From: a virus | IMG/VR virus record: IMGVR_UViG_3300044683_000172 | Location: 1 to 64,000 of that record | DNA length: 64,000 nt | Direction: 5' to 3' (one strand) | In this document: positions 1 through 64,000 of the stretch, piece by piece | How the letters are laid out: each line of letters begins with the position of its first letter | Numbering within the stretch: the stretch's first letter is position 1 | The notes under the pieces: model-generated | Database searches by the model: none | Seen by the model: the letters and a program-made list of their open reading frames with translations, nothing else | Told to the model about the DNA's origin: nothing | Made by a program: the position numbers and the translations under genes

Positions 1-215
1 TTTACCGTGATGCTGGCAGAGAAATCAAGGTTCACAATCCAGTAGAATTCAGAAAAGGGAAGATTAGGATTCGCCTTTGCTTCTTCTTTGGAGAAGTTCA
101 GCTTGATTGTGATGGGCTGAAGTTGCAGATAGATGGAAATTGGAACGCCGCGAAAAATTCGCGGCAGCACTTGTCCATCCTTGATTTCATAAAAACCGCC
201 GACTCGTGCTGTCAT
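1..215 (-). CDS. hypothetical protein, N-terminal part (runs off the window start)
   Basis: Reverse-strand ORF with ATG near 215 (MTARVGGFYEIKDGQVLPRIF...), co-directional and close to the following structural genes. Confidence 0.35.
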   Translation of the reverse strand, partial: MTARVGGFYEIKDGQVLPRIFRGVPISIYLQLQPITIKLNFSKEEAKANPNLPFSEFYWIVNLDFSASITV

Positions 216-224
216 TTTCGCCTC

Positions 225-2051
225 TTAATTTGATGCATCGCCAATCTTTGACTGACGAGTCAGCCATTGTTTGTTCCCGCCATCCCAGTAGAAATTCACT
301 TCATTTCCGCCCATGATGTCCAACGTCTTGACGTTCTTGTATCCGCTGACAGAGTCATAAATGATCGTTGAGTCCGACAAATTGACGGTGATTTTCGATC
401 CCGATTTCATCAGGGCTTGGATTGTGAAGTTGTATCCGTTTTCCAACGTCTGAATCGTGGATGCAGCAGGAACCGTAAATACGACATTGGAAGACCCGGC
501 CGTGAAGAACATGGATCCACTTCTGGTGTTGGTGGCAAGCGACCGGCTGCTGCCGTCCGTCTTGCTTGCCGGCATCGCGTCAACCCAAGCGGTGCCGCTC
601 CACCAACGTGGCTTTCCGATTGCCGTGTCAAACCACATGTATCCGACTTGCGTCGTGCCCATATTCGCGGGCGCCGTTGCACTGGCGCTGAACATCTTTT
701 GCGCGATAAACGGATATGACCTGAATGAACTAGAATCAACCACAAACTCGGCGCCTTCACCAAATGCCAACGTAATCGGACAATTCATGTTGGGTCCGAT
801 TCCGCCGCAGCCAGCGGTCGCATTGACCGTTACAGGCGTCGGCAGGTAATTGATCACCTTGAGTCGATAGCCGTTCTTCACCCCTGCCGAAGACATTTGT
901 GCGGTAGTCGGCAAGTTGATTGTGTTTGTTCCGGACCACGCGATATAAATGTCACCGTCATTGAAAGACGTGATGTTCCAAGTGGCGCCATTTGTGACGG
1001 TAACTTTACCGTTCAGATTTCCGCTGACTCGCTGTCCATACCATGCGCCTTGCGTGAACTTGAACTCATACGTATCACCTTGGTTCATGACGAACGTTTT
1101 TCCGGTCGGTTGTTGATCGGCCGGGTTCGGATAAATCGGGTCCGAAAAATTCAGCGTCAACGTGGTGGCAGGAAACGTGCGTTGCCAATTCGTAATTCGA
1201 ATGCTCGAACCGACAGGAGTGCCAGCGGAGATGATGGACGCAATCGACGGAATGTTGACTGTTTGTGATTGATTTGCATTGTACGCAAACCAGTCGCCGT
1301 TGTTGAACGATCCAAGCGTTGAAGTGGCCGAACTGTTGACCAGGAAGGCTCCGCGCTTTCCATAGTCTGCCAATTTTCCATCCGAGTATGACTTTGCGCT
1401 GGCGAGCGTTGCGGCGTCTTGGTCATCAGAGTATTCCTTATTGACGACATCCGCAAGTTGTTGCGGTTTGCCGGTGACCATTCCGTGCGTCACGTCGAAA
1501 CTTATGACGCTGGGCTTTCCGTTTGAATCGACGGAAAGATCGCCAGAACTCAAGATGCCGCCGATTGCATTCGATTTTGCAACGGGAATTGGTTGTGTGA
1601 TCGTTGCCGAGTTGTAGCGTGTGAAATTGACGACTGCGTTGCCGCCCGAGTCGGAGAATTCCTGGGTCAGAAGTCCGGTTTCTCCGAACGCCAGCGTGAT
1701 TGACGTGGACGTTTGTCCAGTCGATGTATCACGAATCGGAACGGAGCCCTTTACGGTTGTGATGGTCACAATCGGCTTTTTGGTCTCATCGCCGCTGTTT
1801 GTCAACCAGTAATATTCGGGAATCGTGCCGGAAATCGGGTCGACGTTTCCGCCCAGCAGAAGCTTGACTTCCAGAGCTTCTTGGAACGAAGTCAAAACAA
1901 TTGGCGCATTGTGGTACATCCGCGCCAAAGTTCCGTTGTTCCCGATGATGTCCTGTCCCGTGACCTGTTGGACATTCGGGTGCAGCTGCGCCCACGCCGT
2001 TGATGCAGATGCGATAACGAGCATCGCAACTAGTCTGAAAAATCTTTTCAT
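225..2051 (-). CDS. secreted Gly/Ser/Thr/Asn-rich beta-type protein (possible fibre, receptor-binding or depolymerase-like protein) with N-terminal Sec-type signal peptide
   Basis: 608-aa ORF starting 10 bp after the MuF stop. N-terminus MKRFFRLVAMLVIASASTAWAQ is a classical signal peptide. Composition is repetitive and G/S/T/N-rich. Confidence 0.55.
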   Translation of the reverse strand: MKRFFRLVAMLVIASASTAWAQLHPNVQQVTGQDIIGNNGTLARMYHNAPIVLTSFQEALEVKLLLGGNVDPISGTIPEYYWLTNSGDETKKPIVTITTVKGSVPIRDTSTGQTSTSITLAFGETGLLTQEFSDSGGNAVVNFTRYNSATITQPIPVAKSNAIGGILSSGDLSVDSNGKPSVISFDVTHGMVTGKPQQLADVVNKEYSDDQDAATLASAKSYSDGKLADYGKRGAFLVNSSATSTLGSFNNGDWFAYNANQSQTVNIPSIASIISAGTPVGSSIRITNWQRTFPATTLTLNFSDPIYPNPADQQPTGKTFVMNQGDTYEFKFTQGAWYGQRVSGNLNGKVTVTNGATWNITSFNDGDIYIAWSGTNTINLPTTAQMSSAGVKNGYRLKVINYLPTPVTVNATAGCGGIGPNMNCPITLAFGEGAEFVVDSSSFRSYPFIAQKMFSASATAPANMGTTQVGYMWFDTAIGKPRWWSGTAWVDAMPASKTDGSSRSLATNTRSGSMFFTAGSSNVVFTVPAASTIQTLENGYNFTIQALMKSGSKITVNLSDSTIIYDSVSGYKNVKTLDIMGGNEVNFYWDGGNKQWLTRQSKIGDASN

Positions 2052-2060
2052 GTCGTCCTC

Positions 2061-2942
2061 TTAAATGACTGGAATTTTCCTGCAGCGACAATTTATTGCC
2101 CATCCTGGCGGCCCCAAATCGCCTTTCTTCAGATCGAATTCACCCCCGATTTGCCAAAGACGAGGGTCATTCAATTTGAATATGTGCCCATCCATTTTCT
2201 GGTGAGAATGGCGCGGTTCTTTTCCCGCCGATGAATGGGCCCATTCGAATTCTTCGACGCCATTTTCGGCCATTCGTTCGTCGCTCAAAGACGAATAAAG
2301 CTTACTTGTTTGGTCGCGCGCAATCAGTTTTACTTTATTCTTAGAGAAAGAGCCGATTTCCTTCAGTGCATTTTCTATCCCTGATTGGCCTTGTTCTTCA
2401 GGATTGGGCGACGTAAGAGAAAGCATCACCGCATTGAATACTTTTTCGTGAGTTTCTTTTTGTATGTTTGTGATGAGCGTGTGGTTGAACTCTTGCGCGG
2501 CTTGCAGCGTATTTGCGACATTCGAAGTATAGGCTGCGCGCGGCTGGTCGATTCCAGCCGTCTTCAGGCTCATCAGCGTCGCTGTTGTTGCGCCTTCATC
2601 GACTTTCTTGATGAATTCTGCAGCAGTCTTTTCTGCGAATGCATTGAAGATTCTTGCCCATCGCTTTTCCAATTTGGAAAGCGATGACGTGAGCTTATTT
2701 GTGGCTGCGGCATCTGTCGCAAAGAACTTGGCCACCGGACCAGACTTCAACGCTTCCTTGATTTGCGCGCGGTACTCTTCGATCATCAACTTGCAGATCG
2801 AATTGATTTCGCCCGCATACCATTCACGAATGGCAGCACTGGGGTTGATGGGGCGGCCGCGACCAACTGGTCGTTGATCGCGTCGTTTCCGCGATTTGGA
2901 TGCTGAGAAGGCCATCAAAGTTCTTTGCCAGTCAAGACCCAA
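2061..2942 (-). CDS. phage head morphogenesis protein, Mu F / SPP1 gp7 family
   Basis: C-terminal GPPGWAINCRCRKIPVI matches the MuF-family terminal motif. Lies downstream of the portal. Confidence 0.8.
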   Translation of the reverse strand: MGLDWQRTLMAFSASKSRKRRDQRPVGRGRPINPSAAIREWYAGEINSICKLMIEEYRAQIKEALKSGPVAKFFATDAAATNKLTSSLSKLEKRWARIFNAFAEKTAAEFIKKVDEGATTATLMSLKTAGIDQPRAAYTSNVANTLQAAQEFNHTLITNIQKETHEKVFNAVMLSLTSPNPEEQGQSGIENALKEIGSFSKNKVKLIARDQTSKLYSSLSDERMAENGVEEFEWAHSSAGKEPRHSHQKMDGHIFKLNDPRLWQIGGEFDLKKGDLGPPGWAINCRCRKIPVI

Positions 2943-3316
2943 CGCTTATTCTTCGGACCTTGTCCGGCTTCTTGATAGTTGACGGCTTCATATCGCTTGC
3001 CGTTCTTGTGAAACTCGCCAGTACTTCCGTTGCTATTTTTGATCGACAGGCCGCTGATCTTTTTGGTGCCGGCGATCTTTTCTGTTGCGGCTTCCAACTC
3101 TTTCGTTTTCGCTGCGCCCGGGCGCTGTGGAGTTCCAGAGGCGCTGAATTTGCCGGCCTGGTTCGGCTTTCCGTTGCCTTTCCTGGCACCGCTGGTATTT
3201 GCACCGCCGGAACCGAATTGTCCATTCGGTGCGCGCTTATGCTCGGACTCATTCCATTCGTCCATGGCCGAGTTTGCGGCCTTGAGTTTTGCGAGAATTT
3301 GCTTTGTGGTTACCAT
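2915..3316 (-). CDS. hypothetical basic, low-complexity protein (possible internal or packaged protein)
   Basis: 133-aa ORF rich in G/K/N/S, between portal and MuF. 28-nt overlap with MuF start. Confidence 0.45.
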   Translation of the reverse strand: MVTTKQILAKLKAANSAMDEWNESEHKRAPNGQFGSGGANTSGARKGNGKPNQAGKFSASGTPQRPGAAKTKELEAATEKIAGTKKISGLSIKNSNGSTGEFHKNGKRYEAVNYQEAGQGPKNKRWVLTGKEL

Positions 3317-3324
3317 GATTGAAA

Positions 3325-3762
3325 TTACGCCCCGATGATTGTGAAGTCACAAGTGTCGCCACTCGTCCCGCTGCTCATGCCGTAAAGATCATTCAGCGGA
3401 CCAAATGGAAGCGTTAGTGATTCCCCGGCAGAGATGCTGAAATCCACTGCCCCAACAGGCTTATTGAATGACAAATACAGCGTGTGATTTTGACTGTCAA
3501 CATTCTTGATCGTCAACGAGTTCTTGTAGGTTCCTCCTGCCGCAACAAGATCACGGCCACTCGTGCCGACCTTCATCGGCTCATTGATCACGATCCCGTT
3601 GTTGCTGATGCCGGTCTGAGGGTTTCCAGGAGCGGCGCCCGACTCGGGTGCACCAAGCGATACCGGCTTGCCCGTCTTCGGGTCGAGAACGAATGTTCCT
3701 ATGGCGGCATATTCGCCGCCACCGCCCTTGATAGGGGTTGGGTCGCCAGGCTTAAAGTACAT
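3325..3762 (-). CDS. hypothetical structural-module protein
   Basis: 145-aa ORF tightly packed directly downstream of the portal gene. Confidence 0.45.
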   Translation of the reverse strand: MYFKPGDPTPIKGGGGEYAAIGTFVLDPKTGKPVSLGAPESGAAPGNPQTGISNNGIVINEPMKVGTSGRDLVAAGGTYKNSLTIKNVDSQNHTLYLSFNKPVGAVDFSISAGESLTLPFGPLNDLYGMSSGTSGDTCDFTIIGA

Positions 3763-3765
3763 GTC

Positions 3766-6300
3766 TTATCCTTGATTATTGGATTCACCGTCCGCCATGT
3801 GCGGATTAACATCAGATTCTCGCCAGAATTCGTTTGTGTATGGGCCGCAGTGAGCTTTCTTTGAGTTCAACCAAGCCTTGAAGTCGTCCATCGACAACTC
3901 ATGAATGGAATCAAATCCGTCCCAACCTTCCGAGTAGGATTGGTCATATGCTTCTTTTGCTTCTTCGCGGCTGTCGAACCCGAGCATGCACTTGTGCTCG
4001 TCAAACTCGCCGTCTTTGCTGTTTTGATTGACGATGAACGCCTTTTGGGACTTCATGTTGGGTCCGACAAAGCAATCCATCTCATCGCCATCGGCGCCTT
4101 CGAATCCCTTGATGAAGCCATAGTGGTGCGGCATATTCACGCTCCACTCATCACCGTCCAGGGTGACGCCGCGACGAGTTGTCCCGCGCGGATTTTCGAT
4201 TGCCAGCGTCATGCCGTGAAGCTTGATCTTTGGAAGCTTCCAAGGCGCTTGCTCGGTCGCCACGGACAACGGCCCATGCGTCGATGCTCGGACGGACGAT
4301 GCGACGCCCGGCTTAACCGCGCGGTCTCGGCCGGGGACTTCGCCCGCTCGAATGTCCACACCTTCCGGACGAATCTCATCACTCAGACGCTCAATAACGT
4401 CCGTCATCCGACCCAGGATGTCCATGATTGCAGGCGATACGCCAGCAGCGGCCGGATCAAGCATCGTAGTTTGTTCTTGTTGTGCGCGCTTTTGTGCGGG
4501 CTCTTGGACTTCCGGAACGGCCGCGACCTTTGGAGGGACCTCGGTGGCCTCTGCGCTTTCGTTTGCGCCCATTCCAATCTTGCTGCCCTTGTTGACTTCT
4601 TCCTGGCGCGCACCTGCCGTCACGAGGGATGCCTTCGACTTCTCCTGTTGCGCGCCGGCCTTCTCCAACTCTGCCAGAACATCCGGCGACATGCCCGGCT
4701 CCGAATTCCCATCGTCGTTGCCCAGTCGGTTGTATCCGCTGTACTTGTCGTCCCGAATTCGATTGCGCTCCTCGTCCGGAGACAGCGCGCCGGATTCGAC
4801 CAAGGCAACGCCGGTTTGAGCCTTCGTCAAGTTCAGCTCAGCGCGTTGCTTGGCCGTCATCGAGTCAACAGGCTCCCAAACGTGCTGGATTTTCACCGTC
4901 AGCCCAAGCGACTTCTCCAGCAGCATGTAGTGCCGATCAAGGAGCGGCGACATGTCGTGCTTTTGAATCGATTCAAGTTCTTCGTGATAGTTGATCGTCT
5001 CAAACTCACCAGTAGAATTGAATCCCTTCGGGGACGTTCCCAGAAGCTTCGTTGCAGGAACCTTGCCAATCGCGGATACCAGCTGATACTGGTTCATGAT
5101 GACGGCGTCGAAGTCGGCCAGAGACGTGTCGAATTGCTCCATCGTCTCTTCTTTTCCCAAGACCTTCACTGCGTGATTGTCTCGGTACTTGACCCAGAAC
5201 TTGAGCTTGGCAATGAACTTGTCTTCGTTCAGAATTGCCTTTTCGGTATCGACGTGGATTGCCGTCGTTCGTTTGTTCGTAGCAAGCAGCGGCGCCTCAT
5301 TTGCCGTACGTTCGGCGGCATAGACGCGCTCATAGATGCGCTGGGTCAGCGGGATGCCGCCGAAAATGTACGTCGGCTTCAGAATGTCTGCCGGTTCCGG
5401 ACCGCGAACGATGATGAGGTGGCTTCGGTGATATTTCTTCCCGCTGATGATCCAGTATTCCGGTTCATAGAAGTGGATGGAGGAAGGATCGGCCGTTGCT
5501 TCAGCCGTCAGCATCGGCATCATCCAATACGGATCAACCTGTGAAATGCCCTTGTAGGAGCCCTTAGTAACGCCATCGATGTTGAATGGCTTCTCGTAAT
5601 AACGTTCATCGTCACTTTCCACCTCAAAGATGGCGACGCGGATGCCGAAGATGTTCTTGAATCGAACCAACTGTTTCAGGTTTTCCACCAACCTGAACTT
5701 GAGATCATAGCGCTCCAGCTCATCACGGGTTGCATCGTCCAACTCTTCATCTTCGCTGACCGCCTTGAGTGTCCAGCCGTTCCTCACGGCATCTTCCCCG
5801 GGCATAGAGCACGCCTTGTCCACAAGCCAATGCTGTGCGATAAGAGCGCACGCCTGATATCCGATGAACGACTGGGAAAGATACCAGTTCATCAGCTGCT
5901 CAGGGACTGCATACGGAGTTTGCATTGTTCCGGCCATGCTGGGATCGCACGTGCCGCAGGAATCATCCATTGCGTAAGTCTTCGCAATGGGCACGGCAGA
6001 GTCCATGACCAGGGAAGTGCCTGAGATCGTCTCCACTTTTGAATGGCTCTCATCTTCCAACTCGGCCATGGGGAATGAATCGACCCCTCGCAGAGTGAGG
6101 ATTCGCTCGCCGTCGGTTACGGTCCAACCTTCTTGGCGCCTGACGCGCTCCATCGGGTCCAACGGATCGGTGATCGGGACAAATTCCTGTTTGGCCTCGG
6201 GCGCGCGAGCCTTTCTTTTGCGACCAAACAGTCCGGTGATCTTATTGAGCATGGTGGATTCCGATGGGTGTACGCGCTCAGCCCGTAAGTTCACAGGCAT
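3766..6300 (-). CDS. portal protein with C-terminal inorganic-pyrophosphatase-like domain
   Basis: 844-aa ORF. The first ~530 aa sit in the usual portal position (after terminase, before MuF) and have portal-like size and composition. An acidic/Ala-rich linker follows. The last ~160 aa carry YGFI...DGDEMD...DGEFDEHK, which resembles the family I PPase signature (YGxI, DGDxxD, D..DxK). Confidence 0.7.
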   Translation of the reverse strand: MPVNLRAERVHPSESTMLNKITGLFGRKRKARAPEAKQEFVPITDPLDPMERVRRQEGWTVTDGERILTLRGVDSFPMAELEDESHSKVETISGTSLVMDSAVPIAKTYAMDDSCGTCDPSMAGTMQTPYAVPEQLMNWYLSQSFIGYQACALIAQHWLVDKACSMPGEDAVRNGWTLKAVSEDEELDDATRDELERYDLKFRLVENLKQLVRFKNIFGIRVAIFEVESDDERYYEKPFNIDGVTKGSYKGISQVDPYWMMPMLTAEATADPSSIHFYEPEYWIISGKKYHRSHLIIVRGPEPADILKPTYIFGGIPLTQRIYERVYAAERTANEAPLLATNKRTTAIHVDTEKAILNEDKFIAKLKFWVKYRDNHAVKVLGKEETMEQFDTSLADFDAVIMNQYQLVSAIGKVPATKLLGTSPKGFNSTGEFETINYHEELESIQKHDMSPLLDRHYMLLEKSLGLTVKIQHVWEPVDSMTAKQRAELNLTKAQTGVALVESGALSPDEERNRIRDDKYSGYNRLGNDDGNSEPGMSPDVLAELEKAGAQQEKSKASLVTAGARQEEVNKGSKIGMGANESAEATEVPPKVAAVPEVQEPAQKRAQQEQTTMLDPAAAGVSPAIMDILGRMTDVIERLSDEIRPEGVDIRAGEVPGRDRAVKPGVASSVRASTHGPLSVATEQAPWKLPKIKLHGMTLAIENPRGTTRRGVTLDGDEWSVNMPHHYGFIKGFEGADGDEMDCFVGPNMKSQKAFIVNQNSKDGEFDEHKCMLGFDSREEAKEAYDQSYSEGWDGFDSIHELSMDDFKAWLNSKKAHCGPYTNEFWRESDVNPHMADGESNNQG

Positions 6301-6408
6301 CGCCCGTGAATGGTAGCGATTAATGTCAGTCAGAGATAGTGTTGACTTGCCTGTGCATCAGAAATGGTATAATCTTGTATCACATCAATCAGCTGCCTGG
6401 AGCTAACC

Positions 6409-7242
6409 ATGGATTTCGATGACCTGGAAGACGATATCAACGCAGTGAGGACCAAACAAGTCGCACCCAAGGCGACTTATCGTGATGTGTGCCTGCGTTG
6501 TGGTGGAACCGGACGCTATAACGGCTCGTCATCGCTCGGATATCAATGCTTCCTATGCAAAGGGAAAGGATATCGAGAATACAAACAGTCGCCGGAACAG
6601 AGGGCGCGCGCAAAGACAAATGCCGCCAATCGCAAGGCTAAGAAGCAAGCGCAGAATCTTGAGTTGTTCGAAGCGGCCAACCCGGACTTCAAGGCTTGGT
6701 GGACCAATTCCACGTTCGATTTCGCGATCAGCCTTCGTGAATATGTCATCAAACACGGCGATTTGTCTGACGCACAACGAGCATCTGCACTTCGCTGCAT
6801 CGAGAAGAACAAGGCTTATCGCGCAGCGAAGATGGCAGCAGCAGAGCAAGCCCAGGAAGTGGATTTGAGCGGTGTTCAGGCTGTCTTCGAGCGCGCCCGC
6901 AAGAATGGCTATCACAGCCCAAGGATTTCGATCCTGGTGGGCGAGGATGGGCGATTGGTGCTTTCTCGCGCGCCTGATCACGGAGCCAACGCCGGATCGA
7001 TCTATTTGAAGGTCGGCGACTCATACATGGGCAAGGTTACAGGCGGCAAGTTCTATCGTTCGCGCGATTGCAGCAATGACGAAGAGTCCGACATTGTCGC
7101 GGCACTGCGCGATCCACTCGGCGCCGCCATAAAGTTCGGTCAACGCACCGGCATTTGCTCCTGCTGCAGCCGCAAGCTCACCAACGGTGAATCAATCGAA
7201 CTCGGGATTGGCCCGATCTGCCGAGAAAAGTTCTTTGGATAA
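6409..7242 (+). CDS. zinc-ribbon protein (CxxC..CxxC at N-terminus, CSCC..GPIC at C-terminus), function unknown
   Basis: 277-aa ORF on the opposite strand to the flanking packaging genes. Cys clusters CLRCGG...CFLCKG and GICSCCSRK...GIGPIC. Confidence 0.55.
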   Translation: MDFDDLEDDINAVRTKQVAPKATYRDVCLRCGGTGRYNGSSSLGYQCFLCKGKGYREYKQSPEQRARAKTNAANRKAKKQAQNLELFEAANPDFKAWWTNSTFDFAISLREYVIKHGDLSDAQRASALRCIEKNKAYRAAKMAAAEQAQEVDLSGVQAVFERARKNGYHSPRISILVGEDGRLVLSRAPDHGANAGSIYLKVGDSYMGKVTGGKFYRSRDCSNDEESDIVAALRDPLGAAIKFGQRTGICSCCSRKLTNGESIELGIGPICREKFFG

Positions 7243-7251
7243 GGAGATGAT

Positions 7252-7536
7252 ATGACTCGTTTGCATATGACTAGGTCGGATGCCGTTGAACTTCTGACGA
7301 ATGCCGCGCCAAACGACGCCTTCCAGATCGCGATCAAGAATTTGACGCAGGATGCGCTTGGATATGATTTGGATGGCCAAGGCCGTTCTTTCGTCCTTCT
7401 TCACGTCTCGCGGAATCAAGCGATCCGTGTCGCAAATAACTACATCACGGAAGGGCAGGAAGCGGCCGGTGCGCGCGTTCCGGTTTTCATGAAGCGCGGC
7501 CAGAACGGAAAGTGTACTTATTGCGTTGGATTCTGA
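7252..7536 (+). CDS. hypothetical protein
   Basis: 94-aa ORF 10 bp after the previous stop, same operon. Confidence 0.45.
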   Translation: MTRLHMTRSDAVELLTNAAPNDAFQIAIKNLTQDALGYDLDGQGRSFVLLHVSRNQAIRVANNYITEGQEAAGARVPVFMKRGQNGKCTYCVGF

Positions 7537-7572
7537 CGTATAATTCTGGAACAATCAGAAAGGAATAGAAAG

Positions 7573-8337
7573 ATGGAAGACTTGGAAAAGATCAAGGATC
7601 GCATTTCAAAGCTTCTGGCGATGGCCGATGACGCATCCAGCCCGGAAGAAGCCGCGATTGCTGCAGAGCGCGCTCGCAAGTTGATGGACAAATATCAACT
7701 GGAGCGATTCGATGTGGAAGGGCGCGTCAGCGAAGAGTTTGCATCGATGGCAGCCAGCCGCGCATTCGCGGCGGTTCCTCAATACATGGCCTTCTTGGCA
7801 ACATCCGTCGCCCGATACAACGACTGCCAGGCATTCTTTTCGTTCGATGAAGTCACATTCAAGAAAAAGAATGCGGCCTTCAAAAAGTTCGGCAAAGTCA
7901 TCTCGTTTCGCGGCTACAAGTCCGATGTTGAACTGGCTCATCAAATGTTCACAAAATTGATGAGCGTCGTTGACGGACTTTGCAAGGTATATCTCAAGGA
8001 CAAGGGCTACACCAAATATCCGGTGCGTATCGGCGGCCAGTTCAAGCTTGGCGCAATCATGGTCATCGGAAACCGAATCAACGAGATGGTGAAGGAGCGA
8101 GATGCCATCACATCCTCGTCGGGCAATGCGCTTGTCGTGATCAAGAAAACGGCGGTGGATGAACACTTCGGAAAATGTGAACCGAAGTACGTTAGCGTCA
8201 AACGTGCCGACCGAGACGAAGCAGAGGCCGACGCCCGACGCGCTGGCTACGTGGAGGGCTCCAAGGTCGAAATCGTTGGCTCGTTGGAGTCGGAAGAAGA
8301 GGGCGAGAGTCCGTCTTCGCTTCGACTTTCGGCTTAA
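7573..8337 (+). CDS. DUF2786-like N-terminal domain protein
   Basis: N-terminus KIKDRISKLLAMADDASSPEEAAIAAERARKLMDKYQL matches the DUF2786 pattern common in phage and plasmid proteins. Good RBS (agaaaggaatagaaagATG). Confidence 0.55.
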   Translation: MEDLEKIKDRISKLLAMADDASSPEEAAIAAERARKLMDKYQLERFDVEGRVSEEFASMAASRAFAAVPQYMAFLATSVARYNDCQAFFSFDEVTFKKKNAAFKKFGKVISFRGYKSDVELAHQMFTKLMSVVDGLCKVYLKDKGYTKYPVRIGGQFKLGAIMVIGNRINEMVKERDAITSSSGNALVVIKKTAVDEHFGKCEPKYVSVKRADRDEAEADARRAGYVEGSKVEIVGSLESEEEGESPSSLRLSA

Positions 8338-8514
8338 AACGTGTACGTTCGGGAGCCGAAATTGCTCGGAATTATCAGAAAGGACTGGAGGCGGATTAAT
8401 AGCCTACTTTACTTCCACGAAAAGGTCGCTTGTGCCGTCTTCTTGGCGTTGATCTTCGGAGCGCCATTTGCGGTGAACATGTTCACCCGATAGACTTTCT
8501 GACGGGAGTCTGTC

Positions 8515-8778
8515 ATGAGAACATTCAATTTGTCTGCCGCAAAGCGCGGTGCGAAATTGACGACTCGCAGCGGAAAATCTGCTCGTTTCGTCGGTCACAC
8601 AGCGTGCGCTCCGTCATTCGCCAGGGTTCGAGTCTATGTGGATGGTCGTCCAATCATGGTCAACGAACATGGTCGATTCAGCAATGAGCCGTCGCCGTTT
8701 GACGTCTTCCTTCAAGGCGATCCGGCGCCTTGTGTCACCGATGTGGTGATGGCCGGATGCATTGCCGCGCAGGAGTAG
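8515..8778 (+). CDS. hypothetical protein
   Basis: 87-aa ORF with RBS-like ggagtctgtcATG. Confidence 0.4.
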   Translation: MRTFNLSAAKRGAKLTTRSGKSARFVGHTACAPSFARVRVYVDGRPIMVNEHGRFSNEPSPFDVFLQGDPAPCVTDVVMAGCIAAQE

Positions 8779-8780
8779 TG

Positions 8781-8969
8781 ATGTTGTACCAACGCTACAA
8801 CGCATATACGCGTGATGGCAAGTTCCTCGGAGACTGCTTCGGTTATTCCGATGAAGGCGCCATCAAAATCGCTTCTGTCTTCTACGGCCACAATGAAATG
8901 GAAGTCGGAGTGGTTCCGCAGCACCTGGATAAGAGCGATGCAAGTGTGCGTTTGACGCTATTGCAGTAA
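8781..8969 (+). CDS. hypothetical protein
   Basis: In-frame ATG at 8781 immediately after the previous stop. Confidence 0.35.
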   Translation: MLYQRYNAYTRDGKFLGDCFGYSDEGAIKIASVFYGHNEMEVGVVPQHLDKSDASVRLTLLQ

Positions 8970-9023
8970 AGAAGTTCCGCAGGGCGTCTTCGGATGCCCT
9001 GAACCACCAGAAAGGATAGAACT

Positions 9024-9263
9024 ATGACCCAGAAGCGATATGGCTGCCATAATCGGCCGCAATTGAAGACGTCCATGTTTGCGCAGGTCGGCTATCGCCA
9101 TGAGAAGCACATCTTGGATAACGGATGTGCGCGAACGGTCATGGTGCCGGTGTTCCGTCAGATCAGAACCAACTGGAAAGACGGCTGCAACTATGACCAA
9201 AAGGCAATCGATCCGCGTTGCCTTAACTGCCACCACCAGGAGAAAGACCATGCACATTCGTGA
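9024..9263 (+). CDS. Cys/His-rich small protein (possible zinc binding)
   Basis: 79 aa with CHN...C..C..CLNCHHQEKDH. RBS agaaaggatagaactATG. Confidence 0.4.
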   Translation: MTQKRYGCHNRPQLKTSMFAQVGYRHEKHILDNGCARTVMVPVFRQIRTNWKDGCNYDQKAIDPRCLNCHHQEKDHAHS

Positions 9264-9909
9264 CTTCAGCGCAGCAAACAAAGCGCGCTCCGACAAGGAA
9301 TTCCCATCATGCGCCGATTGGCCGTTGGTCAATTGGATGAATGCCGCGCATGGCGAATTGGGCGAGGCGTCCAATGTTCTAAAGAAGATGCTGCGCGGCG
9401 ACTACGGCCCGAACGGCGAGCGCTCGCCCGAGTTTCTTGCGGCATTCGGCAAGGAGCTTCACGACGCTCTGGCGTACATCGATCTGGCTGCGACATGCGC
9501 CGGTCTGTCGCTGGAAACGGTGACCATCCAGAAGTGGAACGAAGTCAGCGAGCGCATCGGCTCGTCGATGCGCATCGACGCAGATGGGTTGTTCAACATC
9601 GAACAGAAGAAGCATTCCGCACCCGCTCTGGCCAGCGGATCGATCTGGCCTCGCCGTCTGAATCCGGATGAGGTGCGAATCGGTATGCTGGTGCGCTATG
9701 CCAACGGAGAAACGGCCCTGGCCAAGATCGCGTCGCCGCACGCCGGTGGATGGCACGCCCATCAATGCATGGGTGGAATGCTCTTCGTGAGCGCCAATGG
9801 GTATGGCGGCTATCTCTATGAGCCGACCCAACAGGACATCGATACGTGGAACGAGTGCAAGAAGTGGCGCACCGACTTCGGACGGCACGCCGACCCTTCT
9901 GGCGTTTAA
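9250..9909 (+). CDS. MazG-like all-alpha NTP pyrophosphohydrolase domain fused to unknown C-terminal domain
   Basis: AAHGELGEASNVLKK...FGKELHDALAYIDLAA fits the MazG/NTP-PPase EExxE...ELxD pattern. Start at ATG 9250 with RBS ggagaaagacc. Confidence 0.55.
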   Translation: MHIRDFSAANKARSDKEFPSCADWPLVNWMNAAHGELGEASNVLKKMLRGDYGPNGERSPEFLAAFGKELHDALAYIDLAATCAGLSLETVTIQKWNEVSERIGSSMRIDADGLFNIEQKKHSAPALASGSIWPRRLNPDEVRIGMLVRYANGETALAKIASPHAGGWHAHQCMGGMLFVSANGYGGYLYEPTQQDIDTWNECKKWRTDFGRHADPSGV

Positions 9910-11306
9910 AGATCGAAGAATCCTGCCGGGGCGCGCTTCGGCTTGATCAAGGACATGATTACGGCGTCGGCGATGTTTGGCGATTTGATTCCGCGCTTTT
10001 CTTTCATGTCCTTCTTCGATTCCACTTTGAACTTGCCCATCCCATCAATGTCCTTTCGGGGTGCGGCAAGTTCTTGGCACATCTTGTTGAGGGTCTTTTC
10101 GCCTACCATGGCGACAATCGCGTCTTTGTCGATTGAAACGAGTTCGTCAAATGGGTGATCGACACCCAAGACGACTGCTTCATAAGTCTTTCGGAACATC
10201 GATGCAACGCGATCCCACATCTGCGCCTTGATGTTCGAAAAGTGCTCTCTGTTGAGAATCTTGACGTGAGGCAATTCCATGTACACGCCGTCCGGCTCAA
10301 GAACGCTGCCGCCTGCGTTGAACGGGTTGTAGCTCAGAATGAATCCATCATTGTTCGAGTCATTCAACTCAGCAAACTTCGATCCAACGTGCGCTCCTAC
10401 GCCGATGGAGTCGAAGTTCACTTCTGCGCCATACACCTTTGCGGCATTGTAGACGCGCGTCGAAGATTTCAGAATTTCGTTCTCCAGCCCATCCCATTCT
10501 TCAACGTGATCGATGATGTTTCCGGTGCAACCGACCAAGGCATTCTTGTCGTCTCCGTCGTCTGCAACGTCGAAACCCATCACGCGCTTGCCTTCCTTTT
10601 TCCAGCCAAGCTTCTTGTGGGCGTCGATTGCGGCAAGTACATATTCAAGACTGATGACGCTCTTGTCGCCGCCAGTCTTTGGAATCCCTCCATAGACGTG
10701 TTCGGCGTTCTTCCGATCCTTGCGGTATGCGTCGGCAATGACCTTTAGCATCGTGTCGCTGAGGAATGGATTCAGTTGCCAATTGAACAGCCGCTGGATC
10801 GAGTCTTCCGGTGGATCAACAACGAAGTATTGATACACAAAGTCCATCATCTCATCTGGGTTCCAGATGATCCAAATCTGGGAGCCTTTCTTACGAATTG
10901 TCGGCTCGATGACGTTCCATTGGTCTTGTGTCAAGTAGTGAGCTTCTTCTAGCCAGAGGATATCGACGCCTTCAGTGGACTTGATTTCGCTCAGGTTACG
11001 AGCGATACCGTAGAACAGAAACGATGAGCCGGTGCGCTTGTTGACAATCGAGTTCTTCAGAATTTGGAAGTCATTGCGCCATGGGCTATCTTCGATCTTG
11101 TCTTTCAGAAGAGTGTACACCGATTCATCAATGCGGTTCTGGAACTGACGTGCGCAAAGAATCTTCAGTGTGAAGTTGGCCGCGAGATACACTGCAATGC
11201 CGGCAGCGTCGTGGGACTTGCCGGACGCACGTCCGCCATACAGGACTTTGTAGCGCTTGCGTGCGCGCCAGAAGTCCTTCAGATAAGGGTTGAGACGGTA
11301 AGCCAT
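9906..11306 (-). CDS. terL: terminase large subunit
   Basis: Walker A GGRASGKS, WLEEAH, IWNPDE nuclease and ATPase motifs. 466 aa. Confidence 0.9.
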   Translation of the reverse strand: MAYRLNPYLKDFWRARKRYKVLYGGRASGKSHDAAGIAVYLAANFTLKILCARQFQNRIDESVYTLLKDKIEDSPWRNDFQILKNSIVNKRTGSSFLFYGIARNLSEIKSTEGVDILWLEEAHYLTQDQWNVIEPTIRKKGSQIWIIWNPDEMMDFVYQYFVVDPPEDSIQRLFNWQLNPFLSDTMLKVIADAYRKDRKNAEHVYGGIPKTGGDKSVISLEYVLAAIDAHKKLGWKKEGKRVMGFDVADDGDDKNALVGCTGNIIDHVEEWDGLENEILKSSTRVYNAAKVYGAEVNFDSIGVGAHVGSKFAELNDSNNDGFILSYNPFNAGGSVLEPDGVYMELPHVKILNREHFSNIKAQMWDRVASMFRKTYEAVVLGVDHPFDELVSIDKDAIVAMVGEKTLNKMCQELAAPRKDIDGMGKFKVESKKDMKEKRGIKSPNIADAVIMSLIKPKRAPAGFFDL

Positions 11307-11511
11307 GCAGTGTCCTCAGATGTCATACGGCCACTATTGTATGGACTGAGGTTCACCAAAGATACGTCGCACGCAATCGAATATCAGAATTCCCGACCAA
11401 ATCATAGGGATATCACAAATATGTTGCCTGCTCGTCAGAAATGGAGCAATATTCACTCATGCGATGAACGTTGTCAATCAAACGGACTACGCAGAAGTTG
11501 AAGAAATTTCT

Positions 11512-11539
11512 TTGACTTGTTTGTTCGGTGCCCTATAAT
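11512..11539 (+). promoter_or_regulatory. sigma70-like promoter (TTGACT-16nt-TATAAT) for the early plus-strand operon
   Basis: Near-consensus -35 and -10 hexamers about 50 bp upstream of the first early ORF. Confidence 0.55.
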
Positions 11540-11588
11540 CACTCTACCGCTGGGATGCAGCGGCAACCTAGAAAGACGAGAATTGATC

Positions 11589-12287
11589 ATGAAAACCATT
11601 GCTGATATCAAGGCTGCGACCACTTCGGAACTGGTTGCGTTCTGGAACGAGCACGCAGAATCTCAGATCAAGAAGTTTTCCGATCGAAAGACCGCCGAGG
11701 CCCGCTGCATCAAGCTTCTCGAAGGTCTGATTGCTACCGGCGACATCGACGCTGGCAGCGAAAAGAAGACGGAAGACGAAGACCTGAAGGCCGCTGCTGA
11801 ATCGGCGACGAAGGCCGCCAAGGCAGCTGAAGCAGCAGCCGAATCCGCCAAGGCAGCAGCGAAAACGGTCGAAACCGTGGTCAAGCACCACGAAGAAATC
11901 GAAAAGCGCGATGCGGTCGGCGCGTCCTGGCTCCGCGAAGCCGAGGCGGCCGCGAACGCCAAGAAAGCCCAAGGCGGAACGCCCAAGGAAGTGTCCGAAG
12001 CGGCGCAAAAGGCTTCCCTGGCCCATCGGTCGGCCTCGAACGCCGCTGGCGTAGCGGCCAGCTGGCACGATCCAGAAGTGCGGGCGGCCCGCCAAAAGCG
12101 CGACGGCGTTACGGTGGAGGTTGACGGAAAGAAGACTTCGCATAAGAGTACGCGAGACGCCTTCCGCCACTATCGCCTGCCGGACTCGAAGCACATTCGC
12201 TTCCGCATGCGCCTGAAGGAGTCGCGCTCGGAAGTCTTCGAGCACAACGGCAAGAAGTACAAATTCACGATGGGGTCGGACGAGTAA
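11589..12287 (+). CDS. hypothetical Ala/Lys/Glu-rich protein
   Basis: In-frame ATG at 11589 after RBS gaaagacgag. Central AKAAEAAAESAKAA low-complexity helix. Confidence 0.5.
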   Translation: MKTIADIKAATTSELVAFWNEHAESQIKKFSDRKTAEARCIKLLEGLIATGDIDAGSEKKTEDEDLKAAAESATKAAKAAEAAAESAKAAAKTVETVVKHHEEIEKRDAVGASWLREAEAAANAKKAQGGTPKEVSEAAQKASLAHRSASNAAGVAASWHDPEVRAARQKRDGVTVEVDGKKTSHKSTRDAFRHYRLPDSKHIRFRMRLKESRSEVFEHNGKKYKFTMGSDE

Positions 12288-12364
12288 GAACAAGAGCGGG
12301 GAGAAGTCGGCTTGTGGGCGGTCCGAGGGTCGCCCATCTTTTTGAATTCAACCGGACACAAGAT

Positions 12365-12505
12365 ATGCCGAACAATCGAAAGTTTGACCGTCGCGCTGCC
12401 AATCGGGATCGCTTCGAAGATCGTGGCCGAAAGGCGAAGGCTTATTCGCGGACCGAACGCCGCGACTCGAAGCGTGCTGCTCGAAATTGGGCGCTGGAGG
12501 GTTGA
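12365..12505 (+). CDS. small basic hypothetical protein
   Basis: 46-aa Arg/Lys-rich ORF. Confidence 0.3.
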   Translation: MPNNRKFDRRAANRDRFEDRGRKAKAYSRTERRDSKRAARNWALEG

Positions 12506-12507
12506 TC

Positions 12508-12807
12508 ATGAACTATATCAAGCGCCAGTTCTGGGAAGAAGTCCGTCAACTCGCCACATTCTTTGTTACGCAGTGGTTTGAGCCGACGGAACCGCCCGTG
12601 CACATCGGATGGTATGAGACGGTGGCCATTCTGGATGAGAGTCGCCCGGCTCCTGCCGATACAGACGATGGATATATGGCCTTCTGGGACGGCAACGAAT
12701 GGAAAATCTTCGACCGCCAGGAATGGTTTGACGGTGATCGTTGGCACAAGGCTCGAATCGTTACCGCAAGGCACCAAACGCGATACTGGCGAGGCCATCA
12801 CAAATGA
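12508..12807 (+). CDS. hypothetical protein
   Basis: ATG 12508 after ggagggttgatc. Confidence 0.45.
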   Translation: MNYIKRQFWEEVRQLATFFVTQWFEPTEPPVHIGWYETVAILDESRPAPADTDDGYMAFWDGNEWKIFDRQEWFDGDRWHKARIVTARHQTRYWRGHHK

Positions 12808-13016
12808 TCGAAGACCTGCAATTCAGCATGTTTCTGAACGTCGTCGAAGACACGCTGAAGCGCAATCGTTGCAAGGCCGATTTGAACGCTCTTGAGATCG
12901 GCCTTGCTCGAAAGGCGTACGCCAATGGTGAACCCGCATATATTGCGGCTTCGGTTATCGTCTCATATCGCCTTCACGAATTCCGTAAGATGCCTACATC
13001 GCCAACCATTCACTAG
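12804..13016 (+). CDS. hypothetical protein
   Basis: ATG overlaps the upstream stop (ATGA). Confidence 0.4.
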   Translation: MIEDLQFSMFLNVVEDTLKRNRCKADLNALEIGLARKAYANGEPAYIAASVIVSYRLHEFRKMPTSPTIH

Positions 13017-13025
13017 GAGAACAAG

Positions 13026-13247
13026 ATGAATTTCATGCCAACCCAAATCACCATCGCCGTCCGCACGCTGTCTGGCCGGATGTACCCTCCCATCTTGGAC
13101 GGGATCGCGTGCGAGCCGATTCGCGTTGCTTGCCGTCACCTTCGTGATGAGCGCGCCATCGCCGACGGCGAATTCACCAGGCTGAAGAAGTCTTTGGTGC
13201 TGTTTGACGAAGCAGTCAAGCAAAAGAATAAGTCGAAGGTTCACTGA
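13026..13247 (+). CDS. hypothetical protein
   Basis: 73-aa ORF with RBS aggagaacaagATG. Confidence 0.4.
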   Translation: MNFMPTQITIAVRTLSGRMYPPILDGIACEPIRVACRHLRDERAIADGEFTRLKKSLVLFDEAVKQKNKSKVH

Positions 13248-13582
13248 TGTTCGACCATATCATCCACGAACATCCGGACGACCGCGCACGGAGAATCGCC
13301 GCGAGTCTGGCGAGCAATCCGATCTTCAACCGACTGAATGGAGCACAACGGCCCATGTCCGAACTTCTTCCTTTCCTGAAGGACGTCACGCGTGCAGAAA
13401 AGGCGAGCGCCCAGGCCGTCTCAGAGGCCGTCGAAAACCTGGACGCGGTCCTGTTCACCGGTGACCTGTTTTTCGATGCGGAGCGCGTGAGCCAGCTGGA
13501 GAATCTTCTGAACCGCTGGCGGAATCAGGCCGTCATCTGTCGCAGAATCGCCAGCGATATCGCGGCCGGAGACGGCCAATGA
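13247..13582 (+). CDS. hypothetical protein
   Basis: Start overlaps the previous stop. Confidence 0.45.
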   Translation: MFDHIIHEHPDDRARRIAASLASNPIFNRLNGAQRPMSELLPFLKDVTRAEKASAQAVSEAVENLDAVLFTGDLFFDAERVSQLENLLNRWRNQAVICRRIASDIAAGDGQ

Positions 13583-13914
13583 CCTTTTACTACACAGGAC
13601 GCGATCCTGTGGCAGACCTGCTCAAGATGTTCGAAGGGACGACGAAAGTTCAGGATGTCGTCGCCATCGGATGGCTGGATTTGACAGGTCGCCAGATCGG
13701 ATACGGCCGCGCTCAGCAGATTCTCAGTCTTCTGAACAAGAACATGGGCATCAACTCGTCCGGACCGATGGAAGCGACGGCAATCGACAGCCTACGGACC
13801 ATCGGGAACCAGATCGGCCACCAAAAGGCGCAGCGAATCCTGCAACTGCTGTGGGCGGACTATCTCAGAAAATGCGGCCATCCAATGGAAGGCGCGTTGA
13901 GTGGAGACCTTTGA
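13579..13914 (+). CDS. hypothetical protein
   Basis: Start overlaps the previous stop (ATGA). Confidence 0.45.
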   Translation: MTFYYTGRDPVADLLKMFEGTTKVQDVVAIGWLDLTGRQIGYGRAQQILSLLNKNMGINSSGPMEATAIDSLRTIGNQIGHQKAQRILQLLWADYLRKCGHPMEGALSGDL

Positions 13915-14016
13915 CACGTCCAACTCCTTCGCAAAATGATCATCCGCATCCTGGCAGCATCCGTTATCCTTGCTTTCTTCCTCTTTTGCTCGCCAATCTT
14001 GGCGTAAGGAGTCGTC

Positions 14017-14229
14017 TTGAAAATCTTTCTCAAGTTGGCGTTGATTCTCGCCATGGTGATGCTGATCTCCTTCATGTTGGGAGTCGTCTCGCCGATCCTT
14101 ATCAACTCCGATTCGTGGATCGGCATTGCCGTGCTGCCATTCGTGTGGTTGGCCGTAATCGGCGCCAACATCGTCGTGATCAAGCTTACTTTCTTCTCAA
14201 CCCTCCAACAACAAAAGGAGAACAAATGA
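14017..14229 (+). CDS. small two-TM membrane protein (possible NfeD-like partner of the SPFH protein)
   Basis: 70 aa, two hydrophobic helices. Overlaps the start of the SPFH gene. Confidence 0.5.
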   Translation: MKIFLKLALILAMVMLISFMLGVVSPILINSDSWIGIAVLPFVWLAVIGANIVVIKLTFFSTLQQQKENK

Positions 14230-15050
14230 AACGATTCCGTTCGCTCATCCTCGCGGCCTTCATCGGCTGCATGTCGCTTCTCGCTGGCTGCGACAACGTT
14301 CCGGCAGGCCACGTCGGCATCCAGGTCTCGCGCTACGGCGGCGACCGAGGCGTCAACATCGACGTGAAACAGCCGGGCCGATATTTCAACGGCTGGAACG
14401 TGGACATGTTCCTGTTCCCCACGTTCACCCAATCGCATGTCTGGGACAAGGCCGGTTCCGATGAATCGTTCACGTTCCAAACGGTCGAAGGCCTGAGCGT
14501 CAACACCGATGTCGGGATCAGCTATACCATCGCGCCCGAGAATGCTGCGAAGGTCTTCCAGAAATATCGGCGAGGTGTCGATGAGATCACGGCCGTGTAC
14601 CTTCGTGCCATGGTCCGCGATACGCTCAACCTTGCCGGCGCCCGTATGGCAATCGAAGACGTGTACGGCAAGGGCAAAGCTGATCTTCAGAAGAGCGTGG
14701 AAGACGACGTGAAGAAGCAAGCCGCGAGCGTCGGCATCACGGTCGAATCCGTGTACTTCGTGAATGAGATGCGATTGCCGCCTTCCGTCGTGAACTCGAT
14801 CAACGCGAAGATCGCCGCGACGCAAGTTGCCCAGCAGAAGGAAAACGAGCTACGCGCAGCCGAGGCGGATGCGGCCAAGGCGATTGCCCAGGCCAAGGGC
14901 GAAGCCGAAGCGACACGAATCCGTGGCGAGGCGCTACGATCCAGCCCGCAGGCGCTCCAGCAGTTGGCAATCGAGCGCTGGGACGGCAAGTTGCCTCAGT
15001 ACATCGGCGCCGGTCAGCCGGTCCCGTTTGTCGGCGCGACGGTGAAGTGA
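14226..15050 (+). CDS. SPFH/band-7 (stomatin/prohibitin-like) lipoprotein
   Basis: N-terminal MKRFRSLILAAFIGCMSLLAGC (signal plus lipobox), then SPFH-like core and a C-terminal Ala/Glu-rich coiled coil (AQQKENELRAAEADAAKAIAQAKGEAEA). RBS aaaaggagaacaaATG. The longer 13671 start in the ORF track overlaps upstream genes and is rejected. Confidence 0.65.
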   Translation: MKRFRSLILAAFIGCMSLLAGCDNVPAGHVGIQVSRYGGDRGVNIDVKQPGRYFNGWNVDMFLFPTFTQSHVWDKAGSDESFTFQTVEGLSVNTDVGISYTIAPENAAKVFQKYRRGVDEITAVYLRAMVRDTLNLAGARMAIEDVYGKGKADLQKSVEDDVKKQAASVGITVESVYFVNEMRLPPSVVNSINAKIAATQVAQQKENELRAAEADAAKAIAQAKGEAEATRIRGEALRSSPQALQQLAIERWDGKLPQYIGAGQPVPFVGATVK

Positions 15051-15277
15051 TGGCCAAGATGATGTTGGACGGCGAGCGCCGTGTGATCAAACGCATCGGA
15101 TGCGATATCGACCAGGGCGGCCTGTCCATGGATGTCGTGGCGATTCGGATTGACAGCGAAACTCCATATGTCGCTCTGAAGCACGGCAACCAGGAGTTCG
15201 TCTTCACCGACTCTGAGGCATCCGAACTCGCCGCGCGGATCAAGAAGGCTTTGGCGATCCTTCCATCCAGCAAATAG
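15047..15277 (+). CDS. hypothetical protein
   Basis: 76-aa ORF overlapping the upstream stop. Confidence 0.4.
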   Translation: MMAKMMLDGERRVIKRIGCDIDQGGLSMDVVAIRIDSETPYVALKHGNQEFVFTDSEASELAARIKKALAILPSSK

Positions 15278-15308
15278 CCCTTCACTTCAGTCGGATTTCT
15301 GATAGTTG

Positions 15309-15337
15309 TTGCCCGCGCCTCAAAACGCGGGCATAAT
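15309..15337 (+). promoter_or_regulatory. promoter-like TTGCCC-17nt-CATAAT whose spacer is a GC hairpin (also a likely terminator for the upstream gene)
   Basis: cccgcgcctcaaaacgcggg hairpin embedded between the -35-like and CATAAT elements. Confidence 0.4.
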
Positions 15338-15376
15338 TCTTTCTACGGTGATTGACCGTGCTAACCGAGAACTGAA

Positions 15377-15706
15377 ATGAACGCCAACCAAATTCTGCGT
15401 GGATTCCAAGCCCTCAACCAATCGGTACTCGGAGATAAGGTTACGGGCGACATTTTTGCTGATTGGGCAGCGGCGAGCGACGAACTCAAACGCGCGGCAA
15501 CGGAAGAGAAGAAGCGCCAGGACGCTCACGATCAATCGGAATTCGCCAAGGATGTGGCCGATGCTCAATACTACAAATCCGAAGACTTCCGACGGGACGT
15601 CATCGAAGCCCTTGTTGAAGAAGGCTGCACGGAACTTCAGGCCAACGGACGTACGCGCGATCAGTTCCACCTCTTCAAAGAGGCCCAACGGCTCGGTTTG
15701 ATGTGA
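15377..15706 (+). CDS. hypothetical protein
   Basis: 109-aa ORF. Confidence 0.45.
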   Translation: MNANQILRGFQALNQSVLGDKVTGDIFADWAAASDELKRAATEEKKRQDAHDQSEFAKDVADAQYYKSEDFRRDVIEALVEEGCTELQANGRTRDQFHLFKEAQRLGLM

Positions 15707-15724
15707 ATATTTTTGATATTCTGC

Positions 15725-15753
15725 TTGCCGACTCTCAAAAATACATGCATAAT
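15725..15753 (+). promoter_or_regulatory. sigma70-like promoter TTGCCG-17nt-CATAAT
   Basis: Spacing and hexamers fit. Same CATAAT -10 seen at other early-gene junctions. Confidence 0.45.
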
Positions 15754-15786
15754 CTCTTTACTGACTAACGCAACTAAGCGAACGAA

Positions 15787-15936
15787 ATGGGCAAGAAAGC
15801 AACTATCGAATGGGCGAAGAAGAATGGCGTTTCGCGCGTCTATCGCCACCGCGACGGTATTGGTCGCGTGTCGTTCTTTGCTACCAACGACGTTCGCGAA
15901 GAGTCGGCCTTCATCACCCTTGTTTGGAGCGCTTAA
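15787..15936 (+). CDS. small hypothetical protein (49 aa)
   Basis: ATG after gcgaacgaa. Below the ORF-track length cutoff. Confidence 0.3.
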   Translation: MGKKATIEWAKKNGVSRVYRHRDGIGRVSFFATNDVREESAFITLVWSA

Positions 15937-15938
15937 TC

Positions 15939-16142
15939 ATGATCCACATCGAATTTCAAGACGAAGACGGCGGCCAAGTCATCGCGTTCGCCGAGACGGA
16001 AGAGGAAGCCGTACGGATCGCGTGCGGCGCTCTGAAGTGCAACTCCGGCCCGCTCAGTCGCGCGCCTTGCAAACTGTTCTCCGTTCTCGCTGCGCGAGTG
16101 GACGATGCGTATGGCGGAGAAGCCGGTGTGGTGATGTACTAA
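15939..16142 (+). CDS. hypothetical protein
   Basis: ATG at 15939 overlapping the previous stop (TAATCATG). Confidence 0.4.
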   Translation: MIHIEFQDEDGGQVIAFAETEEEAVRIACGALKCNSGPLSRAPCKLFSVLAARVDDAYGGEAGVVMY

Positions 16143-16311
16143 GTCTGAGAATATCATGCTCACGTTCAAACTCAACGGCTATACTTACCGGACGAATGCC
16201 GACGCATCGACAGTGGAATATCTTCACGATGGCGTTTGGATTCGCACGACCTCTTTCCGCGTTATCTCAGCCGCCAGAACGGCGCTGGGTCTTTAACTCA
16301 GGAGATTTAAC

Positions 16312-16560
16312 ATGACTATTTCTGTCCGTCCTTCCCGCGCGAAGCCGCGAAACATGCTGGAGCAGATGTCGCCTATCGCCGTGCAGGCTGTCGCCGCCCT
16401 TCTCGGCTTTCACCACAACCTTCCGCAGGACCACATGGTTGGTCTGCGGAATCGCCTCAGCAACCTTCCGCCGTTGCTGGAAAAGGAAGGCGGCCACACC
16501 ATCGGCGACTACATGAGCGCTTATATCAAGTGCCTTGTGGTTGAATTCGAAGTCTATTGA
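16312..16560 (+). CDS. hypothetical protein
   Basis: RBS aggagatttaacATG. Confidence 0.45.
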   Translation: MTISVRPSRAKPRNMLEQMSPIAVQAVAALLGFHHNLPQDHMVGLRNRLSNLPPLLEKEGGHTIGDYMSAYIKCLVVEFEVY

Positions 16561-16572
16561 CTAGGTCGGCCA

Positions 16573-16842
16573 ATGAAAATCCTGGTCAAAATCCGAGCCA
16601 ACATCGGAGACGGCATCGAGCGCAACTGGATCGATTGTCCTTGGGCCGATTCTCTTCAGTCTGCGTGGCCGGTCCTGTCTGCACTTGCATCAGCGCACGG
16701 TTTCATTCTCGATGAGATCGTGGACGAGAGCGGCAGATTTTTCTACGGCCGCAATGATGAATACAAGGCGTCTGTCTTACAGATGCGGATGCTGACGAGA
16801 CTTTCACGAAGGTCGAGTTGCGCGCAATATTTGGATTTGTGA
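16573..16842 (+). CDS. hypothetical protein
   Basis: 89-aa ORF. Confidence 0.45.
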   Translation: MKILVKIRANIGDGIERNWIDCPWADSLQSAWPVLSALASAHGFILDEIVDESGRFFYGRNDEYKASVLQMRMLTRLSRRSSCAQYLDL

Positions 16843-16954
16843 CACAAATGACCATGCACTACACACGAATTCGCGGCGACTACTTCTGCAAACGTTGCGG
16901 CTATCTCAATCCTGCGTTTCTGAACGCGTGCTGGGTTTGCGGAACGAAGTCCTG

Positions 16955-17146
16955 ATGCCGTACATCTTCATCACAAGCCGCGATCCGCGCAGCGGCCGTA
17001 CTAACATCAAGTTTGTCCATCGTCGTCGCGCAGGCGCTTTGGGCCGTGGACCAGACACTGTCCTTCGTGAAGCAATTGGATTGACTGAACCTCAGTTGAT
17101 TCAGTTTCGCGATAAGATCAAGCGGGACTTTTCTTTGAAGGAGTGA
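16955..17146 (+). CDS. hypothetical protein
   Basis: Internal ATG chosen to avoid a long overlap. Confidence 0.35.
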   Translation: MPYIFITSRDPRSGRTNIKFVHRRRAGALGRGPDTVLREAIGLTEPQLIQFRDKIKRDFSLKE

Positions 17147-17149
17147 TCC

Positions 17150-17425
17150 ATGAACAACTGGATGATCGTTCTGCCGAATCCCAATGGCAATCACTCGGCC
17201 GCATTTGGCTCGACGCGCGAAGAGGCAGCCGCGAATCTCGTCGATCTCTATAAACGGAACAGGCGCGTTCTGGCCTCTGAGATCGCAGTGAATGGGCAAT
17301 ATCTCGGCGTCGAAGTCTTTCGAATCTCGGATGATCCATGCATCGAGAGCGTCATCACCAGCGGCGTGCGCGAAAACCTGTTTGATATCATGAAGACGAT
17401 CAATGGAACATCAAGCCTCAAGTGA
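17150..17425 (+). CDS. hypothetical protein
   Basis: RBS aaggagtgatccATG. Confidence 0.45.
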   Translation: MNNWMIVLPNPNGNHSAAFGSTREEAAANLVDLYKRNRRVLASEIAVNGQYLGVEVFRISDDPCIESVITSGVRENLFDIMKTINGTSSLK

Positions 17426-17675
17426 CGCTCTTCGTGAGCGCATCGACGAGTTTAACAGGAATCTCGTCCCAAAGATGATGCAGTCATTCATCCGCGAAAC
17501 ACGTCTTATGAAGAAGCCGAGCATTCGTCGTGTTCAGCTCAAACAGGGTAAGGATGCAGGCAAGTGGATCTGGGGCGCAAAGATCAGTGTTATTCACACG
17601 CCTGTGGAATTGGAACGGGCGGCGCTGGCCTTTTGCGATGAACTCAACCGGAAGGAATCCCAACATGGAACCTGA
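17403..17675 (+). CDS. hypothetical protein
   Basis: 90-aa ORF. Confidence 0.4.
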   Translation: MEHQASSDALRERIDEFNRNLVPKMMQSFIRETRLMKKPSIRRVQLKQGKDAGKWIWGAKISVIHTPVELERAALAFCDELNRKESQHGT

Positions 17676-18072
17676 AATGAAGTTCATGATTCTGGCACTT
17701 CTGGTGTCGCTCTTGGTATTCTGCATCGCGCTTGTGCGTTGGTGGATCGTGGTTGGAAGGAAGCCACCCAAGGCCGGCACTTACTGGCCAATGCCGCCTG
17801 TTCCTCCAGCGAATTTGCGGCGCCCTAACGCGAACTACAAGCGCGCCATAGCAGCGGCTGATGCCAGGAATAAGCCGGTCATTTCCAAGATTGAAACAAT
17901 AGGTATGTTTCCTGAAAGTCATATTTGGGCAGTAGTATATCCAATGTTGTACGATCACCTTCGAAATGCAGATGAGGCTAAAGCGTGCGAACATCATGCT
18001 CGAAGACTCAATCTAAAATCCCGAATCGAGAAAAGGAGCCAAAATGAAAGTCATCGCAAAATACAACAATGA
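17665..18072 (+). CDS. single-TM membrane protein
   Basis: MEPEMKFMILALLVSLLVFCIALVRWWIV hydrophobic helix. Confidence 0.45.
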   Translation: MEPEMKFMILALLVSLLVFCIALVRWWIVVGRKPPKAGTYWPMPPVPPANLRRPNANYKRAIAAADARNKPVISKIETIGMFPESHIWAVVYPMLYDHLRNADEAKACEHHARRLNLKSRIEKRSQNESHRKIQQ

Positions 18073-18406
18073 GTTCAGACCGTTCGAATTGATGATTCGA
18101 GTCGAGCACCAAACTGAACTGGAAGCGCTTTTCCAGCTGTCTCGATTGGTGACTTCTGTTCCGGAGACGGTCATTCGCCAGATGGAGCAGATGCACAGCA
18201 ATCCGCAGCTGAATGCAAGCTTGAGTTCCATCGAGAGCGATCTCCGCGCAGCGCTCAATGATGTTCTGGGCGCGCTTTCGCCGATTCGGAGTTCGCTCGT
18301 TGGTGCTACCGTCGCTGCTTACCAGAACGAGCCCAAGATCAGGTCCAGCAATGGCGACGACAAACTCACAACCGCCGAGGCAAAAGGGCTCAGCAGTCAC
18401 GGTTAA
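18044..18406 (+). CDS. hypothetical protein
   Basis: RBS aaaaggagccaaaATG. Confidence 0.45.
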   Translation: MKVIAKYNNEFRPFELMIRVEHQTELEALFQLSRLVTSVPETVIRQMEQMHSNPQLNASLSSIESDLRAALNDVLGALSPIRSSLVGATVAAYQNEPKIRSSNGDDKLTTAEAKGLSSHG

Positions 18407-18419
18407 CAAGGAGAAGAAC

Positions 18420-18782
18420 ATGGAATACATGGCAAAACGCAAGCCGGAAGAGTTCCGGCCCATCGATGTGACGTTCCGCATCCAGTCGCAAGCGGAGTTG
18501 GACAACTTACAGCGATTCCTAGCGTTTGATGGTACGGTGCCGTCCGCTGTGCGCGAATACGATGTGACGACTGGGGATGATGCTGCTCTGCGCATCCACA
18601 ATAAACGGCACGGCGGACGGCATTCGTCTGACTACGCCGTCTTCGAATACGATGATGATCTGGCTGGGTTCGTTTTTCGATTCATGGGCGGTCTGCGCAA
18701 TGCAGTGGTGGGTGCATTGGTCGATGATTGCGAACAGAACGGAGCGAGTGCCCAAATCGACGGTGCCGGCTTGCTGAAGTGA
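18420..18782 (+). CDS. hypothetical protein
   Basis: RBS aaggagaagaacATG. Confidence 0.45.
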   Translation: MEYMAKRKPEEFRPIDVTFRIQSQAELDNLQRFLAFDGTVPSAVREYDVTTGDDAALRIHNKRHGGRHSSDYAVFEYDDDLAGFVFRFMGGLRNAVVGALVDDCEQNGASAQIDGAGLLK

Positions 18783-18899
18783 ACGTTGATTCGTTCATCT
18801 GCGCCAACTAAGATTCGTCCTGTGCTGCGTTGATACCGGAGTTTGCCGCGCGACGGCTTTGAAGGTGAACCAAACGGCACGGCGCTTGTAGACCGCTTA

Positions 18900-19610
18900 A
18901 AGTCTACAGCCATTTATGGGCGAGTCCTTTATTGGACATCACTTGGAGACATCTAAGTGCCCATAAATGGCGGTCCCGGAAAAACGTATAGTCTGCTGCG
19001 TAGGCGTGCGCTGGTGGACGGCAGTACGGCCGTACGGGATCGCCAACCAGTTCCCAGCGTGGAGCGAACGATAACAGACCGAAAGGCGTCTATGCGCTTC
19101 TGGCGCGGTCTCAAGTCTGGTGCGCTTCATAGGCGAGGGTAGCGATGGCAGGCCGCGAGATAGTCTCCCCGTTTGGCGTCTTACGCACTTTGTGAGTGGC
19201 GCCCTTCGGTGTTCGTCTTTGAGGCGCCTTGCAGTGGCGTAACCCATTCCTCAAGGATGAACACCGAAGTCCTGTACGTCTCAGTGGTAGAGCGCGGTGC
19301 GGTATCCAATCCGTGCTGTGTGTCGTCGGTTCGATTCCGATCATGGACTTCAGCAAGCATATTCCGCTCAATCCCAGAACATCGACGGCGTGCGAGCAGG
19401 TGGCCTAGTCAGCCGCCACAACTGTTTCTCGCGGAAGCGCGTCTAAGGGGTTTGAACTACCGGACGCGGCAGAGAATCGACATGGGAAACCGCCTGAACC
19501 TGTCGGACAAGCCGGTACGTCCCGAGTGGCCGCGGTGAACGGTCAAGCAGCCGGTGAACTCACCCGAAGCCCGCGACACGTTGTGAAACGCTCGCGGGCT
19601 TCGTCATTTC
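18900..19610 (+). other. candidate structured non-coding RNA, tRNA-like element or replication/recombination site within a ~1 kb ORF-free region
   Basis: No credible ORF. 13-bp perfect inverted repeat gccatttatgggc / gcccataaatggc (18909-18921 and 18959-18971). Long-range complement cttcggtgttc / gaacaccgaag (19204-19214 and 19259-19269). tRNA-like D-loop and T-loop strings tctcagtggtagagcgc and gtcggttcgattccgat (19279-19340). GC hairpin gaagcccgcg...cgcgggcttc followed by a T-rich tract at about 19565-19610. Confidence 0.3.
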
Positions 19611-19854
19611 TACGCCAGAAACAATCCCATCGTGAGGCGAGCGTATCGACCAAGAAAATGGCGTTCAAATTCGCGTAATACCCATTACGTTAAATTGCCG
19701 TTCGCTTATCGCACGCCAGAATAGCCTCATTGTTTGAGGTTGCGAAACAATCTCTCATCTCACTTCGGCCCTCAACCATTTGGATGAGTTGCCAATGTGC
19801 ATCTCGTCAGGCATGATTGAGTCACCTAAACGAATCTCATACGGAGATACCGAA

Positions 19855-20370
19855 ATGCGCTACTTCAAGATCGACGGCCACTTCAACGTTGTTGCAATCG
19901 CCGAGTCGATGGACGAAGTCAAGGCCGATCTGGACAACGGCGGCCAATGGGCATTCAGCTGGCAAGGTCAGAAGATGGAGATTCGCAATCTGAAGCCGGA
20001 AGGTGGATGGATGTGCCGTAACGACATCGAATCTTGGGAAGAAGCCCAGGCCATCGCAAGTGCGGCAAACGCCTTCTGCGGATCGCCGGATGCCTGGATT
20101 GCCACCGACGCCGGTGAATGGGTCAGCCCGCGCTACGATGTGATCGAAGCGCCTAAAGTCGGTCAGTTCGTCTCGAAGGGCTTCAATGGCGATTACTACC
20201 CGCTGGGCACGATTACGAAGATCAGCCACGACTTCAAGCGCGTTACGGTCGAAAATGAGAACGGCACCAAATACGTCTTCTATCGCAAGAAGATGAGCGG
20301 TGTTTGGTTGCTGAATCGTATGTGGGGACTGGTATGCGGTAGCGTCAACGAGCGCAACCCGCATCTCTAA
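19855..20370 (+). CDS. hypothetical protein
   Basis: 171-aa ORF, RBS acggagataccgaaATG. Followed by a strong terminator. Confidence 0.5.
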   Translation: MRYFKIDGHFNVVAIAESMDEVKADLDNGGQWAFSWQGQKMEIRNLKPEGGWMCRNDIESWEEAQAIASAANAFCGSPDAWIATDAGEWVSPRYDVIEAPKVGQFVSKGFNGDYYPLGTITKISHDFKRVTVENENGTKYVFYRKKMSGVWLLNRMWGLVCGSVNERNPHL

Positions 20371-20390
20371 TTTCTGACCGATTTAAACAA

Positions 20391-20428
20391 AACGCCCGGC
20401 TCCTGAGTGGAGTTCCGGGCGTTTTCAA
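20391..20428. terminator. rho-independent terminator (aacgcccgg...ccgggcgtt + T-run). Second hairpin taaggccga...tcggcctta at 20451-20490. Bidirectional pair between convergent genes
   Basis: Perfect 9-bp stems followed by TTTTC / TTTCTTTG. Confidence 0.6.
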
Positions 20429-20481
20429 TTTCGGTGTTCTAGCCAATCAATAAGGCCGACCTAGGCAACGGGTCATCGGCC

Positions 20482-21063
20482 TTATTTCTTTGTGTTCTTG
20501 GCACCATCGGACACATATTCGGGCGCGTCTTCGGTCGATTCCTCGTCGCCTTCCGCGATACCGGCAGCCTGCAACGCATCAGAACGGGCCGCTGCCGTCT
20601 CTTCGTCCATCTCAGGGATGGATTCATAGAATGCGTTGAGGTTCTTCACGGCACGTGTTTTTCCGTTCTCATCCACAAAAGTGATGTTAGCCAGAACATT
20701 CAACTCCTTGATAGCCGCGAGTTGAGTGGAGCACTTGACAAATGGATTGTGCACCATTTGCAGAAGCGAATTGATGGACTTCTTTTGGTTCCACAGCTTA
20801 TCCATCGGCATTTCTGCGAGTCGCTGTTGGAATGTGTTTTGGAACCACGGATTCTGCTCGATCTGCTCGGCGTACATCGAAACGTCTTCAGCACGGTAGC
20901 CAGGGCCAAATGCGCGTCGGAATGCGGTGTACGGCGTAAAGCCATCGATGCGATTCTTCACGTATGACTCATATTGAGGCAAGTTTGCGAGAGCCATACG
21001 CTCTTCAGCAAACATCCTCGGGTCATACGGATCGTGCTCGAATTCGCCTGTCGCTTTGCTCAT
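20482..21063 (-). CDS. hypothetical protein (candidate DNA-binding, iteron-binding or small terminase-like; unassigned)
   Basis: 193-aa ORF with acidic C-terminus, transcribed away from the CAACTAT repeat array. Confidence 0.45.
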   Translation of the reverse strand: MSKATGEFEHDPYDPRMFAEERMALANLPQYESYVKNRIDGFTPYTAFRRAFGPGYRAEDVSMYAEQIEQNPWFQNTFQQRLAEMPMDKLWNQKKSINSLLQMVHNPFVKCSTQLAAIKELNVLANITFVDENGKTRAVKNLNAFYESIPEMDEETAAARSDALQAAGIAEGDEESTEDAPEYVSDGAKNTKK

Positions 21064-21249
21064 GATTTTGGTGATGCCGCGTGTTCGGTTGATGCTCGCG
21101 ATTGTATGTGAACGTGTTCGTCAGAGATAGGAGGTGCTTTGGCTGTCTGTTTTGTGTTAGTTGGGATGCTGTGTACGTGCCGATTGTGGTAGTGCTTGGG
21201 TTTGCCGCCCGATAAATCAGAACCACTTGCCTTAATTGTCGGACGGTTT

Positions 21250-21500
21250 GCCGCGCCCAACTATTGGTCGTTCATTGCAACGCCGCGCGGGCATTGGGTT
21301 TGCCGCGAGTCTGTTTCTTCTTAGTTGTATTAATTGTAATAGTTGTATAAGAAAGAAATACGTATAGGCCCGTACATGTACGATCCCGTAAGAGTCTGAC
21401 GACCCACCCAATTATCCAACTTTCGCAACTATTGGACCTAAGTCCTTGATTCGAAAGAAGAAAGATAGTTGGGCGCGGCACAACTATTAGTTGCAACTAT
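21250..21500. repeat. iteron-like array: at least 7 direct and inverted copies of CAACTAT(T)(G/A)G plus a 14-bp inverted repeat ccgcgcccaactat / atagttgggcgcgg
   Basis: CAACTATTGG at 21257 and 21425. CAACTATT at 21480. CAACTAT at 21493. Inverted copies at about 21321, 21338 and 21464. Flanking 14-mers at 21250-21263 and 21464-21477 are reverse complements. Confidence 0.55.
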
Positions 21501-21587
21501 CTCGCGGCAAGTGTCCGCCACAACAATACATACCGCATCGCGAAACGCACAACAACCAAGAAAAGCGCCCGAAGGCGCATTCTTCAC

Positions 21588-23348
21588 TCAAAACCCGCCA
21601 TTGGCAGACGATTTATCATCCTCAGCGGCTTCACCCTTGGCATCAGAATAATCACCTTCCTCATCAGCATCACCAATCTTGGACAAAATCCCCTTGTGCG
21701 GGTCTTCAAATTCCTCAACCGACGACCAATCATAAAAGCGATAAATCTTTCGAGCACCAGTGCCGATCACCGATTTCGCCCCCAAAGAAGCGAAGAAAGA
21801 ATCAACGTGGGACGGAATTGCATCTCGCTTTGATATGGCCAAAAGTCTTTGGTGGAACTCAACAGGCTTAATATCGACCGCAAACCGACCATGATTTTCC
21901 TTGCGGCCGCGCCACAAGTGCTTCTGGCACTTCAACAATGCCGTCACACCATAGGTCGCCAGCATCGAATCTTCCACCGCGCCAGACCCTCGATCCATCT
22001 CGTTCTGAGAGAATTTTTGCACCTCATTCGCCACCTGTCCGACCTCGTGATCGAACGCAGCAACGCCATTTTCCTCAATCCAACGAGCGGCCTCGGCCAA
22101 GCACAGCCACATGTACTCTTCGAAGCGACGATCTTGCGAAACAATCATCTCGCATTGATAAGGCGCTGGCTTCCAAGTTTTCTTGCCGTTCTTATCCGGC
22201 AACTGGCCGCAAAACACAGGATAAAAACGTCGGTTGCCCGTGTCATCTCGCTGAAGCCCCTCATACTTATTACCGTCCATCAAGATGATCCAACGCCGCA
22301 GCATCGTCTGCGATCCTTCGAACTTGAAATCAAAGGTATCTGACGAGTTGGTAACGAACGCCTTGACTCGATTCAAGTCGGCGCGCGTAAAGCCTGTCAT
22401 TTCTGGAATTGCCGCGACTACGCTATTGCCGGTGATCGTTCGAAGAAAGTCGATTCGCCCACCGCTCAGGTCCAGCGGCGTGGGAAACATCTTCTCGTCA
22501 CCCATAATCTCGCGCGTGATTCGAGTTCCGAAATGCGACTTCCCGCAGTTCTGGGCGCCAAATAACGACAAGACGATCCCAGCATTGTGGCCGCCATACA
22601 TCACACGCACGTAAAGCGATGTCCAAAAGTACCATCCCATTCGGCGATTCAGCGGCGTATCGAAGCACTCGAACAAATCCATCATGGACGTTTCGAGACG
22701 ATTCTTGCCGTCCCACTCCGGCAGCAACTTCGATAAACGCTCCTTCAATGGGTCGCGCCGAACGCTAAGCGCCCATTCAGCGAACGCATTTCGAACCGTC
22801 TCAGCGTTCTGTCCAAGCAAGTTCAATTCGCCCATCGCTTGGACTAAAGGCTCAATCGAATATTGCTTGTTGATTGTTTCGCCGTTCTCGTCGTTTCGAT
22901 AGCCGGTGAACTCATTATAGAAAGGTCGATGAGGCGAATCCTTATCCTCACCGAACAATAGCTCAAACGCTTTCCACCGATTGCGGTCGCTGGACATGTT
23001 TATCGTCGTCGGCTTTCCAGCGACGATCTTTTCGGTGTACTCTGGGAACTCGTTCAACCCGCTTTGTCGAATGGCTTTGGCGCGGGCAACCAAGTCCGGA
23101 ATCTCACGGATTTCAGCGAGACGACGTTTTGCTTCATCGCTGGAACGAGCCAACGTAATAACATTTAGCCGCGCTGCGTGTCGCGCTTTTTCTTCTCCGT
23201 CGGCGTCGGCGATTGAATCTGGCGCATCTGTCCAATCATCCGGCGAACTTCTTTCACCATCAGCCAGATCGCTTGGCTCCCAAGGCAGATCAGGAGTATC
23301 GTCACCAGGACTGTCAGGAATGTTGTCATTTTGCTTCTTCTTGGTCAT
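21588..23348 (-). CDS. primase-associated P-loop NTPase / helicase, VirE / D5-like family
   Basis: Walker A FGAQNCGKSHFG. 586 aa. Long acidic N-terminus. Adjacent to a primase-polymerase-like gene and iterons. Confidence 0.7.
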   Translation of the reverse strand: MTKKKQNDNIPDSPGDDTPDLPWEPSDLADGERSSPDDWTDAPDSIADADGEEKARHAARLNVITLARSSDEAKRRLAEIREIPDLVARAKAIRQSGLNEFPEYTEKIVAGKPTTINMSSDRNRWKAFELLFGEDKDSPHRPFYNEFTGYRNDENGETINKQYSIEPLVQAMGELNLLGQNAETVRNAFAEWALSVRRDPLKERLSKLLPEWDGKNRLETSMMDLFECFDTPLNRRMGWYFWTSLYVRVMYGGHNAGIVLSLFGAQNCGKSHFGTRITREIMGDEKMFPTPLDLSGGRIDFLRTITGNSVVAAIPEMTGFTRADLNRVKAFVTNSSDTFDFKFEGSQTMLRRWIILMDGNKYEGLQRDDTGNRRFYPVFCGQLPDKNGKKTWKPAPYQCEMIVSQDRRFEEYMWLCLAEAARWIEENGVAAFDHEVGQVANEVQKFSQNEMDRGSGAVEDSMLATYGVTALLKCQKHLWRGRKENHGRFAVDIKPVEFHQRLLAISKRDAIPSHVDSFFASLGAKSVIGTGARKIYRFYDWSSVEEFEDPHKGILSKIGDADEEGDYSDAKGEAAEDDKSSANGGF

Positions 23349-23375
23349 TGCGATACCTGCTAAGTGATTCGATTA

Positions 23376-23879
23376 TCAAACTTTCGACATGAAGGCGACG
23401 TATTCCACCACCTCATTGGTCAGTTGATCGAAATCACGGAGCAGATGCCCTTTACTGCCAGCGCCCGATTCCAAGACGCTCCGGCGTTGGGCTGCGGCTT
23501 CTCGGTAGAGTTCCGCTTCAATCTTCTCGCGGAAGTACTGAGGATGGGCGCGAAGGATTCCTACTGTGCAAAGATAAGTCAAGCAAGCGAGCGCGACCAT
23601 TGCCTTGAGTTCCTTCGGAAGCTTCACTTTGGGCATCGCGACGCCATTCAGGCCCGTTCCCATGTCGCCCGATCCGTCGAACAGGATGCACACCAGCAAC
23701 TTCGCTCGATATTCATCGGCGAATTCGATGGTGATGTGTGAGATGTTGACGCCGGAATTCCTGCCGACGTGCACGCGTATGGATCCTGCGATTTTGTCCG
23801 GATCGAATGAGAAATTCGGATCGAGATCAGCGCCTGTGGCGATGCGGAATAGTTGGCCATACAATACAGCTGCATTCAT
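23376..23879 (-). CDS. hypothetical protein
   Basis: 167-aa ORF between the primase-like and helicase-like genes. Confidence 0.45.
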   Translation of the reverse strand: MNAAVLYGQLFRIATGADLDPNFSFDPDKIAGSIRVHVGRNSGVNISHITIEFADEYRAKLLVCILFDGSGDMGTGLNGVAMPKVKLPKELKAMVALACLTYLCTVGILRAHPQYFREKIEAELYREAAAQRRSVLESGAGSKGHLLRDFDQLTNEVVEYVAFMSKV

Positions 23880-23903
23880 TGCTTATTCTCCTTGTGAGAA
23901 TGG

Positions 23904-25007
23904 TTATGGTTTGATGAATGGCGGAACGCCGCGTGATGCGTAAAACTCATTGATCTTTTTCAAGTCATCCTCCACGACTGGCAAGACAATCTCGTCCACG
24001 AAGTGGCCCCAAGTCTTCTTGTTGGTCTTCCGGTGGACATCGTGCGCGCAGCCGAAGACGAATTCGATTTCTGCGCCAGGGATGGGACCTCGGAAGTAAG
24101 CGCCGCTCGGATCGCCGTTTCCGTGCTCGTGACCCCAGGGACAAATGATGCGGACCTTCCCAGAACCGTTCTCGCGCACTTCGCCGCCGTTCTCGCCCAT
24201 AGATGCACCAGACAGAATCTTCACCGCCATGTTGTATTGAACTTTCTCGGCGATGTACGAATCCTCGTCGATTGCTCGTTGGACGATGGGCGGAACTGTG
24301 AACGAAAATCCGAACGCGCGGCAGATGCGGTCGATGCTGTAGCGTCGTTCGTAGTCGTGGTCCCGCAACGTAACGCTCCAGGGCTTTCCTGTGTGTTCGT
24401 CCGGGTACTTCAGCGCCGCGCCCGGCTCCGACGATACGCGCTTATTGTTGAAGCCGATGGGCATGCGGCCGAAGCGGCTCACGTCCTTAATCGTGTTGTC
24501 GCCGCCCGCTTTCAGGACGCTGTTGACGAAGGCTTGTAAGAAGTATTTGAACCGGCGCATATCGGGCTCGGGCGCATCGAGAAAGTACCAAGCCTGATAG
24601 TTGCGCGGCGAAGTCTCCACGACTGCGGTGGGAACCAATCTTTCATAGAGCCATCGAAGGCTGAGGCCGCCTTTGGAGCCTTTGCCGTCTCCGATGTCGT
24701 CCACCATGAGCGCCATGCCGTGGCCGAAGGACGATTCGCCGCGCCAGTAGCGCATGACGCCGGATTTGGGGTGAGGGGTTTTAATGCTGGATGAGATGCA
24801 AACGTATGCGTTCGCATTCACATTGATGTACTTGCCGGGCTTGTAGGGTACGGGCCACCATCCGGCGTGCTTAACTTGGCCATTTTCGTCGCGTTGCAGC
24901 GTTGCTTCTTCTGCGTAACCGACCATGACCCGTTCATCTTCTGGAATTCCTCTTTGCAATTGAGTCAGGAATTCCTCTGCGATGTTATATCGCTCTTTCG
25001 GTGTCAT
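23904..25007 (-). CDS. putative primase-polymerase (PrimPol-like) with C-terminal Cys/His zinc cluster
   Basis: MALMVDDIGDG (DxD-type metal site) and VETSPRNYQAWYF motifs resembling archaeo-eukaryotic primase-polymerase domains. C-terminal CPWGHEH...CAHDVH. Confidence 0.5.
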   Translation of the reverse strand: MTPKERYNIAEEFLTQLQRGIPEDERVMVGYAEEATLQRDENGQVKHAGWWPVPYKPGKYINVNANAYVCISSSIKTPHPKSGVMRYWRGESSFGHGMALMVDDIGDGKGSKGGLSLRWLYERLVPTAVVETSPRNYQAWYFLDAPEPDMRRFKYFLQAFVNSVLKAGGDNTIKDVSRFGRMPIGFNNKRVSSEPGAALKYPDEHTGKPWSVTLRDHDYERRYSIDRICRAFGFSFTVPPIVQRAIDEDSYIAEKVQYNMAVKILSGASMGENGGEVRENGSGKVRIICPWGHEHGNGDPSGAYFRGPIPGAEIEFVFGCAHDVHRKTNKKTWGHFVDEIVLPVVEDDLKKINEFYASRGVPPFIKP

Positions 25008-25165
25008 CGCTGTGATGCTCCTGGTGCTGATTGTGGTTGAAACGGGCCGCTAGTATAAGTGGCGCCAGGTGTATCGGGCAATTGGACTAGTCCATGCACG
25101 AGATGTTTGATGTGCGTTTGATAGACGCTTATACTACGCAGACCGATTGACCCAGAAAGGACAGA

Positions 25166-26305
25166 ATGATGAGCGAAGAATATTGCAGCAAGTGTGGCGG
25201 TGAAGGCGTGCCGCCGCCAAAGTACGTCTATAGCGCTGACGGAAAGATTGTCGCTCTGACGAATCCTCTAGACCGCCTGAAATATGAGGCCGATCAGAAA
25301 CAGAACGAGCAAACTGAATCTTCTGGTCTGTCATTCAACGACGCGATTAAGTGGATTGAGAAGCGCGCTGGCGAATATCTCGTTCAGCACTCCTATATTG
25401 ACCCAGACACAGGAGCCGTCGAGTTCGGGACAGGGCGTCATGCCCAAGCCAAACGTGAATACGTTAGCGAGCTGGAAGAGATCATCGAAGGTTTGCGCGC
25501 GCTTGCTCGCACCCATGCTGCGGATGGCAAGAAGATGGGCAATCGGAGTTGCCAAGGTACCGCAGACACGTGCCCGAACGAATGCTCGTCACCGTGCCAA
25601 CCGCAAGCCGCCCAACAGCAAGCCGAGCCGACCACGGGCGAAGAAATCCAAGTCAACGTGTCTGGTGGCGACGTTTACACACTACCGCTTCAGGCGAGTG
25701 GCATGGACAAGCCTCGATTTGTGGTGCATGTGCCGCGCCAACAGCAGGACGAGCCGAAGTGCAAATCCTGCGGCGGTAACAATGCCGACATGCCATGCGC
25801 GTATCCGGAAGGCGGCCAGCCGCATTGCTTGAAGCAGGCCGAGCCGGTTGCGGAAATTCGCCACAGAAACGGCCATCCCTATGCGGCCATGCGCAAAGCC
25901 TATGATGCCAACGGCAACACTCTGGCAGAAGGAACATTGCTTTATCCGGGTGCCCAGCAGGACGAGCCGGGGGCGGATGAGCGCGCGGCGTTTGAGCACG
26001 CAGCGCAGCGCTGGGGCTTCGACTTGTCAGTCTGTAATGGCGTCTACACGGAAAGCAAAACGCACCATGCTTGGTGCATGTGGCAAGTTGCCGCCCAGTC
26101 CGATCACAAAAACGCCCAGAACAACGCCGTCCTTGATCGAATCGCCGGAGCCATCCAAGACGCATTCAAGCGTACCGTCGCCGGCCAGAAGCCTCGTCTT
26201 GCGGACATTTGCTTCAACGACGGCCTCAAATTGGCGCTCAATATCGTTCGCGCCGAATTCAAATCGCAGGAAATCAACGACGCCATGTGCAAGGAGAAGA
26301 AATGA
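25166..26305 (+). CDS. hypothetical Cys-rich protein (several CxxC-like clusters)
   Basis: 379 aa. CSKCGGEG, CQGTADTCPNECSSPC, CKSCGG...C..C clusters. RBS cagaaaggacagaATGATG. Confidence 0.5.
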   Translation: MMSEEYCSKCGGEGVPPPKYVYSADGKIVALTNPLDRLKYEADQKQNEQTESSGLSFNDAIKWIEKRAGEYLVQHSYIDPDTGAVEFGTGRHAQAKREYVSELEEIIEGLRALARTHAADGKKMGNRSCQGTADTCPNECSSPCQPQAAQQQAEPTTGEEIQVNVSGGDVYTLPLQASGMDKPRFVVHVPRQQQDEPKCKSCGGNNADMPCAYPEGGQPHCLKQAEPVAEIRHRNGHPYAAMRKAYDANGNTLAEGTLLYPGAQQDEPGADERAAFEHAAQRWGFDLSVCNGVYTESKTHHAWCMWQVAAQSDHKNAQNNAVLDRIAGAIQDAFKRTVAGQKPRLADICFNDGLKLALNIVRAEFKSQEINDAMCKEKK

Positions 26306-26607
26306 TCAGCCACAAGCAGCCTCGGACGAAGGAAGTCGGTCCGTTTCCTCCAGAGATCAAGCCCGTTCACGTCGGCGTCTATCGAATCTCCAAAGTTGTG
26401 ACATCATCGTCCACGGTGATCCATAAGAAGAATAAACCGGCATTCCGTTGGTGGGACGGCAAAAACTGGGGATGGTCGGCAGCCACTCCGTATGACGCGA
26501 TGCAAAGGTCCGGAAGCGCATCCCATTACCAAGCCGTCGAATGGTACGGTCTCGCGCAAGCACGCGGCGAAGTCAAGAAAATTGCAAAAGGAGCAACAAC
26601 GCTGTGA
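26302..26607 (+). CDS. hypothetical protein
   Basis: ATG overlapping the upstream stop (ATGA). Confidence 0.45.
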   Translation: MISHKQPRTKEVGPFPPEIKPVHVGVYRISKVVTSSSTVIHKKNKPAFRWWDGKNWGWSAATPYDAMQRSGSASHYQAVEWYGLAQARGEVKKIAKGATTL

Positions 26608-26870
26608 CCTATTCTCTCGCTTACACCATCGCCATCTTCCTGATTCTCTTCGTGGCCTTCGCGGTCTATTCATTCGAAGACGAGTGGACGGACGCAAAAT
26701 TCTGGCGACAAGTCGATCCTGATCTCAGTTACTTCAGAGCGCTCATCAACGCTGCCTGCAAGTCGTCTGCCAGCGCGGCAATTGTGTCGACATGCATTTG
26801 CGCGGTAGGGTGGATTGCTATCGGGGCTTTCTTTCTGGTTTTGGCAGCAATTCGAACAATTTGGAGTTGA
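26604..26870 (+). CDS. small membrane protein (two TM helices). Start uncertain (GTG)
   Basis: Hydrophobic stretches IAIFLILFVAFAVY and AVGWIAIGAFFLVLAAI. Confidence 0.35.
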   Translation: MTYSLAYTIAIFLILFVAFAVYSFEDEWTDAKFWRQVDPDLSYFRALINAACKSSASAAIVSTCICAVGWIAIGAFFLVLAAIRTIWS

Positions 26871-26872
26871 TT

Positions 26873-27010
26873 ATGATCAAAAGAAATGGCACATCGATCA
26901 TCTTTGCTTTCTTCGCGCTGATGTCGATCTTTGGTGGTGAAAAGGGCGCTGCGCTCGCATTCTTCTTCTTTTGCGGATTGACTTTGGATTTGAAGAGAGG
27001 GTGTGAGTGA
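26873..27010 (+). CDS. small membrane peptide
   Basis: 45 aa, hydrophobic (IIFAFFALMSIFGG). Confidence 0.3.
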   Translation: MIKRNGTSIIFAFFALMSIFGGEKGAALAFFFFCGLTLDLKRGCE

Positions 27011-27027
27011 AACGAGAAGAGAATGAA

Positions 27028-27852
27028 ATGTTGGACCAAATCAAATTCACTTCCGAGCACGAATTGCCTGTGCAATCCCTAAAGAGATCAGGGATTTACC
27101 GCATCGTATCGCCAAGCGGAAATTTCTATGTAGGAAGTGCTGTTGAAATTCGAAAACGATGGCGCAATCACAAGCGTCAACTTATCTCTGGCGTTCACCA
27201 CAACAAACCGCTGCAAGCTGCTGCCAAAAAGTACGGTTTGGAAAGCCTGCGATTCGAGATCATCGAGCACTGCGATTCTGATGTGCTCATTAACAGGGAA
27301 CAGTTTTACATCGACGCGCTGCGCCCTAAGTACAACACGTGTTTGGTGGCCGGAAGCCCACGCGGCGTGAAGCGTTCCGAAGAGACGAAGGCGAAGGTGC
27401 GCGCCGCGAATGTCGGCAGGAAGCACTCCGAAGAGACGAAGGCAAAACTGAGTGCCGCGAAGATCGGTAAGAGGCTTTCTGAGGACCACAAAGCGAAGTT
27501 GAGCGCGGCACGAATCGGCAAGATCGGCAAGAAGCATTCCGAAGAGACAAAGGCGAAGATGAGTGCGGCACACACCGGTAAGAAGTTTTCTGAGGAGCAC
27601 AAGGCGAAGATGAGCGCCGCGAATATCGGCAAGAAGCATTCCGAAGAGGCAAAGGCAAAAATGAGCGCGACACGAACCGGTAAGAGGCTTTCTGAGGAGC
27701 ACAAGGCAAATATGAGCGCCGCGCTTACCGGCAGGAAGCTTTCTGAGGAGCACAAGGCGAAGCTGCGCGCAGCGCGTCTGGCCTATTTGTCAAGGCGCAA
27801 CGGCGAGATTGGCACTTCGCTCGGATTTTCTTTCCCTGCTGATTCACTTTGA
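27028..27852 (+). CDS. GIY-YIG homing endonuclease with about 10 tandem NUMOD3-like repeats
   Basis: GIYRIVSPSGNFYVGSAVEIRKRWRNH...E catalytic module, then repeated SEE(T/H)KAK(M/L)SAA..GKKHS units (repetitive also at the DNA level, 27360-27780). Confidence 0.8.
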   Translation: MLDQIKFTSEHELPVQSLKRSGIYRIVSPSGNFYVGSAVEIRKRWRNHKRQLISGVHHNKPLQAAAKKYGLESLRFEIIEHCDSDVLINREQFYIDALRPKYNTCLVAGSPRGVKRSEETKAKVRAANVGRKHSEETKAKLSAAKIGKRLSEDHKAKLSAARIGKIGKKHSEETKAKMSAAHTGKKFSEEHKAKMSAANIGKKHSEEAKAKMSATRTGKRLSEEHKANMSAALTGRKLSEEHKAKLRAARLAYLSRRNGEIGTSLGFSFPADSL

Positions 27853-27891
27853 AGCGCTAATATCAACTCTTTCTAACCTGGAGCCGTCTAC

Positions 27892-29040
27892 ATGACCGAC
27901 ATCCATTTCGAGCAATTCAACCCCCAACAAAAACGTGCCGTGGAATTGGCCGTCAGTTGGTACAAAGGCTGGGCTGACCGCAGCCATCGCAAGCAAATCT
28001 TTCGCCTCGGCGGTTATGCGGGCACTGGCAAAACGACCGTCGCACGAGTGATCGCTGAGTTGTGCGGCGGACAGCGCAAGGTCGTGTTCATTGCGCCGAC
28101 CGGAAAGGCCGCGAGTCGCCTGCGCCAAAAGGGTTGTGCCTACGCAAAGACCATGCACAGTTTCATCTACAACGTGCGCGGCGAAGACGAAGAAGGCGAA
28201 CCCATATTCAGCGCAAAAGGCGCGTTGGATGAGCGCCCGGTGCTTGTGATCATGGACGAGGCATCGATGGTCGGCGAGTATGACCGAAAGAACTTGCTGA
28301 TGCACGGCATCCCAATCCTGGAAATCGGCGACCCTGGCCAAATTCCACCGGTGAAAGACAAGCAAGTATTCACGCTCGATTCGCTGGACTTCGTTCTGGA
28401 AGACATCGAGCGCAACGCCGGCAATATCGTCAAGGCATCCATGTTTATTCGCCAAGGCAAGCGCCTTCCTGTCCGCGAGTATGACGATGCGCGCGTTCGC
28501 GAAGGGAAGCCGGACGATGCGACGATGCGCGAACATCTGGGCGAGGATGCCGTAATTCTGTGCGCATTCAACTCCAGCCGCGAGTGGATGAACGAACGGG
28601 CGCGACGACTGCTTGGCTTCTCCGGAGACATCCCGCAAGTTGGCGAGAAGGTTGTATGCACCTTCAACCAGCACGGCTATGGCTGGATGAACGGAGAACA
28701 GGGAATCATCATCAATTACTATGACATTCCTGACGAAGAGAAGGACGACGAAAACGAAGACTGCATGTTTGCAACGATCAAGTCCCTGACGGACGGAAAA
28801 GAGCGTCGCATCATGTTTAATCCGCTTTCGTTCTCGCCGGACGGCGAACAGAAGAAAGCCGCACAGCGCTCGATTGGCGGCGTGGACTACGGCTACTGCC
28901 TCACTGTCCACAAGTCGCAGGGGAGTGAGTGGCCGCGCGTGATGATTATCGAAGAAACATTGCGCGGTGTCCCATACGAGCAAATGATGTATACTGCTGT
29001 GACGCGCGCCATCGACCAATTCACGCTGTACCGACAATAG
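27892..29040 (+). CDS. Dda/RecD-like superfamily 1 DNA helicase
   Basis: Walker A GGYAGTGKTT, VLVIMDEASMV, and the RecD-family motif TVHKSQGSEW. Confidence 0.8.
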   Translation: MTDIHFEQFNPQQKRAVELAVSWYKGWADRSHRKQIFRLGGYAGTGKTTVARVIAELCGGQRKVVFIAPTGKAASRLRQKGCAYAKTMHSFIYNVRGEDEEGEPIFSAKGALDERPVLVIMDEASMVGEYDRKNLLMHGIPILEIGDPGQIPPVKDKQVFTLDSLDFVLEDIERNAGNIVKASMFIRQGKRLPVREYDDARVREGKPDDATMREHLGEDAVILCAFNSSREWMNERARRLLGFSGDIPQVGEKVVCTFNQHGYGWMNGEQGIIINYYDIPDEEKDDENEDCMFATIKSLTDGKERRIMFNPLSFSPDGEQKKAAQRSIGGVDYGYCLTVHKSQGSEWPRVMIIEETLRGVPYEQMMYTAVTRAIDQFTLYRQ

Positions 29041-29046
29041 TGAATG

Positions 29047-29089
29047 TTTTAAAGTTCCGATAGGACACTGATTTAAAGTGTACTTTAAA
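29047..29089. promoter_or_regulatory. operator-like palindrome TTTAAAGTGTACTTTAAA (29072-29089) with an additional TTTAAAGT half-site at 29047
   Basis: Perfect 8-bp arms around a GT centre, between the helicase gene and the next gene. Confidence 0.35.
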
Positions 29090-29133
29090 GGAAGCGGAGC
29101 CCATATGAAATTTATTTGGGAGTCGCTTCCTTT
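29090..29133 (+). terminator. rho-independent terminator (ggaagcg...cgcttcc + TTTTTCGTTTTTC)
   Basis: 7-bp GC-rich stem followed by a long T tract. Confidence 0.5.
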
Positions 29134-29210
29134 TTCGTTTTTCTGGAGGCATAATAACTACACCTCAGCGGAAACGCTTAATTCGATCTAACCAAATTTC
29201 GGAGAACATT

Positions 29211-29975
29211 ATGTCGCAAAACGAAGAACAAGCCAAGGCAGCACGGGACGAAGCAAAGGCCGCCAAGAAGGCCCAGCGCGAAGCCGAGAAGCAGCGCAAG
29301 GCCGAGGAAAAGGCCGCGAAGGACGCCGAGAAGCAAGCGCAGCGCGAAGCCGAACTGAAGAAGAAGGAAGAAGAGCGCGCCGCCAAGGCTGCCGAAAAGC
29401 AGGCCGAACGCGAAGCGAAGAACCGCGAAATGGCCGAGAAGCGCGAACAGGAAAAGGCCGCCAAGGCTGCTGAACGCGAAGCCGCGAAGGCCGAGGCCGC
29501 TGCGAAGAAGGAAGCCGACAAGGCCGCGAAGAAGGAAGCGCGCGAAGCCGAGAAGGCTGCTGCGAAGGCCCAGAAGGAAGCCGACAAGGAAGCGAAGAAG
29601 GCTGCCCGTCTGGCCGAAATCGAAGAGCGCAAGCAGGCTCGCAAGGCGGAAGCCAAGGCGCGTGCCGAGGCTGTGGCGGCCCGCAAGGCCGAAACCAAGG
29701 GCGACGGTCGGCGCGCGAAGGCAACGCACATCGTGTACAACGGCCATGGCCTGAGCAACCCGCAAGCAATGTCGGTGCGCGGCAATGTGCTGGCGAAGAT
29801 CAAGGAAAACTGCCCGGTCGGCGAACAAGTCAGCATCGAGCAAGTGGCCGCGTTCTGCAAGCCCGTTCTGTACGGCGCGAACGTTCGAAGCTTCCTGGCC
29901 AAACTCGAAGAGATGGGCCATCTGGATTTCGTGACCGTGTCCAGCGAGCCGGCTGCGGAACCTGAAGCCGCGTGA
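29211..29975 (+). CDS. Lys/Ala/Glu-rich coiled-coil protein (histone H1-like or KfrA-like low-complexity N-region) with globular C-terminal domain
   Basis: About 160 aa of AKAAEKQAEREAK-type repeats, then a compact C-terminal domain (HIVYNGHGLSNPQAMSVRGNVLAKIKENCPVGEQVSIEQVAAFC...). Confidence 0.6.
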   Translation: MSQNEEQAKAARDEAKAAKKAQREAEKQRKAEEKAAKDAEKQAQREAELKKKEEERAAKAAEKQAEREAKNREMAEKREQEKAAKAAEREAAKAEAAAKKEADKAAKKEAREAEKAAAKAQKEADKEAKKAARLAEIEERKQARKAEAKARAEAVAARKAETKGDGRRAKATHIVYNGHGLSNPQAMSVRGNVLAKIKENCPVGEQVSIEQVAAFCKPVLYGANVRSFLAKLEEMGHLDFVTVSSEPAAEPEAA

Positions 29976-30123
29976 CGCTCTCTAAGTAACTCCCCCACTC
30001 ACTGGTTACACCCACGGCCAGTGATTTTGTGCAGACCCGCTTAGATGTCAGAGACTCCCCGGAATCTGACGTATAATCTAAGCGGGTTCTTTTTCGTCTA
30101 AAGAATGAACAGAAAGGATAATC

Positions 30124-31107
30124 ATGGCTAAATACAATCGCATTATCGGCGCAGGCTTGGCTGGTCTGATCGCGGCGTGTCACTTCAAGGATGCCGAGAT
30201 TTACGAGGCCGGTCCACGGCAAGACAACCACAAGGCTCTTTTGCGATTTCGCGACGAGTCGGTGTCCAATCTGACTGGCATCCCGTTCAAACCGGTCACC
30301 GTCGATAAGGCGATCTACTTGGATGGCTGTTCGCCGGGATCGCGTGAGCGCGGCCTGTATGGCGCCTGTACCATCCAGATGGCCAATTGGTATGCCACGA
30401 AGACGACCGGACACGTTGCCGGCCGCAGCATCTGGAACCTGGAGCGGGCGACTCGCTATATCGCGCCGGAAGATTTCCATCAACGTCTCGTGGACAAGGC
30501 TGGATTCCTGGTCAACTACGAAAAGCCGATTGATACGATCCACTCGTGGGACAAACATCATTACAACACCATCAGCACCGCACCTTTGCCGGTCATGTTG
30601 AAGGCAGCTGGAATCGAGTTGCCGCATCTTCAAACGGAAAAGGCGCCGATCAAGGTTCAGCGTTTCCGCATTCCGAAGTGCGATGTTTACCAAACGATTT
30701 ATTTCCCTGAGATGGAATTGCGAGTGTTCCGAGCTTCCATAACCGGAGATATGTTGATCATCGAATCGGTGATGGAAAAGCACAATTCGGTGTTCGATTG
30801 GTGGTACATGCCAGATGCCGAATTGGATGTGGTTCTCACCGCGTTTGGTCTGAACCATCTACTGATGGACATCGAGCACCTGGAAGATGTTGAGCAGAAG
30901 TATGGCAAGATCGTGCCGATATCTTCCGAGCAGCGTCACGCGGTTCTCTATGAGCTCACCGAGCGATTCGGCGTCTATTCGCTGGGGCGATTCGCGACGT
31001 GGCGGAACATCCTTCTGGACGATGTGGTGAAGGACATCGCCGTGATCGACCGACTCATCAAGGCGTCCGACTATGGGCGCCTCCACATGACTTCGGAGAT
31101 GGTATGA
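30124..31107 (+). CDS. FAD/NAD(P)-binding flavoprotein of the UDP-galactopyranose mutase / amine-oxidase-like fold
   Basis: N-terminal IIGAGLAGLIAA dinucleotide-binding motif. C-terminal GRFATWRNILLDDVVKDIAVIDRLI resembles the UGM/amine-oxidase C-terminal signature (GRLGTYRYLDMD-like). Confidence 0.55.
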   Translation: MAKYNRIIGAGLAGLIAACHFKDAEIYEAGPRQDNHKALLRFRDESVSNLTGIPFKPVTVDKAIYLDGCSPGSRERGLYGACTIQMANWYATKTTGHVAGRSIWNLERATRYIAPEDFHQRLVDKAGFLVNYEKPIDTIHSWDKHHYNTISTAPLPVMLKAAGIELPHLQTEKAPIKVQRFRIPKCDVYQTIYFPEMELRVFRASITGDMLIIESVMEKHNSVFDWWYMPDAELDVVLTAFGLNHLLMDIEHLEDVEQKYGKIVPISSEQRHAVLYELTERFGVYSLGRFATWRNILLDDVVKDIAVIDRLIKASDYGRLHMTSEMV

Positions 31108-31463
31108 TCAGCAAGCTTGATAAGGCTCAAATGGCTGAATACGGCAACGCCAGCGTCGTGTGCACCGCTCCTGGTCCGTTGAACGGAAAGATGGCGTTGG
31201 CGCGGCCGCATCCGACTCAGCCGGACATGTTCTTGGTCCAGTTCAACGATCTGAATTCGCGTTGGCCTAACACTACGTTTGATGATTTCAACTACGAGTG
31301 GCAGCCGCGCAACTGCCTTGGCTTCGGGTGGACGGTCTTCCAATCCAAATTCTTCAAGTCGATGACGAAAGAGGATTTGGACAAGCGCGTGAAATTCCGA
31401 TGCTTGCCGTCTGGGTTGCCCGTTGGGCGACTCATATCTGTGACCACCAAATTCCCAGATTGA
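31104..31463 (+). CDS. hypothetical protein
   Basis: Start overlaps the upstream stop (ATGA). Confidence 0.45.
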   Translation: MISKLDKAQMAEYGNASVVCTAPGPLNGKMALARPHPTQPDMFLVQFNDLNSRWPNTTFDDFNYEWQPRNCLGFGWTVFQSKFFKSMTKEDLDKRVKFRCLPSGLPVGRLISVTTKFPD

Positions 31464-31507
31464 CGTGAACATCAGCGATGAGGCATAATAACCTCATCGC
31501 TTTTGCG
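31460..31507 (+). promoter_or_regulatory. promoter-like TTGACG-18nt-CATAAT whose -10 lies in the loop of a GC hairpin (gcgatgagg...cctcatcgc + TTTT), a combined terminator and promoter
   Basis: The hairpin plus T-run terminates the upstream gene. The motif GAGGCATAATAAC is also found at 29135-29147. Confidence 0.45.
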
Positions 31508-31529
31508 TTTCTCAGAAAGGAATAGAACT

Positions 31530-31715
31530 ATGAAGGCCGTACTTGCTTCCATCCGACAGTTGGCTTCCATCGCCGTTCAAGAGGCCGTCGCTCGCATCAA
31601 GGATCGTTCTGTCAGCGAGCCGCCGACGTTCTACTGCCAGGAGTTGGATTCGTTTACCGGAGATGACGGCCTTCAGTATGTTGTTGAAATCACTGTACGT
31701 CTGAAGGAGGATTGA
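31530..31715 (+). CDS. hypothetical protein
   Basis: RBS cagaaaggaatagaactATG. Confidence 0.4.
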   Translation: MKAVLASIRQLASIAVQEAVARIKDRSVSEPPTFYCQELDSFTGDDGLQYVVEITVRLKED

Positions 31716-31889
31716 ATGTACAAGGTTCTGGTCACGACGATTTATATCGGTTGCGGCTCGGGAGCAGCCGTCCATACGTCTACTATCGAATTCGATAGCC
31801 ACGCGCTCGCTACCGCTGCCGTTCGTATCATCAACGAAAACCACTGCGACAATAACTACAGCCAGAAAGCCCTGGCCCTCTTCCAATGA
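31716..31889 (+). CDS. small hypothetical protein (57 aa)
   Basis: RBS aaggaggattgaATG. Stop overlaps the ThyX-like start. Confidence 0.3.
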   Translation: MYKVLVTTIYIGCGSGAAVHTSTIEFDSHALATAAVRIINENHCDNNYSQKALALFQ

Positions 31890-32716
31890 AAGTCACCCTC
31901 ATATCCCACACCCAAAACGCTCTGGAGCTTCTGGTTGATACGAAGCACACGCGTATGCGCGGCAAGACGGCCGATCAGATGACTGAAGCCGAACGATATG
32001 AGCACTTCCAGTACATGCTTGATACGATCCGCTCGCCGTTCGAGTTCGTTGATTACATCTTCCAGATCGAAGGCGTGTCCAAGAACTTCACGCATCAACT
32101 GGTTCGCACACGTACGGGCGCGTATCAGCAGGAAACCAGTCGCGCGCTGGAAATATCGGCCTTCGATACGATCAAGCCGAAGGCATTCGATGGAAACGGA
32201 CAGATAGATACGCCCTTGAATGAAGTTTGGGCGGACGCAATCGCCGATGCAGACGCCAACTACAAACAGTTGATTGCAATGGGCGCCGACCTTCAAGACG
32301 CCCGCGCCATCCTTCCGTCCAACATGGCCACCAAGATCATGGCCAAGTTTAATCTCCGGACGCTTTCTGATATGGCCAAGAACCGCCTGTGCGCACGTAC
32401 ACAAGGTGAGTATCAGGAAGTCTTTCGGGCAATGCGCGCGGCGGTGTTGGAAGTTCATCCCTGGTCCGACCCGCTCTTGCAGGTGGCGTGCGTTGCGACA
32501 GGGCAATGCGCCTTTCCGCGTTGGGGATCGAAGGTTATCGAGACGACGGCAAACGTACTGGGCCGCGATACCGTCATCGGTCAGAAGTATCAGTGTCCGC
32601 ACTATCGGCCTTGGATGGACCTGTCCGCTCAGAAGGAAGCATTGCGCGTATCCTTCTGGTCCAAGGAAGAAATCGCGCAAGCCAACCCCGTCGCCAAGAA
32701 TGGCGTTTCCATGTAA
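31886..32716 (+). CDS. ThyX-family (flavin-dependent thymidylate synthase-like) enzyme with divergent signature (RTR..G....S.R instead of RHR..S....S.R)
   Basis: HQLVRTRTGAYQQETSRA aligns to the ThyX RHRxxSxxxxSxR motif. The second block NLRTLSDMAKNRLCARTQGEYQEV aligns to the ThyX dUMP-binding NxRxLxxxxxxRxxxxAQxEI block. Confidence 0.7.
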   Translation: MKVTLISHTQNALELLVDTKHTRMRGKTADQMTEAERYEHFQYMLDTIRSPFEFVDYIFQIEGVSKNFTHQLVRTRTGAYQQETSRALEISAFDTIKPKAFDGNGQIDTPLNEVWADAIADADANYKQLIAMGADLQDARAILPSNMATKIMAKFNLRTLSDMAKNRLCARTQGEYQEVFRAMRAAVLEVHPWSDPLLQVACVATGQCAFPRWGSKVIETTANVLGRDTVIGQKYQCPHYRPWMDLSAQKEALRVSFWSKEEIAQANPVAKNGVSM

Positions 32717-32724
32717 GGAACTTC

Positions 32725-33858
32725 ATGAACATCATCAACGAAACTCCCAAGCGACCGCTCTACATCTTCGACCTGGATGGCACCGTTTCATCGGACGGCT
32801 GGCGCAAGCATCTTCTGCCGAAACACCCGGACGGCCAGCCGCGTGCGGAGAATGATGGAACGATTCCCCACGATGCGTACGACAAGTACCATTCCCTGCT
32901 GGGCGGCGATATGCCCATGTACGCTGGATTCAAGTGCCTGAAGCGTGCCATTGCTTTGGGCGCCTTCATCGTTTTCTTCACGGCACGGCCGACGTCTTAT
33001 CACGAAAAGACTGTTGAATGGCTGGAAAAGTTTCTCGGCAACTTCGATTACTGGCTTTACATGCGTGACGATGATGATCTTCGCGGCTCCGTTGAGCTCA
33101 AGTTGGATATGTTGAGCCGTCTCAAAGAAACGCTGAAGTTGAGCGCCCATTGGCACTTGGAAACCATCGCCATCTACGATGACCGAGCCGATGTTCTTGG
33201 AGCAATCGGCAGCACCGGCATCAACGCCTTCCGTATCACCGAGAACAATGAAGTTGTGATGGTCTCGTATCACAACGGACATAAATTCCCGAAGGAGATG
33301 TCTGCTCTTCACGAACAGATCAACGCCGGAGCCGCCGGGAATTGCGACCCCAACAAAAAACAAGACGCGAACGTCAAGGCCATCGAAGAAACGAAAACCA
33401 TTGGCGATATCTCGATCAAGACGCGAACCGAATTCGTCGCGCCTGCCAATCACGTCAGCGGATTCGTTGATAAACCCGAATCCCTGGCCAAAGCCATTGG
33501 AAATGCATGGGAGGCTGTGATGGGCCTTACCGGGAAGCCCGTTCGAGAAACGAGCGCGGCCGACCTGCTGGACGAAATGGCCGCGACGTTCCGAGAGCGC
33601 AACAAGGTGTACGGCAACAACGAGAAGCTGGTTGGCGACGTGATGTCCGCGATGTTTCCGAATGGCGTGACGCTCCGGACGGCAGCAGACTTTCGCATGT
33701 GGCACCTGTTTGAATTGAAGGTGGTGAAGTTGACACGTTTCGCTGTCTCCGGCCTGCAGCACCAAGACTCCATCCACGACGACGGCGTTTATAGCGCCAT
33801 GTGTGAACGTCTGGTTGGTACCCACAACATTCAAATCAACCAGGACGAATCGGAGTGA
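32725..33858 (+). CDS. HAD-superfamily phosphatase (likely (deoxy)nucleotide 5'-phosphatase) with additional ~180-aa C-terminal domain
   Basis: Motif I LYIFDLDGTV. Motif II FFTARPT. Later YDDRADVLG (Asp pair). Confidence 0.6.
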   Translation: MNIINETPKRPLYIFDLDGTVSSDGWRKHLLPKHPDGQPRAENDGTIPHDAYDKYHSLLGGDMPMYAGFKCLKRAIALGAFIVFFTARPTSYHEKTVEWLEKFLGNFDYWLYMRDDDDLRGSVELKLDMLSRLKETLKLSAHWHLETIAIYDDRADVLGAIGSTGINAFRITENNEVVMVSYHNGHKFPKEMSALHEQINAGAAGNCDPNKKQDANVKAIEETKTIGDISIKTRTEFVAPANHVSGFVDKPESLAKAIGNAWEAVMGLTGKPVRETSAADLLDEMAATFRERNKVYGNNEKLVGDVMSAMFPNGVTLRTAADFRMWHLFELKVVKLTRFAVSGLQHQDSIHDDGVYSAMCERLVGTHNIQINQDESE

Positions 33859-33860
33859 CC

Positions 33861-34268
33861 ATGGAAGACAAATTCTCTGAAGACAATCCGAAATACGGAA
33901 TGCCACCGTTGAATGATTATGACCGCCGAAAGGAGTTGCAGGAAGCCGATTTGTTGCCTGCTTACAGTCACTTCTCCCAGCTGAATCCGGCCGAGCAAGA
34001 GCGGCTGACGCTTTTGTACGAAGAGGCCAGCGAAGTCATCAAGGAAGTGGCCAAGATTCAGCGACACGGCTTTGAGTCGCGCAATCCGGATAATCCGATG
34101 GCGAACACCAACCGGCAGAATTTGGCCATCGAAATCGGTCAACTTCAGTTTATCATCAACGTTCTGAAAGAGCGCGGCGATGTGGACGGAAAATTGGTTG
34201 ATCACGTCGCCAAGGAGCGCCATCTTTCCATCAACCGTTACCTCCACCACAACAAATTTCGAGCATGA
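33861..34268 (+). CDS. MazG-like nucleotide pyrophosphohydrolase
   Basis: LYEEASEVIKEVAKI...IEIGQLQFIINVL fits the EExxE...E..D/Q all-alpha NTP-PPase pattern. Confidence 0.6.
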   Translation: MEDKFSEDNPKYGMPPLNDYDRRKELQEADLLPAYSHFSQLNPAEQERLTLLYEEASEVIKEVAKIQRHGFESRNPDNPMANTNRQNLAIEIGQLQFIINVLKERGDVDGKLVDHVAKERHLSINRYLHHNKFRA

Positions 34269-34984
34269 ACTCCTTTGTGAACAAAACGTCTGACAACCGA
34301 CTCGCCGGCAAATCCTTCATCGTCACCGGCGCTGGCGCTGGTCTGGGCGCGGCGATCTGCCGACGCCTGAATGAATCCGGAGCGCGTACGTACGGCATCG
34401 ACATCAAGTGGGGAAGCGATGTGCGTGACCCGGCCATCTGGGATGCTTACAAGGGATGGGATATCGACGGCCTGATCAACTGCGCTGGCATCAACGCCAA
34501 CGACTGGTTTGAGGATGTTAGCCCTTTCCAGTTGCAGAACGTTATGGAAGTGAACGCATTCTCGATGGTGTACGCCGTGCAAGGTTTGCTGCCGCAGCTG
34601 CACAAATCGTCGGGCGTCGTCGTCAACATCGTATCCAACGCCGCTAGTATGCCGATGACCTCGTCTCTGGCCTACAACATGTCCAAGGCGGCAGCGCTGA
34701 TGGCCACGAAGCAGATGGCGCACGAGCTTACGAAGAAATACGGGATCACCGTCTTCAGCGTCTCGCCGAACAAGCTGAAAGGCACCGAGATGTCCAAGCA
34801 GATCGAGGCCGACGTGCAACGCGTTCGCGGCTGGACGCCCGAATTCGCCGCCGACTATCAGGCCAAGTCGCTTATGCACGGGCTGGAGACGCCGCCGGAA
34901 ATGGTCGCTGAGGTCATCGTCAATGCTCTAGAAACCGGCGCGTGGAAGTATATGAGCGGGACTGACATTCCGGTCGGCAAGTAA
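34265..34984 (+). CDS. short-chain dehydrogenase/reductase (SDR)
   Basis: TGAGAGLG cofactor motif and YNMSKAA (YxxxK) catalytic motif. Confidence 0.75.
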   Translation: MNSFVNKTSDNRLAGKSFIVTGAGAGLGAAICRRLNESGARTYGIDIKWGSDVRDPAIWDAYKGWDIDGLINCAGINANDWFEDVSPFQLQNVMEVNAFSMVYAVQGLLPQLHKSSGVVVNIVSNAASMPMTSSLAYNMSKAAALMATKQMAHELTKKYGITVFSVSPNKLKGTEMSKQIEADVQRVRGWTPEFAADYQAKSLMHGLETPPEMVAEVIVNALETGAWKYMSGTDIPVGK

Positions 34985-35022
34985 GCGCGTATCATCAACT
35001 TTCTCAACTTCAAGGATTCACC

Positions 35023-35691
35023 ATGACCCAACTGAAATTCCGCATCGAACAAATCGCCCTGGCTCCTGCCAACACCGGCCGCGCCATCAAGCTTCTTTCC
35101 GACCTCGGCCTCACCGACTGGTTCAAGGACAACGTGGTGGCCAGCGGGCATGTGTACGGCGTTCCTGGCCAGAACAGCGCCCTTTTGCAGTTCAACTACC
35201 AAGCCGGCAACGGCAACGATCCGGCCGGCAAGCCGTTGGAGTTGGAAGTGCTGAAGTACGTGGACGGCAACAACTGGCTGAACTATCGCCCGGACAACAC
35301 CACGTCGCATCTGGGCATGCACGTCACGAGCGAAGAACTGTACGCCTTCCAGAAGTATTTCGAGCGCGAAGGCATCCCCGTTGCCCAGGCCGTTTGGACG
35401 GATGCGCACACAAATCCCGCCATCGCCGGCAAGCGTTTCTACAACTACGTCATCTTCGATACACACCAGATCATCGGCGTCGATCTGAAGTTCATCGTGC
35501 GCCATGACGTCACGCAAGTGGAGCAGAAAGAATCGCGCTTGCATCGCAATGGCGAAATCACGAGCAATGTCAAGGTCGAAATCGATACGAAGGACATCGA
35601 CCGTGCCGTCAAGCGCGCTCTGTCCGCCAAGAAGACTGTCGCCAAGCCTGCCAAGCCGGTCGGGCGCAAAACCGCTGTGCGCTCGAAATAA
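35023..35691 (+). CDS. VOC/glyoxalase-like two-module protein with Lys-rich C-terminal tail (tentative)
   Basis: Two beta-alpha-beta-like modules (FRIEQIALAP...; HLGMHVTSEELYAFQKYFEREGIPV...). Basic tail KKTVAKPAKPVGRKTAVRSK. Assignment by pattern only. Confidence 0.4.
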   Translation: MTQLKFRIEQIALAPANTGRAIKLLSDLGLTDWFKDNVVASGHVYGVPGQNSALLQFNYQAGNGNDPAGKPLELEVLKYVDGNNWLNYRPDNTTSHLGMHVTSEELYAFQKYFEREGIPVAQAVWTDAHTNPAIAGKRFYNYVIFDTHQIIGVDLKFIVRHDVTQVEQKESRLHRNGEITSNVKVEIDTKDIDRAVKRALSAKKTVAKPAKPVGRKTAVRSK

Positions 35692-35729
35692 GACGCCGAC
35701 CTTATAATCGGCCCGCAAGGCCGGGAAGC

Positions 35730-35760
35730 TGCAAGGCTTTCCGGCCTTTTACTTAGAGCC
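35730..35760 (+). terminator. rho-independent terminator (gccggga...ttccggc + CTTTT)
   Basis: GC hairpin with T tract after the VOC-like gene. Confidence 0.45.
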
Positions 35761-35778
35761 AATAGAAAGGAGAATTTC

Positions 35779-36342
35779 ATGATATTCGCAGTAGCGGATA
35801 CGGAAACTACTGGCCTGCCATTCCATCGCGCGGCGCGACTCGATCAGCAGCCGCGCATCATCGAAATCGCAGGCGTCATAACGGACGGTGTTGATGTTCT
35901 GGACAAGTTCGAGTGCATCGTCAACCCCGGCGTGGCAATCGAACAGATCATCACCGACATCACCGGGTTGACGAATGCCGATTTGGCCGATAAGCCGGCA
36001 TTCAAGGACGTCATTCCGCAGGTTGCCGAGTTCTTCGGTAAAGCAGACGCCTGCATCTTCCACAACGCATCATTCGACCGATCCATGTTTGCCTATGATC
36101 TCCAACGCATCGGCTTGGAGTTGGACGCGATCAACTGGCCTGAGCTCACCATCTGTACCGTTGAAGAGACGATGCCGCGATATGGGCGCCGCATGAAGCT
36201 GGAAGAGCTTTACAACCTTCACTGCGGCGAATATGTCCAGAAGCACAGAGCATTGGACGACGTTTTGCTGCTTCATCAGGTCTGCATCAGGACAGGCGTT
36301 TACAGCGCATACAAGCAAACAGAAGAGATGAGGGCGCTATGA
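35779..36342 (+). CDS. DnaQ-like 3'-5' exonuclease (DEDDh)
   Basis: Exo I IFAVADTETTGL. Exo II IFHNASFDRSMF. Exo III HRALDDVLLLHQV. Confidence 0.8.
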   Translation: MIFAVADTETTGLPFHRAARLDQQPRIIEIAGVITDGVDVLDKFECIVNPGVAIEQIITDITGLTNADLADKPAFKDVIPQVAEFFGKADACIFHNASFDRSMFAYDLQRIGLELDAINWPELTICTVEETMPRYGRRMKLEELYNLHCGEYVQKHRALDDVLLLHQVCIRTGVYSAYKQTEEMRAL

Positions 36343-36500
36343 ATTGTGACATCTGCAAAAAGCCGTTGAGCGAAGACCCGAAGAAGGACAATTACAACTG
36401 CGGCGGTACATGCATGCGCTGCATGGCGTCGTTTGATGATCCTGAGTGCAAGAAGGCCATCGCTGAAATCGACGGTATTGAGTTGGAGGATGAGCAATGA
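36339..36500 (+). CDS. small zinc-ribbon protein (53 aa)
   Basis: CDICKK...CGGTCMRC. Overlaps both neighbours by 4 nt. Confidence 0.35.
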   Translation: MNCDICKKPLSEDPKKDNYNCGGTCMRCMASFDDPECKKAIAEIDGIELEDEQ

Positions 36501-39349
36501 ATCTACCACAACTGCGAGTCCGCACCGGCTATTCTTTCCGCAATGCCTATGGGAGAATGGAAGAAGTCTTCGCGCGACTGAAAGAAATCGAATCTCCGTC
36601 AGCCGCTATCGTTGACTGGGGCACATGGGGGCATGTACGTTTCGAGAAGGAAGCGAAAAAGACCGGCATTAAGCCTATGTTTGGGATGGAAGTTCCGATC
36701 ATCCAAACCATGGAAGACGGCGAGAAATCTAAGTTCAAACCTGTCGCATGGATGCTGGCTGCCGATACGCGCGCCTTCTATCGCGGAACGACGAAGGCCT
36801 GGGCCGAACGAGGGTTGTCGCCGGCCGAGTTCGCAGCGCTGCCCGGTGTCGTACGCTTCGCGGGCGCAGCATCCCGGGTCTTGACCCCAGACCAGTACGA
36901 TTTCATCGACGTCAACCCGGCATCGATTTCCGAAGCGGCACGAGGCGTGTGGATCGCGCGCGAAACTGGCAAGCCTCTGGTCATCACCTGTTACAACGAC
37001 ATGCCGAAGCCGGATCACATGGACTTCGCGTATGCGTGGGAAGTTCGGGATTCGGTCGGCCATCGCTTCTTGGACGGCATCGATGAGCTTTGGAAGCGAC
37101 TTCAGCGCGTGATGTCGTGGAGCGAATTCCAAGCCGCAATCGACAACACCGTGGAAATTGCCGACAAGCTTGCTGGCAAGGAACTGCCCAAGGCACCTCT
37201 GATTCACCTGGAAGGCGATCTGGTTGCCCTGATCCGAGAAGGGCAGCAATCGCGCTTGCAGCGAGGTCACATCGCGGAATGGACCCAGGAATATGAGGAT
37301 CGTGTTCAAGAAGAGATCAAGCAAATTCAGCTGAAGAACTTCGACAGCTACTTTCTTGTTGTTGCTGATCTCGTCCGATTTGCAAAACAGCACATGCTGG
37401 TCGGACCCGCTCGCGGCTCGGCGGCAGGTTCATTGGTCTGCTATCTTCTCGGCATCACAGAAGTCGATCCTATTCCCCACGACCTTCTGTTCCAGCGGTT
37501 CATCGACATCAGCCGCGCTGACCTTCCGGATATCGACATCGACTTTGCCGACAACAAGCGTCATATGGTGTTCACGTACTTGCAAGAAAAGTACGGAACG
37601 CAGAACGTCGCCAAGCTTGGGAATATCAACACGCTGAAGGCCAACTCTGTGATGGCGCAAGTCGGCAAGCGTTTCGGCATTTCTTTCGGCGAAACTTCCC
37701 AAGTCAAAAATGCGCTCATTGAATACTCTTCTGGCGATGCTCGATACGGAAAAGGTTTGGAAGATACCTTCTCCACCACCGGACCCGGACAGGAATTCAC
37801 CCAGAAGCATCCGGACGCCGCGCGATGCATGGGCGACCTCGAAATCCATCCAAGTCATACAGGCGTACACGCTGCGGGCATCCTCGTCTGTAATGATCCA
37901 ATCAGCGATTACTGCACGGTCACCGAAGAAGGCGTGGCACAAATCGATAAGCCGGATTCTGAGTATCTGAACCTGCTGAAGATCGACGCGCTTGGCTTGC
38001 GTACTCTGGGCATCATCGATGATACGGGCGTCGTCACGGCCGAAGAACTCTACAGTCTGCGACTTGACGATCCCGCCGTGTTCGAAATCCTCAATGAGGA
38101 CAAGGTGAGTGGCATCTTCCAGTTTGAAGGGGATGCCGTTCGATCTGTGACGCGCTCTGTTAACGTGGATCGGTTCTCGAAAATCGACAACTTGACAGCT
38201 CTGGCGCGGCCCGGCCCGCTCGCGTCCGGTATGGCCCAAAAGTACATCGCCCGCGCCAACGGATCGGAGCCTGTTACGTACGATGTTCCGCAGCTGGAGA
38301 AGTACCTAAAGGACACGTACGGCGTTTTCCTTTACCAAGAGCAGATCATGTCCGTGGTGAAGGAAATTGGCTTGTTCGACTGGGTGAAGACTTCTGCTGT
38401 CCGAAAGGCCATGTCTGGTCGAAAGGGCGAAGAATACTTCAACCAGATGGGTGCCGACTTTGTTGCAGGCGCGACTTCGCAAGGAGTGCCGGAAGATCAG
38501 GCCAAGAAGATTTGGAACGAGATGGTGACGTTCGGCTCTTGGGGCTTCAATAAATCGCACTCGGTCTCATATGCCGTCGTGACGTATTGGACTTGCTGGC
38601 TCAAGCGTTATCATCCACTGGAGTTTGCCGCAGCCTGTCTGCGCGCGGCGAAAGACGATGATCAAGTAATCGCAATTCTTCGAGAATTGGCCAAGGAAGG
38701 AATCCATTACACGCCAATCGATCCGTCGTTCAGCGATATGAATTGGAAGGTGGCCGATGGCCGACTGATCGGCGGCATCATGAATGCCAAGGGTTTTGGA
38801 CCGGCCAAGGCGATGAAGTACATCCAGGATCGCGAGAAATGGAAGAGGCTTCGCGACTTGGGGCCGCTGACGAAGAAGGATACGGCGCTGTACCTGAAGC
38901 ACGTCGAATCGCTCGCCAAGGCTGAGGTCCAATACTCCGACTTGAATGAAGCGCACACCAAGTGGGGCCACTTCTATCGGAACCCGGAACTGGCCGGCGT
39001 TACGTCCGGCAACCCTATCGTCAACATGAAGTCGGTGAAGGACAAAGACGATGGTCTGATCATCGCCAAGCTGACCAAGAAGGTTTTGGCCGACGAGAAC
39101 GAAGCCATTCGGATCAAAAAGCGCGGCGGGAAAGTCATGACCGGCCAGACGCAGTTCATCGACTTGATGATGGTGGACGATTCCGCCGACTCGCCGATGC
39201 GTTTCCGTATCCGCCCTAACAAGTTCCTTGACCTAGGCAAGCCCATCGCGGAAACCGCTCCGATCAATTCTTGGTTTCTGATCAAAGCATGGAAGATCGA
39301 AGGAATTGATATGTTCATCGTTAAGAACATAAAGAGGATCGACCAATGA
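36497..39349 (+). CDS. dnaE: DNA polymerase III alpha subunit (DnaE-type replicative polymerase)
   Basis: 950 aa. PHP-like N-terminus. GPARGSAAGSLVCYLLGITEVDP polymerase-core motif. Confidence 0.9.
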   Translation: MNLPQLRVRTGYSFRNAYGRMEEVFARLKEIESPSAAIVDWGTWGHVRFEKEAKKTGIKPMFGMEVPIIQTMEDGEKSKFKPVAWMLAADTRAFYRGTTKAWAERGLSPAEFAALPGVVRFAGAASRVLTPDQYDFIDVNPASISEAARGVWIARETGKPLVITCYNDMPKPDHMDFAYAWEVRDSVGHRFLDGIDELWKRLQRVMSWSEFQAAIDNTVEIADKLAGKELPKAPLIHLEGDLVALIREGQQSRLQRGHIAEWTQEYEDRVQEEIKQIQLKNFDSYFLVVADLVRFAKQHMLVGPARGSAAGSLVCYLLGITEVDPIPHDLLFQRFIDISRADLPDIDIDFADNKRHMVFTYLQEKYGTQNVAKLGNINTLKANSVMAQVGKRFGISFGETSQVKNALIEYSSGDARYGKGLEDTFSTTGPGQEFTQKHPDAARCMGDLEIHPSHTGVHAAGILVCNDPISDYCTVTEEGVAQIDKPDSEYLNLLKIDALGLRTLGIIDDTGVVTAEELYSLRLDDPAVFEILNEDKVSGIFQFEGDAVRSVTRSVNVDRFSKIDNLTALARPGPLASGMAQKYIARANGSEPVTYDVPQLEKYLKDTYGVFLYQEQIMSVVKEIGLFDWVKTSAVRKAMSGRKGEEYFNQMGADFVAGATSQGVPEDQAKKIWNEMVTFGSWGFNKSHSVSYAVVTYWTCWLKRYHPLEFAAACLRAAKDDDQVIAILRELAKEGIHYTPIDPSFSDMNWKVADGRLIGGIMNAKGFGPAKAMKYIQDREKWKRLRDLGPLTKKDTALYLKHVESLAKAEVQYSDLNEAHTKWGHFYRNPELAGVTSGNPIVNMKSVKDKDDGLIIAKLTKKVLADENEAIRIKKRGGKVMTGQTQFIDLMMVDDSADSPMRFRIRPNKFLDLGKPIAETAPINSWFLIKAWKIEGIDMFIVKNIKRIDQ

Positions 39350-39438
39350 AGTTCATTGATTTCATCATGTTGTGCGTGGCTCTTCTGTTGGCCGCGCACG
39401 TCGCCATTCAACAAAGCCTAGGAGTTATGTGGGCATGA
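39346..39438 (+). CDS. tiny hydrophobic peptide (30 aa)
   Basis: MKFIDFIMLCVALLLAAHV. Fills the gap with 4-nt overlaps. Confidence 0.25.
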   Translation: MKFIDFIMLCVALLLAAHVAIQQSLGVMWA

Positions 39439-39878
39439 GCCGACTGAAAGAGCAACGCGAATGGGATGTCTTCAGCAAGCATGCTGCAGGCCGTCTTCTT
39501 TTGCATCGGGTGGAAAACTCGGTGCGCGAATCGATGCCGGATGTGATCGGCGAAAACCGCGATGGGAAGGCATTCTGGCTGGAACTCAAGGCACTATATG
39601 AATGGCCGAAGCGCGCGACTACGAAGCCATTGCGCGGCGCATTCGAAAAGGGCCAGATTCCATTCGGCAAAGAGTGGATCATGTGGGGCGGCAATGCGTA
39701 CGTGCTGTTGCGAGTCGGACAAGATGAATGGTTTTTGCTCTCTTGCAAGCCGCGAATCATCGGAATGACTTGGCCGGAGAACAGCATCGATCTGGCAGAT
39801 ATGACGCGAGATCAAATCAACTCATCGGCCGTTGCAATCGGACTTGAACCAATCATCGAATTCTTGGAGCAACTATGA
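39435..39878 (+). CDS. VRR-NUC domain nuclease (PD-(D/E)xK)
   Basis: MPDVIGENRDGKAFWLELKAL is a PD...ELK motif. Immediately upstream of the SNF2 helicase, the usual phage arrangement. Confidence 0.6.
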   Translation: MSRLKEQREWDVFSKHAAGRLLLHRVENSVRESMPDVIGENRDGKAFWLELKALYEWPKRATTKPLRGAFEKGQIPFGKEWIMWGGNAYVLLRVGQDEWFLLSCKPRIIGMTWPENSIDLADMTRDQINSSAVAIGLEPIIEFLEQL

Positions 39879-41341
39879 AGACAAAAGGAATGATCCACCA
39901 GTTGATCGGCCTCAATCGAATGGAAGGAAAGCGCAACTTCGCGCTTCTGATGGAGCAGGGGACAGGCAAGACGTGGGTCAGCATGGCTGATGCCGAGCGC
40001 TGCTTCATCGCCGACAAGATCGATGCGCTGCTGGTCTTCGCTCCGAATGGCGTGCACATCAACTGGACGCGCCGCGAGATTCCGACGCACATGGAAGTCC
40101 CGACGGTCACGTATGCATGGAAAGGCAAACCGACCAGCAAGCGTGCGATTGCCGCTCACGAAAAGCTGTATGCCACTCATTTCGCGCAGCCGACTCTTCG
40201 CGTGTTCACAATCAACTTCGAAGCCGTCAACACCGCTGCTGGCTATGAAGCCGTGGAGCGGTTCCTTGGCACGTTCCGAGTCATGTGCGTGGTCGATGAA
40301 TCGACGCGCATCAAGAATCCGTCGGCGAAGCGGACAAAGAAGATCGTGAAGCTGGGGCGAATGGCGACTGCTCGACGAATCCTCAGCGGCACGCCTCTGA
40401 CCAAAGCACCAACGGACCTTTACAGTCAATTCGACTTCCTGAAGTCAGGGTTGCTCGGGACCACATCTTATCGCGCTTTCGTTGCGGAGCACGCAGTGCT
40501 GCTCACTGAAGACGATCCGAAGATGAAGGCCATCATGCGCAAGCTTGCTGGAAAGACTTTCGGCATGCCTCAAGTTGTCGCAGAGGACGAGAACGGAAAC
40601 AAGCAGTGGCGAAATCTTGAACGTCTTCGCGACATGATTGCGCCCCATTCGTATCGTGTCAGAAAAGAGGATTGCTTGGACCTTCCGCCGAAGGTCTACA
40701 AGCGCGTTTACTTTGAGTTGGACGCAAAGCAGCGCCGAGTCTATGATTTGCTGAAGGAAGACTACCACTACGTCCACTTGGATTCGGAAGATATGTCATT
40801 CCAGGCAATCGCCGCGCGGACAAAGTTGAAGCAAGTGGTGTCTGGATTCATCAACATCCACGGCGAGCCGTTCCTGATCGACCCGAAGGAAAACCCGCGA
40901 ATGTCGGTGTTCAAGGAGTTGATCGAAGGGATCGAAGGACAGTTCATCGTCTGGGCGATGTTTGAAGAAGAAATCAAACAGATCATGGACGCCCTTTCAG
41001 ATGCCGGGATCAGCGCGGCTGCATACTATGGAGCCACGCCGAAAGAAGAGCGCGAACAGATCATCGACGACTTCCAGAGCGGTCGGTTGACCGTATTTGT
41101 CGGCCACGCTGCAGCGGCAGGGATCGGCATTACGCTGACGGCCGCGCAGACTGCCATTTATTATTCGTGCTCATTCGACAATGAGCTTCGGCTCCAGTCG
41201 GAAGATCGATGCCACCGGATCGGGACGAAGGGCACCGTGGTCTATTACGACATCATCGCAGAAGACACGATTGATGAAGATGTCGTGCGGTCTTTGGCCA
41301 TCAAATCGCATCTGGCCGATGTGGTGATCGACGGTAAGTGA
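39875..41341 (+). CDS. SNF2-family helicase/ATPase
   Basis: GTGKTW Walker A. VVDESTRIKN (DExH-type motif II). C-terminal helicase domain. Confidence 0.85.
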   Translation: MKTKGMIHQLIGLNRMEGKRNFALLMEQGTGKTWVSMADAERCFIADKIDALLVFAPNGVHINWTRREIPTHMEVPTVTYAWKGKPTSKRAIAAHEKLYATHFAQPTLRVFTINFEAVNTAAGYEAVERFLGTFRVMCVVDESTRIKNPSAKRTKKIVKLGRMATARRILSGTPLTKAPTDLYSQFDFLKSGLLGTTSYRAFVAEHAVLLTEDDPKMKAIMRKLAGKTFGMPQVVAEDENGNKQWRNLERLRDMIAPHSYRVRKEDCLDLPPKVYKRVYFELDAKQRRVYDLLKEDYHYVHLDSEDMSFQAIAARTKLKQVVSGFINIHGEPFLIDPKENPRMSVFKELIEGIEGQFIVWAMFEEEIKQIMDALSDAGISAAAYYGATPKEEREQIIDDFQSGRLTVFVGHAAAAGIGITLTAAQTAIYYSCSFDNELRLQSEDRCHRIGTKGTVVYYDIIAEDTIDEDVVRSLAIKSHLADVVIDGK

Positions 41342-41405
41342 TGGTTGCCGGGGCCATGCGACTCCGGCAAAATAGCGCCAACTAGAACCACGAGAAAGGA
41401 ACCAA

Positions 41406-41738
41406 ATGGCACGAGTATTCATCCCACAGGTAGTCACGCGATTCAATCCCGTCTCGAAGACAAAAGAGCCGGTTTTTGACTTCAGCGCCGCCGCGCAGCA
41501 TGGGACTCTGATCAACGTGCTGAGTGAAGAGGACAATCCCCTGTTTCTGGCCCATCTTGCTCCAAAGATTCGAAAGGCTTTGGATGATTTCAAGGAAGAG
41601 GATCGGTTGCTGGCCGTTGGCGACCCCTCTGTGATCGCCATTTGCAGCGGCATCATCCTGCGGCGACAACGAGTCCTCAACATGCTTAAGTGGGATCGCA
41701 AGCTGCAAGTTTACATCAATGTGGAGGTAAGACCATGA
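41406..41738 (+). CDS. hypothetical protein
   Basis: 110-aa ORF. Confidence 0.45.
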   Translation: MARVFIPQVVTRFNPVSKTKEPVFDFSAAAQHGTLINVLSEEDNPLFLAHLAPKIRKALDDFKEEDRLLAVGDPSVIAICSGIILRRQRVLNMLKWDRKLQVYINVEVRP

Positions 41739-42376
41739 GTGACGAACCGATTCAACAGAATCTTGTTACAGACGGATTTGACGATCCGGAAAGCAACGGC
41801 AGCATTCCGACATCCGCCTACTTCGAAGACACAGGTCCGGTCAGCAATGAAGAGCCTGCGACTTTGGAGGCTCTGAGCTTGATGGCCCGGAAGAGTGGCG
41901 AGTTGGAGGCCGAAATCATGGCGCTGGAAGTTCAACTGGCCGAGAAGACGGACCAACTGAACATCATCAAGCGCAAGAGCATGCCCGACATCATGGAGCG
42001 TCTGGGCTTTGAATCGTTCAAGATGGAAGATGGCCGAACCATTGAGATCGAGAAGAAGATCAATGCATCCATCAGCGCCGAGAACAAGCCGCTGGCATTC
42101 GCTTGGCTCCGCGAGCACAACTGTGACGGCATCATCAAGATGAAGGTCGGCACCGACTTCGGCAAGGGCGAAAGCGACTTGGCTGAAAAGGCAATCAAAG
42201 CGCTGCGCGAAGCCGGTTTCGATCCGAACGTTGACGAGAACGTTCACCCGGCCACGCTCAAGGCATTCGTCCGCGAGCAACTGGAAGAAGGCACCGATAT
42301 TCCAATCGATGTCTTCGGCATCTTCGAATTCAAAGAGGCAAAAATCAAATTGCCTCGGACATCGAAGCGCAAGTAA
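41735..42376 (+). CDS. hypothetical acidic coiled-coil protein (recombination or replication accessory?)
   Basis: RBS ggaggtaagaccATG. Precedes the SSB-like gene. Confidence 0.5.
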   Translation: MSDEPIQQNLVTDGFDDPESNGSIPTSAYFEDTGPVSNEEPATLEALSLMARKSGELEAEIMALEVQLAEKTDQLNIIKRKSMPDIMERLGFESFKMEDGRTIEIEKKINASISAENKPLAFAWLREHNCDGIIKMKVGTDFGKGESDLAEKAIKALREAGFDPNVDENVHPATLKAFVREQLEEGTDIPIDVFGIFEFKEAKIKLPRTSKRK

Positions 42377-42432
42377 TCTAGCGCTTCCTCAACCGAGTAG
42401 TTTCAATTCAGTTTCAACAAGGAGCATCAAAT

Positions 42433-43287
42433 ATGGCAAAGAAAGAAGAGAATGCAGTGGTGGAAGTGAAGGCTGGCGCGCTGGCCACGGTTCCGGAATT
42501 CATGGACGTCGCCGACTTCGGCGCGGGCTTCGAAGGCACCGACAAGGACTCCTATGCGATCCCGTTCCTTCAAGTCCTGCAGAAGATGTCGCCGCTGGTC
42601 GATGAAGACAGTCCCAAGTACATCGAAGGCGCCAAGGCCGGCATGTTCTTCAATACCGTCACTGGTCGCCTGTACGATGGCAAAAACGGCCTGACCGTCA
42701 TCCCGTGCGCCTACAAGCGTTCCTTCATCCAGTGGGGTGCACGCGAGGCTGGCGGCGGCTTCAAGGGCGAGTTCACGCCTGAGCACGCCGAGCAGATGGT
42801 GGCTGAAGGCAAGTGGCTGCAGATCGAGAACCGCATCTACGTTCCGGACGAAAACGGCAAGGTCGATCCGAAGAAGCAGGACTACGTTGCCGACACGCGA
42901 TCCCACTTCATCGTCGGCATCGATCCCGAAACCAACGAAACGTTCCGCGCGATCCTCTCGCTGGCTTCCTCGCAGATCAAGGCCAGCCGCAACCTGATGA
43001 CGTCGCTGAGCCAGAAGAAAGTCACGCTGCCGGACGGCTCGAAGCGCACGCCGCCGACGTTTGCCAACCTGGTCCAACTGACGACCGTCGGCCAGACGAA
43101 CGATCAGGGCTCCTGGTCCGGCGTCGTCTTCAAACTGGACGGCACGATCACTGACAAGGCGCTGTTCGAAGAGGCCAAGGACTTCCACAAGTCCATCGCG
43201 GCCGGCGAAGTGAAGGTGGACTACAGCAAGGCGGCAGACGATGGCACCAGCGCCAGCGACAAGCCGCAAGAAGCCGAAGGGTTCTAA
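42433..43287 (+). CDS. single-stranded DNA-binding protein, T7 gp2.5-like (acidic C-terminal tail ending in Phe)
   Basis: 284 aa. C-terminus ...DDGTSASDKPQEAEGF (acidic tail with terminal aromatic) typical of the gp2.5/DUF2815 SSB family. RBS aaggagcatcaaatATG. Confidence 0.5.
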   Translation: MAKKEENAVVEVKAGALATVPEFMDVADFGAGFEGTDKDSYAIPFLQVLQKMSPLVDEDSPKYIEGAKAGMFFNTVTGRLYDGKNGLTVIPCAYKRSFIQWGAREAGGGFKGEFTPEHAEQMVAEGKWLQIENRIYVPDENGKVDPKKQDYVADTRSHFIVGIDPETNETFRAILSLASSQIKASRNLMTSLSQKKVTLPDGSKRTPPTFANLVQLTTVGQTNDQGSWSGVVFKLDGTITDKALFEEAKDFHKSIAAGEVKVDYSKAADDGTSASDKPQEAEGF

Positions 43288-43356
43288 GCAGAGCCAGCAC
43301 AAAAGGGTAAGATAAGGGCCGGGCGATCCGGCCCTTATTCTACTCAGGAGCAAATC

Positions 43357-43680
43357 ATGTTTAACAAAGGCATCTTGGCGGCAATTGGCGCTGCACTTCT
43401 GGCTGTTTTGTACGCAATCAAGCGGCTGTTCGATTCGAAGCAGGAAAAGGATCAACGCGCGGAAGTTGCGAATGCCGCCAATTCGGTTGCAGAAAAGGCA
43501 AATGGCAATGCAAAAACGGCATCCGAAATCGCCAATATGACGGCCGAAGATATGGCCAAGGAGTTGTCCAATGTACAAGTCCAAACTGATGCTGATCGTG
43601 GCGCCGTTGCTTCTGGCGGCCTGCGCGACGGTTCCGACGCCCTCAACGCCGCAATTGATCGCGCCAACGGTCGCGTGTAA
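43357..43680 (+). CDS. i-spanin (Rz-like): N-terminal TM plus periplasmic coiled coil
   Basis: MFNKGILAAIGAALLAVLYAI TM segment. Overlaps the o-spanin gene in another frame. Confidence 0.5.
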   Translation: MFNKGILAAIGAALLAVLYAIKRLFDSKQEKDQRAEVANAANSVAEKANGNAKTASEIANMTAEDMAKELSNVQVQTDADRGAVASGGLRDGSDALNAAIDRANGRV

Positions 43681-43879
43681 CGAGAACGCGGCGCCCGCTC
43701 TGCTCCCCAAGTATCCGACCGCCCCCGAGGTCGAAGACGCCATTTCGCTGAAGGCTTACAGCAAGCAACAGCAGGCGTGGGCAGTGGAAGCAATCGGCGC
43801 CTATTCGCAGGAGCGTGCAAAGCGTCGCGCAACTGCGGAATGCCTCAACAAACTCCGCCAACGAGGAATTATCAACTAA
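43571..43879 (+). CDS. o-spanin (Rz1-like) outer-membrane lipoprotein
   Basis: Signal plus lipobox LLLAAC. Pro-rich. Starts inside the i-spanin gene (overlapped architecture). Confidence 0.5.
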   Translation: MYKSKLMLIVAPLLLAACATVPTPSTPQLIAPTVACNENAAPALLPKYPTAPEVEDAISLKAYSKQQQAWAVEAIGAYSQERAKRRATAECLNKLRQRGIIN

Positions 43880-43889
43880 GGAGAAGTGA

Positions 43890-44453
43890 ATGACTGAATA
43901 CAACATTTCCATCCAAGACCTTTTCGCTGCCGTCGTTGCCTGGGCGAAAGCGCGCAATCTCATCGCAGGCAGCGATCCGAAGACGCAAACGCTCAAGACC
44001 GTCAGCGAATTCGCCGAGATCGGCGCTGGCATCTTCAAAGAAGACATCGACGAAATCAAGGACGGATTGGGCGACACCCTTGTCACCGTGATCATCGTCG
44101 CGGCGCAGCTTGGCAAGGACGCATATGATGCATTCGAAACGAAAATCAGCCTGGAAAGCGAGCTTGGCGAAGATTTCGAAATGTACAACTACGAACTGGC
44201 AAGCGCAACGCTGGGGCTGATGGCCGACAACGTCATCAAGGGGCAAGTCAACGACTACATGATCAATCTCGCCGTGTTCATCCAGCTGCTTGCCGATATC
44301 GCCGAATCCCGCAGTTGCAGCCTTCACGACTGTCTGGCCGCTGCCTACGATGAGATCAAGGACCGCAAGGGCGTGATGTACCACGGCGCCTTCATCAAGG
44401 ATTCGGACCCGCGCTATGCAGGCGCCTGCGCCGAACTTGGCCTGGAGGCTTAA
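43890..44453 (+). CDS. MazG-family nucleoside triphosphate pyrophosphohydrolase
   Basis: VSEFAEIGAGIFKEDIDEIKDGLGDTLVTVIIVAAQLG fits the MazG E.GE...E..ELGD consensus. Confidence 0.65.
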   Translation: MTEYNISIQDLFAAVVAWAKARNLIAGSDPKTQTLKTVSEFAEIGAGIFKEDIDEIKDGLGDTLVTVIIVAAQLGKDAYDAFETKISLESELGEDFEMYNYELASATLGLMADNVIKGQVNDYMINLAVFIQLLADIAESRSCSLHDCLAAAYDEIKDRKGVMYHGAFIKDSDPRYAGACAELGLEA

Positions 44454-44454
44454 C

Positions 44455-44664
44455 ATGCCGCGACGCCCTGGCCAATCCATCTGGTACATCGACGCCCACG
44501 GCAACGTCCAAGTCGGGTCATTCATCAACGAGCGCGACGGCAACGTGACGCTCGGTGTGGCCGGCGCTGGAACGATTACGGTGCGAGACATCAACACGTT
44601 CAACACCGAAGTCGCGGCGAACCGCGCCCAGGTCAATCGATGGTCGGCCAAATCTGGCCATTGA
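44455..44664 (+). CDS. hypothetical protein
   Basis: 69 aa, start overlapping the MazG stop. Confidence 0.4.
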   Translation: MPRRPGQSIWYIDAHGNVQVGSFINERDGNVTLGVAGAGTITVRDINTFNTEVAANRAQVNRWSAKSGH

Positions 44665-44744
44665 TGGACTGCTGATCTAGACCTATCATAAAGGCTCTGA
44701 CGATTCAGGGCCTTTATCACATTCAACAAGAAAGGAAAGAACTC

Positions 44745-45668
44745 ATGACCGACATCAAGAAGCCGATGCTTGCCCCGAATGATGAATTCGATGCTGACAC
44801 CTGCAAATTCCCCAAGCAGTGCTCGCCCAAGATCGATGGATTCCGCGCCTTCAACCAAGACGGCGTGATGTACACCCGCAGCGGCAAGCCGATTGCCAAT
44901 GAATTCACGCAGTCGCTGTTTTCACGAATCGAGTTCAGCGGCCTGGATGGTGAACTGGTTGTTGGCGAGCCGAACCATCCTGATGTCTTCAATAACAGCC
45001 AAGGTCCGCTGCGTCGGAAAGAAGGTGATCCTGGCGCTCGATGGTTTATCTTCGATGATCGAACTGATCCGACGCTGCCGTTTGAAGAGCGCATCCAGAT
45101 CGCCCATGCGCGCGTCTTTCAAATGCAACGGGAAGGAGTTCCGGGCTGCGATCGACTTGTGGCGCTGCCGCACATCATGATCCACGACAAGGATCATCTT
45201 GATCAATGCAAGTCCGACAACCTCAAAGACGGCTACGAAGGGACCATGCTGCGCGACCCGCAGGGCGTCTACAAGTTCGGCCGAGCCACGTACAAAGAGC
45301 AATTGCTGCTGAAGGTTAAGGACTTGGTTCACGAAGAAGGAACTATTCTCTATCTGGAAGAACAGATGATCAATGAGAATGAAGCTTTCAAGGACGAACT
45401 CGGTCGCACGAAGCGCTCTCAGCACTCCGAAAACATGGTTCCATCCGGCATGGCTGGCGCAGTGTGGATGAAGAACGATAAGTGGCCCGAACCTTTCAAG
45501 ATTTCCCTGGGCTCTGTGACGCACGAAGAGAAGAAGCGGATGTGGGCCTGCCGCGACCACTTCGTCGGGTGCATCGGAGCCTACAAGTACTTCGGCTACG
45601 GCTCAATCAACGCGCCGCGCCAAGGCGTTTGGAAGGGGTTGCGCTCGCCGGACGATATGGGCGAATAA
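44745..45668 (+). CDS. ATP-dependent DNA ligase
   Basis: Motif I CSPKIDGFRA (KxDG adenylation lysine). 307 aa. Confidence 0.85.
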   Translation: MTDIKKPMLAPNDEFDADTCKFPKQCSPKIDGFRAFNQDGVMYTRSGKPIANEFTQSLFSRIEFSGLDGELVVGEPNHPDVFNNSQGPLRRKEGDPGARWFIFDDRTDPTLPFEERIQIAHARVFQMQREGVPGCDRLVALPHIMIHDKDHLDQCKSDNLKDGYEGTMLRDPQGVYKFGRATYKEQLLLKVKDLVHEEGTILYLEEQMINENEAFKDELGRTKRSQHSENMVPSGMAGAVWMKNDKWPEPFKISLGSVTHEEKKRMWACRDHFVGCIGAYKYFGYGSINAPRQGVWKGLRSPDDMGE

Positions 45669-45836
45669 TCGCCGTTTTCGTGGGCCGAAAGTCGCGGCCA
45701 GACGGTCGCGACGACCTAAACTTTCGCCTTATTTTGTGTACGTTCGGGAGCCAATTTTAAGTCAGAATCGAGTAGTAACGTTCATTTGTATCATATATGC
45801 TTTAATCATCACAGAAAGATTAGAAAGGATCAAAAC

Positions 45837-46220
45837 ATGGACCATACTATCACGCTCAACCGAAACGGCGCAACAAGGACGATTCCGGTTGGCTTCAGCT
45901 GGACAACGCTTTTCTTTGCCATCGCGCCTTCGATCATCCGCAATCACTGGTCGTTCGTTTGGTATTGGTGCTTTGCGAACTTTCTGTCCATTCTTGCGGT
46001 CTTAGCCTGTGTCAATCTCGCTGAGGCGTATCCGGAAGCCGCGAGCAACTTCAGCATTCTCAGCGTCTTCGCCCTGTTCTTCGGGCACGTTTGGTGCGCC
46101 GTCTACCGAAACGAAATGCTGCTGAAGCACCTGATCAAGGATGGCTGGCAACTCGGATTCATTCAGCCGGTTAAAGTGAAGGCGGCTGTAGAGCTAAACG
46201 GCGAATCGGCCAATCAATAA
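45837..46220 (+). CDS. multi-TM membrane protein
   Basis: 127 aa with three or more hydrophobic helices. Confidence 0.45.
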   Translation: MDHTITLNRNGATRTIPVGFSWTTLFFAIAPSIIRNHWSFVWYWCFANFLSILAVLACVNLAEAYPEAASNFSILSVFALFFGHVWCAVYRNEMLLKHLIKDGWQLGFIQPVKVKAAVELNGESANQ

Positions 46221-46230
46221 GGAGGGCATC

Positions 46231-46926
46231 ATGCTCAAGCGTATTTCCAAGTTCAAACTCAATGGATGGTTCGTTCTCGGCCTGTTCATCGCGGCCATCC
46301 TCTTGGCCAACGTCGCAGCCCAGCGCGGCAAAGACGCCCAAAAATCGGCCGGCAATATCATTGCTTCTCTGCCCGTTTCGGATGCAAAGATTGTTGACGG
46401 AACGATCCAAAAGAAGCTCAAGGTGACCGTCGATCCCAAGAATGGCCAGCAGATGTATGGATCGACAAACTATCTGGCTTGGCGTGACGAAATCACAGGC
46501 GGCAAATATTGGAATTTGATGACGTTCAGTTCCGATCAAACGCAGGCCATTTCCATCGTCCAGAACCCCAGCGGGCGCGGCGCGGTTTTCGTGTTTCCGA
46601 GGTGGCTCGCCGCCGACATGGATGGCAACGTCATCGTTCAAGCGCGCTTCACAATGCGCGATGGAACGGCCGTCGTTCGGGAGTACCGGGCGCGCCTGTC
46701 TGTCGTCCGCGAGACGATGAATCAGGCCGTGTTGCTGACGAAAGAAGCGTCCAATGACCTGGCAGCCCTCATGACGACATCCGTCCACGTCGCGGCCCGA
46801 GCGCCAGCCGCCAATGGCGAAGACACATTCATCCGGCTGCAGATCGACCCGGTTGATTGGATGGCGTCGATTCGAAATGAGCGGATTGTGCCGCTGGATG
46901 AAACGATAAACGGGAAGCAATCATGA
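46231..46926 (+). CDS. membrane-anchored periplasmic protein
   Basis: N-terminal TM WFVLGLFIAAILLANVAA. 231 aa. Confidence 0.5.
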   Translation: MLKRISKFKLNGWFVLGLFIAAILLANVAAQRGKDAQKSAGNIIASLPVSDAKIVDGTIQKKLKVTVDPKNGQQMYGSTNYLAWRDEITGGKYWNLMTFSSDQTQAISIVQNPSGRGAVFVFPRWLAADMDGNVIVQARFTMRDGTAVVREYRARLSVVRETMNQAVLLTKEASNDLAALMTTSVHVAARAPAANGEDTFIRLQIDPVDWMASIRNERIVPLDETINGKQS

Positions 46927-47090
46927 GGATTGCCCTGGTTTTTGTTCTTCTAGTGTTAACGGGATGTAGTACAATTCAGGAGCGCTATTCTCGCGCCTAT
47001 GAACGCCATCCCTGCGGCAACATCTGGGACTACTGCCCAGGAGATAACGAGTTCATTGACCAACTCAATAAGATTCTCCAGGGGAAATAG
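46923..47090 (+). CDS. small lipoprotein (55 aa)
   Basis: Lipobox VLTGC. Confidence 0.35.
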   Translation: MRIALVFVLLVLTGCSTIQERYSRAYERHPCGNIWDYCPGDNEFIDQLNKILQGK

Positions 47091-47092
47091 TG

Positions 47093-47329
47093 ATGTTCCG
47101 TCGATTCAGAAAGCCGCGCGCAGTTGAAGGGTCGGTATTCTCGCCAGCCAGCAAGGAAACTACCGACCAATTGACCATCGTCTTGATCAAGTTGATCGGC
47201 GAGACGGTCCACGGGAAGCTTCTGAGGGCGGCCCTGGTCGGCGCGGTTTCGGCGGGAACGTACTATGCCACGGACACAGGGCAAACGCCCAATCCAACGC
47301 ATCAAGTCGCCGTCAAACCGGCGCAATAA
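47093..47329 (+). CDS. hypothetical small protein (possible holin-like, weak)
   Basis: 79 aa with one hydrophobic segment. Converges on the endolysin gene. Confidence 0.35.
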   Translation: MFRRFRKPRAVEGSVFSPASKETTDQLTIVLIKLIGETVHGKLLRAALVGAVSAGTYYATDTGQTPNPTHQVAVKPAQ

Positions 47330-47358
47330 AAAGGGCTCCAATCGGAGCCCTTTTCTTT
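47328..47358. terminator. bidirectional rho-independent terminator (aaaa gggctcc aatc ggagccc tttt)
   Basis: Perfect 7-bp stem flanked by A-run and T-run between convergent genes. Confidence 0.65.
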
Positions 47359-47827
47359 ACTTGATCCATCCCGGCATATAACCCGTGCCGGTCTTGATGG
47401 TCAGAAGTTGCCGTCGTGGCTTCTGGCCTGCAGGAGCAAGACCGATGTGGACCCAACGACCGAATTCATGGATGAGTTGATCAAACTCGATTCCGGCGCG
47501 TTGGATTGCGAGTCCGAATTCATACGGCGTCATGCCCGGCTGGTTGATGTCCGCAGCGAGACCTAGAACATGGGCGCTGTTCGCGGCGCCGCCAACGGCC
47601 TTGTTGAGCTCAGGGCAACGGTAGCCGCTGGTGACGATGATCGGCTTGTTGCCGGCTGCCTTGGAGCGTACTTCTTCCAGCGTCTGCGCCGTCCGAAGAA
47701 GATTGGCCAGGGCGAAGTCCGACGGCGTGTTGTCGATTCCGCGACGCGCGGCTGTATCGCTGGCCGTGAGCTCTGCCAGGGTGAAGTGCGTAGTCAGTTG
47801 ATTGTTCATTTCGGCATCTCCGGCCAT
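47357..47827 (-). CDS. endolysin, peptidase M15 family (L-Ala-D-Glu / D-Ala-D-Ala peptidase)
   Basis: SGYRCPELNKAVGGAANSAHVLGLAADI zinc-binding M15 motif set. Confidence 0.75.
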   Translation of the reverse strand: MAGDAEMNNQLTTHFTLAELTASDTAARRGIDNTPSDFALANLLRTAQTLEEVRSKAAGNKPIIVTSGYRCPELNKAVGGAANSAHVLGLAADINQPGMTPYEFGLAIQRAGIEFDQLIHEFGRWVHIGLAPAGQKPRRQLLTIKTGTGYMPGWIK

Positions 47828-48216
47828 TGGATGTTTTGCGGGAAACCTTCTTGCAACGGAAGATCGCGAAGGGCCTGTCTCACGGCGCCAATTTCCTTCA
47901 TGGCTTCCTGGTCGCCAGATTCCAGGGCCTTCATGAATGGGCCGTCCGTCTTGGCCAATAGAGTGTCGCGCTGGGCGCGCGCGATATAGGACGCCACCGC
48001 GCTTTTCGCCTCGTCACCGTATTTTTGGACAAGTTCCTTCAACTCGTCTTCGCTCGGTTGAGGAATGTCTTCCCGGAACCAGAAATAGATCGCGGCTTCC
48101 TTCCCCTGCTGGTTCGTTTCTGGGTCGATCTCAGCGCCAACAAGGAAGTCAACGCCCTGCTTCAGATTCGGATACTTCTTCTGAATACAATAAGTCAATT
48201 CGTCATGAGTTACCAT
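47806..48216 (-). CDS. putative tail fibre assembly / chaperone protein
   Basis: 136-aa gene immediately downstream of the tail fibre gene. Confidence 0.4.
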   Translation of the reverse strand: MVTHDELTYCIQKKYPNLKQGVDFLVGAEIDPETNQQGKEAAIYFWFREDIPQPSEDELKELVQKYGDEAKSAVASYIARAQRDTLLAKTDGPFMKALESGDQEAMKEIGAVRQALRDLPLQEGFPQNIQWPEMPK

Positions 48217-48225
48217 TTGAACCTC

Positions 48226-49944
48226 TTATGATTGAATCACCACTGCGCCGCGAAGCCAAACGATGGTGGTGTTTCCCTGGTTGCGCATGCCGCACATGAA
48301 GTACGGAGTCGGGATATCATACGTTTGGTCGCCGCCTGCCGAGATGTTGATTGCGCCGAATTCCACGACGCCGCCTCGTGCTGCGGTCGCGCCATTGATT
48401 GCAACGGCGCCAACTCCGCTGACTTGCGGCCTCTGCTCGAAAGTGGCGATCCCTGTAGCGCGAGAAATCAGGAGCGCGTTATTCAGATAGGTGCCATTGT
48501 CCGAGTATCTTGCCAGAACAAAGCTGCTGCCTGCATTGCCACCGGTTTCACCATCACCAGCACCGCCCATGAACCAACGTTGGATATTGTTGGTCAATGC
48601 GAACATTCCTCTGAGCGTGCCTGCTCCGGAGCTGACGTTCACTTGGCTGTTGTTTCCAAGCGCTCCGTTTGTGACGCTCAAGATGCCGTCAAAAGATATC
48701 GTCCCGAGTCGTCTGTTTATGATCATCGGAACATTGATGATCGATCCATCGTCTGCGTATCGCTCAATTCTGAAGTTGCTTCCGTTGTTGCTGCCGCTCT
48801 CGCCGTCCGCAGAGGATGCAATAACCCACCTAGCATTGTTGTTCGTTGAGAACAGAACGTACTTAGGTTGATTCAAAATCCCGTTGACGACCAAAGTCGC
48901 AGCCCCATTCAGCGGTGAAATCCCCAGATTGCCAGTCAGCGTTCCGCCAGTAAGAGGGAGATATTTACTGGGATCAAAATTGCCGCTATCCCACGGAGTC
49001 TTACCGGCCCACTTTGGCTGATATTTGAAATTGAATACACCATCAGCCCGACCGACAACGACAACATCATCAATATAACTTCCATTGTCTGCGTACCGGC
49101 TGATGGCATAGCTGGACCCTGCATTGGCCCCAGTCTCTGCATCCGATCCACGGCCGACTTGCCAACGCATCGACCCGTTCGTCAGGTATTTGTTGAATGC
49201 GCCGTTGGCTGCTGCAGTGCTGATGCTGATGTTGCCGCTGAACGTATCGCCTGCCAAATTCGCCGCGACAATCCAGTTGGACCATGCACCATTGGTCGCG
49301 CCGCGAACCATGATTCGACCGGTTCTCGCCGAGTATCGCTGGATGACGTTCGTGTTGGAGCCATCCTTCCAGGTCTTGACTTCGAGCATGCCGCTGACGA
49401 CAGTGCCCAAGTTGGCGCAGCCTGCGGCGACGGCGTCATTCTGGATTTCGTAAGTCGCATTCGCCGTGAGCGTGTTGAGATCGACAGGAGCGCCGATGAC
49501 TTCCGCTGACGGCGTGCCGGCGCCAGAAGGCATCGGGACATACGGAATGATGTCACTGACCTGCTGCACATAGGACCACTTGTCAGGGTTGCCAGTCGGG
49601 TCCGAAACGTTGTTTTGGACCAAGGACCGGTAGGGGCGCCACACGCCGTCTGCGCCTTGACGCATCACGAATGCGTTTTGGGCGTAGCCGTTAGGCATGT
49701 TGGAGAACCATGGCGAAAAACCGAACTGCTGCCAAACTTGGACGTTCGAAGTCAGCAAGTTGAACAGATAGTTCTGAACGCCGCGCTCCACCGCCTTGGC
49801 CTGCGGGTCGCCACTCGAAAGGCTGATTTCATAATACTTCGTATAGCCTTCGGTATTGTTGACGAATCCGTTCGGATCGGTATCCGGAGTGGCAGTTTTG
49901 TCGCCTTGGTCGGCAAACGGAATTTTGATCAGATCAGCGGACAT
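48226..49944 (-). CDS. tail fibre protein
   Basis: 572 aa, Gly/Asn/Thr/Ser-rich repetitive beta-type sequence after baseplate genes I and J. Confidence 0.7.
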   Translation of the reverse strand: MSADLIKIPFADQGDKTATPDTDPNGFVNNTEGYTKYYEISLSSGDPQAKAVERGVQNYLFNLLTSNVQVWQQFGFSPWFSNMPNGYAQNAFVMRQGADGVWRPYRSLVQNNVSDPTGNPDKWSYVQQVSDIIPYVPMPSGAGTPSAEVIGAPVDLNTLTANATYEIQNDAVAAGCANLGTVVSGMLEVKTWKDGSNTNVIQRYSARTGRIMVRGATNGAWSNWIVAANLAGDTFSGNISISTAAANGAFNKYLTNGSMRWQVGRGSDAETGANAGSSYAISRYADNGSYIDDVVVVGRADGVFNFKYQPKWAGKTPWDSGNFDPSKYLPLTGGTLTGNLGISPLNGAATLVVNGILNQPKYVLFSTNNNARWVIASSADGESGSNNGSNFRIERYADDGSIINVPMIINRRLGTISFDGILSVTNGALGNNSQVNVSSGAGTLRGMFALTNNIQRWFMGGAGDGETGGNAGSSFVLARYSDNGTYLNNALLISRATGIATFEQRPQVSGVGAVAINGATAARGGVVEFGAINISAGGDQTYDIPTPYFMCGMRNQGNTTIVWLRGAVVIQS

Positions 49945-50624
49945 TATGGCACCAAAGTGACTGTGATTTTACTTCCTGCAAATTGCGGCAGGATTCCGTA
50001 TTCAGTTTCTTGCAGAAGGTTCGTGAATTGCGCCGAAAGATTCAAGCCCGAGCCGAAGAGATATTCAATTTGGAACGGCCCTTGAGCGCCAGACACGTGA
50101 GTTACATCACGAACCACGGCAAACTTTTTCGCCGTGTAGTCATATGCAGCGTCTGGAGAAAAAATGTTCTTCAACATCCGGTTGACGAATTCGATTCGAC
50201 CATTGCTCACCAGCGCGGCATATCGCAGAAGTAGGGCATATCTGACTTCCGTAAGACTCGTCAAGGTCGTTCGGCCACCACCATAGAAGTTACCGCCAAT
50301 GGTATTTGGATTCTGCAACCCAGGGCTCAGGCTCGGGTCCCATTTGAAGTTTTGACGGTTCTTTCCGTATGCCCATGCATTGGAAGTTCCTTGAAGGCCG
50401 AACAGCTGAGAAGGAACCCCAAGAATCACACACCACACCATCAGGCCGAAAGTGTTGGCCGTCTTCAAGTTGAAGACGTTCGTTTGCCATGCATCCCAGA
50501 ATGCTTTGTTATTCAGATCGTACCATTTGGCCTTTGCCTGAATGATAGATTGAATTCTGGGAGCGTTCGACTGGAGCCACTTCAGCGCTTGCTGAATGTC
50601 TCCATTCCAAATGGGCATGCTCAT
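49944..50624 (-). CDS. baseplate / tail protein I-like (P2 gpI / Mu gp48-like)
   Basis: Position after the baseplate J gene. Size 226 aa. Confidence 0.55.
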   Translation of the reverse strand: MSMPIWNGDIQQALKWLQSNAPRIQSIIQAKAKWYDLNNKAFWDAWQTNVFNLKTANTFGLMVWCVILGVPSQLFGLQGTSNAWAYGKNRQNFKWDPSLSPGLQNPNTIGGNFYGGGRTTLTSLTEVRYALLLRYAALVSNGRIEFVNRMLKNIFSPDAAYDYTAKKFAVVRDVTHVSGAQGPFQIEYLFGSGLNLSAQFTNLLQETEYGILPQFAGSKITVTLVP

Positions 50625-51877
50625 TGGACCACCACGATGATTCGGCCGCGATCTGCGATGCCTTGTTCGAAGGGCTTCAGCGGATACTCATACACATAGT
50701 CGGCCGGATAGCTCGGCGGCGACGCGCCGTGGGGAACGACCGCCACGCGGCACTCCTTCACGTACATCCCAGGAAGCTCTCGGCTTACAGCGCCTGCAAT
50801 CTCCCAAGACGACACCGAGGTGCCAACGGTCAGACCGTCTTCGCCAGCCAGCTGGCCGGTTGCATAATCCATGACGGCGTTGCGAATGGCCGGCTCGGGA
50901 TCGGCCACCGATTGGGTCTGCGACACAATGAAGTGCACATATACGTCATACAGAACCGGGGTTGTGAACTGGACGTAATATTGCTGCTGCGTGCTTTGGT
51001 CCACAACGGTGATGCCATTGGGAGGGCTGACTGCCACGCCAGAATTCGATCCGTAGTCCCATGGGCATCCGCCTTGGTGCGCGGCATACAGCGCATTGGC
51101 CACATCCTGAAGGTTGGGAGTTCCGGCGACGCAAACCCACATGGCATTCGGCTTTGTGAAGGTCACGCCATTCACGACGCCGGCCGTGCCTGTGTTGTTT
51201 TCGACGACTTGGCACGACGTAACGTTGGCTACGTCCAAGACCGCCGCGCGGATTGCAGCGGACGAGCCGAGTCCTTGAGCAGCCAATCTCTGGTTCCGAA
51301 GGTTCTTCAACTTCGGATCGTTTACTGCGGTTGTTCCGGGCGTGACAGTCGTCGTCGGCAGCACTTGAATGGAGCCCCATCCGATAATACCATCAAGGAT
51401 CGTCATCGATCCAACAGGAAGATCAACGCTGCCATACTGTTGAGAAGCGACGACTGCCGTATCGATGGTTCCGGCCGCAGGAATGGTGATGTCTCCGACC
51501 GTCACAAATACATCGCCAGCGCCCGTTTGGACGCGCGATCCGTCAGGAACAACCGTGTTGAGGTTGCCTGTGACACGAAGGTTCCGGCCGACGGTGGATT
51601 GGTTCTTGCCGCGATCAACACCGAGAAGCGCGGCCAGCGCGTCCAGGAAAACGCCATAGGCTTCGTTCGGATTGATCTGATTTGCCAGCTCTGCGTTGTT
51701 CCGCATCACAGCGGAACGGGCGATGACTTCCGCCGCGATGATCGTGCCTTGGGGCGTTGAAGCATCCAGATCGAGATTGTTTCCGAATGCATCTTTCCAT
51801 TCGTTTTGGACCTCGGTCAGGATGTCTTGCGTATCGGCGACGATTACGCCGGTATCCATCAAATATTGATATGGCAT
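50621..51877 (-). CDS. baseplate J-like protein
   Basis: 418 aa. N-terminal region typical of the baseplate J family. Synteny with the I-like and fibre genes. Confidence 0.75.
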   Translation of the reverse strand: MPYQYLMDTGVIVADTQDILTEVQNEWKDAFGNNLDLDASTPQGTIIAAEVIARSAVMRNNAELANQINPNEAYGVFLDALAALLGVDRGKNQSTVGRNLRVTGNLNTVVPDGSRVQTGAGDVFVTVGDITIPAAGTIDTAVVASQQYGSVDLPVGSMTILDGIIGWGSIQVLPTTTVTPGTTAVNDPKLKNLRNQRLAAQGLGSSAAIRAAVLDVANVTSCQVVENNTGTAGVVNGVTFTKPNAMWVCVAGTPNLQDVANALYAAHQGGCPWDYGSNSGVAVSPPNGITVVDQSTQQQYYVQFTTPVLYDVYVHFIVSQTQSVADPEPAIRNAVMDYATGQLAGEDGLTVGTSVSSWEIAGAVSRELPGMYVKECRVAVVPHGASPPSYPADYVYEYPLKPFEQGIADRGRIIVVVQ

Positions 51878-51879
51878 GA

Positions 51880-52641
51880 TCAGAATTGATTCGTGTTGGC
51901 GTTGCCGGGCTGAACGCCGCCGTGGACGTGGTGGTCAACTCGTTTGCCGGCCACCGTCGTTTCCGTCGGAAGATCGCAAGGCTTCCCAGAGGCCGCGCCA
52001 AATCCGCCGTTCGCAGCCGTAGGCCCTTGCAGAGTCGTCGATTGCTCAACAGTAAGGTTGCCGTCGATTTTCACATCCTTTGAGAACTCTGCCAAAGGAA
52101 CGTCCACAAGCACTTTCGAAGGTGCTGTGATTTTTATGTTGTCTGACCGAATGGAAATTCGAGTCGCGCCGTCTGTCGATTGAATGACCATGGCGTCCGA
52201 ATCTTCGGCGTTCATCACGTACTTACTAAACACATCTGGAACAAACAGGCCGTCCGCGAATTTGTGGAATCGATCAGTCGGCGGGTATTGCTCAGTTAGA
52301 GTTTGCTTCCACAGAGAAATATCTCTGTCGGATGCATAAATCCAACCATTAGACCCTGGCTTGAGCGGAAAGGAGATGTGGTAGCCGCCGCCGCCCAACG
52401 ACAATACGCAGATGTCAATCAGTTCATTTCTTGGAATTAGCTGATCGCGCTGACCAACAAACATGATCTGCGGCTTGACCCTGGCGACATTTCTCGTTCG
52501 GTCGAAGGAGACGACCACGGCCGGGATCATGACTTCAAAATCGATTGCGAATCGCTCAAGGATGTACCTGAACGCCGCAGTATCACTCGTGGTGTCTGAC
52601 GGCTTTTGCGCTAAAATCGGATTTTGCTGACTTTCGGCCAT
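51880..52641 (-). CDS. baseplate assembly protein (gpV / gp45-spike or gpW-like)
   Basis: 253-aa ORF directly upstream of J. Confidence 0.45.
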   Translation of the reverse strand: MAESQQNPILAQKPSDTTSDTAAFRYILERFAIDFEVMIPAVVVSFDRTRNVARVKPQIMFVGQRDQLIPRNELIDICVLSLGGGGYHISFPLKPGSNGWIYASDRDISLWKQTLTEQYPPTDRFHKFADGLFVPDVFSKYVMNAEDSDAMVIQSTDGATRISIRSDNIKITAPSKVLVDVPLAEFSKDVKIDGNLTVEQSTTLQGPTAANGGFGAASGKPCDLPTETTVAGKRVDHHVHGGVQPGNANTNQF

Positions 52642-52694
52642 TGAGCATCCTTTTTGTCGCCATATTATAGGATGTACTCATGGCCATGTAAATC

Positions 52695-53261
52695 TCATCG
52701 CTTCTTGGTTTTGGCTTCCTTTTCGGCTGCTTCATAAGCGAGTGCTTTATTGATGCCTTGAACGACAAGAACATCGAACATCTTGAAGGCATCCTCAAGC
52801 GAGTAATACTCTTCCAATTCTTTAAGGGTCGCCGCGCCCTCTTGAATGAGATGGGAAAGCATCGGGTCCAAAGCTTCGCTGCGAACAGCGTCAACTCCGC
52901 TGACAAATCGAGCAGGAACTTTGGCGCTTTTCCAATTCTTCAGGAATCCGAATGAGTGATCCGAAACCAATGCGCAGACGCCATTCAAAGCAAGCTTGGG
53001 CATCATCATTCCGGTGATATCGCCAACTTTCTTGTTTATGACGTCTCGATCATTGAGCTTCAGCCAATTGTCTCCGTCCAGGAGTTCAGTGTCGCAAAGA
53101 ATTTCCAAGGGACTCATATCTGTGGCTCTGTTCAGATATTCCATCGCCTTGGTTGCGGAGAACTGTTTCGTTCGATACTTCTTTCCGAATGCATCGAACA
53201 CAAGAATCTGTCTCATTGAATCTCTCTGCTGATGGTTCCTGCGGGCGGCGATCCAAGGCAC
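52695..53261 (-). CDS. hypothetical protein embedded in the baseplate module
   Basis: 188-aa ORF without recognisable structural motifs. Overlaps the upstream gene by ~50 nt. Confidence 0.4.
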   Translation of the reverse strand: MPWIAARRNHQQRDSMRQILVFDAFGKKYRTKQFSATKAMEYLNRATDMSPLEILCDTELLDGDNWLKLNDRDVINKKVGDITGMMMPKLALNGVCALVSDHSFGFLKNWKSAKVPARFVSGVDAVRSEALDPMLSHLIQEGAATLKELEEYYSLEDAFKMFDVLVVQGINKALAYEAAEKEAKTKKR

Positions 53262-54133
53262 TGCATGTAGAACGCGGTATCCCGGCTGCTGAGATCGTAT
53301 TGTATCGCGTAGATCAAATAATCGATGTTGTTGACCAGCGGATTCATCTTGGACTGCAAACGCGCGGCATTGGTCAGACGCATGTTCGGATCAAACATTG
53401 TCTTGAAAGTGACGCCCCAATCTTGCCAAACCGGAGTTCCGATGAATTCCGACAGCGTCATTTTTGCATCGGGATTCACCAGTTTATCTCGGTCTTTCAC
53501 GTATAGGAAATCATCATCAATGAATGCTGAGACATCCGCAGAGTAATAACCCTGGATTTCGATCAAAAGCGCGGATACAACCGCAACGCCGCGCATGGCG
53601 TTCGGTATGATCTCATCATTGTGGCTTGTGTCACAAACGAATCTATCGTCAAACTGCATTTGTTTCGCGGCCCACGCGACCAATTCTTTGAATGTGGCAT
53701 TCTCAGGCGGCGCTCCTGAGATGTTCTTGGTCTTGTCAGACTGCCGCGTGAAGCATTGAATCGTCATCACCAAGTTTGGTGGCGGAGAAGATATATCCAC
53801 CGTCACGATCTGGCCTTGGTACACCACAGATTTGGTCTCAACGCCATTGGACGAATATCCGGCTTCAATTTGAATATTCGCCCAATATTGAACATCGCCG
53901 CCGCGATCAATCTTTCTCTTGTCCCACGCCGTGAAGTTGGACAGCAGAAGTTCTCGCAGAGAAGTAGACATCCCGCCGATATCGATGGTGGCCATGTTCT
54001 GGATGGCCAAAGCCGCCTTGTTTATTCGGGCTCTGAGCATCAATGATTCATCCAGGACGACACGAGTCATCGTGCCGTCCGTTCCCACAGGGATGTCAAT
54101 TGTGAATCGAAGGATTCTCTTTTTCAGAGGCAT
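53213..54133 (-). CDS. baseplate hub / tail protein (gp44 / gpD-like position)
   Basis: 306 aa, immediately after the tape measure gene. Confidence 0.45.
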   Translation of the reverse strand: MPLKKRILRFTIDIPVGTDGTMTRVVLDESLMLRARINKAALAIQNMATIDIGGMSTSLRELLLSNFTAWDKRKIDRGGDVQYWANIQIEAGYSSNGVETKSVVYQGQIVTVDISSPPPNLVMTIQCFTRQSDKTKNISGAPPENATFKELVAWAAKQMQFDDRFVCDTSHNDEIIPNAMRGVAVVSALLIEIQGYYSADVSAFIDDDFLYVKDRDKLVNPDAKMTLSEFIGTPVWQDWGVTFKTMFDPNMRLTNAARLQSKMNPLVNNIDYLIYAIQYDLSSRDTAFYMQCLGSPPAGTISREIQ

Positions 54134-56385
54134 TATCGTTTGATCGAATTCGATTGTTGGTTGACCAATGCGGTGTTTTCGGTCTTCTTGTAGAATTCTT
54201 CTTTGACCGCGCGAGCCGTGGCGAATGGGTTATCGGAGCCGTTGACGCTGATGATCACGGAATTCGCGCCAAACGTGATGTTTCTGCCTCCTTCAGCGCC
54301 CAGGCCGACGACTTCGCCGCCAACCTTCTTCATCGTCTCCAAGTTCTTCTGGGCGTCTTGCAATTCCCGTTTCAACTTGGCCACTTCCGTCGCAGGAAGG
54401 CCAATGCCTTCCAACCGCGTCTTAATGGAGTTGATGTGGTTGATTTGACCGTTGTACATCTCGCCCATGACCTTGGACATATCGCCCTTGGACAGGCCGC
54501 CCTGCTTGATCTGAGCGAAAGGCACTCCAGTGGCGGCTTCGATGTTCCTGATCACGTCGTCGCGCGCCATCGTTGACGGGGAAGGCGCCTCGAATCGTGC
54601 GCCCTTGTAGAACGGTCGAGCAGGAGCGACTTCAGCGCTTGCGGCTTGTCCGATGTTCTGCCCAAGAATGTACGAAGGGTAAGCATTCGTGTATCGTCCC
54701 CATTTCGCCTGATTCGGGCCGCCATGGTACATCTTGAGAGCCATCTCAACATTACCGCCAGTCGCCTTGAGGTTTTCGGCGAGAAGGCGCGTACCGCCCA
54801 TGATGTTGGATGCAGGATCATAAGCGTTCGCAATCCCGTACGCCTTTTGAATTTCCGGCATCAACTGCATCAACCCCATCGCGCCCTTTGGACTGGTGAT
54901 ATTAGGATCGAATTTGCTTTCGCCAGAAATGACCTTTTTGATGAGATCGAACGGGACGCCGTATTTTTTTGATGCCTCTGCAATCAAAGAGTCATAATTG
55001 TTGTTGATGCCGTTCGGAGCAAGCTTGATGCCCGCAACGATATCGCCAGGAGATGCGGCCGCGCCACGAGACAGGCCAGCGCCGGCCACCGGCGTTTCTC
55101 CGAAGCGAGGATGGGGTGGAGCGATGTTCCCCGATGGGCCTTGGTCGTTCCGAAGGCCCGAGGCTGCCCCGGCCAGTCCGGCCCAAGCGGCCCACGCCTC
55201 GCGCTCGTCGATGGCGTTGGCGAAGGACATCACGGCATTCGAGAACAAATTGGCGGCGCGCTCATATTGAATGATGTTCTGTCGCTCCAACTCTGCGCCC
55301 TTATTCGCCTCTTTGACCACTTTCTCTGTGGCCTTTTGCTGCCTTTCATCCGATTGGCCAATTGTGTCCTCGAAGGTCTTCGAGACTGCAGAACCCAGCG
55401 CGCCTGCGATCCCTTCTTCACCCGGATTCAAAAGCGCATTCTTCAAATTCTTCCAAAGATTAACGTGGAAGTCCTTGAATATATTCCATCCCTCAACGGC
55501 GCCCTTGGCACCTTCTTTCAGGCCCTTTGTAACAGTTTCTGCAACTTGTCCGAACGCCTCCAAAGCCGGAGTCAAGGAATCGGCCAGGGTCTGACGCGCT
55601 TCTCGAAGTTGCTCATCCGCCGCGCCCATAGAACGGCGGAAGGCTTCCATTGATGCGTTTGCTTTTTGACGCGCTTGGAATTCACCATTCGTGAGAGTTG
55701 ACGAGCGGCCTTGTTCGATGGCATATTCGCGAAGCGCCTTAGCTTGATCGATGGTAAGCCCGTTGACGGTGCCCATTGCAACTGCAACTTGCTCGGACGA
55801 AACCGCCATCTTGTCCATCATCTGCTTGATGGCTTCGGTTGTGCTTGTCAACTCGCCTTGCGGACCACGAACCGAAACACCGGCCATGCGCAAGGCGATG
55901 GACGCACGATTGTTCATGTTCGGATCGGTCTGAGCGGCCCGCAATTTGTCCGCGATTGTCTCGATGGCGTTTCGCGCGGCTTCGGGACCCACTCGGCCGC
56001 CAGAGCCTCTTGCGAATTGCCGTTGGAAATCTTCGACTTGAATCGGACTCATCCCAGCGCGCTGCGCCGTCGCTCTCTGTGCATCGTACTCGCGCATGTT
56101 GTAGGTGATGAGTTTAATGGCGCCCGCCACGGCCAGAAGCGCCGCGACTGCGCCATAGGCGGCTGGAGGAATCTTGGACAAGAGAACGCCCATGCGCTCA
56201 ATGCCGCCCAGCTTCGCGCCAATTTCGGGCATGACTCTGTTGGTCAACTCCTTGAACTTGTCGATGACCTTATCCTGCTCTGACGCGGTCTTTCGGACTT
56301 TGTCTTGCAGCTGCTCCAGACGCTTGATTGAGTCCTTTAGCTCAACCGTGTACTGGAGAACGAATTTGTCCAAAGAGTCGGCCAT
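54133..56385 (-). CDS. tail tape measure protein with internal soluble lytic transglycosylase (SLT) domain
   Basis: 750 aa, Ala/Gln-rich helical. SLT motif ESKFDPNITSPKGAMGLMQLMPE. Confidence 0.8.
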   Translation of the reverse strand: MADSLDKFVLQYTVELKDSIKRLEQLQDKVRKTASEQDKVIDKFKELTNRVMPEIGAKLGGIERMGVLLSKIPPAAYGAVAALLAVAGAIKLITYNMREYDAQRATAQRAGMSPIQVEDFQRQFARGSGGRVGPEAARNAIETIADKLRAAQTDPNMNNRASIALRMAGVSVRGPQGELTSTTEAIKQMMDKMAVSSEQVAVAMGTVNGLTIDQAKALREYAIEQGRSSTLTNGEFQARQKANASMEAFRRSMGAADEQLREARQTLADSLTPALEAFGQVAETVTKGLKEGAKGAVEGWNIFKDFHVNLWKNLKNALLNPGEEGIAGALGSAVSKTFEDTIGQSDERQQKATEKVVKEANKGAELERQNIIQYERAANLFSNAVMSFANAIDEREAWAAWAGLAGAASGLRNDQGPSGNIAPPHPRFGETPVAGAGLSRGAAASPGDIVAGIKLAPNGINNNYDSLIAEASKKYGVPFDLIKKVISGESKFDPNITSPKGAMGLMQLMPEIQKAYGIANAYDPASNIMGGTRLLAENLKATGGNVEMALKMYHGGPNQAKWGRYTNAYPSYILGQNIGQAASAEVAPARPFYKGARFEAPSPSTMARDDVIRNIEAATGVPFAQIKQGGLSKGDMSKVMGEMYNGQINHINSIKTRLEGIGLPATEVAKLKRELQDAQKNLETMKKVGGEVVGLGAEGGRNITFGANSVIISVNGSDNPFATARAVKEEFYKKTENTALVNQQSNSIKR

Positions 56386-56391
56386 GGATTA

Positions 56392-56832
56392 TTACCCTTG
56401 AGATTCTTGATCTTTGATCGTTTGCTCCATCGCCGGCCCCATCAACTTGACCACATTGGTGATGAATGCGACGGCCATGTCGCCGCCAACTTGCTCCCAG
56501 TAGCCAGGGCGATCAGCGTGCGTGTCCGGGTTGATGCCGTTGCGCTCCAGGATAGTCCGGAACACGATGTTGATCGCTTCCCACGAGCGAAGATGGTTCT
56601 CGACCACGGCGACGGTGTTGATTGGAATGCGGGTATCGTTGACGATGATTGCCGCATGGCTGAGAACTTCCAGCGTGTAAGCGCGTCGCAGGTCTTTGTC
56701 CGAGGTCGATACAAATTCGAGATAGCGGTGCTGGATGTCCCAGCCGTCCATGGCAGGGAATTTCCCGATGGCGATTGCTCGCGATTCACCATTCTCCAAT
56801 TCGATTGTCAGGATGTGATCGATTTCATTCAT
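56392..56832 (-). CDS. putative tail assembly chaperone
   Basis: 146-aa gene just upstream of the tape measure. Confidence 0.4.
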   Translation of the reverse strand: MNEIDHILTIELENGESRAIAIGKFPAMDGWDIQHRYLEFVSTSDKDLRRAYTLEVLSHAAIIVNDTRIPINTVAVVENHLRSWEAINIVFRTILERNGINPDTHADRPGYWEQVGGDMAVAFITNVVKLMGPAMEQTIKDQESQG

Positions 56833-57404
56833 GGTAAGATTCCGATGGTTTTGGCCACCTTATTATACAGGTCACCGACTTGTTTTGTGATGCTCACCGG
56901 AGATTGGAGACGAACGCCGCGAGTCGGTTGGTCAGCAGGTTGCGCGGCGACGAAGTTGTCCGGCTTCGCAGAGCCAATTGCTTGCTCCAATTCCATGGTG
57001 AGCAATGATGCCGTGATATTCTCGGGCGTCTGCTCAATCTCAAGGGAAATGATCACCATCGAATCGGATATCATCGATTTGGAAGTGACTTGCAACGTCG
57101 CTTCCTGATCAAGAAAGGACTGAATCACAGAATTCGTTGTCGATATATCGGGCGACCAAAATGCGACTTTAATTCGATGAGGCCGAATTATCTTGCCTGT
57201 TTGCAGGTCTGCTTCAAGAAGCTTTTTATATTCGCCTTGCGCGTTGATCTGAATCGCGGACAAGGGCATGTAAGTGTTCTCTGATTCCGCTGCAATTTCA
57301 ACCGAGCGCACCTTTATGTTTTGCCAACGAATGGTATTGGTCCGTTCATCGATAATTTTGATGGACGGCTTGCTTAGAAGAGATGTGACCAAAGAGGCGG
57401 GCAT
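56829..57404 (-). CDS. tail-module protein, paralog of 57407-57946
   Basis: Shares MP(A/V)S(L/F)V(T/S)SLLS N-terminus, EQTPEN and AQP(A/G)D motifs with the neighbour. Confidence 0.5.
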   Translation of the reverse strand: MPASLVTSLLSKPSIKIIDERTNTIRWQNIKVRSVEIAAESENTYMPLSAIQINAQGEYKKLLEADLQTGKIIRPHRIKVAFWSPDISTTNSVIQSFLDQEATLQVTSKSMISDSMVIISLEIEQTPENITASLLTMELEQAIGSAKPDNFVAAQPADQPTRGVRLQSPVSITKQVGDLYNKVAKTIGILP

Positions 57405-57406
57405 GC

Positions 57407-57946
57407 TTATACCCCCAAGACCTTTCCGACCTGTTCTCTGGCGCGGCTGAACAAATCCTGTGCGGTCTGCGCGGCATTATTCAGCGCCGCGATGCCGCGA
57501 TCTACAATCGATGCATCCCCTGGTTGTGCCGTGATCTTTTGCTGCGTTCCTTCCAGGAGGATTTGTTGGAACATGATCCTTGTTGGAATAGACGAAAGAT
57601 TCTCAGGCGTCTGACTGATGCCATCGTGCATGAGCATCATGTTATCGAAAATCAGCCCTTTGCTAGTGATCTGATATAGCGAAGAGCGATCTTCAAAGAC
57701 GCCCATGACTTGCCCTGCGACATTTAAATCCGGGCAGATGAATTCAATCTCAAGACTGCAGGGAAGTATGATTCTGGTGTCTATGATCGAATTGCCGTCT
57801 TCCAGCATATGTCGCATGGCAGCGGCCGACAGATACGCCTTGGTGCGCAGCACCTTTACTTGGCGCATCACCTGAAAGCCGCGCGTGACATTCATCACCT
57901 TCAGAGGCGTCGGGCTCAGAAGGCTGGATACAAAGGAAACGGGCAT
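57407..57946 (-). CDS. tail-module protein, paralog of 56829-57404
   Basis: See paralog. Tandem duplication. Confidence 0.5.
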   Translation of the reverse strand: MPVSFVSSLLSPTPLKVMNVTRGFQVMRQVKVLRTKAYLSAAAMRHMLEDGNSIIDTRIILPCSLEIEFICPDLNVAGQVMGVFEDRSSLYQITSKGLIFDNMMLMHDGISQTPENLSSIPTRIMFQQILLEGTQQKITAQPGDASIVDRGIAALNNAAQTAQDLFSRAREQVGKVLGV

Positions 57947-58443
57947 TACAATAGCCCCAGGAGATTCTGACCAATCGTCGCCGCGACTTGAAGACCGCTT
58001 TGGAGGCCGGCGAACGATCCGAAGGCAAATGTGTACGTGTTGGCCTTCTTTCGGCCCGTTTGGATGATGCTGTCTGCGAGTGGCCCTTTGACAATCGTTC
58101 CATTCGTCAACATCACCATCCCATTGTTTGGATACTGAATGGACATCGATGTCACATCTTCAATCGGCAAAATCGATGGACCGCTCTTTTTATTGGAAAG
58201 CAGAATGCGAAGATTCATGTCATCTTCGCTTCCTGGAATCACGGATACGTGCGCCAATACAGGAGCCGCACTTTCGAAGGAGTACAATCCGCCATCGTAC
58301 ATCATTTCATACCCGACGGGTTGGACTTCTTCGAAAATGATAGGGTCAACATCATCAGCGAATTCGGACAAGGTGAATCCCATAGGGAAGGTCTGGAGGG
58401 CCAGAACCGTAACCTTGGCTCCAAATCCGCTGATGTTTTGCAT
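57946..58443 (-). CDS. tail tube-like protein, paralog of 59359-59823
   Basis: MQNISGFG... and FPMGFTLSEFADD match MQNISGYG... and FPTGFSITEFADD of the other copy. Confidence 0.5.
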   Translation of the reverse strand: MQNISGFGAKVTVLALQTFPMGFTLSEFADDVDPIIFEEVQPVGYEMMYDGGLYSFESAAPVLAHVSVIPGSEDDMNLRILLSNKKSGPSILPIEDVTSMSIQYPNNGMVMLTNGTIVKGPLADSIIQTGRKKANTYTFAFGSFAGLQSGLQVAATIGQNLLGLL

Positions 58444-58466
58444 GTCCTATTTCCTGGTAAGTCGCC

Positions 58467-58676
58467 TTACTTGGCCGTCGTCGTCTTGGCGTCGGACGGC
58501 TTGGCTTGCTCGGCCTTCTTGGTGGCAGGCGCTTGCTCCGACTCGCCGTTGGCCGAGCTTGCGTCTTCGGAGGCTTGCTTTGCCGAGTCGGCCTTGACGT
58601 CTTGGTTGGGCGTGAAGGTGTTGTCGCCGGTCGCGTGATCGATGCGGAGAACGCCGTTGCTGAATTGGATGGTCAT
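58467..58676 (-). CDS. hypothetical small tail-module protein
   Basis: 69-aa ORF with Ala/Lys-rich C-terminus. Confidence 0.35.
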   Translation of the reverse strand: MTIQFSNGVLRIDHATGDNTFTPNQDVKADSAKQASEDASSANGESEQAPATKKAEQAKPSDAKTTTAK

Positions 58677-59029
58677 GATTGGTTGCTCACAGTCAATTGG
58701 CCGTAGATCGTTAGGATTTGGGCCGTGAAAAAGAAACCATCGCCACGGATATCAATGCTGAGTGACTCAACGCTCAAAACGTCAGGCACGCTCAGTATCG
58801 CATCCGTCAGCGACTTCCGCGCGGCGTCCACATCTCTATGTGCCGTGAAGATGGTTCCGAGGTAATCGACACCATTTAGCACGTTGTAGATGTCTTCAGT
58901 TGTGCGCATCAAAGTCTTATGCAGCACGTTCTGGGCGCACGCCGCAGCGCCGGTGATGATTGCCAGGTTCCGTCCGTCGGGCAAGAACAGATCATTGTTG
59001 GAGTCAGTCTGGATGGTCGCTGTGGCCAT
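58673..59029 (-). CDS. hypothetical tail-module protein
   Basis: 118-aa ORF with overlapping start and stop. Confidence 0.45.
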   Translation of the reverse strand: MATATIQTDSNNDLFLPDGRNLAIITGAAACAQNVLHKTLMRTTEDIYNVLNGVDYLGTIFTAHRDVDAARKSLTDAILSVPDVLSVESLSIDIRGDGFFFTAQILTIYGQLTVSNQS

Positions 59030-59358
59030 TACACACTTCCTCGCTTCAACATCGCTGAATATGCCGCGAATTCGGTCTTGTTCAAATACATCAGCGAAAC
59101 TGCTTGGTCAAAGTTGGTCCAGTCAGGTTCGCCATCAAAAACGAAGTTCCCGAAATCCGGAGCGTACATATAACTGTACGGCATCAGAGGTTCGCCGCTT
59201 ACGCAGCGAATGCCCCGGATTATGTCCTGGCCATTTCGTCGGATATCAGCGCACATATGCGTGATCGCCTGGAAGATTCGAACTTGCCAGAAGGCGCCGT
59301 CAACGTTGAAGGAGACGGCTTGGTTCGGGATCGCGGCCAGCGGAACCTGATACATCAC
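59029..59358 (-). CDS. hypothetical tail-module protein
   Basis: 109-aa ORF. Confidence 0.45.
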   Translation of the reverse strand: MMYQVPLAAIPNQAVSFNVDGAFWQVRIFQAITHMCADIRRNGQDIIRGIRCVSGEPLMPYSYMYAPDFGNFVFDGEPDWTNFDQAVSLMYLNKTEFAAYSAMLKRGSV

Positions 59359-59823
59359 TTACGCCTGTTGCGCGTTCGGGTTGGTGCGCGAGATGTTTTC
59401 AAAACGGAAGCGGTATGCATTCGTTTTGAACCGACCCGAGCTTGCAACTCGATTGATGAACGGACCGGTGACGACGGCGCCGGAGTTCAGGTTTGCGATT
59501 TCACCCGTCGGATAGTTGATCGTCATGTCAACCACGTCACGAGCGCCGCGCTTCTTGAAACCGACGCGGTTCGCTTCCACAAGCGCTTTCAGGTTCACGT
59601 CCGCGTCGCTGTTCGGAATCACCGCGATGGTGATTTCCAGACCTTGCGGCCGCGACCAGATGACCATGTTGCCGTTGAGACCAAAGGCGGTGTCTGCCAG
59701 GTCCAGGTCCGGGCTGTCCAGCGGGTCGGCGTCGTCAGCGAATTCGGTGATGGAGAAGCCGGTCGGGAAGCTGTTGGAGGCCACCAGGCTCGCGCTCAAG
59801 CCGTAGCCGGAAATGTTTTGCAT
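59359..59823 (-). CDS. tail tube-like protein (directly after sheath), paralog of 57946-58443
   Basis: Position immediately downstream of the sheath-like gene. 154 aa. Confidence 0.5.
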   Translation of the reverse strand: MQNISGYGLSASLVASNSFPTGFSITEFADDADPLDSPDLDLADTAFGLNGNMVIWSRPQGLEITIAVIPNSDADVNLKALVEANRVGFKKRGARDVVDMTINYPTGEIANLNSGAVVTGPFINRVASSGRFKTNAYRFRFENISRTNPNAQQA

Positions 59824-59895
59824 GTCTAACTCCTGTTGCTCGGGATTATACGAGGCAGCGCCCTATCAGAACTACTGAAAGGGCGCTGGTCACGT

Positions 59896-61413
59896 TTAGA
59901 TCAGAACGTCGCTGCCTTCCACGTAACGGATAACGTCATCCTTGGAGTAGATCAGCTGGTAGACCGCTTTGTACTCCTTCAACTTGGTGTTGTTGTTCAC
60001 ATAATCGGTGAACGTGAGGTCGATCCAGTAGCCGATGTTTTGGACTTGCCGCCAAGCCATCGCATCGCCGCTGACGCGCGTGATGTACTGCTTCTGGAGT
60101 TCGGTCAGCGTCTTCCCGGCGCTGATGACGCCGTTGTTGCGGGCCTTGGTGATGATCGATTGGATGATTGCCAGGAGCATGGCTTGGCCGATTTCGTTGG
60201 CCGGCACTTCAGGCGAATTCAAGAACAGCGCCAGAACTTGTGCCGAGATTGCCGACTTCAGCCACATCTCGTTGGCGTACGTGTTCATGTCCAGCGCAGC
60301 CTGAGAGCCGCCCATCAGCAAGCCGCGCTGATAGAAGGAGAACAGTTGGCCGGCCGATTGCGTCACGCCGATATAGTTCGCGCGCAGGGCGTCCATCTGG
60401 TCGGCCATCGCATCGGTGGAGACCGTTGCAGGACGCGCCGGGAACTGGTAGAACATGTAGTTCTGGGTTGCATTCACCGTGTTGTAGTTGGTCGCCGCGA
60501 GAATTTCGCAGGGCGATTGCTCAATGAACTCGTTCGCGGTGCCGGCCATGATGTTGAGTGCGCAACCGCTGTACGGCAGAAGCAACGGCGACAGCGTAGT
60601 GGCATCCGCAGGCAGCGCGGCCAGGGAGTACATGTACATGTTGTTCTGCGCGTCGTTCCATGCGGCAATGGCGACGATTTCATCGTTCGTCAGAGCGACG
60701 GACGGCGTGCAGAAGATGAACGAGCCGAAGTTGTTGCTGATGTCCGACGACTTTGCAACGGCCTGATCCGGGGTATCAGCGGCTTGGCCGGAGACGGCGA
60801 CCGCGTTGCCGGTGGACCAACCCAGCGCCACGGACATGTCCTGGGGATCGTTCGTTGCAATGCACTTGATGGAGCCGCTGCCCGTGACGCTGCCGGTGAG
60901 CACAAATTGATTCGTGTTGCTGTTGTACGTCACCGTCGCGTTGGTAAGCTGAGCTTCGGTGCTGGTGCGAATCTTCGCTTGCACTGCCGCAGCAACCTGC
61001 GTGAGATCGGTCGATCCGCTGGTGTTGATGGCGTCGATGGAGACCGGCGAATTGCCGACCATCAAGCTGAGCTTGCCAGCGTTGAATTGGGCGAAAGTCG
61101 AAATGTCCTTCGGCAAGGAATCGCCGACGATCATCGGAGCAATGGCGGCATTGACCCAGCGCGCGAAACTGATCAGCGTCGGCGATTGGATCGACTTGCT
61201 GACAAAGGTGAAGTATGCGAGAGCGCGCCGGTACTCTTCCGAGTTCGTGCCAAAGTATGCACCGACTGCATCGGAAGTGCCGAATTCAGCGACGATGCCA
61301 GGCGGCAGAACGCTGTTTTGAGTCATCGCCCGCATGATGAGTTGGCGTTCGGCAACCGCCACGCCAGCTCCCACACCGGAAACGATACGGATATAACGCC
61401 GTTGATTGATCAT
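59896..61413 (-). CDS. tail sheath protein (tentative; a major structural protein of about 500 aa)
   Basis: 505 aa. Lies between the virion-morphogenesis/neck genes and the tube-like gene. Ala/Ser/Thr-rich. Confidence 0.5.
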   Translation of the reverse strand: MINQRRYIRIVSGVGAGVAVAERQLIMRAMTQNSVLPPGIVAEFGTSDAVGAYFGTNSEEYRRALAYFTFVSKSIQSPTLISFARWVNAAIAPMIVGDSLPKDISTFAQFNAGKLSLMVGNSPVSIDAINTSGSTDLTQVAAAVQAKIRTSTEAQLTNATVTYNSNTNQFVLTGSVTGSGSIKCIATNDPQDMSVALGWSTGNAVAVSGQAADTPDQAVAKSSDISNNFGSFIFCTPSVALTNDEIVAIAAWNDAQNNMYMYSLAALPADATTLSPLLLPYSGCALNIMAGTANEFIEQSPCEILAATNYNTVNATQNYMFYQFPARPATVSTDAMADQMDALRANYIGVTQSAGQLFSFYQRGLLMGGSQAALDMNTYANEMWLKSAISAQVLALFLNSPEVPANEIGQAMLLAIIQSIITKARNNGVISAGKTLTELQKQYITRVSGDAMAWRQVQNIGYWIDLTFTDYVNNNTKLKEYKAVYQLIYSKDDVIRYVEGSDVLI

Positions 61414-61421
61414 TGCTTACC

Positions 61422-61898
61422 TCAAACGATTTTGCTGTTGACGGTTTTCCACATGTGGGCCGAATCAATCAGCGGTTTATCAAAGCCCTTCTTTTTCACC
61501 GTGGATGGTGCATTCTTCTCCCATCCGCCATTTCTGATGCTACGTACAATAGTAGCCACCAAAAAATCTCCAATTTGCGCCAAAGCTTGTTCTTGTGTTA
61601 TTTCGCCTGCAACAACCTTCTTCGCCAATTTAACTTGCACTTCAACCCGACGTTGGTTAAAGTCGCTCCAAGCCTTTCGCATAAACGGACGAGCCGGGAT
61701 AACTATCTTGTGTCCGTCTCGCTCGATAGTCGCTCCAAACTCTTGGATTCGCGCGACCGCCGCGACTGGTATGCCGACACTCTTGCCTTTCGCTGCTGGA
61801 TACCGGTCTGATTCGAACCATCCCGCTTCAACGGTCTTGTGTTCGATTCCTTTGAGAGCCTTCAAATGCCTCTCGATAAGTTCAGACTTGGCTTTCAC
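61422..61898 (-). CDS. phage virion morphogenesis / tail completion protein (Mu gpG / Phage_tail_S-like)
   Basis: GFDKPLIDSAHMWK motif characteristic of this family. Confidence 0.6.
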   Translation of the reverse strand: MKAKSELIERHLKALKGIEHKTVEAGWFESDRYPAAKGKSVGIPVAAVARIQEFGATIERDGHKIVIPARPFMRKAWSDFNQRRVEVQVKLAKKVVAGEITQEQALAQIGDFLVATIVRSIRNGGWEKNAPSTVKKKGFDKPLIDSAHMWKTVNSKIV

Positions 61899-62488
61899 GG
61901 AACAGGATAAACTTCAATTTCAGCACTTCGAACAACTCCGATGTCATTTTCAATCGATCTGATGTGAGTCAGAACAATATCAAAACTCGGATAAGCCTCA
62001 AATCGAAGCTTATCATCTTCAAAGTACGGGTTTCGAACTTCCGTGACCCGATACATGCCAACATTCGCGATCTTCAATTTCCGAACGGTTGCGCGACTGC
62101 CAATCAGCATTCGAAGTCTCTCGGTGATGTCTGCGGCAGTCGGAAGCGTTATGTCTTTTGGATCTTCCTGAATGAAAGAACTGATTTGGAAAGTCGTTTG
62201 AAACCATTGACTTTCCTTTTCTTTGAAAACATCTTCGGCAGGAACGTACGAATAATCTGATTTTGCAAATCCGTACTGAGTGCTGAAAAGTTTTTCAAAA
62301 AAGACTGATGGACCTTCCGGCATGCCTTCTTGATGCGGCTGGTTTTTCTGGATGACCGGATATGTCCACCCTGATGCCGCGACTGCTTCTTCAAGCAGAC
62401 CGGCCACCAGGATTTTCAGTTCATTGTCAGTCACTTGGATCGCCTTTGAATACGCCAACATCAACGGCCAAGCAACTTGCCCAGCCAT
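61895..62488 (-). CDS. hypothetical neck / head-tail joining protein
   Basis: 197-aa ORF in the neck module. Confidence 0.45.
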   Translation of the reverse strand: MAGQVAWPLMLAYSKAIQVTDNELKILVAGLLEEAVAASGWTYPVIQKNQPHQEGMPEGPSVFFEKLFSTQYGFAKSDYSYVPAEDVFKEKESQWFQTTFQISSFIQEDPKDITLPTAADITERLRMLIGSRATVRKLKIANVGMYRVTEVRNPYFEDDKLRFEAYPSFDIVLTHIRSIENDIGVVRSAEIEVYPVP

Positions 62489-62816
62489 CTTGAATAAACC
62501 AATCAGTTTGGCTATTCAGTTGATACAAATGTCCATTCCAAACAAATTTGTCTCCTGACGTATCCCTTGAAAGATCGAAGAAATCGACAGGAGCAAAGAT
62601 TTTGATATACTGCTTTTGAAGGTCCAGACCAAGTTGTTGGTAGACGTTTCGAGAAACTGCCTGGACGGAAGCTTTAATCACAATCGGATCGGCATATGCC
62701 GAAATCCATTGCTTAACTGGATTAAGCGTTCGTCCAAGCCACTTGTAATAAGTGATATTCGTTGGCTTGATTAGTCGGATTGCCTGTTTAAACAGGTTGG
62801 AGCCGGGAGTACTCAC
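62427..62816 (-). CDS. hypothetical neck-module protein
   Basis: 129-aa ORF. Confidence 0.4.
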   Translation of the reverse strand: MSTPGSNLFKQAIRLIKPTNITYYKWLGRTLNPVKQWISAYADPIVIKASVQAVSRNVYQQLGLDLQKQYIKIFAPVDFFDLSRDTSGDKFVWNGHLYQLNSQTDWFIQDGWASCLAVDVGVFKGDPSD

Positions 62817-63280
62817 AGGAATACGCCCCCAATTTTACGGAAGCCTGTACGCTCGGGCAAGCCGCCGATGGCCAATCCGCCAACGGCCAGCAACGATACA
62901 AGCGCCCAAATTTGTTGGCCATATGGCGTTTGAGCGAGCCAGAATTGCCATCCATCAGCGGCTGGCGGCGTCATACGCGCGACGCTGATTTCACCAATGT
63001 GCGACGATGTTTCATATCCGCCTGCGGCCGGGATCGAAGCGCCACCGGCTTGGCCGGACGTGTCACCGTCGGCCTGAGAAGACAGCGCCAAAAGATGCGC
63101 CGTCATGAGGTTCAGAATTGCGGTCCTCTGTTTGCCGCTGATCGATCCGCAAGGACATCCTTGCGTACCAATGAAGGCCGTCGCCAAATCCCAGTACATC
63201 TCCAGCATTGCATCTGGATATTTCTGGGTGTCTTTGAATTCCGGGAACATCTCCCGGAATTTTGCCGGATCGAATTCCAT
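62813..63280 (-). CDS. hypothetical head-completion / neck protein
   Basis: 155-aa ORF. Hydrophobic C-terminus. Confidence 0.45.
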   Translation of the reverse strand: MEFDPAKFREMFPEFKDTQKYPDAMLEMYWDLATAFIGTQGCPCGSISGKQRTAILNLMTAHLLALSSQADGDTSGQAGGASIPAAGGYETSSHIGEISVARMTPPAADGWQFWLAQTPYGQQIWALVSLLAVGGLAIGGLPERTGFRKIGGVFL

Positions 63281-63296
63281 GGCGACGGCCTTTTGG

Positions 63297-63734
63297 TTAA
63301 ATGCGGAACTGGGTTTCTTGTTCGAGTTCCAGAGGCGTCTTGACCTTCACTTTGGTCTTGAACGTCTCAGGCGTCAGCTGCGCAAAGTCGTCGCGCTGAT
63401 TCATGTCTCGGACGATTTCTTTCACAGCCTTGTGATTGCCGGAGATGTCGCTGTTGAGGACTTTGACCCAGCCGCCTTCGAGATGTTGCTTGAAAAGCCA
63501 GTGGTCTTTGAGCCTGTCATATTGCTCTTCGGTGATGCTTGTGACGATGCCCTTGGCCGTCCAAATCGGCATTCCTTCTTTGTCCTGTGTCTGGTCCCCG
63601 AAGCCAGATCGAATCGACGGAAGGCCCGCGCCGCCGTGGATCAGAACGCCGTGCTTCTTGCGCGGAAGGTCGCCAATCGTCTCATACCAGTTGTATGAAA
63701 TCGAATTGGTCATGGTGCTGAGGATATATTTCAT
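63297..63734 (-). CDS. hypothetical head-module protein
   Basis: 145-aa ORF. Confidence 0.45.
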   Translation of the reverse strand: MKYILSTMTNSISYNWYETIGDLPRKKHGVLIHGGAGLPSIRSGFGDQTQDKEGMPIWTAKGIVTSITEEQYDRLKDHWLFKQHLEGGWVKVLNSDISGNHKAVKEIVRDMNQRDDFAQLTPETFKTKVKVKTPLELEQETQFRI

Positions 63735-63844
63735 GATGCGTAGTCCTTGTAGTTACGCCGATTTCAGCCCCTACAGCCTCATCGGTCGGGTGAAAGTAAG
63801 GCCGCGCGATGGCGGCCTTACTTGTGTTCAGGCCGAAGCCCGAT

Positions 63845-64000
63845 TAGATGCCGGCCATACGGACGACTGCCCACGGACGCTTGCAGAGGACACCGGCCGT
63901 TGCGTTGGCGTAGTCTTCCACGTAGGACTTGGCGCGCTTCTCCACGCCCAGCGTCATGAACTTGGTCTGCACCAGCTGTGCGAACGTTTCGCCGCCATCG
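63845..64000 (-). CDS. C-terminal end of a structural gene (possibly major capsid) running off the window
   Basis: Open reverse-strand frame ending ...MAGI-stop at 63845. Confidence 0.35.

Follow-up and report, generated by a model that had tools for sequence, protein, structure and literature searches.

Iyer, Burroughs, Anand, de Souza and Aravind (2017; PMC5512222) named a phage protein domain, InPase, and cited its fusion to a phage portal protein (BcepF1.124, that is gp124). They proposed that InPase is packaged in the virion and injected into the host, and clearance of pyrophosphate (PPi) was one of the two roles that they weighed for it. The same study placed the domain in phage polyvalent proteins. 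All PB1-like phages sequenced to date have the domain fused to their portal, and for two of them the virion structure is known at near-atomic resolution. In the E217 paper the C-terminal barrel of the portal was described as projecting into the capsid and as being ordered only when DNA is present, while residues 529-765 of Pa193/E217 gp19, one third of the portal, are part of the sequence and have no density in the maps. We came upon no publication in which an InPase domain had been tested biochemically or genetically. Here we describe a portal of this type which, unlike the polyvalent proteins of 1,000-6,600 aa with their many effector domains and a processing peptidase of their own, is a two-domain carrier.

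Portal gene and genome context

The window, that is the whole stretch of DNA analysed (64,000 nucleotides, positions 1 to 64,000 of IMG/VR virus record IMGVR_UViG_3300044683_000172), comes from a PB1/E217-like myophage. Its portal gene is situated in the head module, between terL and a MuF-like gene, as follows:

9906 to 11306, minus strand: terminase large subunit (terL), upstream of the portal
3766 to 6300, minus strand: portal gene ('minor head protein' in many annotations), InPase domain included, 844 aa
2061 to 2915, minus strand: MuF-like head morphogenesis gene, downstream of the portal
61895 to 62488: homologue of the E217 gateway protein gp29, E217-like genome context

Two small ORFs (145 and 133 aa) between portal and MuF and a 608-aa ORF past MuF distinguish the window from E217/Pa193/WTB-type genomes. 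The 608-aa ORF begins like a signal peptide and, though placed where the protease and capsid genes were expected, is unrelated to them. With WTB proteins as queries, no match to prohead protease or capsid genes was obtained in the 64-kb window; these genes would lie in the ~3-4 kb of the ~67-68 kb genome that it does not cover.

The minus-strand ORF of 844 codons is a portal, as the preliminary description had proposed, and of the Phage_portal_3 / E217 gp19 type: besides the Pfam match to PF06381 (E 2.9e-90), Pa193 gp19 (PDB 9b41) aligned over aa 20-813 with E 2e-265 and E217 gp19 (PDB 8fvh) matched with E 2.7e-200, and identity to the solved Pa193/E217 gp19 was 53%. Both strings quoted in that description, HHYGFIKGFEGADGDEMDCFVGP (aa 725-747) and KDGEFDEHK (aa 762-770), are present exactly, and the region 3769-4250, where it had seen an additional domain, corresponds to portal aa 684-844. 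The start may be M17 (ATG at 6252), which would give a protein of 828 aa; the E217 and WTB portals start at the position aligned with M17, and no clear Shine-Dalgarno sequence was found at either candidate ATG (M1 or M17). The ORF is made up of the Phage_portal_3 core, a C-terminal barrel helix, a hypervariable tether and a 130-aa InPase domain, with the parts located as follows (arrows in motifs mark known, predicted or candidate cleavage sites):

6001 to 6300, minus strand: N-terminal region, aa 1-100, predicted propeptide ending at SLVMD100↓S101
4813 to 5859, minus strand: portal core, Phage_portal_3 PF06381, aa 148-496 (E values as above)
4600 to 4710, minus strand: C-terminal barrel helix region, ~aa 531-567, SPDVLAELEKAGAQQEKSKAS, aligned to the last modelled residues of Pa193/E217 gp19 (to 528)
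4231 to 4599, minus strand: hypervariable Ala/Glu/Pro/Gly-rich tether, aa 568-690
3865 to 4254, minus strand: InPase domain PF18823, aa 683-812, by Pfam match, family-I-PPase-like beta-barrel
4069 to 4134, minus strand: core catalytic motif MPHHYGFIKGFEGADGDEMDCF, aa 723-744, which aligns with over 30 inorganic pyrophosphatases (PPases) of solved structure
3991 to 4005, minus strand: FDEHK strand, aa 766-770, invariant or nearly so across the family
3769 to 3864, minus strand: variable C-terminal tail, aa 813-844, containing GPYTNEFW
3766 to 3768, minus strand: portal stop codon, from the ORF reading

The segment aa 531-682 (62% GC) is rich in Ala, Glu, Val, Gly and Pro; the linker had been called low-complexity, acidic and Ala-rich, of which the richness in Ala stands, but its acidity is only mild (D+E 23, K+R 17). 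The tether, of ~120 aa, holds a semi-conserved helix-like segment at aa ~622-645 and, directly upstream of the InPase domain, a PEGVDI...R.VKPGV segment. At the other end, GPYTNEFW of the tail is common to the window portal, WTB and the metagenomic protein P0005.

InPase domain of the portal

Pfam InPase (PF18823) matched aa 683-812 with E 1.2e-48 and 164.8 bits against a cut-off of 26.8, covering profile positions 5-135 of 135, a result well outside what chance would give; the domain is encoded by the last ~480 nt of the gene. All the family-invariant residues (E, R, W, HYG, DGDxxD, Q, FDEHK, A and Y), which the window domain shares with the phage polyvalent proteins, are in place, invariance being judged from a 36-sequence alignment and 7 portal fusions. 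Across the 36 diverse homologues Y58, G59, D68, D70, D73, Q90, F97, D98 and E99 (domain numbering) are invariant, and 37 InPase residues are invariant across 7 genera. Mean pairwise identity is 0.55 in the InPase domain, compared with 0.67 in the core, 0.19 in the tether and 0.21 at the N-terminus, so the domain evolves only a little faster than the portal core. AlphaFold (AF2) on the single sequence gave an unusable model (pLDDT 49), and the 36-sequence alignment was used instead, which yielded a model of the domain with pLDDT 86.9. This model has the PPase-type (OB-like) beta-barrel fold and its top structural matches are all PPases, so the C-terminal region does carry the fold that had been suspected. 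InPase is a compact, phage-specific offshoot of the family I soluble inorganic pyrophosphatases.

In an exhaustive representative search the domain was found in ~11,000 protein clusters, the majority being 1,000-6,600 aa long. Its homologues are portal, tail, 'minor head', DarB-like and giant polyvalent phage proteins, a virion-associated or polyvalent setting in which it is portal-fused here; stand-alone InPase genes, annotated 'inorganic pyrophosphatase', occur in jumbo Vibrio phages.

Distribution of the fusion

In 349 phage records the match took in 80% or more of the full-length portal; they come from Pbunavirus, Wifcevirus, Burkholderia, Xanthomonas and Serratia myophages, with at least 5 host genera among them. 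Each of the full-length matches listed was a single tblastn piece, with one exception. PHROG 4660 covers portal aa 26-823 in one stretch, and the deposited sequence of PDB 9b41 includes the InPase domain, which is not resolved in the structure. A frameshift artefact, or a chance DGD-rich mimic of a PPase, would fit the weakness of the PF00719 match (E 0.038), yet its probability is negligible: this reading is refuted by the same full-length, in-frame fusion in the 349 phage genomes, PHROG 4660 and 9b41, by the InPase match and by structural matches that are all PPases. The portal-InPase fusion is genuine, in frame and conserved throughout a clade of myophages.

The portals of the Pseudomonas phages E217 and Pa193 (Pbunavirus; 8fvh, 9b41), the Burkholderia phages WTB, Maja and BcepF1, FEC19 (Escherichia Wifcevirus), Xanthomonas phage Carpasina and Serratia phage MyoSmar have the same end-to-end architecture, in genomes with the same terL ... 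portal - MuF gene order. Their identity to the window portal is 53-57% overall, and rises to ~70% for the core and ~60% for the InPase domain. The window portal is longer than that of E217 (844 vs 765 aa), with a longer tether and a 32-aa tail past the InPase domain. Portals without the domain also occur among close relatives (BCSR129, IFTN4 and Shewanella 1/41), so that phages with and without the extension are both on record. The novelty that had been implied for a portal-PPase fusion does not hold, since the fusion was published in 2017 (PMC5512222), has a Pfam family of its own and is mentioned in the MyoSmar GenBank record, which notes a PPase domain on the portal. The window portal is a divergent member of this known fusion, with 57% identity to the nearest portal, that of WTB.

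Comparison with classical pyrophosphatases

In classical family I PPases the constellation E...Y-G...D-G-D-x-x-D binds Mg2+ and the electrophilic phosphate, and the active site of the E. coli enzyme is formed by E20, K29, E31, R43, Y51, Y55, D65, D67, D70, D97, D102, K104, Y141 and K142. Of the window domain, DGDEMDC (aa 737-743) aligned with D65/D67/D70 of solved PPases and matches D-[SGDN]-D-[PE]-[LIVMF]-D-[LIVMGAC], which we take to be the PROSITE-type PPase signature. Y727/G728 and D737/D739/D742 are equivalent to Y55/G56 and D65/D67/D70 of E. coli PPase; this Y-G...DGDxxD motif is invariant in the 36 and in the 7 homologues, and through it the 36-homologue profile retrieved 33 distinct PPase sequences from the PDB. 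Statistical support for alignment to classical PPases is confined to this first motif. PF00719 matched the window protein over 29 residues only, with 14.2 bits, short of the gathering score of 23.5, and when the family profile was aligned to E. coli PPase by hhalign, in local and global mode, a 23-residue central motif was supported while the rest had zero confidence; D97, D102 and K104 were, for this reason, not mapped from hhalign. The alignment needs gaps in the region between the first and second core strands, where, according to Iyer et al. (2017; PMC5512222), InPase is devoid of the extra beta-hairpin of classical PPases. Compared with E. coli Ppa and M. tuberculosis Rv3628 (PF00719, EC 3.6.1.1), InPase has a central motif of the same type, Y-G-[FY]-I...D-G-D-x-x-D-x-x-V, but identity to family I PPases is 12-18%, the domain is ~45 residues shorter than the E. 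coli enzyme, and HH before YG, Q759, F766, E768 and H769 are invariants specific to InPase.

Of the two PPase signatures that had been read in the domain, the first is thereby aligned with support, whereas the equation of KDGEFDEHK with DEAGEDAK finds no support in the alignment: hhalign puts KDGEFDEHK elsewhere, with zero confidence, and its basis is the position in a beta-hairpin of the predicted model. On that model the FDEHK strand probably corresponds to the strand that bears D102 and K104 in E. coli PPase. The supported counterparts of E. coli active-site residues are those of Y55, D65, D67 and D70. By position only, E702 could plausibly correspond to E20, R709 to K29/R43 and D767/E768/K770 to D102/K104; hhalign, at low confidence, placed the IE-x-P strand of InPase on the E20 strand. 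E31, R43, D97 and K142 have no invariant counterpart in the InPase family, and because these residues hold the leaving-group phosphate in classical PPases, the substrate may be PPi or a nucleotide-like pyrophosphate. From the intact metal-binding Asp triad, the other family-invariant residues and a conservation close to that of the portal core we predict, with reasonable confidence, that the domain is an active Mg-dependent pyrophosphohydrolase.

Location in the particle and proteolytic processing

The claim that the portal C-terminus faces the head interior agrees with the E217 barrel, which projects into the capsid, and in the window portal the InPase domain is placed after the inward-pointing barrel helix and the tether. 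By virion mass spectrometry, 59% of the 84.5-kDa SCUT-S1 portal was covered (the mass being predicted, not observed), which exceeds the 57% that residues 94-528 alone could maximally give and thus argues that the C-terminal region is in the particle. We infer the presence of this part in virions from the wording of the Pa193 paper and the SCUT-S1 coverage figure only. A capsid-internal position of the InPase domain is very probable, and the portal would serve as a capsid-targeting carrier, bringing 12 InPase copies per virion into the head, close to where the DNA leaves. T4 Alt and IPI-III and the portal-associated MuF/SPP1 gp7-type proteins with effector domains follow the same logic (general background, and the introduction of PMC5512222): a targeting module takes an enzyme into the procapsid, and the enzyme is at hand when the next infection begins, as proposed here. 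These cargos are held non-covalently or cut from a short targeting peptide, whereas the InPase cargo of the window has a covalent link to the portal, which remains in the virion.

The E217-like clade encodes a DUF2213 head maturation protease, and the major capsid protein (MCP) is cut at AMD↓S, the sequenced maturation site in KPP12/E217. The portal N-terminal region ends at a conserved (A/V)-(M/V)-D↓S site of the same motif. The motif is retained by 6 MCPs and 6 proteases, and its Asp by all 8 portals; among the E217 head proteins AMDS occurs 3 times, where 0.02 would be expected. Residues 1-93 of the Pa193 portal are absent from the map and from LC-MS. Portal aa 1-100 are accordingly predicted to be a propeptide removed by the prohead protease. 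In the tether, an aligned x-D↓A site is present in 4 of 7 relatives (E217, WTB, Carpasina and tabernarius), a candidate release site ~35 residues upstream of the InPase domain. It is absent from the MyoSmar tether, and the window portal has AGE↓VP at this position, with no good match anywhere in its tether to x-(M/F/G)-D↓(S/A), the motif at which the prohead protease cuts the capsid protein. Nor did aa 540-705 contain an internal in-frame start with a Shine-Dalgarno sequence from which free InPase could be made, as in nested lambda C/Nu3.

Discussion

We propose that the portal carries 12 copies of a predicted Mg2+-dependent pyrophosphohydrolase into the head, and that InPase would be freed from it, possibly by the DUF2213-type prohead protease of the clade, which demonstrably trims the capsid protein, and would leave with the DNA as Iyer et al. 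proposed (2017; PMC5512222). In the host it might clear PPi as transcription and replication get under way, or degrade a host signal that contains a pyrophosphate. For the domain's identity, its location and its predicted nature as an enzyme, taken jointly, the odds are somewhat better than even; release and delivery with the DNA is the most likely use, though we put it at less than an even chance, and the delivery step is its weakest link. The occurrence of the same domain in giant packaged polyvalent proteins supports the cargo reading. Portals stay in the virion after ejection, and a tethered InPase cannot reach the cell through a tail of ~130-150 nm, which counts against delivery. Even a freed domain of ~15 kDa, folded, would pass the 37-Å lumen of the tail tube (Pa193 paper) only tightly, if at all.

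It is unlikely, but less so than the other alternatives, that InPase stays tethered inside the head, is never delivered and acts there. It might then assist in nucleating the procapsid core or in setting its size, hold Mg2+ or DNA phosphates close to the DNA end that is packaged last, or join the barrel in a valve for DNA retention and release, with catalysis perhaps secondary. Such a role would suit a portal that remains in the virion with a barrel ordered only in the presence of DNA, a window tether devoid of a good protease motif match and a SCUT-S1 coverage which, exceeding the structured core, has the C-terminal region kept in the particle; moreover, 12 copies could form PPase-like trimers or hexamers, whose symmetry mismatch would explain the missing density. 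On the other hand, the Asp triad and FDEHK are invariant also in stand-alone and polyvalent versions, hence selection appears to be for chemistry and not for a portal-specific structure; the BCSR129, IFTN4 and Shewanella 1/41 portals manage assembly without the domain; and a DNA-filled head offers no obvious substrate.

We give a distinctly lower probability to InPase being a late-phase cytoplasmic enzyme on free or assembling portal, where PPi hydrolysis would drive phage DNA synthesis and further nucleotidyl-transfer reactions, and the fusion would amount to co-expression. The stand-alone genes of jumbo Vibrio phages and the PPi clearance considered by Iyer et al. (PMC5512222) are in line with it, but the architectures in which InPase occurs are overwhelmingly virion-associated (portal, tail, 'minor head', polyvalent), and a structural protein of which a virion needs 12 copies is ill suited to carry an enzyme of bulk metabolism. 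The hosts, besides, already have an abundant and essential PPase. A comparably small chance attaches to a more specific form of delivery, in which the protease may also cut the tether at x-D↓A to give twelve free enzymes, and their substrate in the cell would be an immune or stress nucleotide (an alarmone, or the signal or substrate of a defence system) and not bulk PPi. A part in packaging, through PPi/ATP chemistry, had also been suggested; it was rejected, as the terminase reaction yields, by general knowledge, ADP + Pi and not PPi, and takes place on the outer side of the portal, opposite to InPase inside the head.

The discovery value of the fusion itself is small, for the InPase family, the portal fusion and the injection hypothesis were all published in 2017. 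What the window adds is a divergent member, which helps to define what is conserved in portal-InPase, and the comparison yields a testable protease motif for N-terminal trimming of the portal together with a candidate release site in the tether. PB1-like phages are used in Pseudomonas phage therapy, and if the nucleotide-directed form of delivery is true, a major group of therapeutic phages would carry a pre-packaged anti-defence enzyme.

An InPase domain at the C-terminus of the portal protein

The portal is encoded by an uninterrupted ORF of 844 codons on the minus strand (3766-6300), in whose product two domains were recognized by Pfam:

portal aa 148-496, minus strand: Phage_portal_3 (E 2.9e-90)
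portal aa 683-812, minus strand: InPase, 'Inorganic Pyrophosphatase', PF18823 (E 1.2e-48)

The InPase scored 164.8 bits against a cut-off of 26.8; PF00719, the model of classical pyrophosphatase (PPase), remained sub-threshold (E 0.038) and touched the central motif alone. Between the two domains lies a stretch with abundant Ala, Glu, Val, Gly and Pro, whose GC content of 62% compares with 54% across the window. Both peptide strings quoted in the preliminary description were found in the translation, and the region it flagged (3769-4250) corresponds to portal aa 684-844. The longest ORF starts at 6300; the true start may possibly lie 16 codons downstream, at M17 (ATG at 6252), the position with which the starts of the portals of Pseudomonas phage E217 and Burkholderia phage vB_BglM_WTB (WTB) align. 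Neither candidate ATG (6252, 6300) is preceded by a convincing Shine-Dalgarno sequence.

A sequencing frameshift joining two genes, against which the preliminary description had cautioned, could be excluded by comparison rather than by reads, since the fusion spans the full length of related proteins. Portal aa 20-813, InPase included, align with gp19, the portal of Pseudomonas phage Pa193 (PDB 9b41; E 2e-265), and also with E217 gp19 (8fvh), while PHROG 4660 ('minor head protein', 765 profile positions) matches aa 26-823 in a single stretch. Using tblastn, we found 349 phage records covering at least 80% of the full-length portal, including Pbunavirus, Escherichia Wifcevirus, Burkholderia, Xanthomonas and Serratia phages, and every listed full-length match but one is in a single piece. 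Related portals lacking the extension were also found. Those of Bordetella phage IFTN4 and Shewanella phage 1/41 match only up to residue ~525-535 of the window portal, and in that of Burkholderia phage BCSR129 (46% identical) the C-terminus is formed by another, unassigned segment of ~145 aa:

3049-5130 of the 66-kb phage BCSR129: portal, 693 aa, without InPase

The domain is therefore an accessory module on a conserved portal. In the BCSR129 head module a NUDIX pyrophosphohydrolase gene (6968-7396) directly follows the MuF gene and may be a functional substitute for InPase; InPase-NUDIX associations were noted by Iyer et al. (PMC5512222).

The identification of the feature as a portal-borne InPase domain is well supported. 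The preliminary description knew of no described portal-PPase fusion, but such fusions are on record. The InPase clade was defined in 2017 by Iyer, Burroughs, Anand, de Souza and Aravind, who noted its fusion to portals (BcepF1.124; PMC5512222), in GenBank the portal of Serratia phage MyoSmar is annotated with an inorganic pyrophosphatase InterPro domain, and the best viral structural match in BFVD is the 'Portal protein' of Serratia phage MTx, several viral proteins there bearing the name 'Inorganic pyrophosphatase domain-containing protein'. What the window contributes is a divergent new example of an already catalogued architecture, one unlikely to surprise a specialist. Our literature search found no enzymatic or genetic test of the domain.

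In an exhaustive search 11,375 cluster representatives carried InPase, 9,803 of them at E <= 1e-10. The best matches were mostly proteins of 1,000-6,600 aa, with a minority portal-sized and bearing a C-terminal InPase; the top-scoring representative of all (1,116 aa) has two matched InPase stretches and may carry a tandem duplication of the domain. Many non-portal InPase proteins share a conserved N-terminal extension, AHxAATSPxNDLxxPTxAQkxAGNYKKGH, directly before the domain, and the portal fusions have PEGVDI...R.VKPGV in its place; the two sub-architectures seem to differ in their conserved lead-in segment.

Active site and selection

AlphaFold modelled the domain with a pLDDT of 49 from the single sequence and of 86.9 with an alignment of 36 homologues. 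Searched with the family profile, the PDB gave 33 distinct PPase sequences, each matching through the same motif of ~24 residues (MPHHYGFIKGFEGADGDEMDCFV in the window, against a 23-letter segment in E. coli). This aligns Y727 with E. coli Y55, and D737/D739/D742 with D65/D67/D70, which bind the metal in the classical enzyme. The proposed likeness of the DGD motif to the PPase signature was thus borne out; the second proposed equivalence, of KDGEFDEHK to DEAGEDAK, is plausible from the shared following hairpin and has no alignment behind it. The motif Y, G and three Asp, together with Q759, F766, D767 and E768, are invariant in the 36 diverse homologues, and E702, R709, W719, H769 and K770 nearly so. 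There is no invariant counterpart of PPase residues E31, R43, D97 and K142, among them ligands of the leaving-group phosphate. In our reading the half of the site that handles the metal and the electrophilic phosphate would be kept and the other half remodelled, as would suit a pyrophosphohydrolase that does not necessarily act on PPi. We consider it probable that the domain is an active metal-dependent pyrophosphohydrolase.

Mean pairwise identity within a set of seven portal-InPase proteins that represent different genera
portal core: 0.67
InPase domain: 0.55
barrel: 0.38
N-terminal region: 0.21
tether (variable linker between barrel and InPase): 0.19

Judged from these identities, purifying selection on the InPase is nearly as strong as on the portal itself. 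In these proteins 37 InPase residues are invariant, and selection on the catalytic residues is well supported.

Genome setting

The window comes from a PB1/E217-like phage with a contractile tail and covers most of its genome; the following features were noted:

225-2051, minus strand: 608-aa ORF, directly downstream of the MuF gene
2061-2915, minus strand: MuF-type head morphogenesis gene, flanking the portal on one side
2915-3316 and 3325-3762, minus strand: two small ORFs (133 and 145 aa) between portal and MuF
6409-7242 and 7573-8337, plus strand: DUF6011 and DUF2786/DUF7168 genes, divergent, between portal and terminase
9906-11306: large terminase, flanking the portal on the other side
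48-63 kb, same strand as the portal: neck and tail genes, one of them homologous to that of gp29, the gateway protein of E217

The closest sequenced relative is WTB (portals 57% identical), and DNA-level matches to known phages are limited to parts of the portal core (73-79%). The DUF genes occupy a similar place in E217 (gp13 = DUF6011) and WTB. Portal and MuF genes are adjacent or overlapping in E217, whereas two small ORFs intervene here; weak matches of the 133-aa product to phrog_30637 and to positions 639-679 of 794 in phrog_15528, towards the C-terminus of a longer profile for a portal family, suggest a module fused to the portal in other phages. Prohead protease and major capsid genes, which follow MuF in relatives, were not found within the window and should lie in the ~3-4 kb expected beyond its ends for a circularly permuted genome of ~67-68 kb. 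At the place of the 608-aa ORF relatives have small ORFs and then the prohead protease. This ORF has a signal-peptide-like N-terminus (MKRFFRLVAMLVIASASTAWAQ), a body rich in Ser, Thr, Gly and Asn, no significant Pfam match and no counterpart in WTB; an apparently secreted protein in a head module is unusual.

Location in the particle and prohead protease sites

The E217 portal has been modelled at residues 97-528 of 765, with a C-terminal helical barrel that projects into the head, as the preliminary description had expected of the portal C-terminus, and that is ordered only with DNA present. The Pa193 portal was modelled at residues 94-528; residues 529-765 'had no discernable density' and residues 1-93 were not found by LC-MS. 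In purified virions of Pbunavirus SCUT-S1 the 84.5-kDa 'minor head protein' was covered to 59% by 44 peptides; residues 94-528 by themselves would account for at most 57%, from which we infer that virions contain part of the C-terminal third. A location of InPase inside the head is well supported; the domain would sit there on a flexible tether, in up to 12 copies per particle.

The clade encodes a DUF2213-type head maturation protease. The N-terminus sequenced for the KPP12 capsid protein (PMC3474789) falls on S65 of its E217 counterpart, placing the cut after GSAMD, and six capsid proteins keep this column as (A/V/G)-(M/F/G)-D↓(S/A), the arrow marking the cut. A similar motif lies near the C-terminus of 6/6 DUF2213 proteases (FDHxxMD↓S/A; for tabernarius, NARGMD↓A). 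Within the N-terminal region of 8/8 portals the Asp of the motif recurs, mostly with Ser after it. AMDS occurs three times in the 2,113 residues of E217 head proteins, against 0.02 expected from shuffles.

6001-6300, minus strand: N-terminal region of the portal, with the predicted protease site SLVMD100↓S101 (portal aa 96-101)

From the motif, the first ~100 residues of the window portal are predicted to be cut off by the prohead protease; such cleavage would explain why residues 1-93 (Pa193) or 1-96 (E217) are missing from the maps, and from LC-MS in Pa193.

Release and delivery of InPase

The reading we rank first, though tentatively, is that InPase would be freed from the portal and co-ejected with the DNA, as proposed in 2017, when two roles were offered: hydrolysis of nucleotide-like signals, or PPi clearance favouring early replication and transcription (PMC5512222). 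The domain repeatedly occurs as a passenger on proteins that are believed to be injected, and the clade has a capsid-internal protease. About 35 residues before InPase an aligned x-D↓A occurs in the tethers of 4/7 relatives (E217 HND↓AP, WTB QMD↓AS, Carpasina AGD↓AP, tabernarius GFD↓AL). We regard this column as a candidate release site and a lead, but shared ancestry could also be its source, and it is weakest in the window itself (AGE↓VP); FEC19 has FD↓PQ and MyoSmar nothing comparable. No internal translation start was found ahead of InPase.

That InPase stays permanently tethered and acts inside the head is unlikely, and a cytoplasmic role before assembly appears less likely still. Terminase yields ADP and Pi, on the outer side of the portal. 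The PPi/ATP chemistry during packaging put forward in the preliminary description is accordingly improbable, the terminase giving no PPi product and acting outside the portal with InPase inside the head.

The InPase of these portals, enzyme-like and strongly conserved, belongs to a major group of therapeutic phages.

What the first reader, a model, noticed from the sequence alone, without database searches (positions are those of the whole stretch)
6409..9909. Opposite-strand cargo island inserted between the large terminase and the portal
Packaging genes are normally contiguous. Here about 3.5 kb of plus-strand genes split terL from the portal: a Zn-ribbon protein (6409-7242), a DUF2786-like protein (7573-8337), several small ORFs including a Cys/His-rich one (9024-9263), and a MazG-like NTP pyrophosphatase fused to an unknown domain (9250-9909). 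The island has its own TATAAT-containing promoter motif (7532-7544) and no terminase small subunit. Moron-like placement and content (nucleotide pyrophosphatase, Zn-finger proteins) are reminiscent of anti-defence or host-takeover loci. Phage MazG-type enzymes have been implicated in degrading alarmone or signalling nucleotides.
Basis: partly seen in the sequence, partly recalled or inferred. Interest (0 to 1): 0.55.

Follow-up and report, generated by a model that had tools for sequence, protein, structure and literature searches.

The report
Conserved early-gene block splitting packaging genes
The 3.5 kb of opposite-strand genes between this phage's large terminase and portal genes is real, but it is the standard early, probably host-takeover, gene cassette of PB1-like phages and not a newly inserted cargo or anti-defence island.

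Summary
Seven plus-strand genes (6409-9909) lie between a minus-strand portal-InPase fusion (3766-6300) and a minus-strand terL (9906-11306).

The window is a PB1-like (Pbunavirus/Carpasinavirus-related) myophage. Almost every relative with terL at least 58% identical has an opposite-strand block at this position, from 1 kb (Luteibacter phage Pluto) to 7 kb (phage 14-1). Burkholderia phage Maja is the exception.

- **Core genes.** The DUF2786/DUF7168 gene (7573-8337) is nearly invariant. The DUF6011 zinc-finger gene (6409-7242) occurs in about half of the relatives. It is the full-length homologue (43% identity) of 14-1 gp12, reported to bind the RNA polymerase alpha subunit and inhibit host transcription.
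- **Variable part.** Only the 3' part (8515-9909) is sporadic. It holds a small Cys-rich protein coupled to a DCTPP1/RS21-C6-like MazG-type NTP pyrophosphohydrolase. That enzyme is fused to an undescribed small beta domain, possibly SH3/Tudor-like.
- **Promoter.** The block is headed by the window's only extended -10 promoter (TGGTATAAT, 6365-6373).
- **Small terminase.** TerS is not missing. It lies at 20482-21063, as in Pbunaviruses, where TerS and TerL genes are also separated.
- **Anti-defence.** The experimentally defined Pbunavirus anti-defence island is on the other side of terL.

Verdict: an ordinary clade feature, with a mildly interesting accessory enzyme.

The parts
3766..6300 (-). 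Left boundary: portal protein fused to a C-terminal InPase (inorganic pyrophosphatase) domain. It is the first gene of the minus-strand structural operon. A public gene call starts it at 6252.
   Evidence: Pfam Phage_portal_3 E=3e-90 and InPase E=1e-48. PHROG 4660 and 146. 50-54% identical to the portals of 14-1, Carpasina and Maja.
6342..6373 (+). Promoter heading the block. -35-like TTGACT (6342-6347) and TTGCCT (6347-6352), then an extended -10, TGGTATAAT (6365-6373).
   Evidence: Read from the sequence. It is the only TGnTATAAT in the 64 kb. Exact TATAAT is under-represented: 9 found, about 19 expected. Sigma-70-like boxes lie at the same place in relatives L087, L007, L011, Pluto and 14-1. 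The tool's own scan missed it because the spacers are 20 and 15 nt.
6409..7242 (+). Gene A, 277 aa. DnaJ-type CxxCxGxG x2 zinc finger, a helical and alpha/beta middle part, and a C-terminal DUF6011 zinc motif. It is the homologue of phage 14-1 gp12, an RNA polymerase alpha-subunit binder.
7252..7536 (+). Gene B, 94 aa. An ORFan.
   Evidence: Ribosome-binding site GGAGA and coding-type GC pattern. No Pfam, PHROG or NCBIfam hit and no tblastn hit in 50,697 phage records.
7539..7544 (+). A possible weak internal promoter for gene C.
   Evidence: The exact hexamer is present. The best -35 match is 2 of 6 and there is no TG extension.
7573..8337 (+). Gene C, 254 aa, DUF2786 plus DUF7168. The near-invariant anchor gene of the block across the clade. 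Its biochemical function is unknown.
   Evidence: Pfam E=1e-12 and 1e-10. PHROG 421 E=2e-47. 43-59% identical homologues lie between portal and terL in 14-1 ORF09, Carpasina gp03, Pluto_00240 and 34 IMG/VR loci. No PDB relative by sequence or by profile.
8515..8778 (+). Gene E, 87 aa. A variable accessory gene.
   Evidence: Ribosome-binding site GGGAG. Called in the public contig. Only weak hits in unrelated phages: Achromobacter Mano E=6e-7, Pseudomonas Boevelstad E=7e-4.
8781..8969 (+). Gene F, 62 aa. A variable accessory gene.
   Evidence: Ribosome-binding site AGGAG. Called in the public contig. No family hit.
9024..9263 (+). Gene G, 79 aa, Cys/His-rich and probably zinc-binding. It overlaps the start of H by 14 nt, which suggests translational coupling.
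   Evidence: 38% identical (pairwise E=1e-16) to the 75-aa protein just upstream of the H homologue in L087. Cys residues at query positions 8, 55, 66 and 69 are aligned. A second copy is in L105. Otherwise an ORFan.
9250..9909 (+). Gene H, 219 aa. N-terminal all-alpha NTP pyrophosphohydrolase (aa 1-102, DCTPP1/RS21-C6-like MazG type), a disordered linker, and a C-terminal small beta domain (about aa 137-209) with no Pfam model. Its stop codon overlaps that of terL.
   Evidence: See for the N-domain. Motifs GELGE (ExxE) and ELHD (ExxD) are kept. Model pLDDT 88. The C-domain has 97 representative clusters. In other proteins it is fused to dATP-dGTP_PPHyd (3), MazG (3), MazG-like (1), Lar (3) and a DnaJ zinc finger (1). 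Fold hints for the C-domain are weak: Tudor and KOW matches at probability about 0.65. A 41%-identical full-length homologue sits at the same position in L087.
9906..11306 (-). Right boundary: large terminase. A lone minus-strand gene with plus-strand blocks on both sides. It converges on H with a 4-nt overlap and no terminator between them.
   Evidence: Terminase_3 E=1e-32. 62-68% identical to the terL of 14-1, Maja and Carpasina. Sequence of the overlap. Terminator-like sites are no more frequent than in shuffles: 5 found, 5.8 expected.
20482..21063 (-). It is encoded 9 kb from terL.
   Evidence: PDB 7uxe 'Small terminase' (10 chains) E=5e-30 over aa 11-176. 40% identical to 14-1 ORF76 and 38% to Carpasina gp78. 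PMC12390725 states that Pbunavirus TerL and TerS genes are separated.

Best explanation
The block is the clade-conserved, divergently transcribed early gene cassette of a PB1-like virulent myophage. It is not an insertion.

**Shown**
- The gene order is portal(-) | A-B-C-E-F-G-H(+) | terL(-).
- The same layout, with homologous A and C genes in the same order, occurs throughout Pbunavirus, Carpasinavirus and unclassified relatives.
- A sigma-70-type extended -10 promoter heads the block.
- TerS lies elsewhere in the genome.

**Inferred**
- On infection, host sigma-70 RNA polymerase starts at 6365-6373 and transcribes rightward, away from the portal/late operon.
- Because H and terL overlap convergently with no terminator, early transcription probably runs antisense into terL. 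That may help keep terL silent early.
- Gene A, like its homologue 14-1 gp12, binds the alpha subunit of host RNA polymerase. It either shuts down host and early transcription or redirects the enzyme to phage middle/late promoters.
- Gene C (DUF2786/DUF7168) is a core early function of unknown biochemistry. In distant phages its relatives sit at the boundary of replication and packaging modules.
- The 3' tail (E, F, G, H) is the exchangeable accessory part.
- G plus H most likely form a zinc-protein/NTP-pyrophosphohydrolase pair that hydrolyses a (d)NTP-type nucleotide to the monophosphate plus PPi, for nucleotide-pool sanitation or conditioning during infection. The substrate is unknown.
For: **Architecture and conservation**
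- In the unbiased terL-seeded scan, every relative with terL 61-65% identical and enough flanking DNA had the block.
- In the scan seeded with gene C, 19 loci carry portal, C and terL together in this orientation. A further 15 carry C with one of the two.
- Block length ranges from about 1 kb (Pluto, C only) to 7 kb (14-1).

**Promoter**
- Three of the nine exact TATAAT hexamers in the window head the plus-strand genes A, C and U1.

**Gene A and gp12**
- Homology: (43% identity, E=7e-77, full length), with the identity PP141_gp12 = ORF12 = the DUF6011 protein.
- Function of gp12: PMC10914365 and PMC6748951, both citing Van den Bossche et al. 2014.
- PB1-like phages have no RNA polymerase of their own (PMC3008698). 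Phage 14-1 has a second, non-sigma-70 promoter class that is inactive without phage factors.
- In an unrelated 167-kb phage, the A homologue is again the first gene of an operon divergent from the packaging module.

**TerS elsewhere**

**Gene H**
- The G-H pair is conserved in the closest relative.
Against: - No expression data exist for this phage. 'Early' rests on promoter type, strand and analogy with 14-1.
- The gp12-RNA polymerase interaction is known to me only through secondary citations. It was shown for a protein 43% identical, in a different host.
- The -35 spacing of the main promoter is non-canonical (20 or 15 nt), so the call rests on the extended -10.
- The function of gene C is unknown. 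It could belong to replication rather than takeover.
- Nothing here shows the substrate of H. Its Pfam MazG scores are below threshold.
- The C-seeded scan is biased towards loci that contain C.
Confidence: 0.68

Rival explanations
1. The block is a counter-defence locus whose proteins (Zn-fingers, MazG enzyme) neutralise host immunity, for example by degrading signalling or alarmone nucleotides.
For: - The 3' part is sporadic among relatives, as anti-defence genes usually are.
- H is a MazG-type enzyme. A phage MazG-like enzyme (Atd1) has been proposed as a candidate to cleave hyperphosphorylated nucleotide messengers (Ho et al. 2023, as cited in PMC12846349).
- The C-terminal domain of H is also found fused to Lar restriction-alleviation domains.
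Against: - The core genes A and C are conserved across the clade, not variable.
- In Pbunaviruses all mapped anti-defence genes lie outside the terL-portal block. In 14-1 the island gp80-88 is at 62.5-65.2 kb. In Banzai the genes are 071rev, 087, 097 and 105, whereas the block is 002-017.
- Gene A's characterised homologue targets RNA polymerase, not immunity.
- Cyanophage MazG does not hydrolyse (p)ppGpp (Rihtman 2019, cited).
- No island protein matches a PADLOC model.
Confidence: 0.15
2. A recently acquired mobile cargo (moron) that was inserted between two formerly adjacent packaging genes.
For: - The opposite strand, its own promoter, and ORFan content (genes B, F, G).
- In Bcepfunavirus Maja and in a distant relative (L013), terL does abut the portal on the same strand.
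Against: - The block is present in the same place, with homologous core genes, in Pbunavirus, Carpasinavirus, Pluto and more than 30 metagenomic relatives. It therefore predates their divergence.
- GC content is 0.50-0.60, like the flanks.
- There are no flanking direct or inverted repeats, no tRNA, no integrase and no terminator.
Confidence: 0.04
3. A replication or recombination accessory module. Gene C (and perhaps A) acts on phage DNA replication or the replication-to-packaging switch, not on host takeover.
For: In distant phages, C-like genes sit next to:
- an SF2 helicase (L132),
- a primase-helicase plus family-A DNA polymerase (L136),
- an Enc34-type ssDNA-binding protein (L135),
- TerS-TerL-portal on the same strand, directly upstream (L125).

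In Stenotrophomonas phage AXL1, a DUF2786 protein lies in the replication module. A DUF6011 protein directly precedes the C-like gene in L130.
Against: - In this genome the replication genes (primase 23904-25007, helicase-primase 21588-23348) are far away and on the other strand.
- C shows no nucleic-acid-enzyme motif and has no PDB relative.
- Gene A's homologue has a reported RNA polymerase target.
Confidence: 0.1
4. A hidden packaging function: one of the block's proteins is the missing small terminase or another motor or structural component.
For: The location between terL and the portal.
Against: - The true TerS is at 20482-21063 (PDB 7uxe, E=5e-30).
- TerL and TerS are also separated in Pbunaviruses.
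- No block protein hits any head, packaging or terminase family in Pfam, PHROG or NCBIfam.
Confidence: 0.03

Closest known systems
Pseudomonas phage 14-1 (Pbunavirus) genes PP141_gp04-gp17, the opposite-strand block between terL (ORF04) and the portal/'minor head protein' (ORF17)
   Same: Same position and orientation relative to terL and the portal. It contains the homologue of A (gp12/ORF12, 43% identity) upstream of the homologue of C (gp08/ORF09, 44% identity). A sigma-70-like box lies at the portal-proximal end. TerS (ORF76) is encoded far away.
   Different: It is 7 kb with 14 genes, against 3.5 kb with 7 genes here. It also carries a methyltransferase and other genes absent from this window. 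It has no G-H (MazG fusion) pair. DNA similarity is below detection.
Xanthomonas phage Carpasina gp02-gp05 and Luteibacter phage Pluto gene 00240 (minimal versions of the block)
   Same: The same terL | opposite-strand block | portal-InPase layout. The C homologue is present (47% in Carpasina). Carpasina gp02 carries the C-terminal domain of H (38% identity). Carpasina gp04 is a partial A homologue.
   Different: Pluto's block is the C gene alone (about 1 kb), and its NTP pyrophosphohydrolase is in the block on the other side of terL. In Carpasina the H-type domain is not fused to a MazG domain.
Metagenomic contig JGI 3300049049 Ga0498755_001644 (L087/L092), the closest relative found
   Same: terL 78% and portal 73% identical. 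The block ends with the same G-like (38%) and H-like (41%, full-length fusion) genes, and has the same 4-nt convergent overlap with terL.
   Different: It lacks genes A, B, E and F. Its block is C, G and H only.
14-1 gp12 family (DUF6011 proteins): RNA polymerase alpha-subunit-binding transcription inhibitor
   Same: Full-length homology. Conserved N-terminal CxxCxGxG pair and C-terminal CxxC...GIGPIC motif.
   Different: RNA polymerase binding has not been tested for this protein, and the host is unknown and different. The family is far wider than PB1-like phages: at least 282 clusters, including a 167-kb Ralstonia phage and many large contigs.
All-alpha NTP pyrophosphohydrolases: mammalian DCTPP1/RS21-C6, phage MazG proteins (cyanophage MazG, S-2L MazZ, Atd1)
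   Different: It falls below all Pfam MazG thresholds. It has a 4-residue deletion where DCTPP1 has FHQPRN near the base pocket, so specificity cannot be transferred. It is fused to an extra beta domain and coupled to a Cys-rich partner.
Pbunavirus 'anti-defense island' (14-1 gp80-88: Bdi1, Bdi2, gp82, anti-END/ZadI-1)
   Same: Also an opposite-strand block of small genes, variable between relatives, adjoining terL.
   Different: It lies on the other side of terL, between TerS and TerL. In this window that corresponds to the plus-strand block 11589 to about 20370, not to 6409-9909. No homology to the genes of the finding was seen.

Membership tests
PB1-like (Pbunavirus/Carpasinavirus-type) terL-portal early block | terL and portal on one strand, separated by a block of genes on the other strand | tested here: met
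   The same layout is in 14-1, Carpasina, Pluto and IMG/VR relatives.
PB1-like (Pbunavirus/Carpasinavirus-type) terL-portal early block | A DUF2786/DUF7168 gene inside the block | tested here: met
   7573-8337: Pfam E=1e-12 and 1e-10. 43-59% identical to the block gene of relatives.
PB1-like (Pbunavirus/Carpasinavirus-type) terL-portal early block | A gp12-type DUF6011 gene upstream of the DUF2786 gene | tested here: met
   6409-7242. The same order holds in 21 related loci.
PB1-like (Pbunavirus/Carpasinavirus-type) terL-portal early block | Small terminase encoded apart from terL; portal fused to InPase | tested here: met
   TerS at 20482-21063. Portal-InPase fusion. Literature statement for Pbunavirus.
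PB1-like (Pbunavirus/Carpasinavirus-type) terL-portal early block | Early, host-RNA-polymerase-dependent transcription | not testable with these tools
   Only promoter-like sequences could be shown.
14-1 gp12 family (RNA polymerase alpha-binding protein) | Full-length sequence homology to PP141_gp12 | tested here: met
   43% identity over aa 3-277, E=7e-77.
14-1 gp12 family (RNA polymerase alpha-binding protein) | Conserved zinc-binding cysteines at both ends | tested here: met
   Invariant C28, C31, C47, C50, C250, C253 and C271 in 58 sequences.
14-1 gp12 family (RNA polymerase alpha-binding protein) | Binds the RNA polymerase alpha subunit and inhibits transcription | not testable with these tools
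   Reported for 14-1 gp12 only.
MazG-like / all-alpha NTP pyrophosphohydrolase superfamily (DCTPP1/RS21-C6 branch) | Four-helix all-alpha NTP-PPase fold | tested here: met
MazG-like / all-alpha NTP pyrophosphohydrolase superfamily (DCTPP1/RS21-C6 branch) | ExxE ... ExxD metal-binding motifs | tested here: met
   GELGE and ELHD align with GEVGE and ELSD of DCTPP1.
MazG-like / all-alpha NTP pyrophosphohydrolase superfamily (DCTPP1/RS21-C6 branch) | Passes a curated Pfam, NCBIfam or PHROG MazG model | tested here: not met
   No Pfam or NCBIfam hit. PHROG 229 reaches only E=0.0012. I therefore file it as 'MazG-like by fold and motifs', not as a member of a curated family.
MazG-like / all-alpha NTP pyrophosphohydrolase superfamily (DCTPP1/RS21-C6 branch) | NTP to NMP + PPi activity, and substrate specificity | not testable with these tools
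   The base-pocket region differs from DCTPP1.
Phage anti-defence island | Gene content varies between close relatives | tested here: inconclusive
   Met for E-H, but not for the core genes A and C.
Phage anti-defence island | Positional equivalence or homology to experimentally defined anti-defence genes of the clade | tested here: not met
   The known genes lie on the other side of terL. Sequence homology to Bdi1, Bdi2, gp82 and ZadI-1 was not tested.
Phage anti-defence island | Demonstrated inhibition of a defence system | not testable with these tools
   Needs an experiment.
Moron | Own promoter and terminator, atypical composition, absence from relatives | tested here: not met
   A promoter is present, but there is no terminator. 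GC content matches the flanks. The block is present in relatives.
Small terminase | Homology to a TerS family | tested here: not met
   No block protein matches one. The real TerS is at 20482-21063.

The most novel reading that the evidence does not exclude
The translationally coupled G-H pair is a new two-part counter-defence or nucleotide-pool module. G is a Cys-rich zinc protein. H is a DCTPP1-like NTP pyrophosphohydrolase fused to an undescribed small beta domain with weak Tudor/KOW-like fold hints.

In this reading the beta domain recurs on phage NTP pyrophosphohydrolases and Lar-type proteins because it acts as a targeting or sensing domain. The enzyme would remove a defence-made nucleotide, for example viperin-type ddhNTPs, alarmones or modified dNTPs.

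Separately, the gp12-type protein A has a confidently predicted fold with no PDB counterpart. It could represent a widespread, structurally new class of RNA polymerase alpha-subunit hijackers.
Probability: 0.15. Interest if true: 0.6.

Novelty: new member of a known kind. Interest (0 to 1): 0.28.

Why it matters
The main value is a correction. In PB1-like phages the packaging genes (TerS, TerL, portal) are each separated by opposite-strand early blocks. A terL-portal gap filled with reverse-strand genes is therefore a clade hallmark and not a sign of recent cargo insertion. Automated 'island' or 'moron' calls in this group should be discounted.

Two leads are worth a modest follow-up:
- **The gp12/DUF6011 family.** It is large (at least 282 clusters), is confidently predicted to adopt a fold unlike anything in the PDB, and has a reported RNA polymerase alpha-subunit target. 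That makes it a good candidate for structural work on host-transcription takeover.
- **The beta domain of H.** A previously undescribed domain of about 70 aa recurs on phage NTP pyrophosphohydrolases. Here it is paired with a Cys-rich partner. It could mark a specific nucleotide-targeting function.

Phages of this group are used therapeutically against Pseudomonas, so knowing which blocks are core and which are accessory helps engineering.

Tried and rejected
- **Near and distant DNA searches of the block against 50,697 phage records.** Only short patches of 65-80% identity were found, in genes A, C and the portal. There is no close isolate relative.
- **terL-seeded IMG/VR scan.** No relative above 65% identity. 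The closest, at 78%, came only through the H protein look-up.
- **PDB sequence and profile searches.** Nothing for A or C.
- **Family libraries.** NCBIfam and PADLOC scans of all block proteins found nothing.
- **Homologue searches for G.** Only the sequence itself was found.
- **RNA structure in the 177-nt C-E spacer.** Not different from shuffles, z = -0.86.
- **A shared phage-specific promoter motif.** Sought by exact k-mer counting across the window. Nothing convincing. The CTGGG-type motif described for 14-1 was not searched for systematically.
- **U1 (11589-12287) as a TerS candidate.** Prompted by a Pfam Terminase_6 hit at E=0.13. Rejected because there is no PDB match and the real TerS was found at 20482-21063.
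- **Supplementary TSS tables of the 14-1 transcriptome paper.** Not held in the library, so 'early' timing of the 14-1 block could not be confirmed from primary data.
- **Literature on DUF2786 and DUF6011.** No functional information.

Full report
**What is there.** The window is almost a whole phage genome. Minus-strand structural genes run from the portal at 3766-6300 leftwards and wrap to the window's right end.

The portal (Phage_portal_3, E=3e-90) carries a C-terminal InPase domain (E=1e-48). The large terminase (Terminase_3, E=1e-32) is at 9906-11306, also on the minus strand.

Seven plus-strand genes lie between them:
- A, 6409-7242
- B, 7252-7536
- C, 7573-8337
- E, 8515-8778
- F, 8781-8969
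- G, 9024-9263
- H, 9250-9909

Each has an AGGA/GGAG-type ribosome-binding site. All but E show the genome's codon-position GC pattern; E has an unusually high GC2 of 0.52. An independent gene call on an identical public contig gives the same set. A short ORF at 8341-8493 has no ribosome-binding site, and I do not count it.

**What phage this is.** terL is 62-68% identical and the portal 50-54% identical to those of Pseudomonas phage 14-1 (Pbunavirus), Xanthomonas phage Carpasina and Burkholderia phage Maja. There is no close isolate relative at the DNA level. The closest sequence found is a 6.8-kb JGI metagenome contig, L087/L092, with terL 78% and portal 73% identical.

**The block is a clade feature, not an insertion.**
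- In 14-1, terL (ORF04) is a lone gene on one strand. It is followed by 14 opposite-strand genes (gp04-gp17, 7 kb) and then the portal.
- In Carpasina the same gap holds four opposite-strand genes, 2.5 kb.
- In Luteibacter phage Pluto it holds one gene.
- A terL-seeded scan of IMG/VR is unbiased with respect to block content. Every contig with terL 61-65% identical and enough flanking DNA showed terL | opposite-strand block | portal.
- A scan seeded with gene C found 19 loci holding portal, C and terL together in this orientation. A further 15 held C with one of the two.
- C homologues (43-59% identity) occur in all of these except L011. A homologues occur in about 21 loci, always upstream of C. 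This includes 14-1 gp12/ORF12 (43% identity over the full length, E=7e-77) and 14-1 ORF09 for C.
- terL abuts the portal on the same strand only in Bcepfunavirus Maja and in a much more distant relative (L013, terL 47%).
- The block's GC content (0.50-0.60) matches its flanks.
- It has no flanking repeats of note, no tRNA, and no more terminator-like sites than shuffled sequence.

The block is thus ancestral to the Pbunavirus/Carpasinavirus group. It has a conserved core (A, C) and an exchangeable 3' tail.

**The 'missing' small terminase.** The 193-aa product of 20482-21063 (minus strand) matches PDB 7uxe 'Small terminase' (ten chains) at E=5e-30 across its length. It also matches 14-1 ORF76 and Carpasina gp78.

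A 2025 description of Pbunavirus Banzai states that the TerL and TerS genes are separated in this genus, as reported for phage E217 (PMC12390725). In this clade TerS, TerL and the portal are each separated by opposite-strand blocks. The premise that packaging genes should be contiguous does not apply.

**Promoters.** The 108-bp spacer between the portal ORF (ATG at 6300) and gene A contains TTGACT/TTGCCT followed by TGGTATAAT (6342-6373). It is the only extended -10 (TGnTATAAT) in the window. Exact TATAAT is under-represented, with 9 found against about 19 expected from composition. Three of the nine lie just upstream of the plus-strand genes A (6368), C (7539) and U1 (11534).

Sigma-70-like boxes occupy the equivalent spacer in L087, L007, L011, Pluto and 14-1. 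It may be a weak internal promoter.

H and terL converge and overlap by 4 nt (TTTAA), with no terminator between them. The same overlap is seen in L087. I infer that transcription of the block reads antisense into terL. This is not shown.

**Gene A.**
- It has a C-terminal DUF6011 motif (CxxC...GIGPIC). All of these cysteines are invariant in 58 homologues.
- The family is large, with at least 282 clusters at 90% identity, and extends to unrelated large phages.
- In one 167-kb phage, the homologue is again the first gene of an operon divergent from the terminase/portal module.
- Its 14-1 homologue, gp12 (PP141_gp12), is reported to bind the alpha subunit of P. aeruginosa RNA polymerase and inhibit transcription. 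It has been proposed to redirect the enzyme to the non-sigma-70 promoter class of 14-1 (Van den Bossche et al. 2014, as cited in PMC10914365 and PMC6748951).
- PB1-like phages encode no polymerase of their own.

Gene A is the best functional anchor for the block: a host-transcription takeover factor. The homology is shown. The activity is inferred.

**Gene C.** The DUF2786 plus DUF7168 architecture is clear, but there is no PDB relative by sequence or profile and no functional literature.

In more distant phages, C-like genes sit in varied contexts:
- directly upstream of TerS-TerL-portal on the same strand (L125)
- near a TerS (L126)
- just after a DUF6011 protein (L130)
- beside an SF2 helicase (L132)
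- beside a primase-helicase and family-A polymerase (L136)
- beside an Enc34-type ssDNA-binding protein (L135)

C therefore looks like a core early or replication-boundary gene. It does not look like an anti-defence gene or a packaging component. Its biochemistry is open.

**The variable tail, G and H.**
- B and G have no homologue in 50,697 isolate phage genomes, and E has only weak ones.
- G (5 Cys, 7 His) is 38% identical to the small protein that precedes the H homologue in L087, with four cysteines aligned. It overlaps H's start by 14 nt.
- H's N-terminal 100 residues form an all-alpha NTP pyrophosphohydrolase:
  - 45% identical to annotated phage MazG-like proteins
  - DCTPP1 is the best PDB sequence match (E=0.002), with ExxE and ExxD aligned
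  - Foldseek probability 1.0 to mouse and human dCTPase
- H scores below every curated Pfam or NCBIfam MazG model. It also differs from DCTPP1 near the base pocket, so no substrate can be assigned.
- The C-terminal domain of about 70 residues is confidently modelled (pLDDT about 95) and has no Pfam model. An exhaustive search found 97 representative clusters. The domain stands alone or is fused to dATP/dGTP pyrophosphohydrolase (3), MazG (3), MazG-like (1), Lar (3) or DnaJ-finger (1) domains. Its fold hints (Tudor, KOW, SH3) are weak.
- Only three full-length H-type fusions were found in 5.8 billion clusters.
- In Pluto and in L010 the NTP pyrophosphohydrolase sits in the other early block. 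This shows that the enzyme is a movable accessory.

**Anti-defence reading.** Atd1 (Ho et al. 2023) is an example, although cyanophage MazG does not cleave (p)ppGpp.

However, in Pbunaviruses every mapped anti-defence gene lies outside the terL-portal block. Phage 14-1 gp80-88 has been named the 'anti-defense island' (PMC13307970) and sits at 62.5-65.2 kb, between TerS and TerL. In Banzai the anti-defence genes are 071rev, 087, 097 and 105, while the terL-portal block is 002-017.

The positional counterpart in this window is the plus-strand block from 11589 to about 20370, not the finding. I therefore give the anti-defence reading about 0.15 for the block as a whole. It is somewhat more likely for G-H alone.

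**Verdict.** Interest is low to moderate. It rests on the gp12-type protein family (large, no structural counterpart in the PDB, reported RNA polymerase target) and on the uncharacterised domain fused to the MazG-type enzyme.

Noticed in passing
window 3766-6300 (-): The portal protein is fused to a C-terminal InPase (predicted inorganic pyrophosphatase) domain, aa 683-812. The fusion is shared by 14-1, Carpasina, Maja and Pluto, where it is annotated 'minor head protein' or 'inorganic pyrophosphatase'. What a pyrophosphatase does on a portal is unexplained here.
   Followed up: partly
window 20482-21063 (-): The small terminase (PDB 7uxe, E=5e-30) is encoded 9 kb from terL. TerS, TerL and the portal are each separated by opposite-strand blocks.
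   Followed up: yes
window 11589-20370 (+): A second opposite-strand block lies between terL and TerS. It is the positional counterpart of the 14-1 region that contains the experimentally defined anti-defence island (gp80-88). Almost all of its ORFs have no family hit. One 459-aa product (13671-15050) matches PHROG 200 'lipoprotein'. This block, not the finding, is where anti-defence candidates should be sought.
   Followed up: partly
window 11589-12287 (+): U1, a 232-aa protein (PHROG 4730), is divergently transcribed from terL behind a near-consensus promoter (TTGACT-16-TATAAT, 11512-11539). It is conserved next to terL in Carpasina, Pluto and many contigs. Its 14-1 homologue (gp77) instead sits next to TerS. 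It has weak sub-threshold hits to Terminase_6 (E=0.13) and a type II REase model (E=0.005). Its function is unknown.
   Followed up: partly
window 6347-6367 and 11424-11444 (+): A 21-nt box, TTGCCTGnnCnTCAGAAATGG, occurs exactly twice in the window. Both copies lie in the spacers that head the two plus-strand blocks flanking terL. The first overlaps the -35 and spacer of the gene A promoter. It could be a shared early promoter or operator. It is not conserved in the closest relative, L087.
   Followed up: partly
window 11448-11477 (-): terL has its own sigma-70-like promoter (TTGACA-18-AATATT), about 135 nt upstream of its start and back to back with the U1 promoter. This is unexpected for a late packaging gene.
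   Followed up: no
window 29276-29550 (+): The 10-11-mer (G)CGCGAAGCCG recurs at 29277, 29343, 29475 and 29541, with spacings of 66 and 132 nt. CGAAGAAGGA recurs at 29503 and 29527. This indicates an internally repetitive coding region within the ORFs at 29165-29998.
   Followed up: no
L130 2773-3705 and 3989-4696; L125 2301-6672: Outside the PB1-like clade, a DUF6011 protein again directly precedes a DUF2786-type gene (L130). In L125 the DUF2786-type gene directly precedes TerS-TerL-portal on the same strand. This hints at an old linkage of these genes with the packaging-module boundary.
   Followed up: partly
whole window: Exact TATAAT is under-represented: 9 occurrences on both strands against about 19 expected from base composition. 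No tRNA genes are present.
   Followed up: partly

Follow-up and report, generated by a model that had tools for sequence, protein, structure and literature searches.

The DNA analysed here, a window of 64 kb (positions 1 to 64,000 of the IMG/VR record IMGVR_UViG_3300044683_000172), comes from the tightly packed, ~65-kb genome of a PB1-like myophage, and PHROG and Pfam scans of ~47 window proteins revealed a virulent, PB1-like gene set. Between two genes of its early region lies a protein-free stretch of about one kilobase (Table 1), whose called neighbours are all located on the + strand. The 120-aa protein encoded upstream is an ORFan and the gap is surrounded by early, host-takeover-type ORFan genes, while the downstream gene exhibits a match to PHROG 9742 and the replication module, including primase and helicase genes (20482-25007), adjoins the gap. 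The phage is represented in metagenomes only, by Logan SRR23978801 and a 68.9-kb JGI contig. An independent Logan assembly is identical across 16855-23370, hence the gap is not an artefact of assembly. According to a crude greedy tiling of ORFs, the other gaps across the window are each about 300 nt or less.

The gap holds short ORFs only, and codon log-odds are negative for every one of them in all six frames, as compared to +0.26 and +0.45 for the flanking genes (the latter value being that of the downstream gene). The longest of these ORFs comprises 121 aa, and when it was compared with 1.84 billion proteins by HMMER the single match, to a repeat protein, was an artefact; comparison of the gap ORFs with PHROG gave no significant match (best E 0.018), tblastx of the gap against the relatives of the phage and the rest of its own genome gave no match, and the Logan gene caller placed zero genes in the gap. 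By codon statistics and homology searches the region is non-coding, and the initial annotation, which had seen no credible ORF here, agrees with the codon statistics, PHROG, HMMER and the Logan caller alike. Its last ~245 nt would simply be the leader of gene 19855-20370, with the promoter and the ribosome-binding site. At the opposite end, a candidate promoter just past the stop codon of the upstream ORF agrees with the consensus at 8 of 12 positions in a custom scan, which places it under the threshold of the standard scan.

Table 1. Features of the protein-free gap and its borders (positions refer to the window)
Feature	Position	Strand	Remarks
Protein-free gap	18783-19854	+	between ORF 18420-18782 (+) and ORF 19855-20370 (+)
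12-nt complement of 19347-19358	18769-18780	+	perfect inverted repeat, at the end of the upstream ORF
Weak sigma-70-like candidate promoter	18786-18814	+	TTGATT-17 nt-TAAGAT, just past the upstream stop codon
Branched RNA domain	18880-18980	+	MFE -48.1 kcal/mol, z = -7.26, pair probabilities 0.94-1.00
Adjoining hairpin domain	18972-19041	+	closing helix 18972-18978/19035-19041, pair probability 0.95; inner helices 0.83-0.91
21-bp hairpin	19204-19269	+	helix 19204-19224/19249-19269 with two G-U pairs, inner 4-bp stem; pair probability 0.99
tRNA-derived element (pseudo-tRNA or tRNA mimic)	19266-19352	+	D-loop and T-loop strings, identity to real tRNAs
Acceptor stem of element	19266-19274/19342-19351	+	9 bp, U19344 bulged
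Positions 8-9 of element	U19275, A19276	+	from the cloverleaf drawing
D arm of element	19278-19293	+	U19279 bulged
Anticodon-like arm	19295-19302/19311-19318	+	8 bp, 8-nt loop UAUCCAAU
Variable loop of element	19319-19324	+	
T arm of element	19325-19341	+	canonical
Terminator-like hairpin	19565-19611	+	12 bp (19565-19576/19592-19603) and inner 4-bp stem, GUGA loop, then UCAUUUCU
Leader of the next gene	19612-19854	+	promoter-like site and ribosome-binding site; ordinary regulatory
Promoter-like site	19789-19817	+	TTGCCA-17 nt-CATGAT, predicted by promoter scans
Ribosome-binding site	19843-19846	+	GGAG, 8 nt before the ATG at 19855; read from the sequence

Read along the + strand, the part of the gap that precedes the leader appears to end in a terminator-like hairpin, predicted with -27.8 kcal/mol for a 61-nt stretch (19555-19615; z = -4.68) and a pair probability of 0.99. 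The sequence that follows it, UCAUUUCU, is a weak U tract with 5 U in 8 positions, and on the - strand no U tract follows the hairpin. A simple terminator scan missed this structure because its loop exceeds 8 nt. The hairpin had been described before as a 10-bp GC stem with a T tract at ~19565-19610; both the hairpin and the tract are present, but the stem comprises 12 bp and the tract is weak.

Several modules upstream of this putative terminator are exceptionally stable, with the + strand favoured. The branched domain consists of a hairpin (18888-18893/18902-18907) and a 13-bp helix (18909-18921/18959-18971), which encloses two small hairpins (18924-27/18934-37 and 18941-47/18952-58); this helix is the perfect 13-bp inverted repeat reported in the initial annotation, found exactly where it had been placed. 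The 11-nt complementarity reported there (19204-19214/19259-19269) is also present and turned out to be the core of a much longer, 21-bp helix, whose last four bases (GAAG, 19266-19269) at the same time belong to the acceptor stem of the tRNA-like element described below. When 100-nt segments of the + strand were ranked by GC-corrected folding energy over the whole window, the one at 18881 came 1st of ~3,200, and those at 19181 and 19201 came 4th and 5th. The 21-bp hairpin together with the tRNA-like element (19204-19352) has a z-score against shuffled sequences of -5.84. For the full 838 nt, folding is more favourable on the + than on the - strand (z -4.5 vs -2.4), and the same holds for local segments (-6.1 vs -1.9 and -5.2 vs -2.9), which fits the presence of G-U pairs within the helices. 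On the other hand, 18985-19130 alone, which overlaps the adjoining hairpin domain, is no stabler than shuffled sequences (z +0.5); together with 19250-19550 it makes up about half of the first 830 nt that fold no better than shuffled, and the 3' part (19352-19560) exhibits no special stability. The earlier description of the entire kilobase as highly structured thus holds for three or four strong modules, among them those of ranks 1, 4 and 5, but not for the whole of it, because of the stretch with z +0.5.

The element that abuts the 21-bp hairpin is, as judged from its sequence, derived from a tRNA, yet it is not a tRNA. Its canonical D-loop and T-loop strings, pointed out in the initial annotation, are genuine: the pattern AGTGGTAGAGC-N34-GGTTCGATTCC has a single occurrence in the window and was found in 0/100 shuffles, the conserved nucleotides of the tRNA elbow (A14, G18 G19, A21; G53 T54 T55 C56 A58 C61) are present, and the segments AGTGGTA-GAGC and GTCGG-TTCGATT-CCGAT are identical to those of genuine tRNAs. 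The D arm (14 nt) and the variable loop with the T arm (20 nt) are identical to the respective parts of a Vibrio phage tRNA-Gly(UCC) and of >120 bacterial tRNAs, and blastn with just the 95 nt of the tRNA-like stretch retrieved real phage tRNAs. In the closest example, tRNA-Gly(UCC) of Vibrio phage 1.186.O (RF00005), the D stem with its loop (CTCAGTGGTAGAGC, 14 nt) and the variable loop together with the T arm (TGTCGTCGGTTCGATTCCGA, 20 nt) are the same as in the element, while the latter is longer by 4 nt on the 5' side, by 8 nt in the anticodon arm and by 3 nt at the junction of the T arm and the acceptor stem. The ancestor seems to have been an ordinary class I tRNA, to which phage tRNA-Gly(UCC) is the closest found; however, the T-arm 20-mer is common to Thr, Gly, Phe, Ala and His tRNAs of many phyla, which makes it uninformative as to the parent or the host.

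A tRNA normally has a 7-bp acceptor stem, joined by a linker of 2 nt to a D stem of 4 bp, an anticodon stem of 5 bp, a 7-nt anticodon loop with U33, and an end that carries CCA or to which CCA can be added. The element retains the canonical order of arms and all four of them are pairable, but its acceptor and D stems are bulged, its anticodon stem comprises 8 fully paired bp with an 8-nt loop, its acceptor/D linker has 3 nt, and CCA is not encoded, the tail reading U-UCA or A-GCA. It thus departs from the geometry of a tRNA. The inability to fold a standard cloverleaf, noted previously, is confirmed inasmuch as the element is not a standard tRNA, but a cloverleaf can be drawn if two single-base bulges are allowed; its energy is -27.8 kcal/mol as compared to -33.1 for the MFE structure, a difference of 5.3 kcal/mol, which is similar to the 3.6 kcal/mol obtained for a genuine phage tRNA-Gly. 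A 7-bp acceptor pairing that had been proposed for this site is also real, but its coordinates are 19266-19272/19345-19351, shifted rightwards by one base from those originally given. ARAGORN found 0 tRNA genes in the window at default settings, also when introns were allowed, and at 80% of the threshold it reported nothing but an implausible fold, a 'tRNA-Ile' whose acceptor pairs are mismatched. Among the models of the Rfam tRNA clan the best match was tRNA-Sec with 15.6 bits (cut-off 47), and the others scored lower (tRNA cut-off 29). A tRNA-Sec is characterized by an 8+5 or 9+4 acceptor/T helix, a 6-bp D stem, a long variable arm and a UCA anticodon; the element was not taken for one, as the match has an E of 0.8-8 and there is no 6-bp D stem, no long variable arm and no UCA in the loop. 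A degenerate or non-canonical tRNA-like RNA, one of the options of the initial annotation, agrees well with this combination of tRNA-identical D and T parts and negative ARAGORN and Rfam results. Its other tRNA-related options fared less well: a tmRNA, which combines a tRNA-like domain with a reading frame for a tag peptide and with pseudoknots, was found neither by the tmRNA mode of ARAGORN nor by any Rfam model of the tmRNA family at E <= 10 (the same tools did find a permuted tmRNA in an unrelated locus), and a permuted tRNA is contradicted by the D, anticodon and T arms, which stand in the normal order. Altogether, neither the tmRNA mode nor the intron mode of ARAGORN called anything credible.

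It is very unlikely that the element is a working non-canonical tRNA that reads four-base codons or acts as a suppressor by means of its 8-nt anticodon loop. Besides the pairability of all four arms, such a function would be suggested by the loop, which includes UCC and CCA flanked by A, and by the odd tRNAs with enlarged anticodon regions that occur in phages of IMG/VR (26 loci). However, a Gly(UCC) reading places A in the invariant U33 position (a Trp(CCA) reading is possible), the CCA end is missing, and the 8-bp anticodon stem and the bulged 9-bp acceptor stem alter the length of both arms of the L-shape. The two scored members of the IMG/VR class pass the Rfam tRNA threshold with 35-37 bits and are located in tRNA clusters, for which reason we do not consider the class as kin of the element, which stands alone and scores <16 bits. 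The phage ORFs are ordinary under table 11, and recoding was not noticed in them.

The 3' strand of the acceptor stem, together with its trailer, is the target of a perfect 12-nt complement within the 3' end of the upstream ORF, and this pairing competes with the acceptor stem. The long-range pairing (18769-18780/19347-19358) is part of the MFE fold of 18760-19365, where forcing the acceptor stem costs 7.9 kcal/mol. An interpretation of this inverted repeat as the ends of a transposon or MITE was rejected, as neither a target-site duplication nor another copy was seen.

Inverted repeats could also act as DNA, and we considered a replication origin, a site for recombination (or att) and a region bound by proteins, where the repeats would be binding sites rather than RNA helices. 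The neighbourhood of the replication module is in line with this interpretation, and so are the arms CCATTTATGG and CCATAAATGG, each of which is near-palindromic, 51 bp apart. However, the G-U pairs of the helices are mismatches in DNA and on the other strand, no iterons were found apart from a trivial 8-nt repeat of 2.5 copies, DnaA-box matches are no more frequent than expected by chance and the gap is free of them, an AT-rich stretch is missing (GC content 0.53-0.56) and the skew does not switch at this place, and exact copies of the half-site motif CCATWWATGG of a supposed operator are absent from the rest of the genome. A recombination site, suggested in the initial annotation, thus lacks iterons, DnaA boxes and an AT-rich stretch. 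The remnant of an att or integration site suggested there fits no better, as no integrase was found among the ~47 proteins scanned with PHROGs and/or Pfam (small ORFs being partly covered), and a 22-mer reaching from the T loop to the 3' end of the element is absent from 185,579 GTDB species genomes; a 24-nt degenerate pattern for the stretch from T loop to 3' end is likewise absent from JGI metagenomes. Moreover, the element cannot be a mere 3' fragment of a tRNA, because it has kept a full D arm. All in all, a DNA-level function appears highly improbable. As for individual words, GAAACAATC, a candidate for a shared promoter or operator word, occurs at a frequency expected by chance. Another word, ACGCCAGAA, is commoner than in any shuffled sequence, but it was dismissed as an operator since its copies are scattered over coding regions with no intergenic pattern.

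Searches for homologues revealed none for the parts of the island other than the tRNA-like one. Blastn against phages and plasmids, also with relaxed E for sub-stretches, gave no match; exact and degenerate patterns of the island were absent from IMG/VR, JGI metagenomes and GTDB, a method that would miss diverged copies; and nhmmer found no match to the island in the loci of relatives. These relatives, with ~55-60% protein identity, were fetched via the flanking 171-aa and 193-aa proteins, and none of them has the gap or a tRNA. Conservation in related phages, whose absence the initial annotation had listed among the observations that would speak against its proposal, was accordingly not found in the fetched relatives. 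Rfam reported no family at gathering score for the 64-kb window, including GOLLD/ROOL, introns, RNase P, 6S and riboswitches, and three relaxed Rfam scans of the region gave only chance-level matches (E 0.5-8, 12-16 bits); an Infernal/Rfam scan, named as a check in the initial annotation, thereby gave no identification. Homologues with compensatory base changes were found neither in phages and plasmids nor in IMG/VR, JGI and GTDB data. Within the reach of these sequence comparisons, the island appears unique so far and specific to its lineage.

The main rival of the reading favoured below is a functionless relic, in which a once-acquired tRNA gene decays along with adjacent accessory genes by small indels but awaits deletion, the hairpins being leftover terminators or palindromes. 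We regard this as possible, albeit rather doubtful. Several 1-nt indels distinguish the element from a canonical tRNA (one missing in the 5' acceptor strand, extra ones after position 9, in the D stem and in the loop), UCA stands in place of CCA, both ARAGORN and Rfam reject the element, and half of the island is unstructured. The absence of the island from all fetched relatives, with no homologue elsewhere, also fits a relic, and so does the fast turnover of the early region, in which the 171-aa and 193-aa genes are the only ones common to the relatives. However, compact phage genomes seldom keep 1 kb of junk, and no other gap of this size was seen in the tiling of the window. The D loop and the T arm exhibit 32 nt without a substitution relative to real tRNAs, despite at least 4 indels elsewhere in the element, and the anticodon stem has gained three further pairs, with both of its strands lengthened, which does not look like random loss. 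The intact helices, with G-U pairs as the only exceptions in the 21-bp helix and with full pairing in the 8-bp one, are not expected under free decay. Finally, the modules are the stablest + strand structures in the genome, and their strand asymmetry points to RNA.

Taken together, the island is probably either a module for RNA processing or stability or a decaying relic, and not a working tRNA, a tmRNA or an integration site. We give about an even chance to a lineage-specific structured RNA that would form the tail of an early operon, end at the hairpin terminator and carry a tRNA-derived handle for processing or stability. According to this model, the first ~830 nt (18783 to ~19611) would most likely be made as RNA, either as a long 3' extension of the early transcript in which ORF 18420-18782 comes last, or from the weak promoter at 18786, and synthesis would stop at the terminator-like hairpin. 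The RNA would comprise three autonomous stable modules, namely the branched domain with its neighbour (18880-19041), the 21-bp hairpin and the abutting tRNA-derived element, of which the last keeps a perfect D loop and T arm, the parts that build the tRNA elbow, beside features incompatible with decoding. The tRNA-shaped module could serve as a handle for tRNA-processing enzymes, with RNase P acting on its 5' side and 3' trimming on the other, so that the early transcript would be cut directly after the 21-bp hairpin and the upstream RNA would be left with a hairpin-protected 3' end. The long helices may act as barriers to nucleases or as RNase III sites. Since the 12-nt complement resides in the upstream ORF, folding of the tRNA shape could depend on ribosomes clearing that ORF. 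Transcription and processing of this kind might be of benefit to the phage, and cleavage by RNase P at a bulged 9-bp acceptor stem is putative. Several observations count against the model: single-base indels in the element are a pattern of pseudogenes, in the global fold the long-range pairing is favoured over the acceptor stem by 7.9 kcal/mol, relatives do not have the island, about half of the 830 nt is unstructured, and both the U tract and the promoter are weak.

An intact elbow combined with disabled decoding features would also be expected of a tRNA mimic that acts as a decoy or sponge, binding host proteins that recognize the elbow or the anticodon arm (anticodon nucleases of anti-phage defence systems, tRNA-modifying or tRNA-processing enzymes) with no role in translation. 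The setting among early host-takeover-type ORFan genes would suit such a role, and according to PHROG matches the phage has genes for a PNKP-like protein and for an ATP-dependent ligase (the Pfam match of PNKP being below the cut-off), a class of enzymes that in phage T4 repairs nuclease-cut tRNA. However, these matches are to general PHROG families and are unlinked to the island, the single-base bulges appear accidental, and we know of no homologous decoy. The decoy is a putative reading, and we consider it improbable.

The processing handle favoured above has counterparts in other systems. In MALAT1 mascRNA and in the tRNA-like/miRNA transcripts of MHV68, a non-decoding tRNA-shaped module recruits RNase P or RNase Z and thereby defines the ends of RNA. 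The island resembles them in that a tRNA-shaped module is embedded in a longer transcript, the latter and its cleavage being putative here, but those systems are eukaryotic or come from eukaryotic viruses, while the island belongs to a bacterial virus. Our literature search revealed no tRNA-like processing handle from bacteria or phages, and to our knowledge none has been described. The bacterial Y-RNA-like YrlA is a non-decoding ncRNA with tRNA-like D and T arms that is found in some phages too; in YrlA, however, the T arm comes before the D arm, the ends emerge on the anticodon side, and the gene is located beside that of Ro60 (Rsr). The element of the island has D followed by T, i.e. the normal order; Rfam gave no YrlA match and no Ro-like protein was seen among the proteins scanned.

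Large phage RNAs provide another comparison and a precedent for the favoured model. GOLLD and ROOL are ncRNAs of ~600-800+ nt from phages and prophages, often located beside tRNA islands, and tRNAs are sometimes found inside the linker of GOLLD (PMC12286853). Likewise, the island is a non-coding stretch of ~830 nt with a tRNA-like element mid-way, but it has no match to the corresponding Rfam models at E <= 10 with relaxed filters, its 3' part (19352-19560) is not specially stable, and there is no family of homologues that would reveal a conserved ornate fold. It seems unlikely that the island is the single member so far of a new, GOLLD-like class of large phage RNAs, in which a deliberately enlarged tRNA mimic situated between a 5' and a 3' domain would serve as a processing switch coupled to translation of the upstream ORF or as a decoy for host defence nucleases that target tRNAs; the acceptor and anticodon arms of the mimic would then be longer by 2-3 base pairs and its elbow untouched. 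For the structured RNA with a processing handle, virulent Pseudomonas phages offer a precedent in ncRNAs that are processed from 3'UTRs, and ncRNA1 and ncRNA2 of PAK_P3 lack their own start site and are made by processing (PMC10914365). The likeness consists in a non-coding RNA behind a gene of a lytic phage with a Gram-negative host. The ncRNAs of the PAK_P3 type have 120-210 nt, were detected experimentally and are conserved in the genus, while the RNA of the island is predicted, about four times longer and unique; the available part of that report mentions no tRNA-like module for the PAK_P3 ncRNAs, in contrast to the island.

If the RNA is made and processed as proposed, the island would represent, in a bacterial virus, what tRNA-like processing handles are in eukaryotic lncRNAs, and it would join the short list of large phage RNAs without an assigned function that travel with tRNAs. 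If it is a relic, it would document the transient acquisition of a tRNA in this lineage and be of local interest only. In either case, pseudo-tRNA or tRNA-like feature is the proper annotation of the element, and the labels tRNA, tmRNA and att site should be avoided. Its presence is unexpected, because the genome is tightly packed and no tRNA was found in the window or in the regions fetched from relatives; it stands there as a solitary tRNA-derived element in the only long non-coding stretch of the genome.

The source of the sequence is a virulent PB1-like (Pbunavirus-related) myophage, and the window corresponds to nearly its whole genome. Its structural and packaging genes include a portal protein-InPase domain fusion and the large terminase, its replication genes encode a RepB-type primase, a VapE-type helicase-primase, a DNA polymerase, and Dda-like and other helicases, and further genes encode a ligase, a thymidylate synthase, the tail sheath, baseplate proteins and an endolysin. 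Luteibacter phage Pluto and Pseudomonas PB1-like phages have primases about 60% identical to the one encoded here. In this group of phages, the InPase-like fusion, an SPFH/Band 7 protein and a FabG-like reductase appear to be accessory. The protein-free island lies in a plus-strand early-gene block, which is convergent with minus-strand replication genes ending at 20482. It is not an assembly artefact, because the Logan assembly of SRR23978801 contains a contig with no difference from positions 16855-23370 and a 68.9-kb JGI contig encodes the same proteins; the phage sequence itself is metagenome-derived.

The initial annotation found no credible ORF in this gap, and our analyses agree. The codon log-odds are not positive in any frame of 18783-19800, and all gap ORFs score between -0.48 and 0.00 per codon, compared with +0.26 and +0.45 for the flanking genes. 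None of the gap ORFs has a significant match in PHROG, a search of 1.84 billion proteins with the longest one returned only a repeat protein, an artefactual match, and tblastx of the gap against relatives and against the rest of the genome returned nothing. By a crude greedy ORF tiling, all other gaps in the window measure about 300 nt or less. Further upstream, an ORF at 17677-18072 (+), uncalled in the Logan contig, has a codon score of about 0 and an N-terminal hydrophobic helix (MKFMILALLVSLLVFCIALV); its product may be a small membrane protein, filling an apparent 369-nt gap. ORFs 18044-18406 (+) and 18420-18782 (+) are adjacent 120-aa ORFans and distant paralogues (25% identity, E 2e-6), and the protein of the latter has no relatives among 5.8 billion proteins.

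Features of the island, of its tRNA-like element and of the surrounding genome (z, folding z-score against dinucleotide shuffles)
Feature	Position	Strand	Details
Island	between ORF 18420-18782 and ORF 19855-20370	+	early-gene block
Weak promoter candidate	18786-18814		8/12 consensus positions
Branched, very stable domain	18880-19041		
Folded segment	18880-18980		z -7.3
Folded segment	18985-19130		z +0.5; not structured
21-bp hairpin	19204-19269		last four bases are the first four of the acceptor stem
Folded segment	19204-19352		z -5.8
tRNA-like element	19266-19352	+	
Acceptor stem	19266-19274/19342-19351		9 bp, U19344 bulged
Positions 8 and 9	U19275, A19276		
D stem			4 bp, U19279 bulged
Anticodon stem			8 bp; 8-nt loop UAUCCAAU
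Variable loop			6 nt
T arm			canonical, directly stacked on acceptor stem
Stretch without special structure	19353-19560		
Folded segment	19555-19615		z -4.7
Strong hairpin, then UCAUUUCU	19565-19611	+ only	
Ordinary leader of next gene	19612-19854		promoter-like site 19789-19817; GGAG 8 nt before ATG
Portal protein fused to inorganic-pyrophosphatase-like domain	3766-6300	-	
SPFH/Band 7 protein	13671-15050	+	early block
PNKP-like protein	32488-33858	+	PHROG 4889/415; Pfam HAD_PNKP just below cut-off
FabG-like reductase	34265-34984	+	
ATP-dependent ligase	44745-45668	+	

Folding energy was scored in 100-nt windows over all 64 kb and corrected for GC content. Among about 3,200 windows, the one starting at 18881 is the most stable on the plus strand of the whole genome, and those starting at 19181 and 19201 rank fourth and fifth. 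The third-ranked plus-strand 100-nt window (12821-12960) lies in or near a 161-nt gap of the early block. The z-scores are near 0 for windows between 19250 and 19550 and +0.5 for the stretch from 18985 to 19130, therefore the structure of the island is not uniform: the earlier description as highly structured holds for three or four strong modules, but not for the intervening sequence, which is unremarkable. The inverted repeats occupy the positions originally reported. Two of them extend further than stated there: the 11-nt complementarity forms the centre of a 21-bp helix, and 12 + 4 bp make up the GC hairpin. The plus strand folds consistently better than the minus strand (z -4.5 vs -2.4 for the whole stretch, -6.1 vs -1.9 and -5.2 vs -2.9 for local windows), as would be expected if the G-U-containing helices were helices of a plus-strand RNA. 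The hairpin followed by UCAUUUCU is a plausible, if not textbook, terminator. A textbook bidirectional intrinsic terminator, AAAAAGGGCTCC-AATC-GGAGCCCTTTTCTTT, is found at 47330-47356 and represents the most stable minus-strand window in the genome.

The D-loop and T-loop strings noticed in the initial annotation belong to two stretches that match real tRNAs at every position. The window has a single copy of the motif pair AGTGGTAGAGC...GGTTCGATTCC, which none of 100 shuffles contained; a 20-nt segment comprising the variable loop and T arm is common to >120 bacterial tRNAs of five isotypes, and both this 20-mer and a 14-nt D stem/loop are identical to Vibrio phage tRNA-Gly(UCC). When the two are aligned, the element is longer than that tRNA by 4 nt on its 5' side, by 8 nt within the anticodon arm and by 3 nt at the T-arm/acceptor junction. 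A cloverleaf, which the initial annotation could not fold in standard form, can be drawn for 19266-19352 with all arms paired, with bulges, and the acceptor-like pairing proposed earlier is present, but one base away from the reported position (19266-19272/19345-19351). At -27.8 kcal/mol, this cloverleaf is 5.3 kcal/mol less stable than the minimum-free-energy fold; for a genuine phage tRNA-Gly the corresponding difference is 3.6 kcal/mol. The 3' end, read in the canonical register, is acceptor-U-UCA, a single change from U-CCA, and the loop can be read either as UCC (Gly), with A at the U33 position, or as CCA (Trp), with one additional 5' base. No reasonable threshold made ARAGORN report the element, and its best score in the Rfam tRNA clan is 15.6 bits (tRNA-Sec; cut-off 47); therefore it does not qualify as a tRNA, tRNA-Sec or tmRNA, but it is tRNA-derived. 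The suggestion of a tRNA-like or degenerate tRNA is thus retained, with D and T stretches identical to real tRNAs in a sequence that the callers reject, while the tmRNA suggestion falls with the negative ARAGORN and Rfam results and that of a permuted tRNA was not upheld. A working non-canonical tRNA is very improbable.

IMG/VR does contain phage tRNAs whose anticodon regions are enlarged; ARAGORN missed 6 of these 26 loci. Those on contigs L021 (13808-13885), L023 (1915-1996) and L027 (7568-7676) have canonical D and T arms with 31-37 nt between them, the enlargement being due to long or odd anticodon arms. Membership of our element in this class was rejected, since the two such tRNAs run against the Rfam tRNA model score 35-37 bits, above the threshold, and sit in tRNA clusters. 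L021, a 65.5-kb phage contig, also carries a permuted (two-piece) tmRNA gene at 268-594 (-), adjoining its tRNA cluster.

Structured RNAs are usually proven by conservation and covariation. In blastn searches of phage and plasmid collections, including relaxed E-values, nothing was found for the non-tRNA parts; used alone as a query, the 95-nt tRNA-like stretch hit real phage tRNAs. Searches of IMG/VR, JGI metagenomes and GTDB genomes with exact or degenerate patterns from four parts of the island had no hits. In a collection of 5.8 billion proteins, the closest phages are only 51-62% identical in the two flanking proteins (171 aa and 193 aa), and their contigs have packed early genes, with no comparable gap, nhmmer match or tRNA. 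The initial annotation had regarded lack of conservation in related phages as evidence against an RNA, and no conservation was found. The island could be a relic without function, left by a tRNA gene that was once acquired and by accessory genes since lost. Several single-base indels in the element, an island that is unique and an early region that turns over fast fit this reading, which we consider possible, if rather doubtful. To a DNA-level role, as a replication origin, att site or recombination site, we give hardly any credence: iterons, DnaA boxes and an AT-rich tract are lacking, no integrase turned up among about 47 proteins scanned, and the 3' half of the element has no match in any of the genomes searched.

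With evenly balanced confidence, we regard the island as a lineage-specific structured RNA segment, because the stability of its modules is exceptional and strand-specific, the lengthened stems are fully paired, the elbow nucleotides are untouched, and 1 kb of junk would be costly in a compact genome. In this reading it would be transcribed and cleaved, to the benefit of the phage. The RNA could form the long 3' tail of the early transcript, or the weak promoter could give rise to it separately; in both cases it would stop at the hairpin at 19565-19611. Enzymes that process tRNAs could use the tRNA-derived module as a handle, and the long helices could be nuclease barriers or RNase III sites. 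If RNase P cut the module at its 5' edge, the upstream RNA would end in the 21-bp hairpin. Besides, the last codons of the upstream ORF (18769-18780) are perfectly complementary over 12 nt to the 3' acceptor strand and trailer (19347-19358), whereas by our estimate chance alone would give 1.2 kb of sequence about 0.04 such pairs. This pairing and the acceptor stem are mutually exclusive, and in RNAfold (18760-19365) the former is favored by 7.9 kcal/mol; through it, formation of the tRNA shape could depend on whether the upstream ORF is being translated. The tRNA-like handles of the MALAT1 and MHV68 transcripts are among the precedents. Others are the processed ncRNAs derived from 3'UTRs of Pseudomonas phages (PMC10914365), and the large phage RNAs GOLLD and ROOL, which adjoin or contain tRNAs (PMC12286853). 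The feature is best annotated as a non-coding island that holds a pseudo-tRNA/tRNA-like element together with a terminator. Its kinds are known (tRNA-derived elements, phage non-coding RNA), but it falls into no known family, and the combination is unusual for this phage group, as far as a single sequence without homologues can tell.

The intact elbow and the early-region position would also suit a tRNA-mimic decoy against host factors that target tRNA, as would the presence of PNKP-like and ligase genes, an enzyme pair that in T4 heals nuclease-cut tRNA; these genes are, however, not specific to the island, and we consider a decoy unlikely. The true start of the PNKP-like protein is probably near residue 80, because the listed start overlaps the thymidylate synthase gene. 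Elsewhere in the window, a free-standing GIY-YIG/NUMOD3 homing endonuclease gene (27007-27852, +) is located immediately upstream of a complete Dda-like helicase gene (27892-29040, +).
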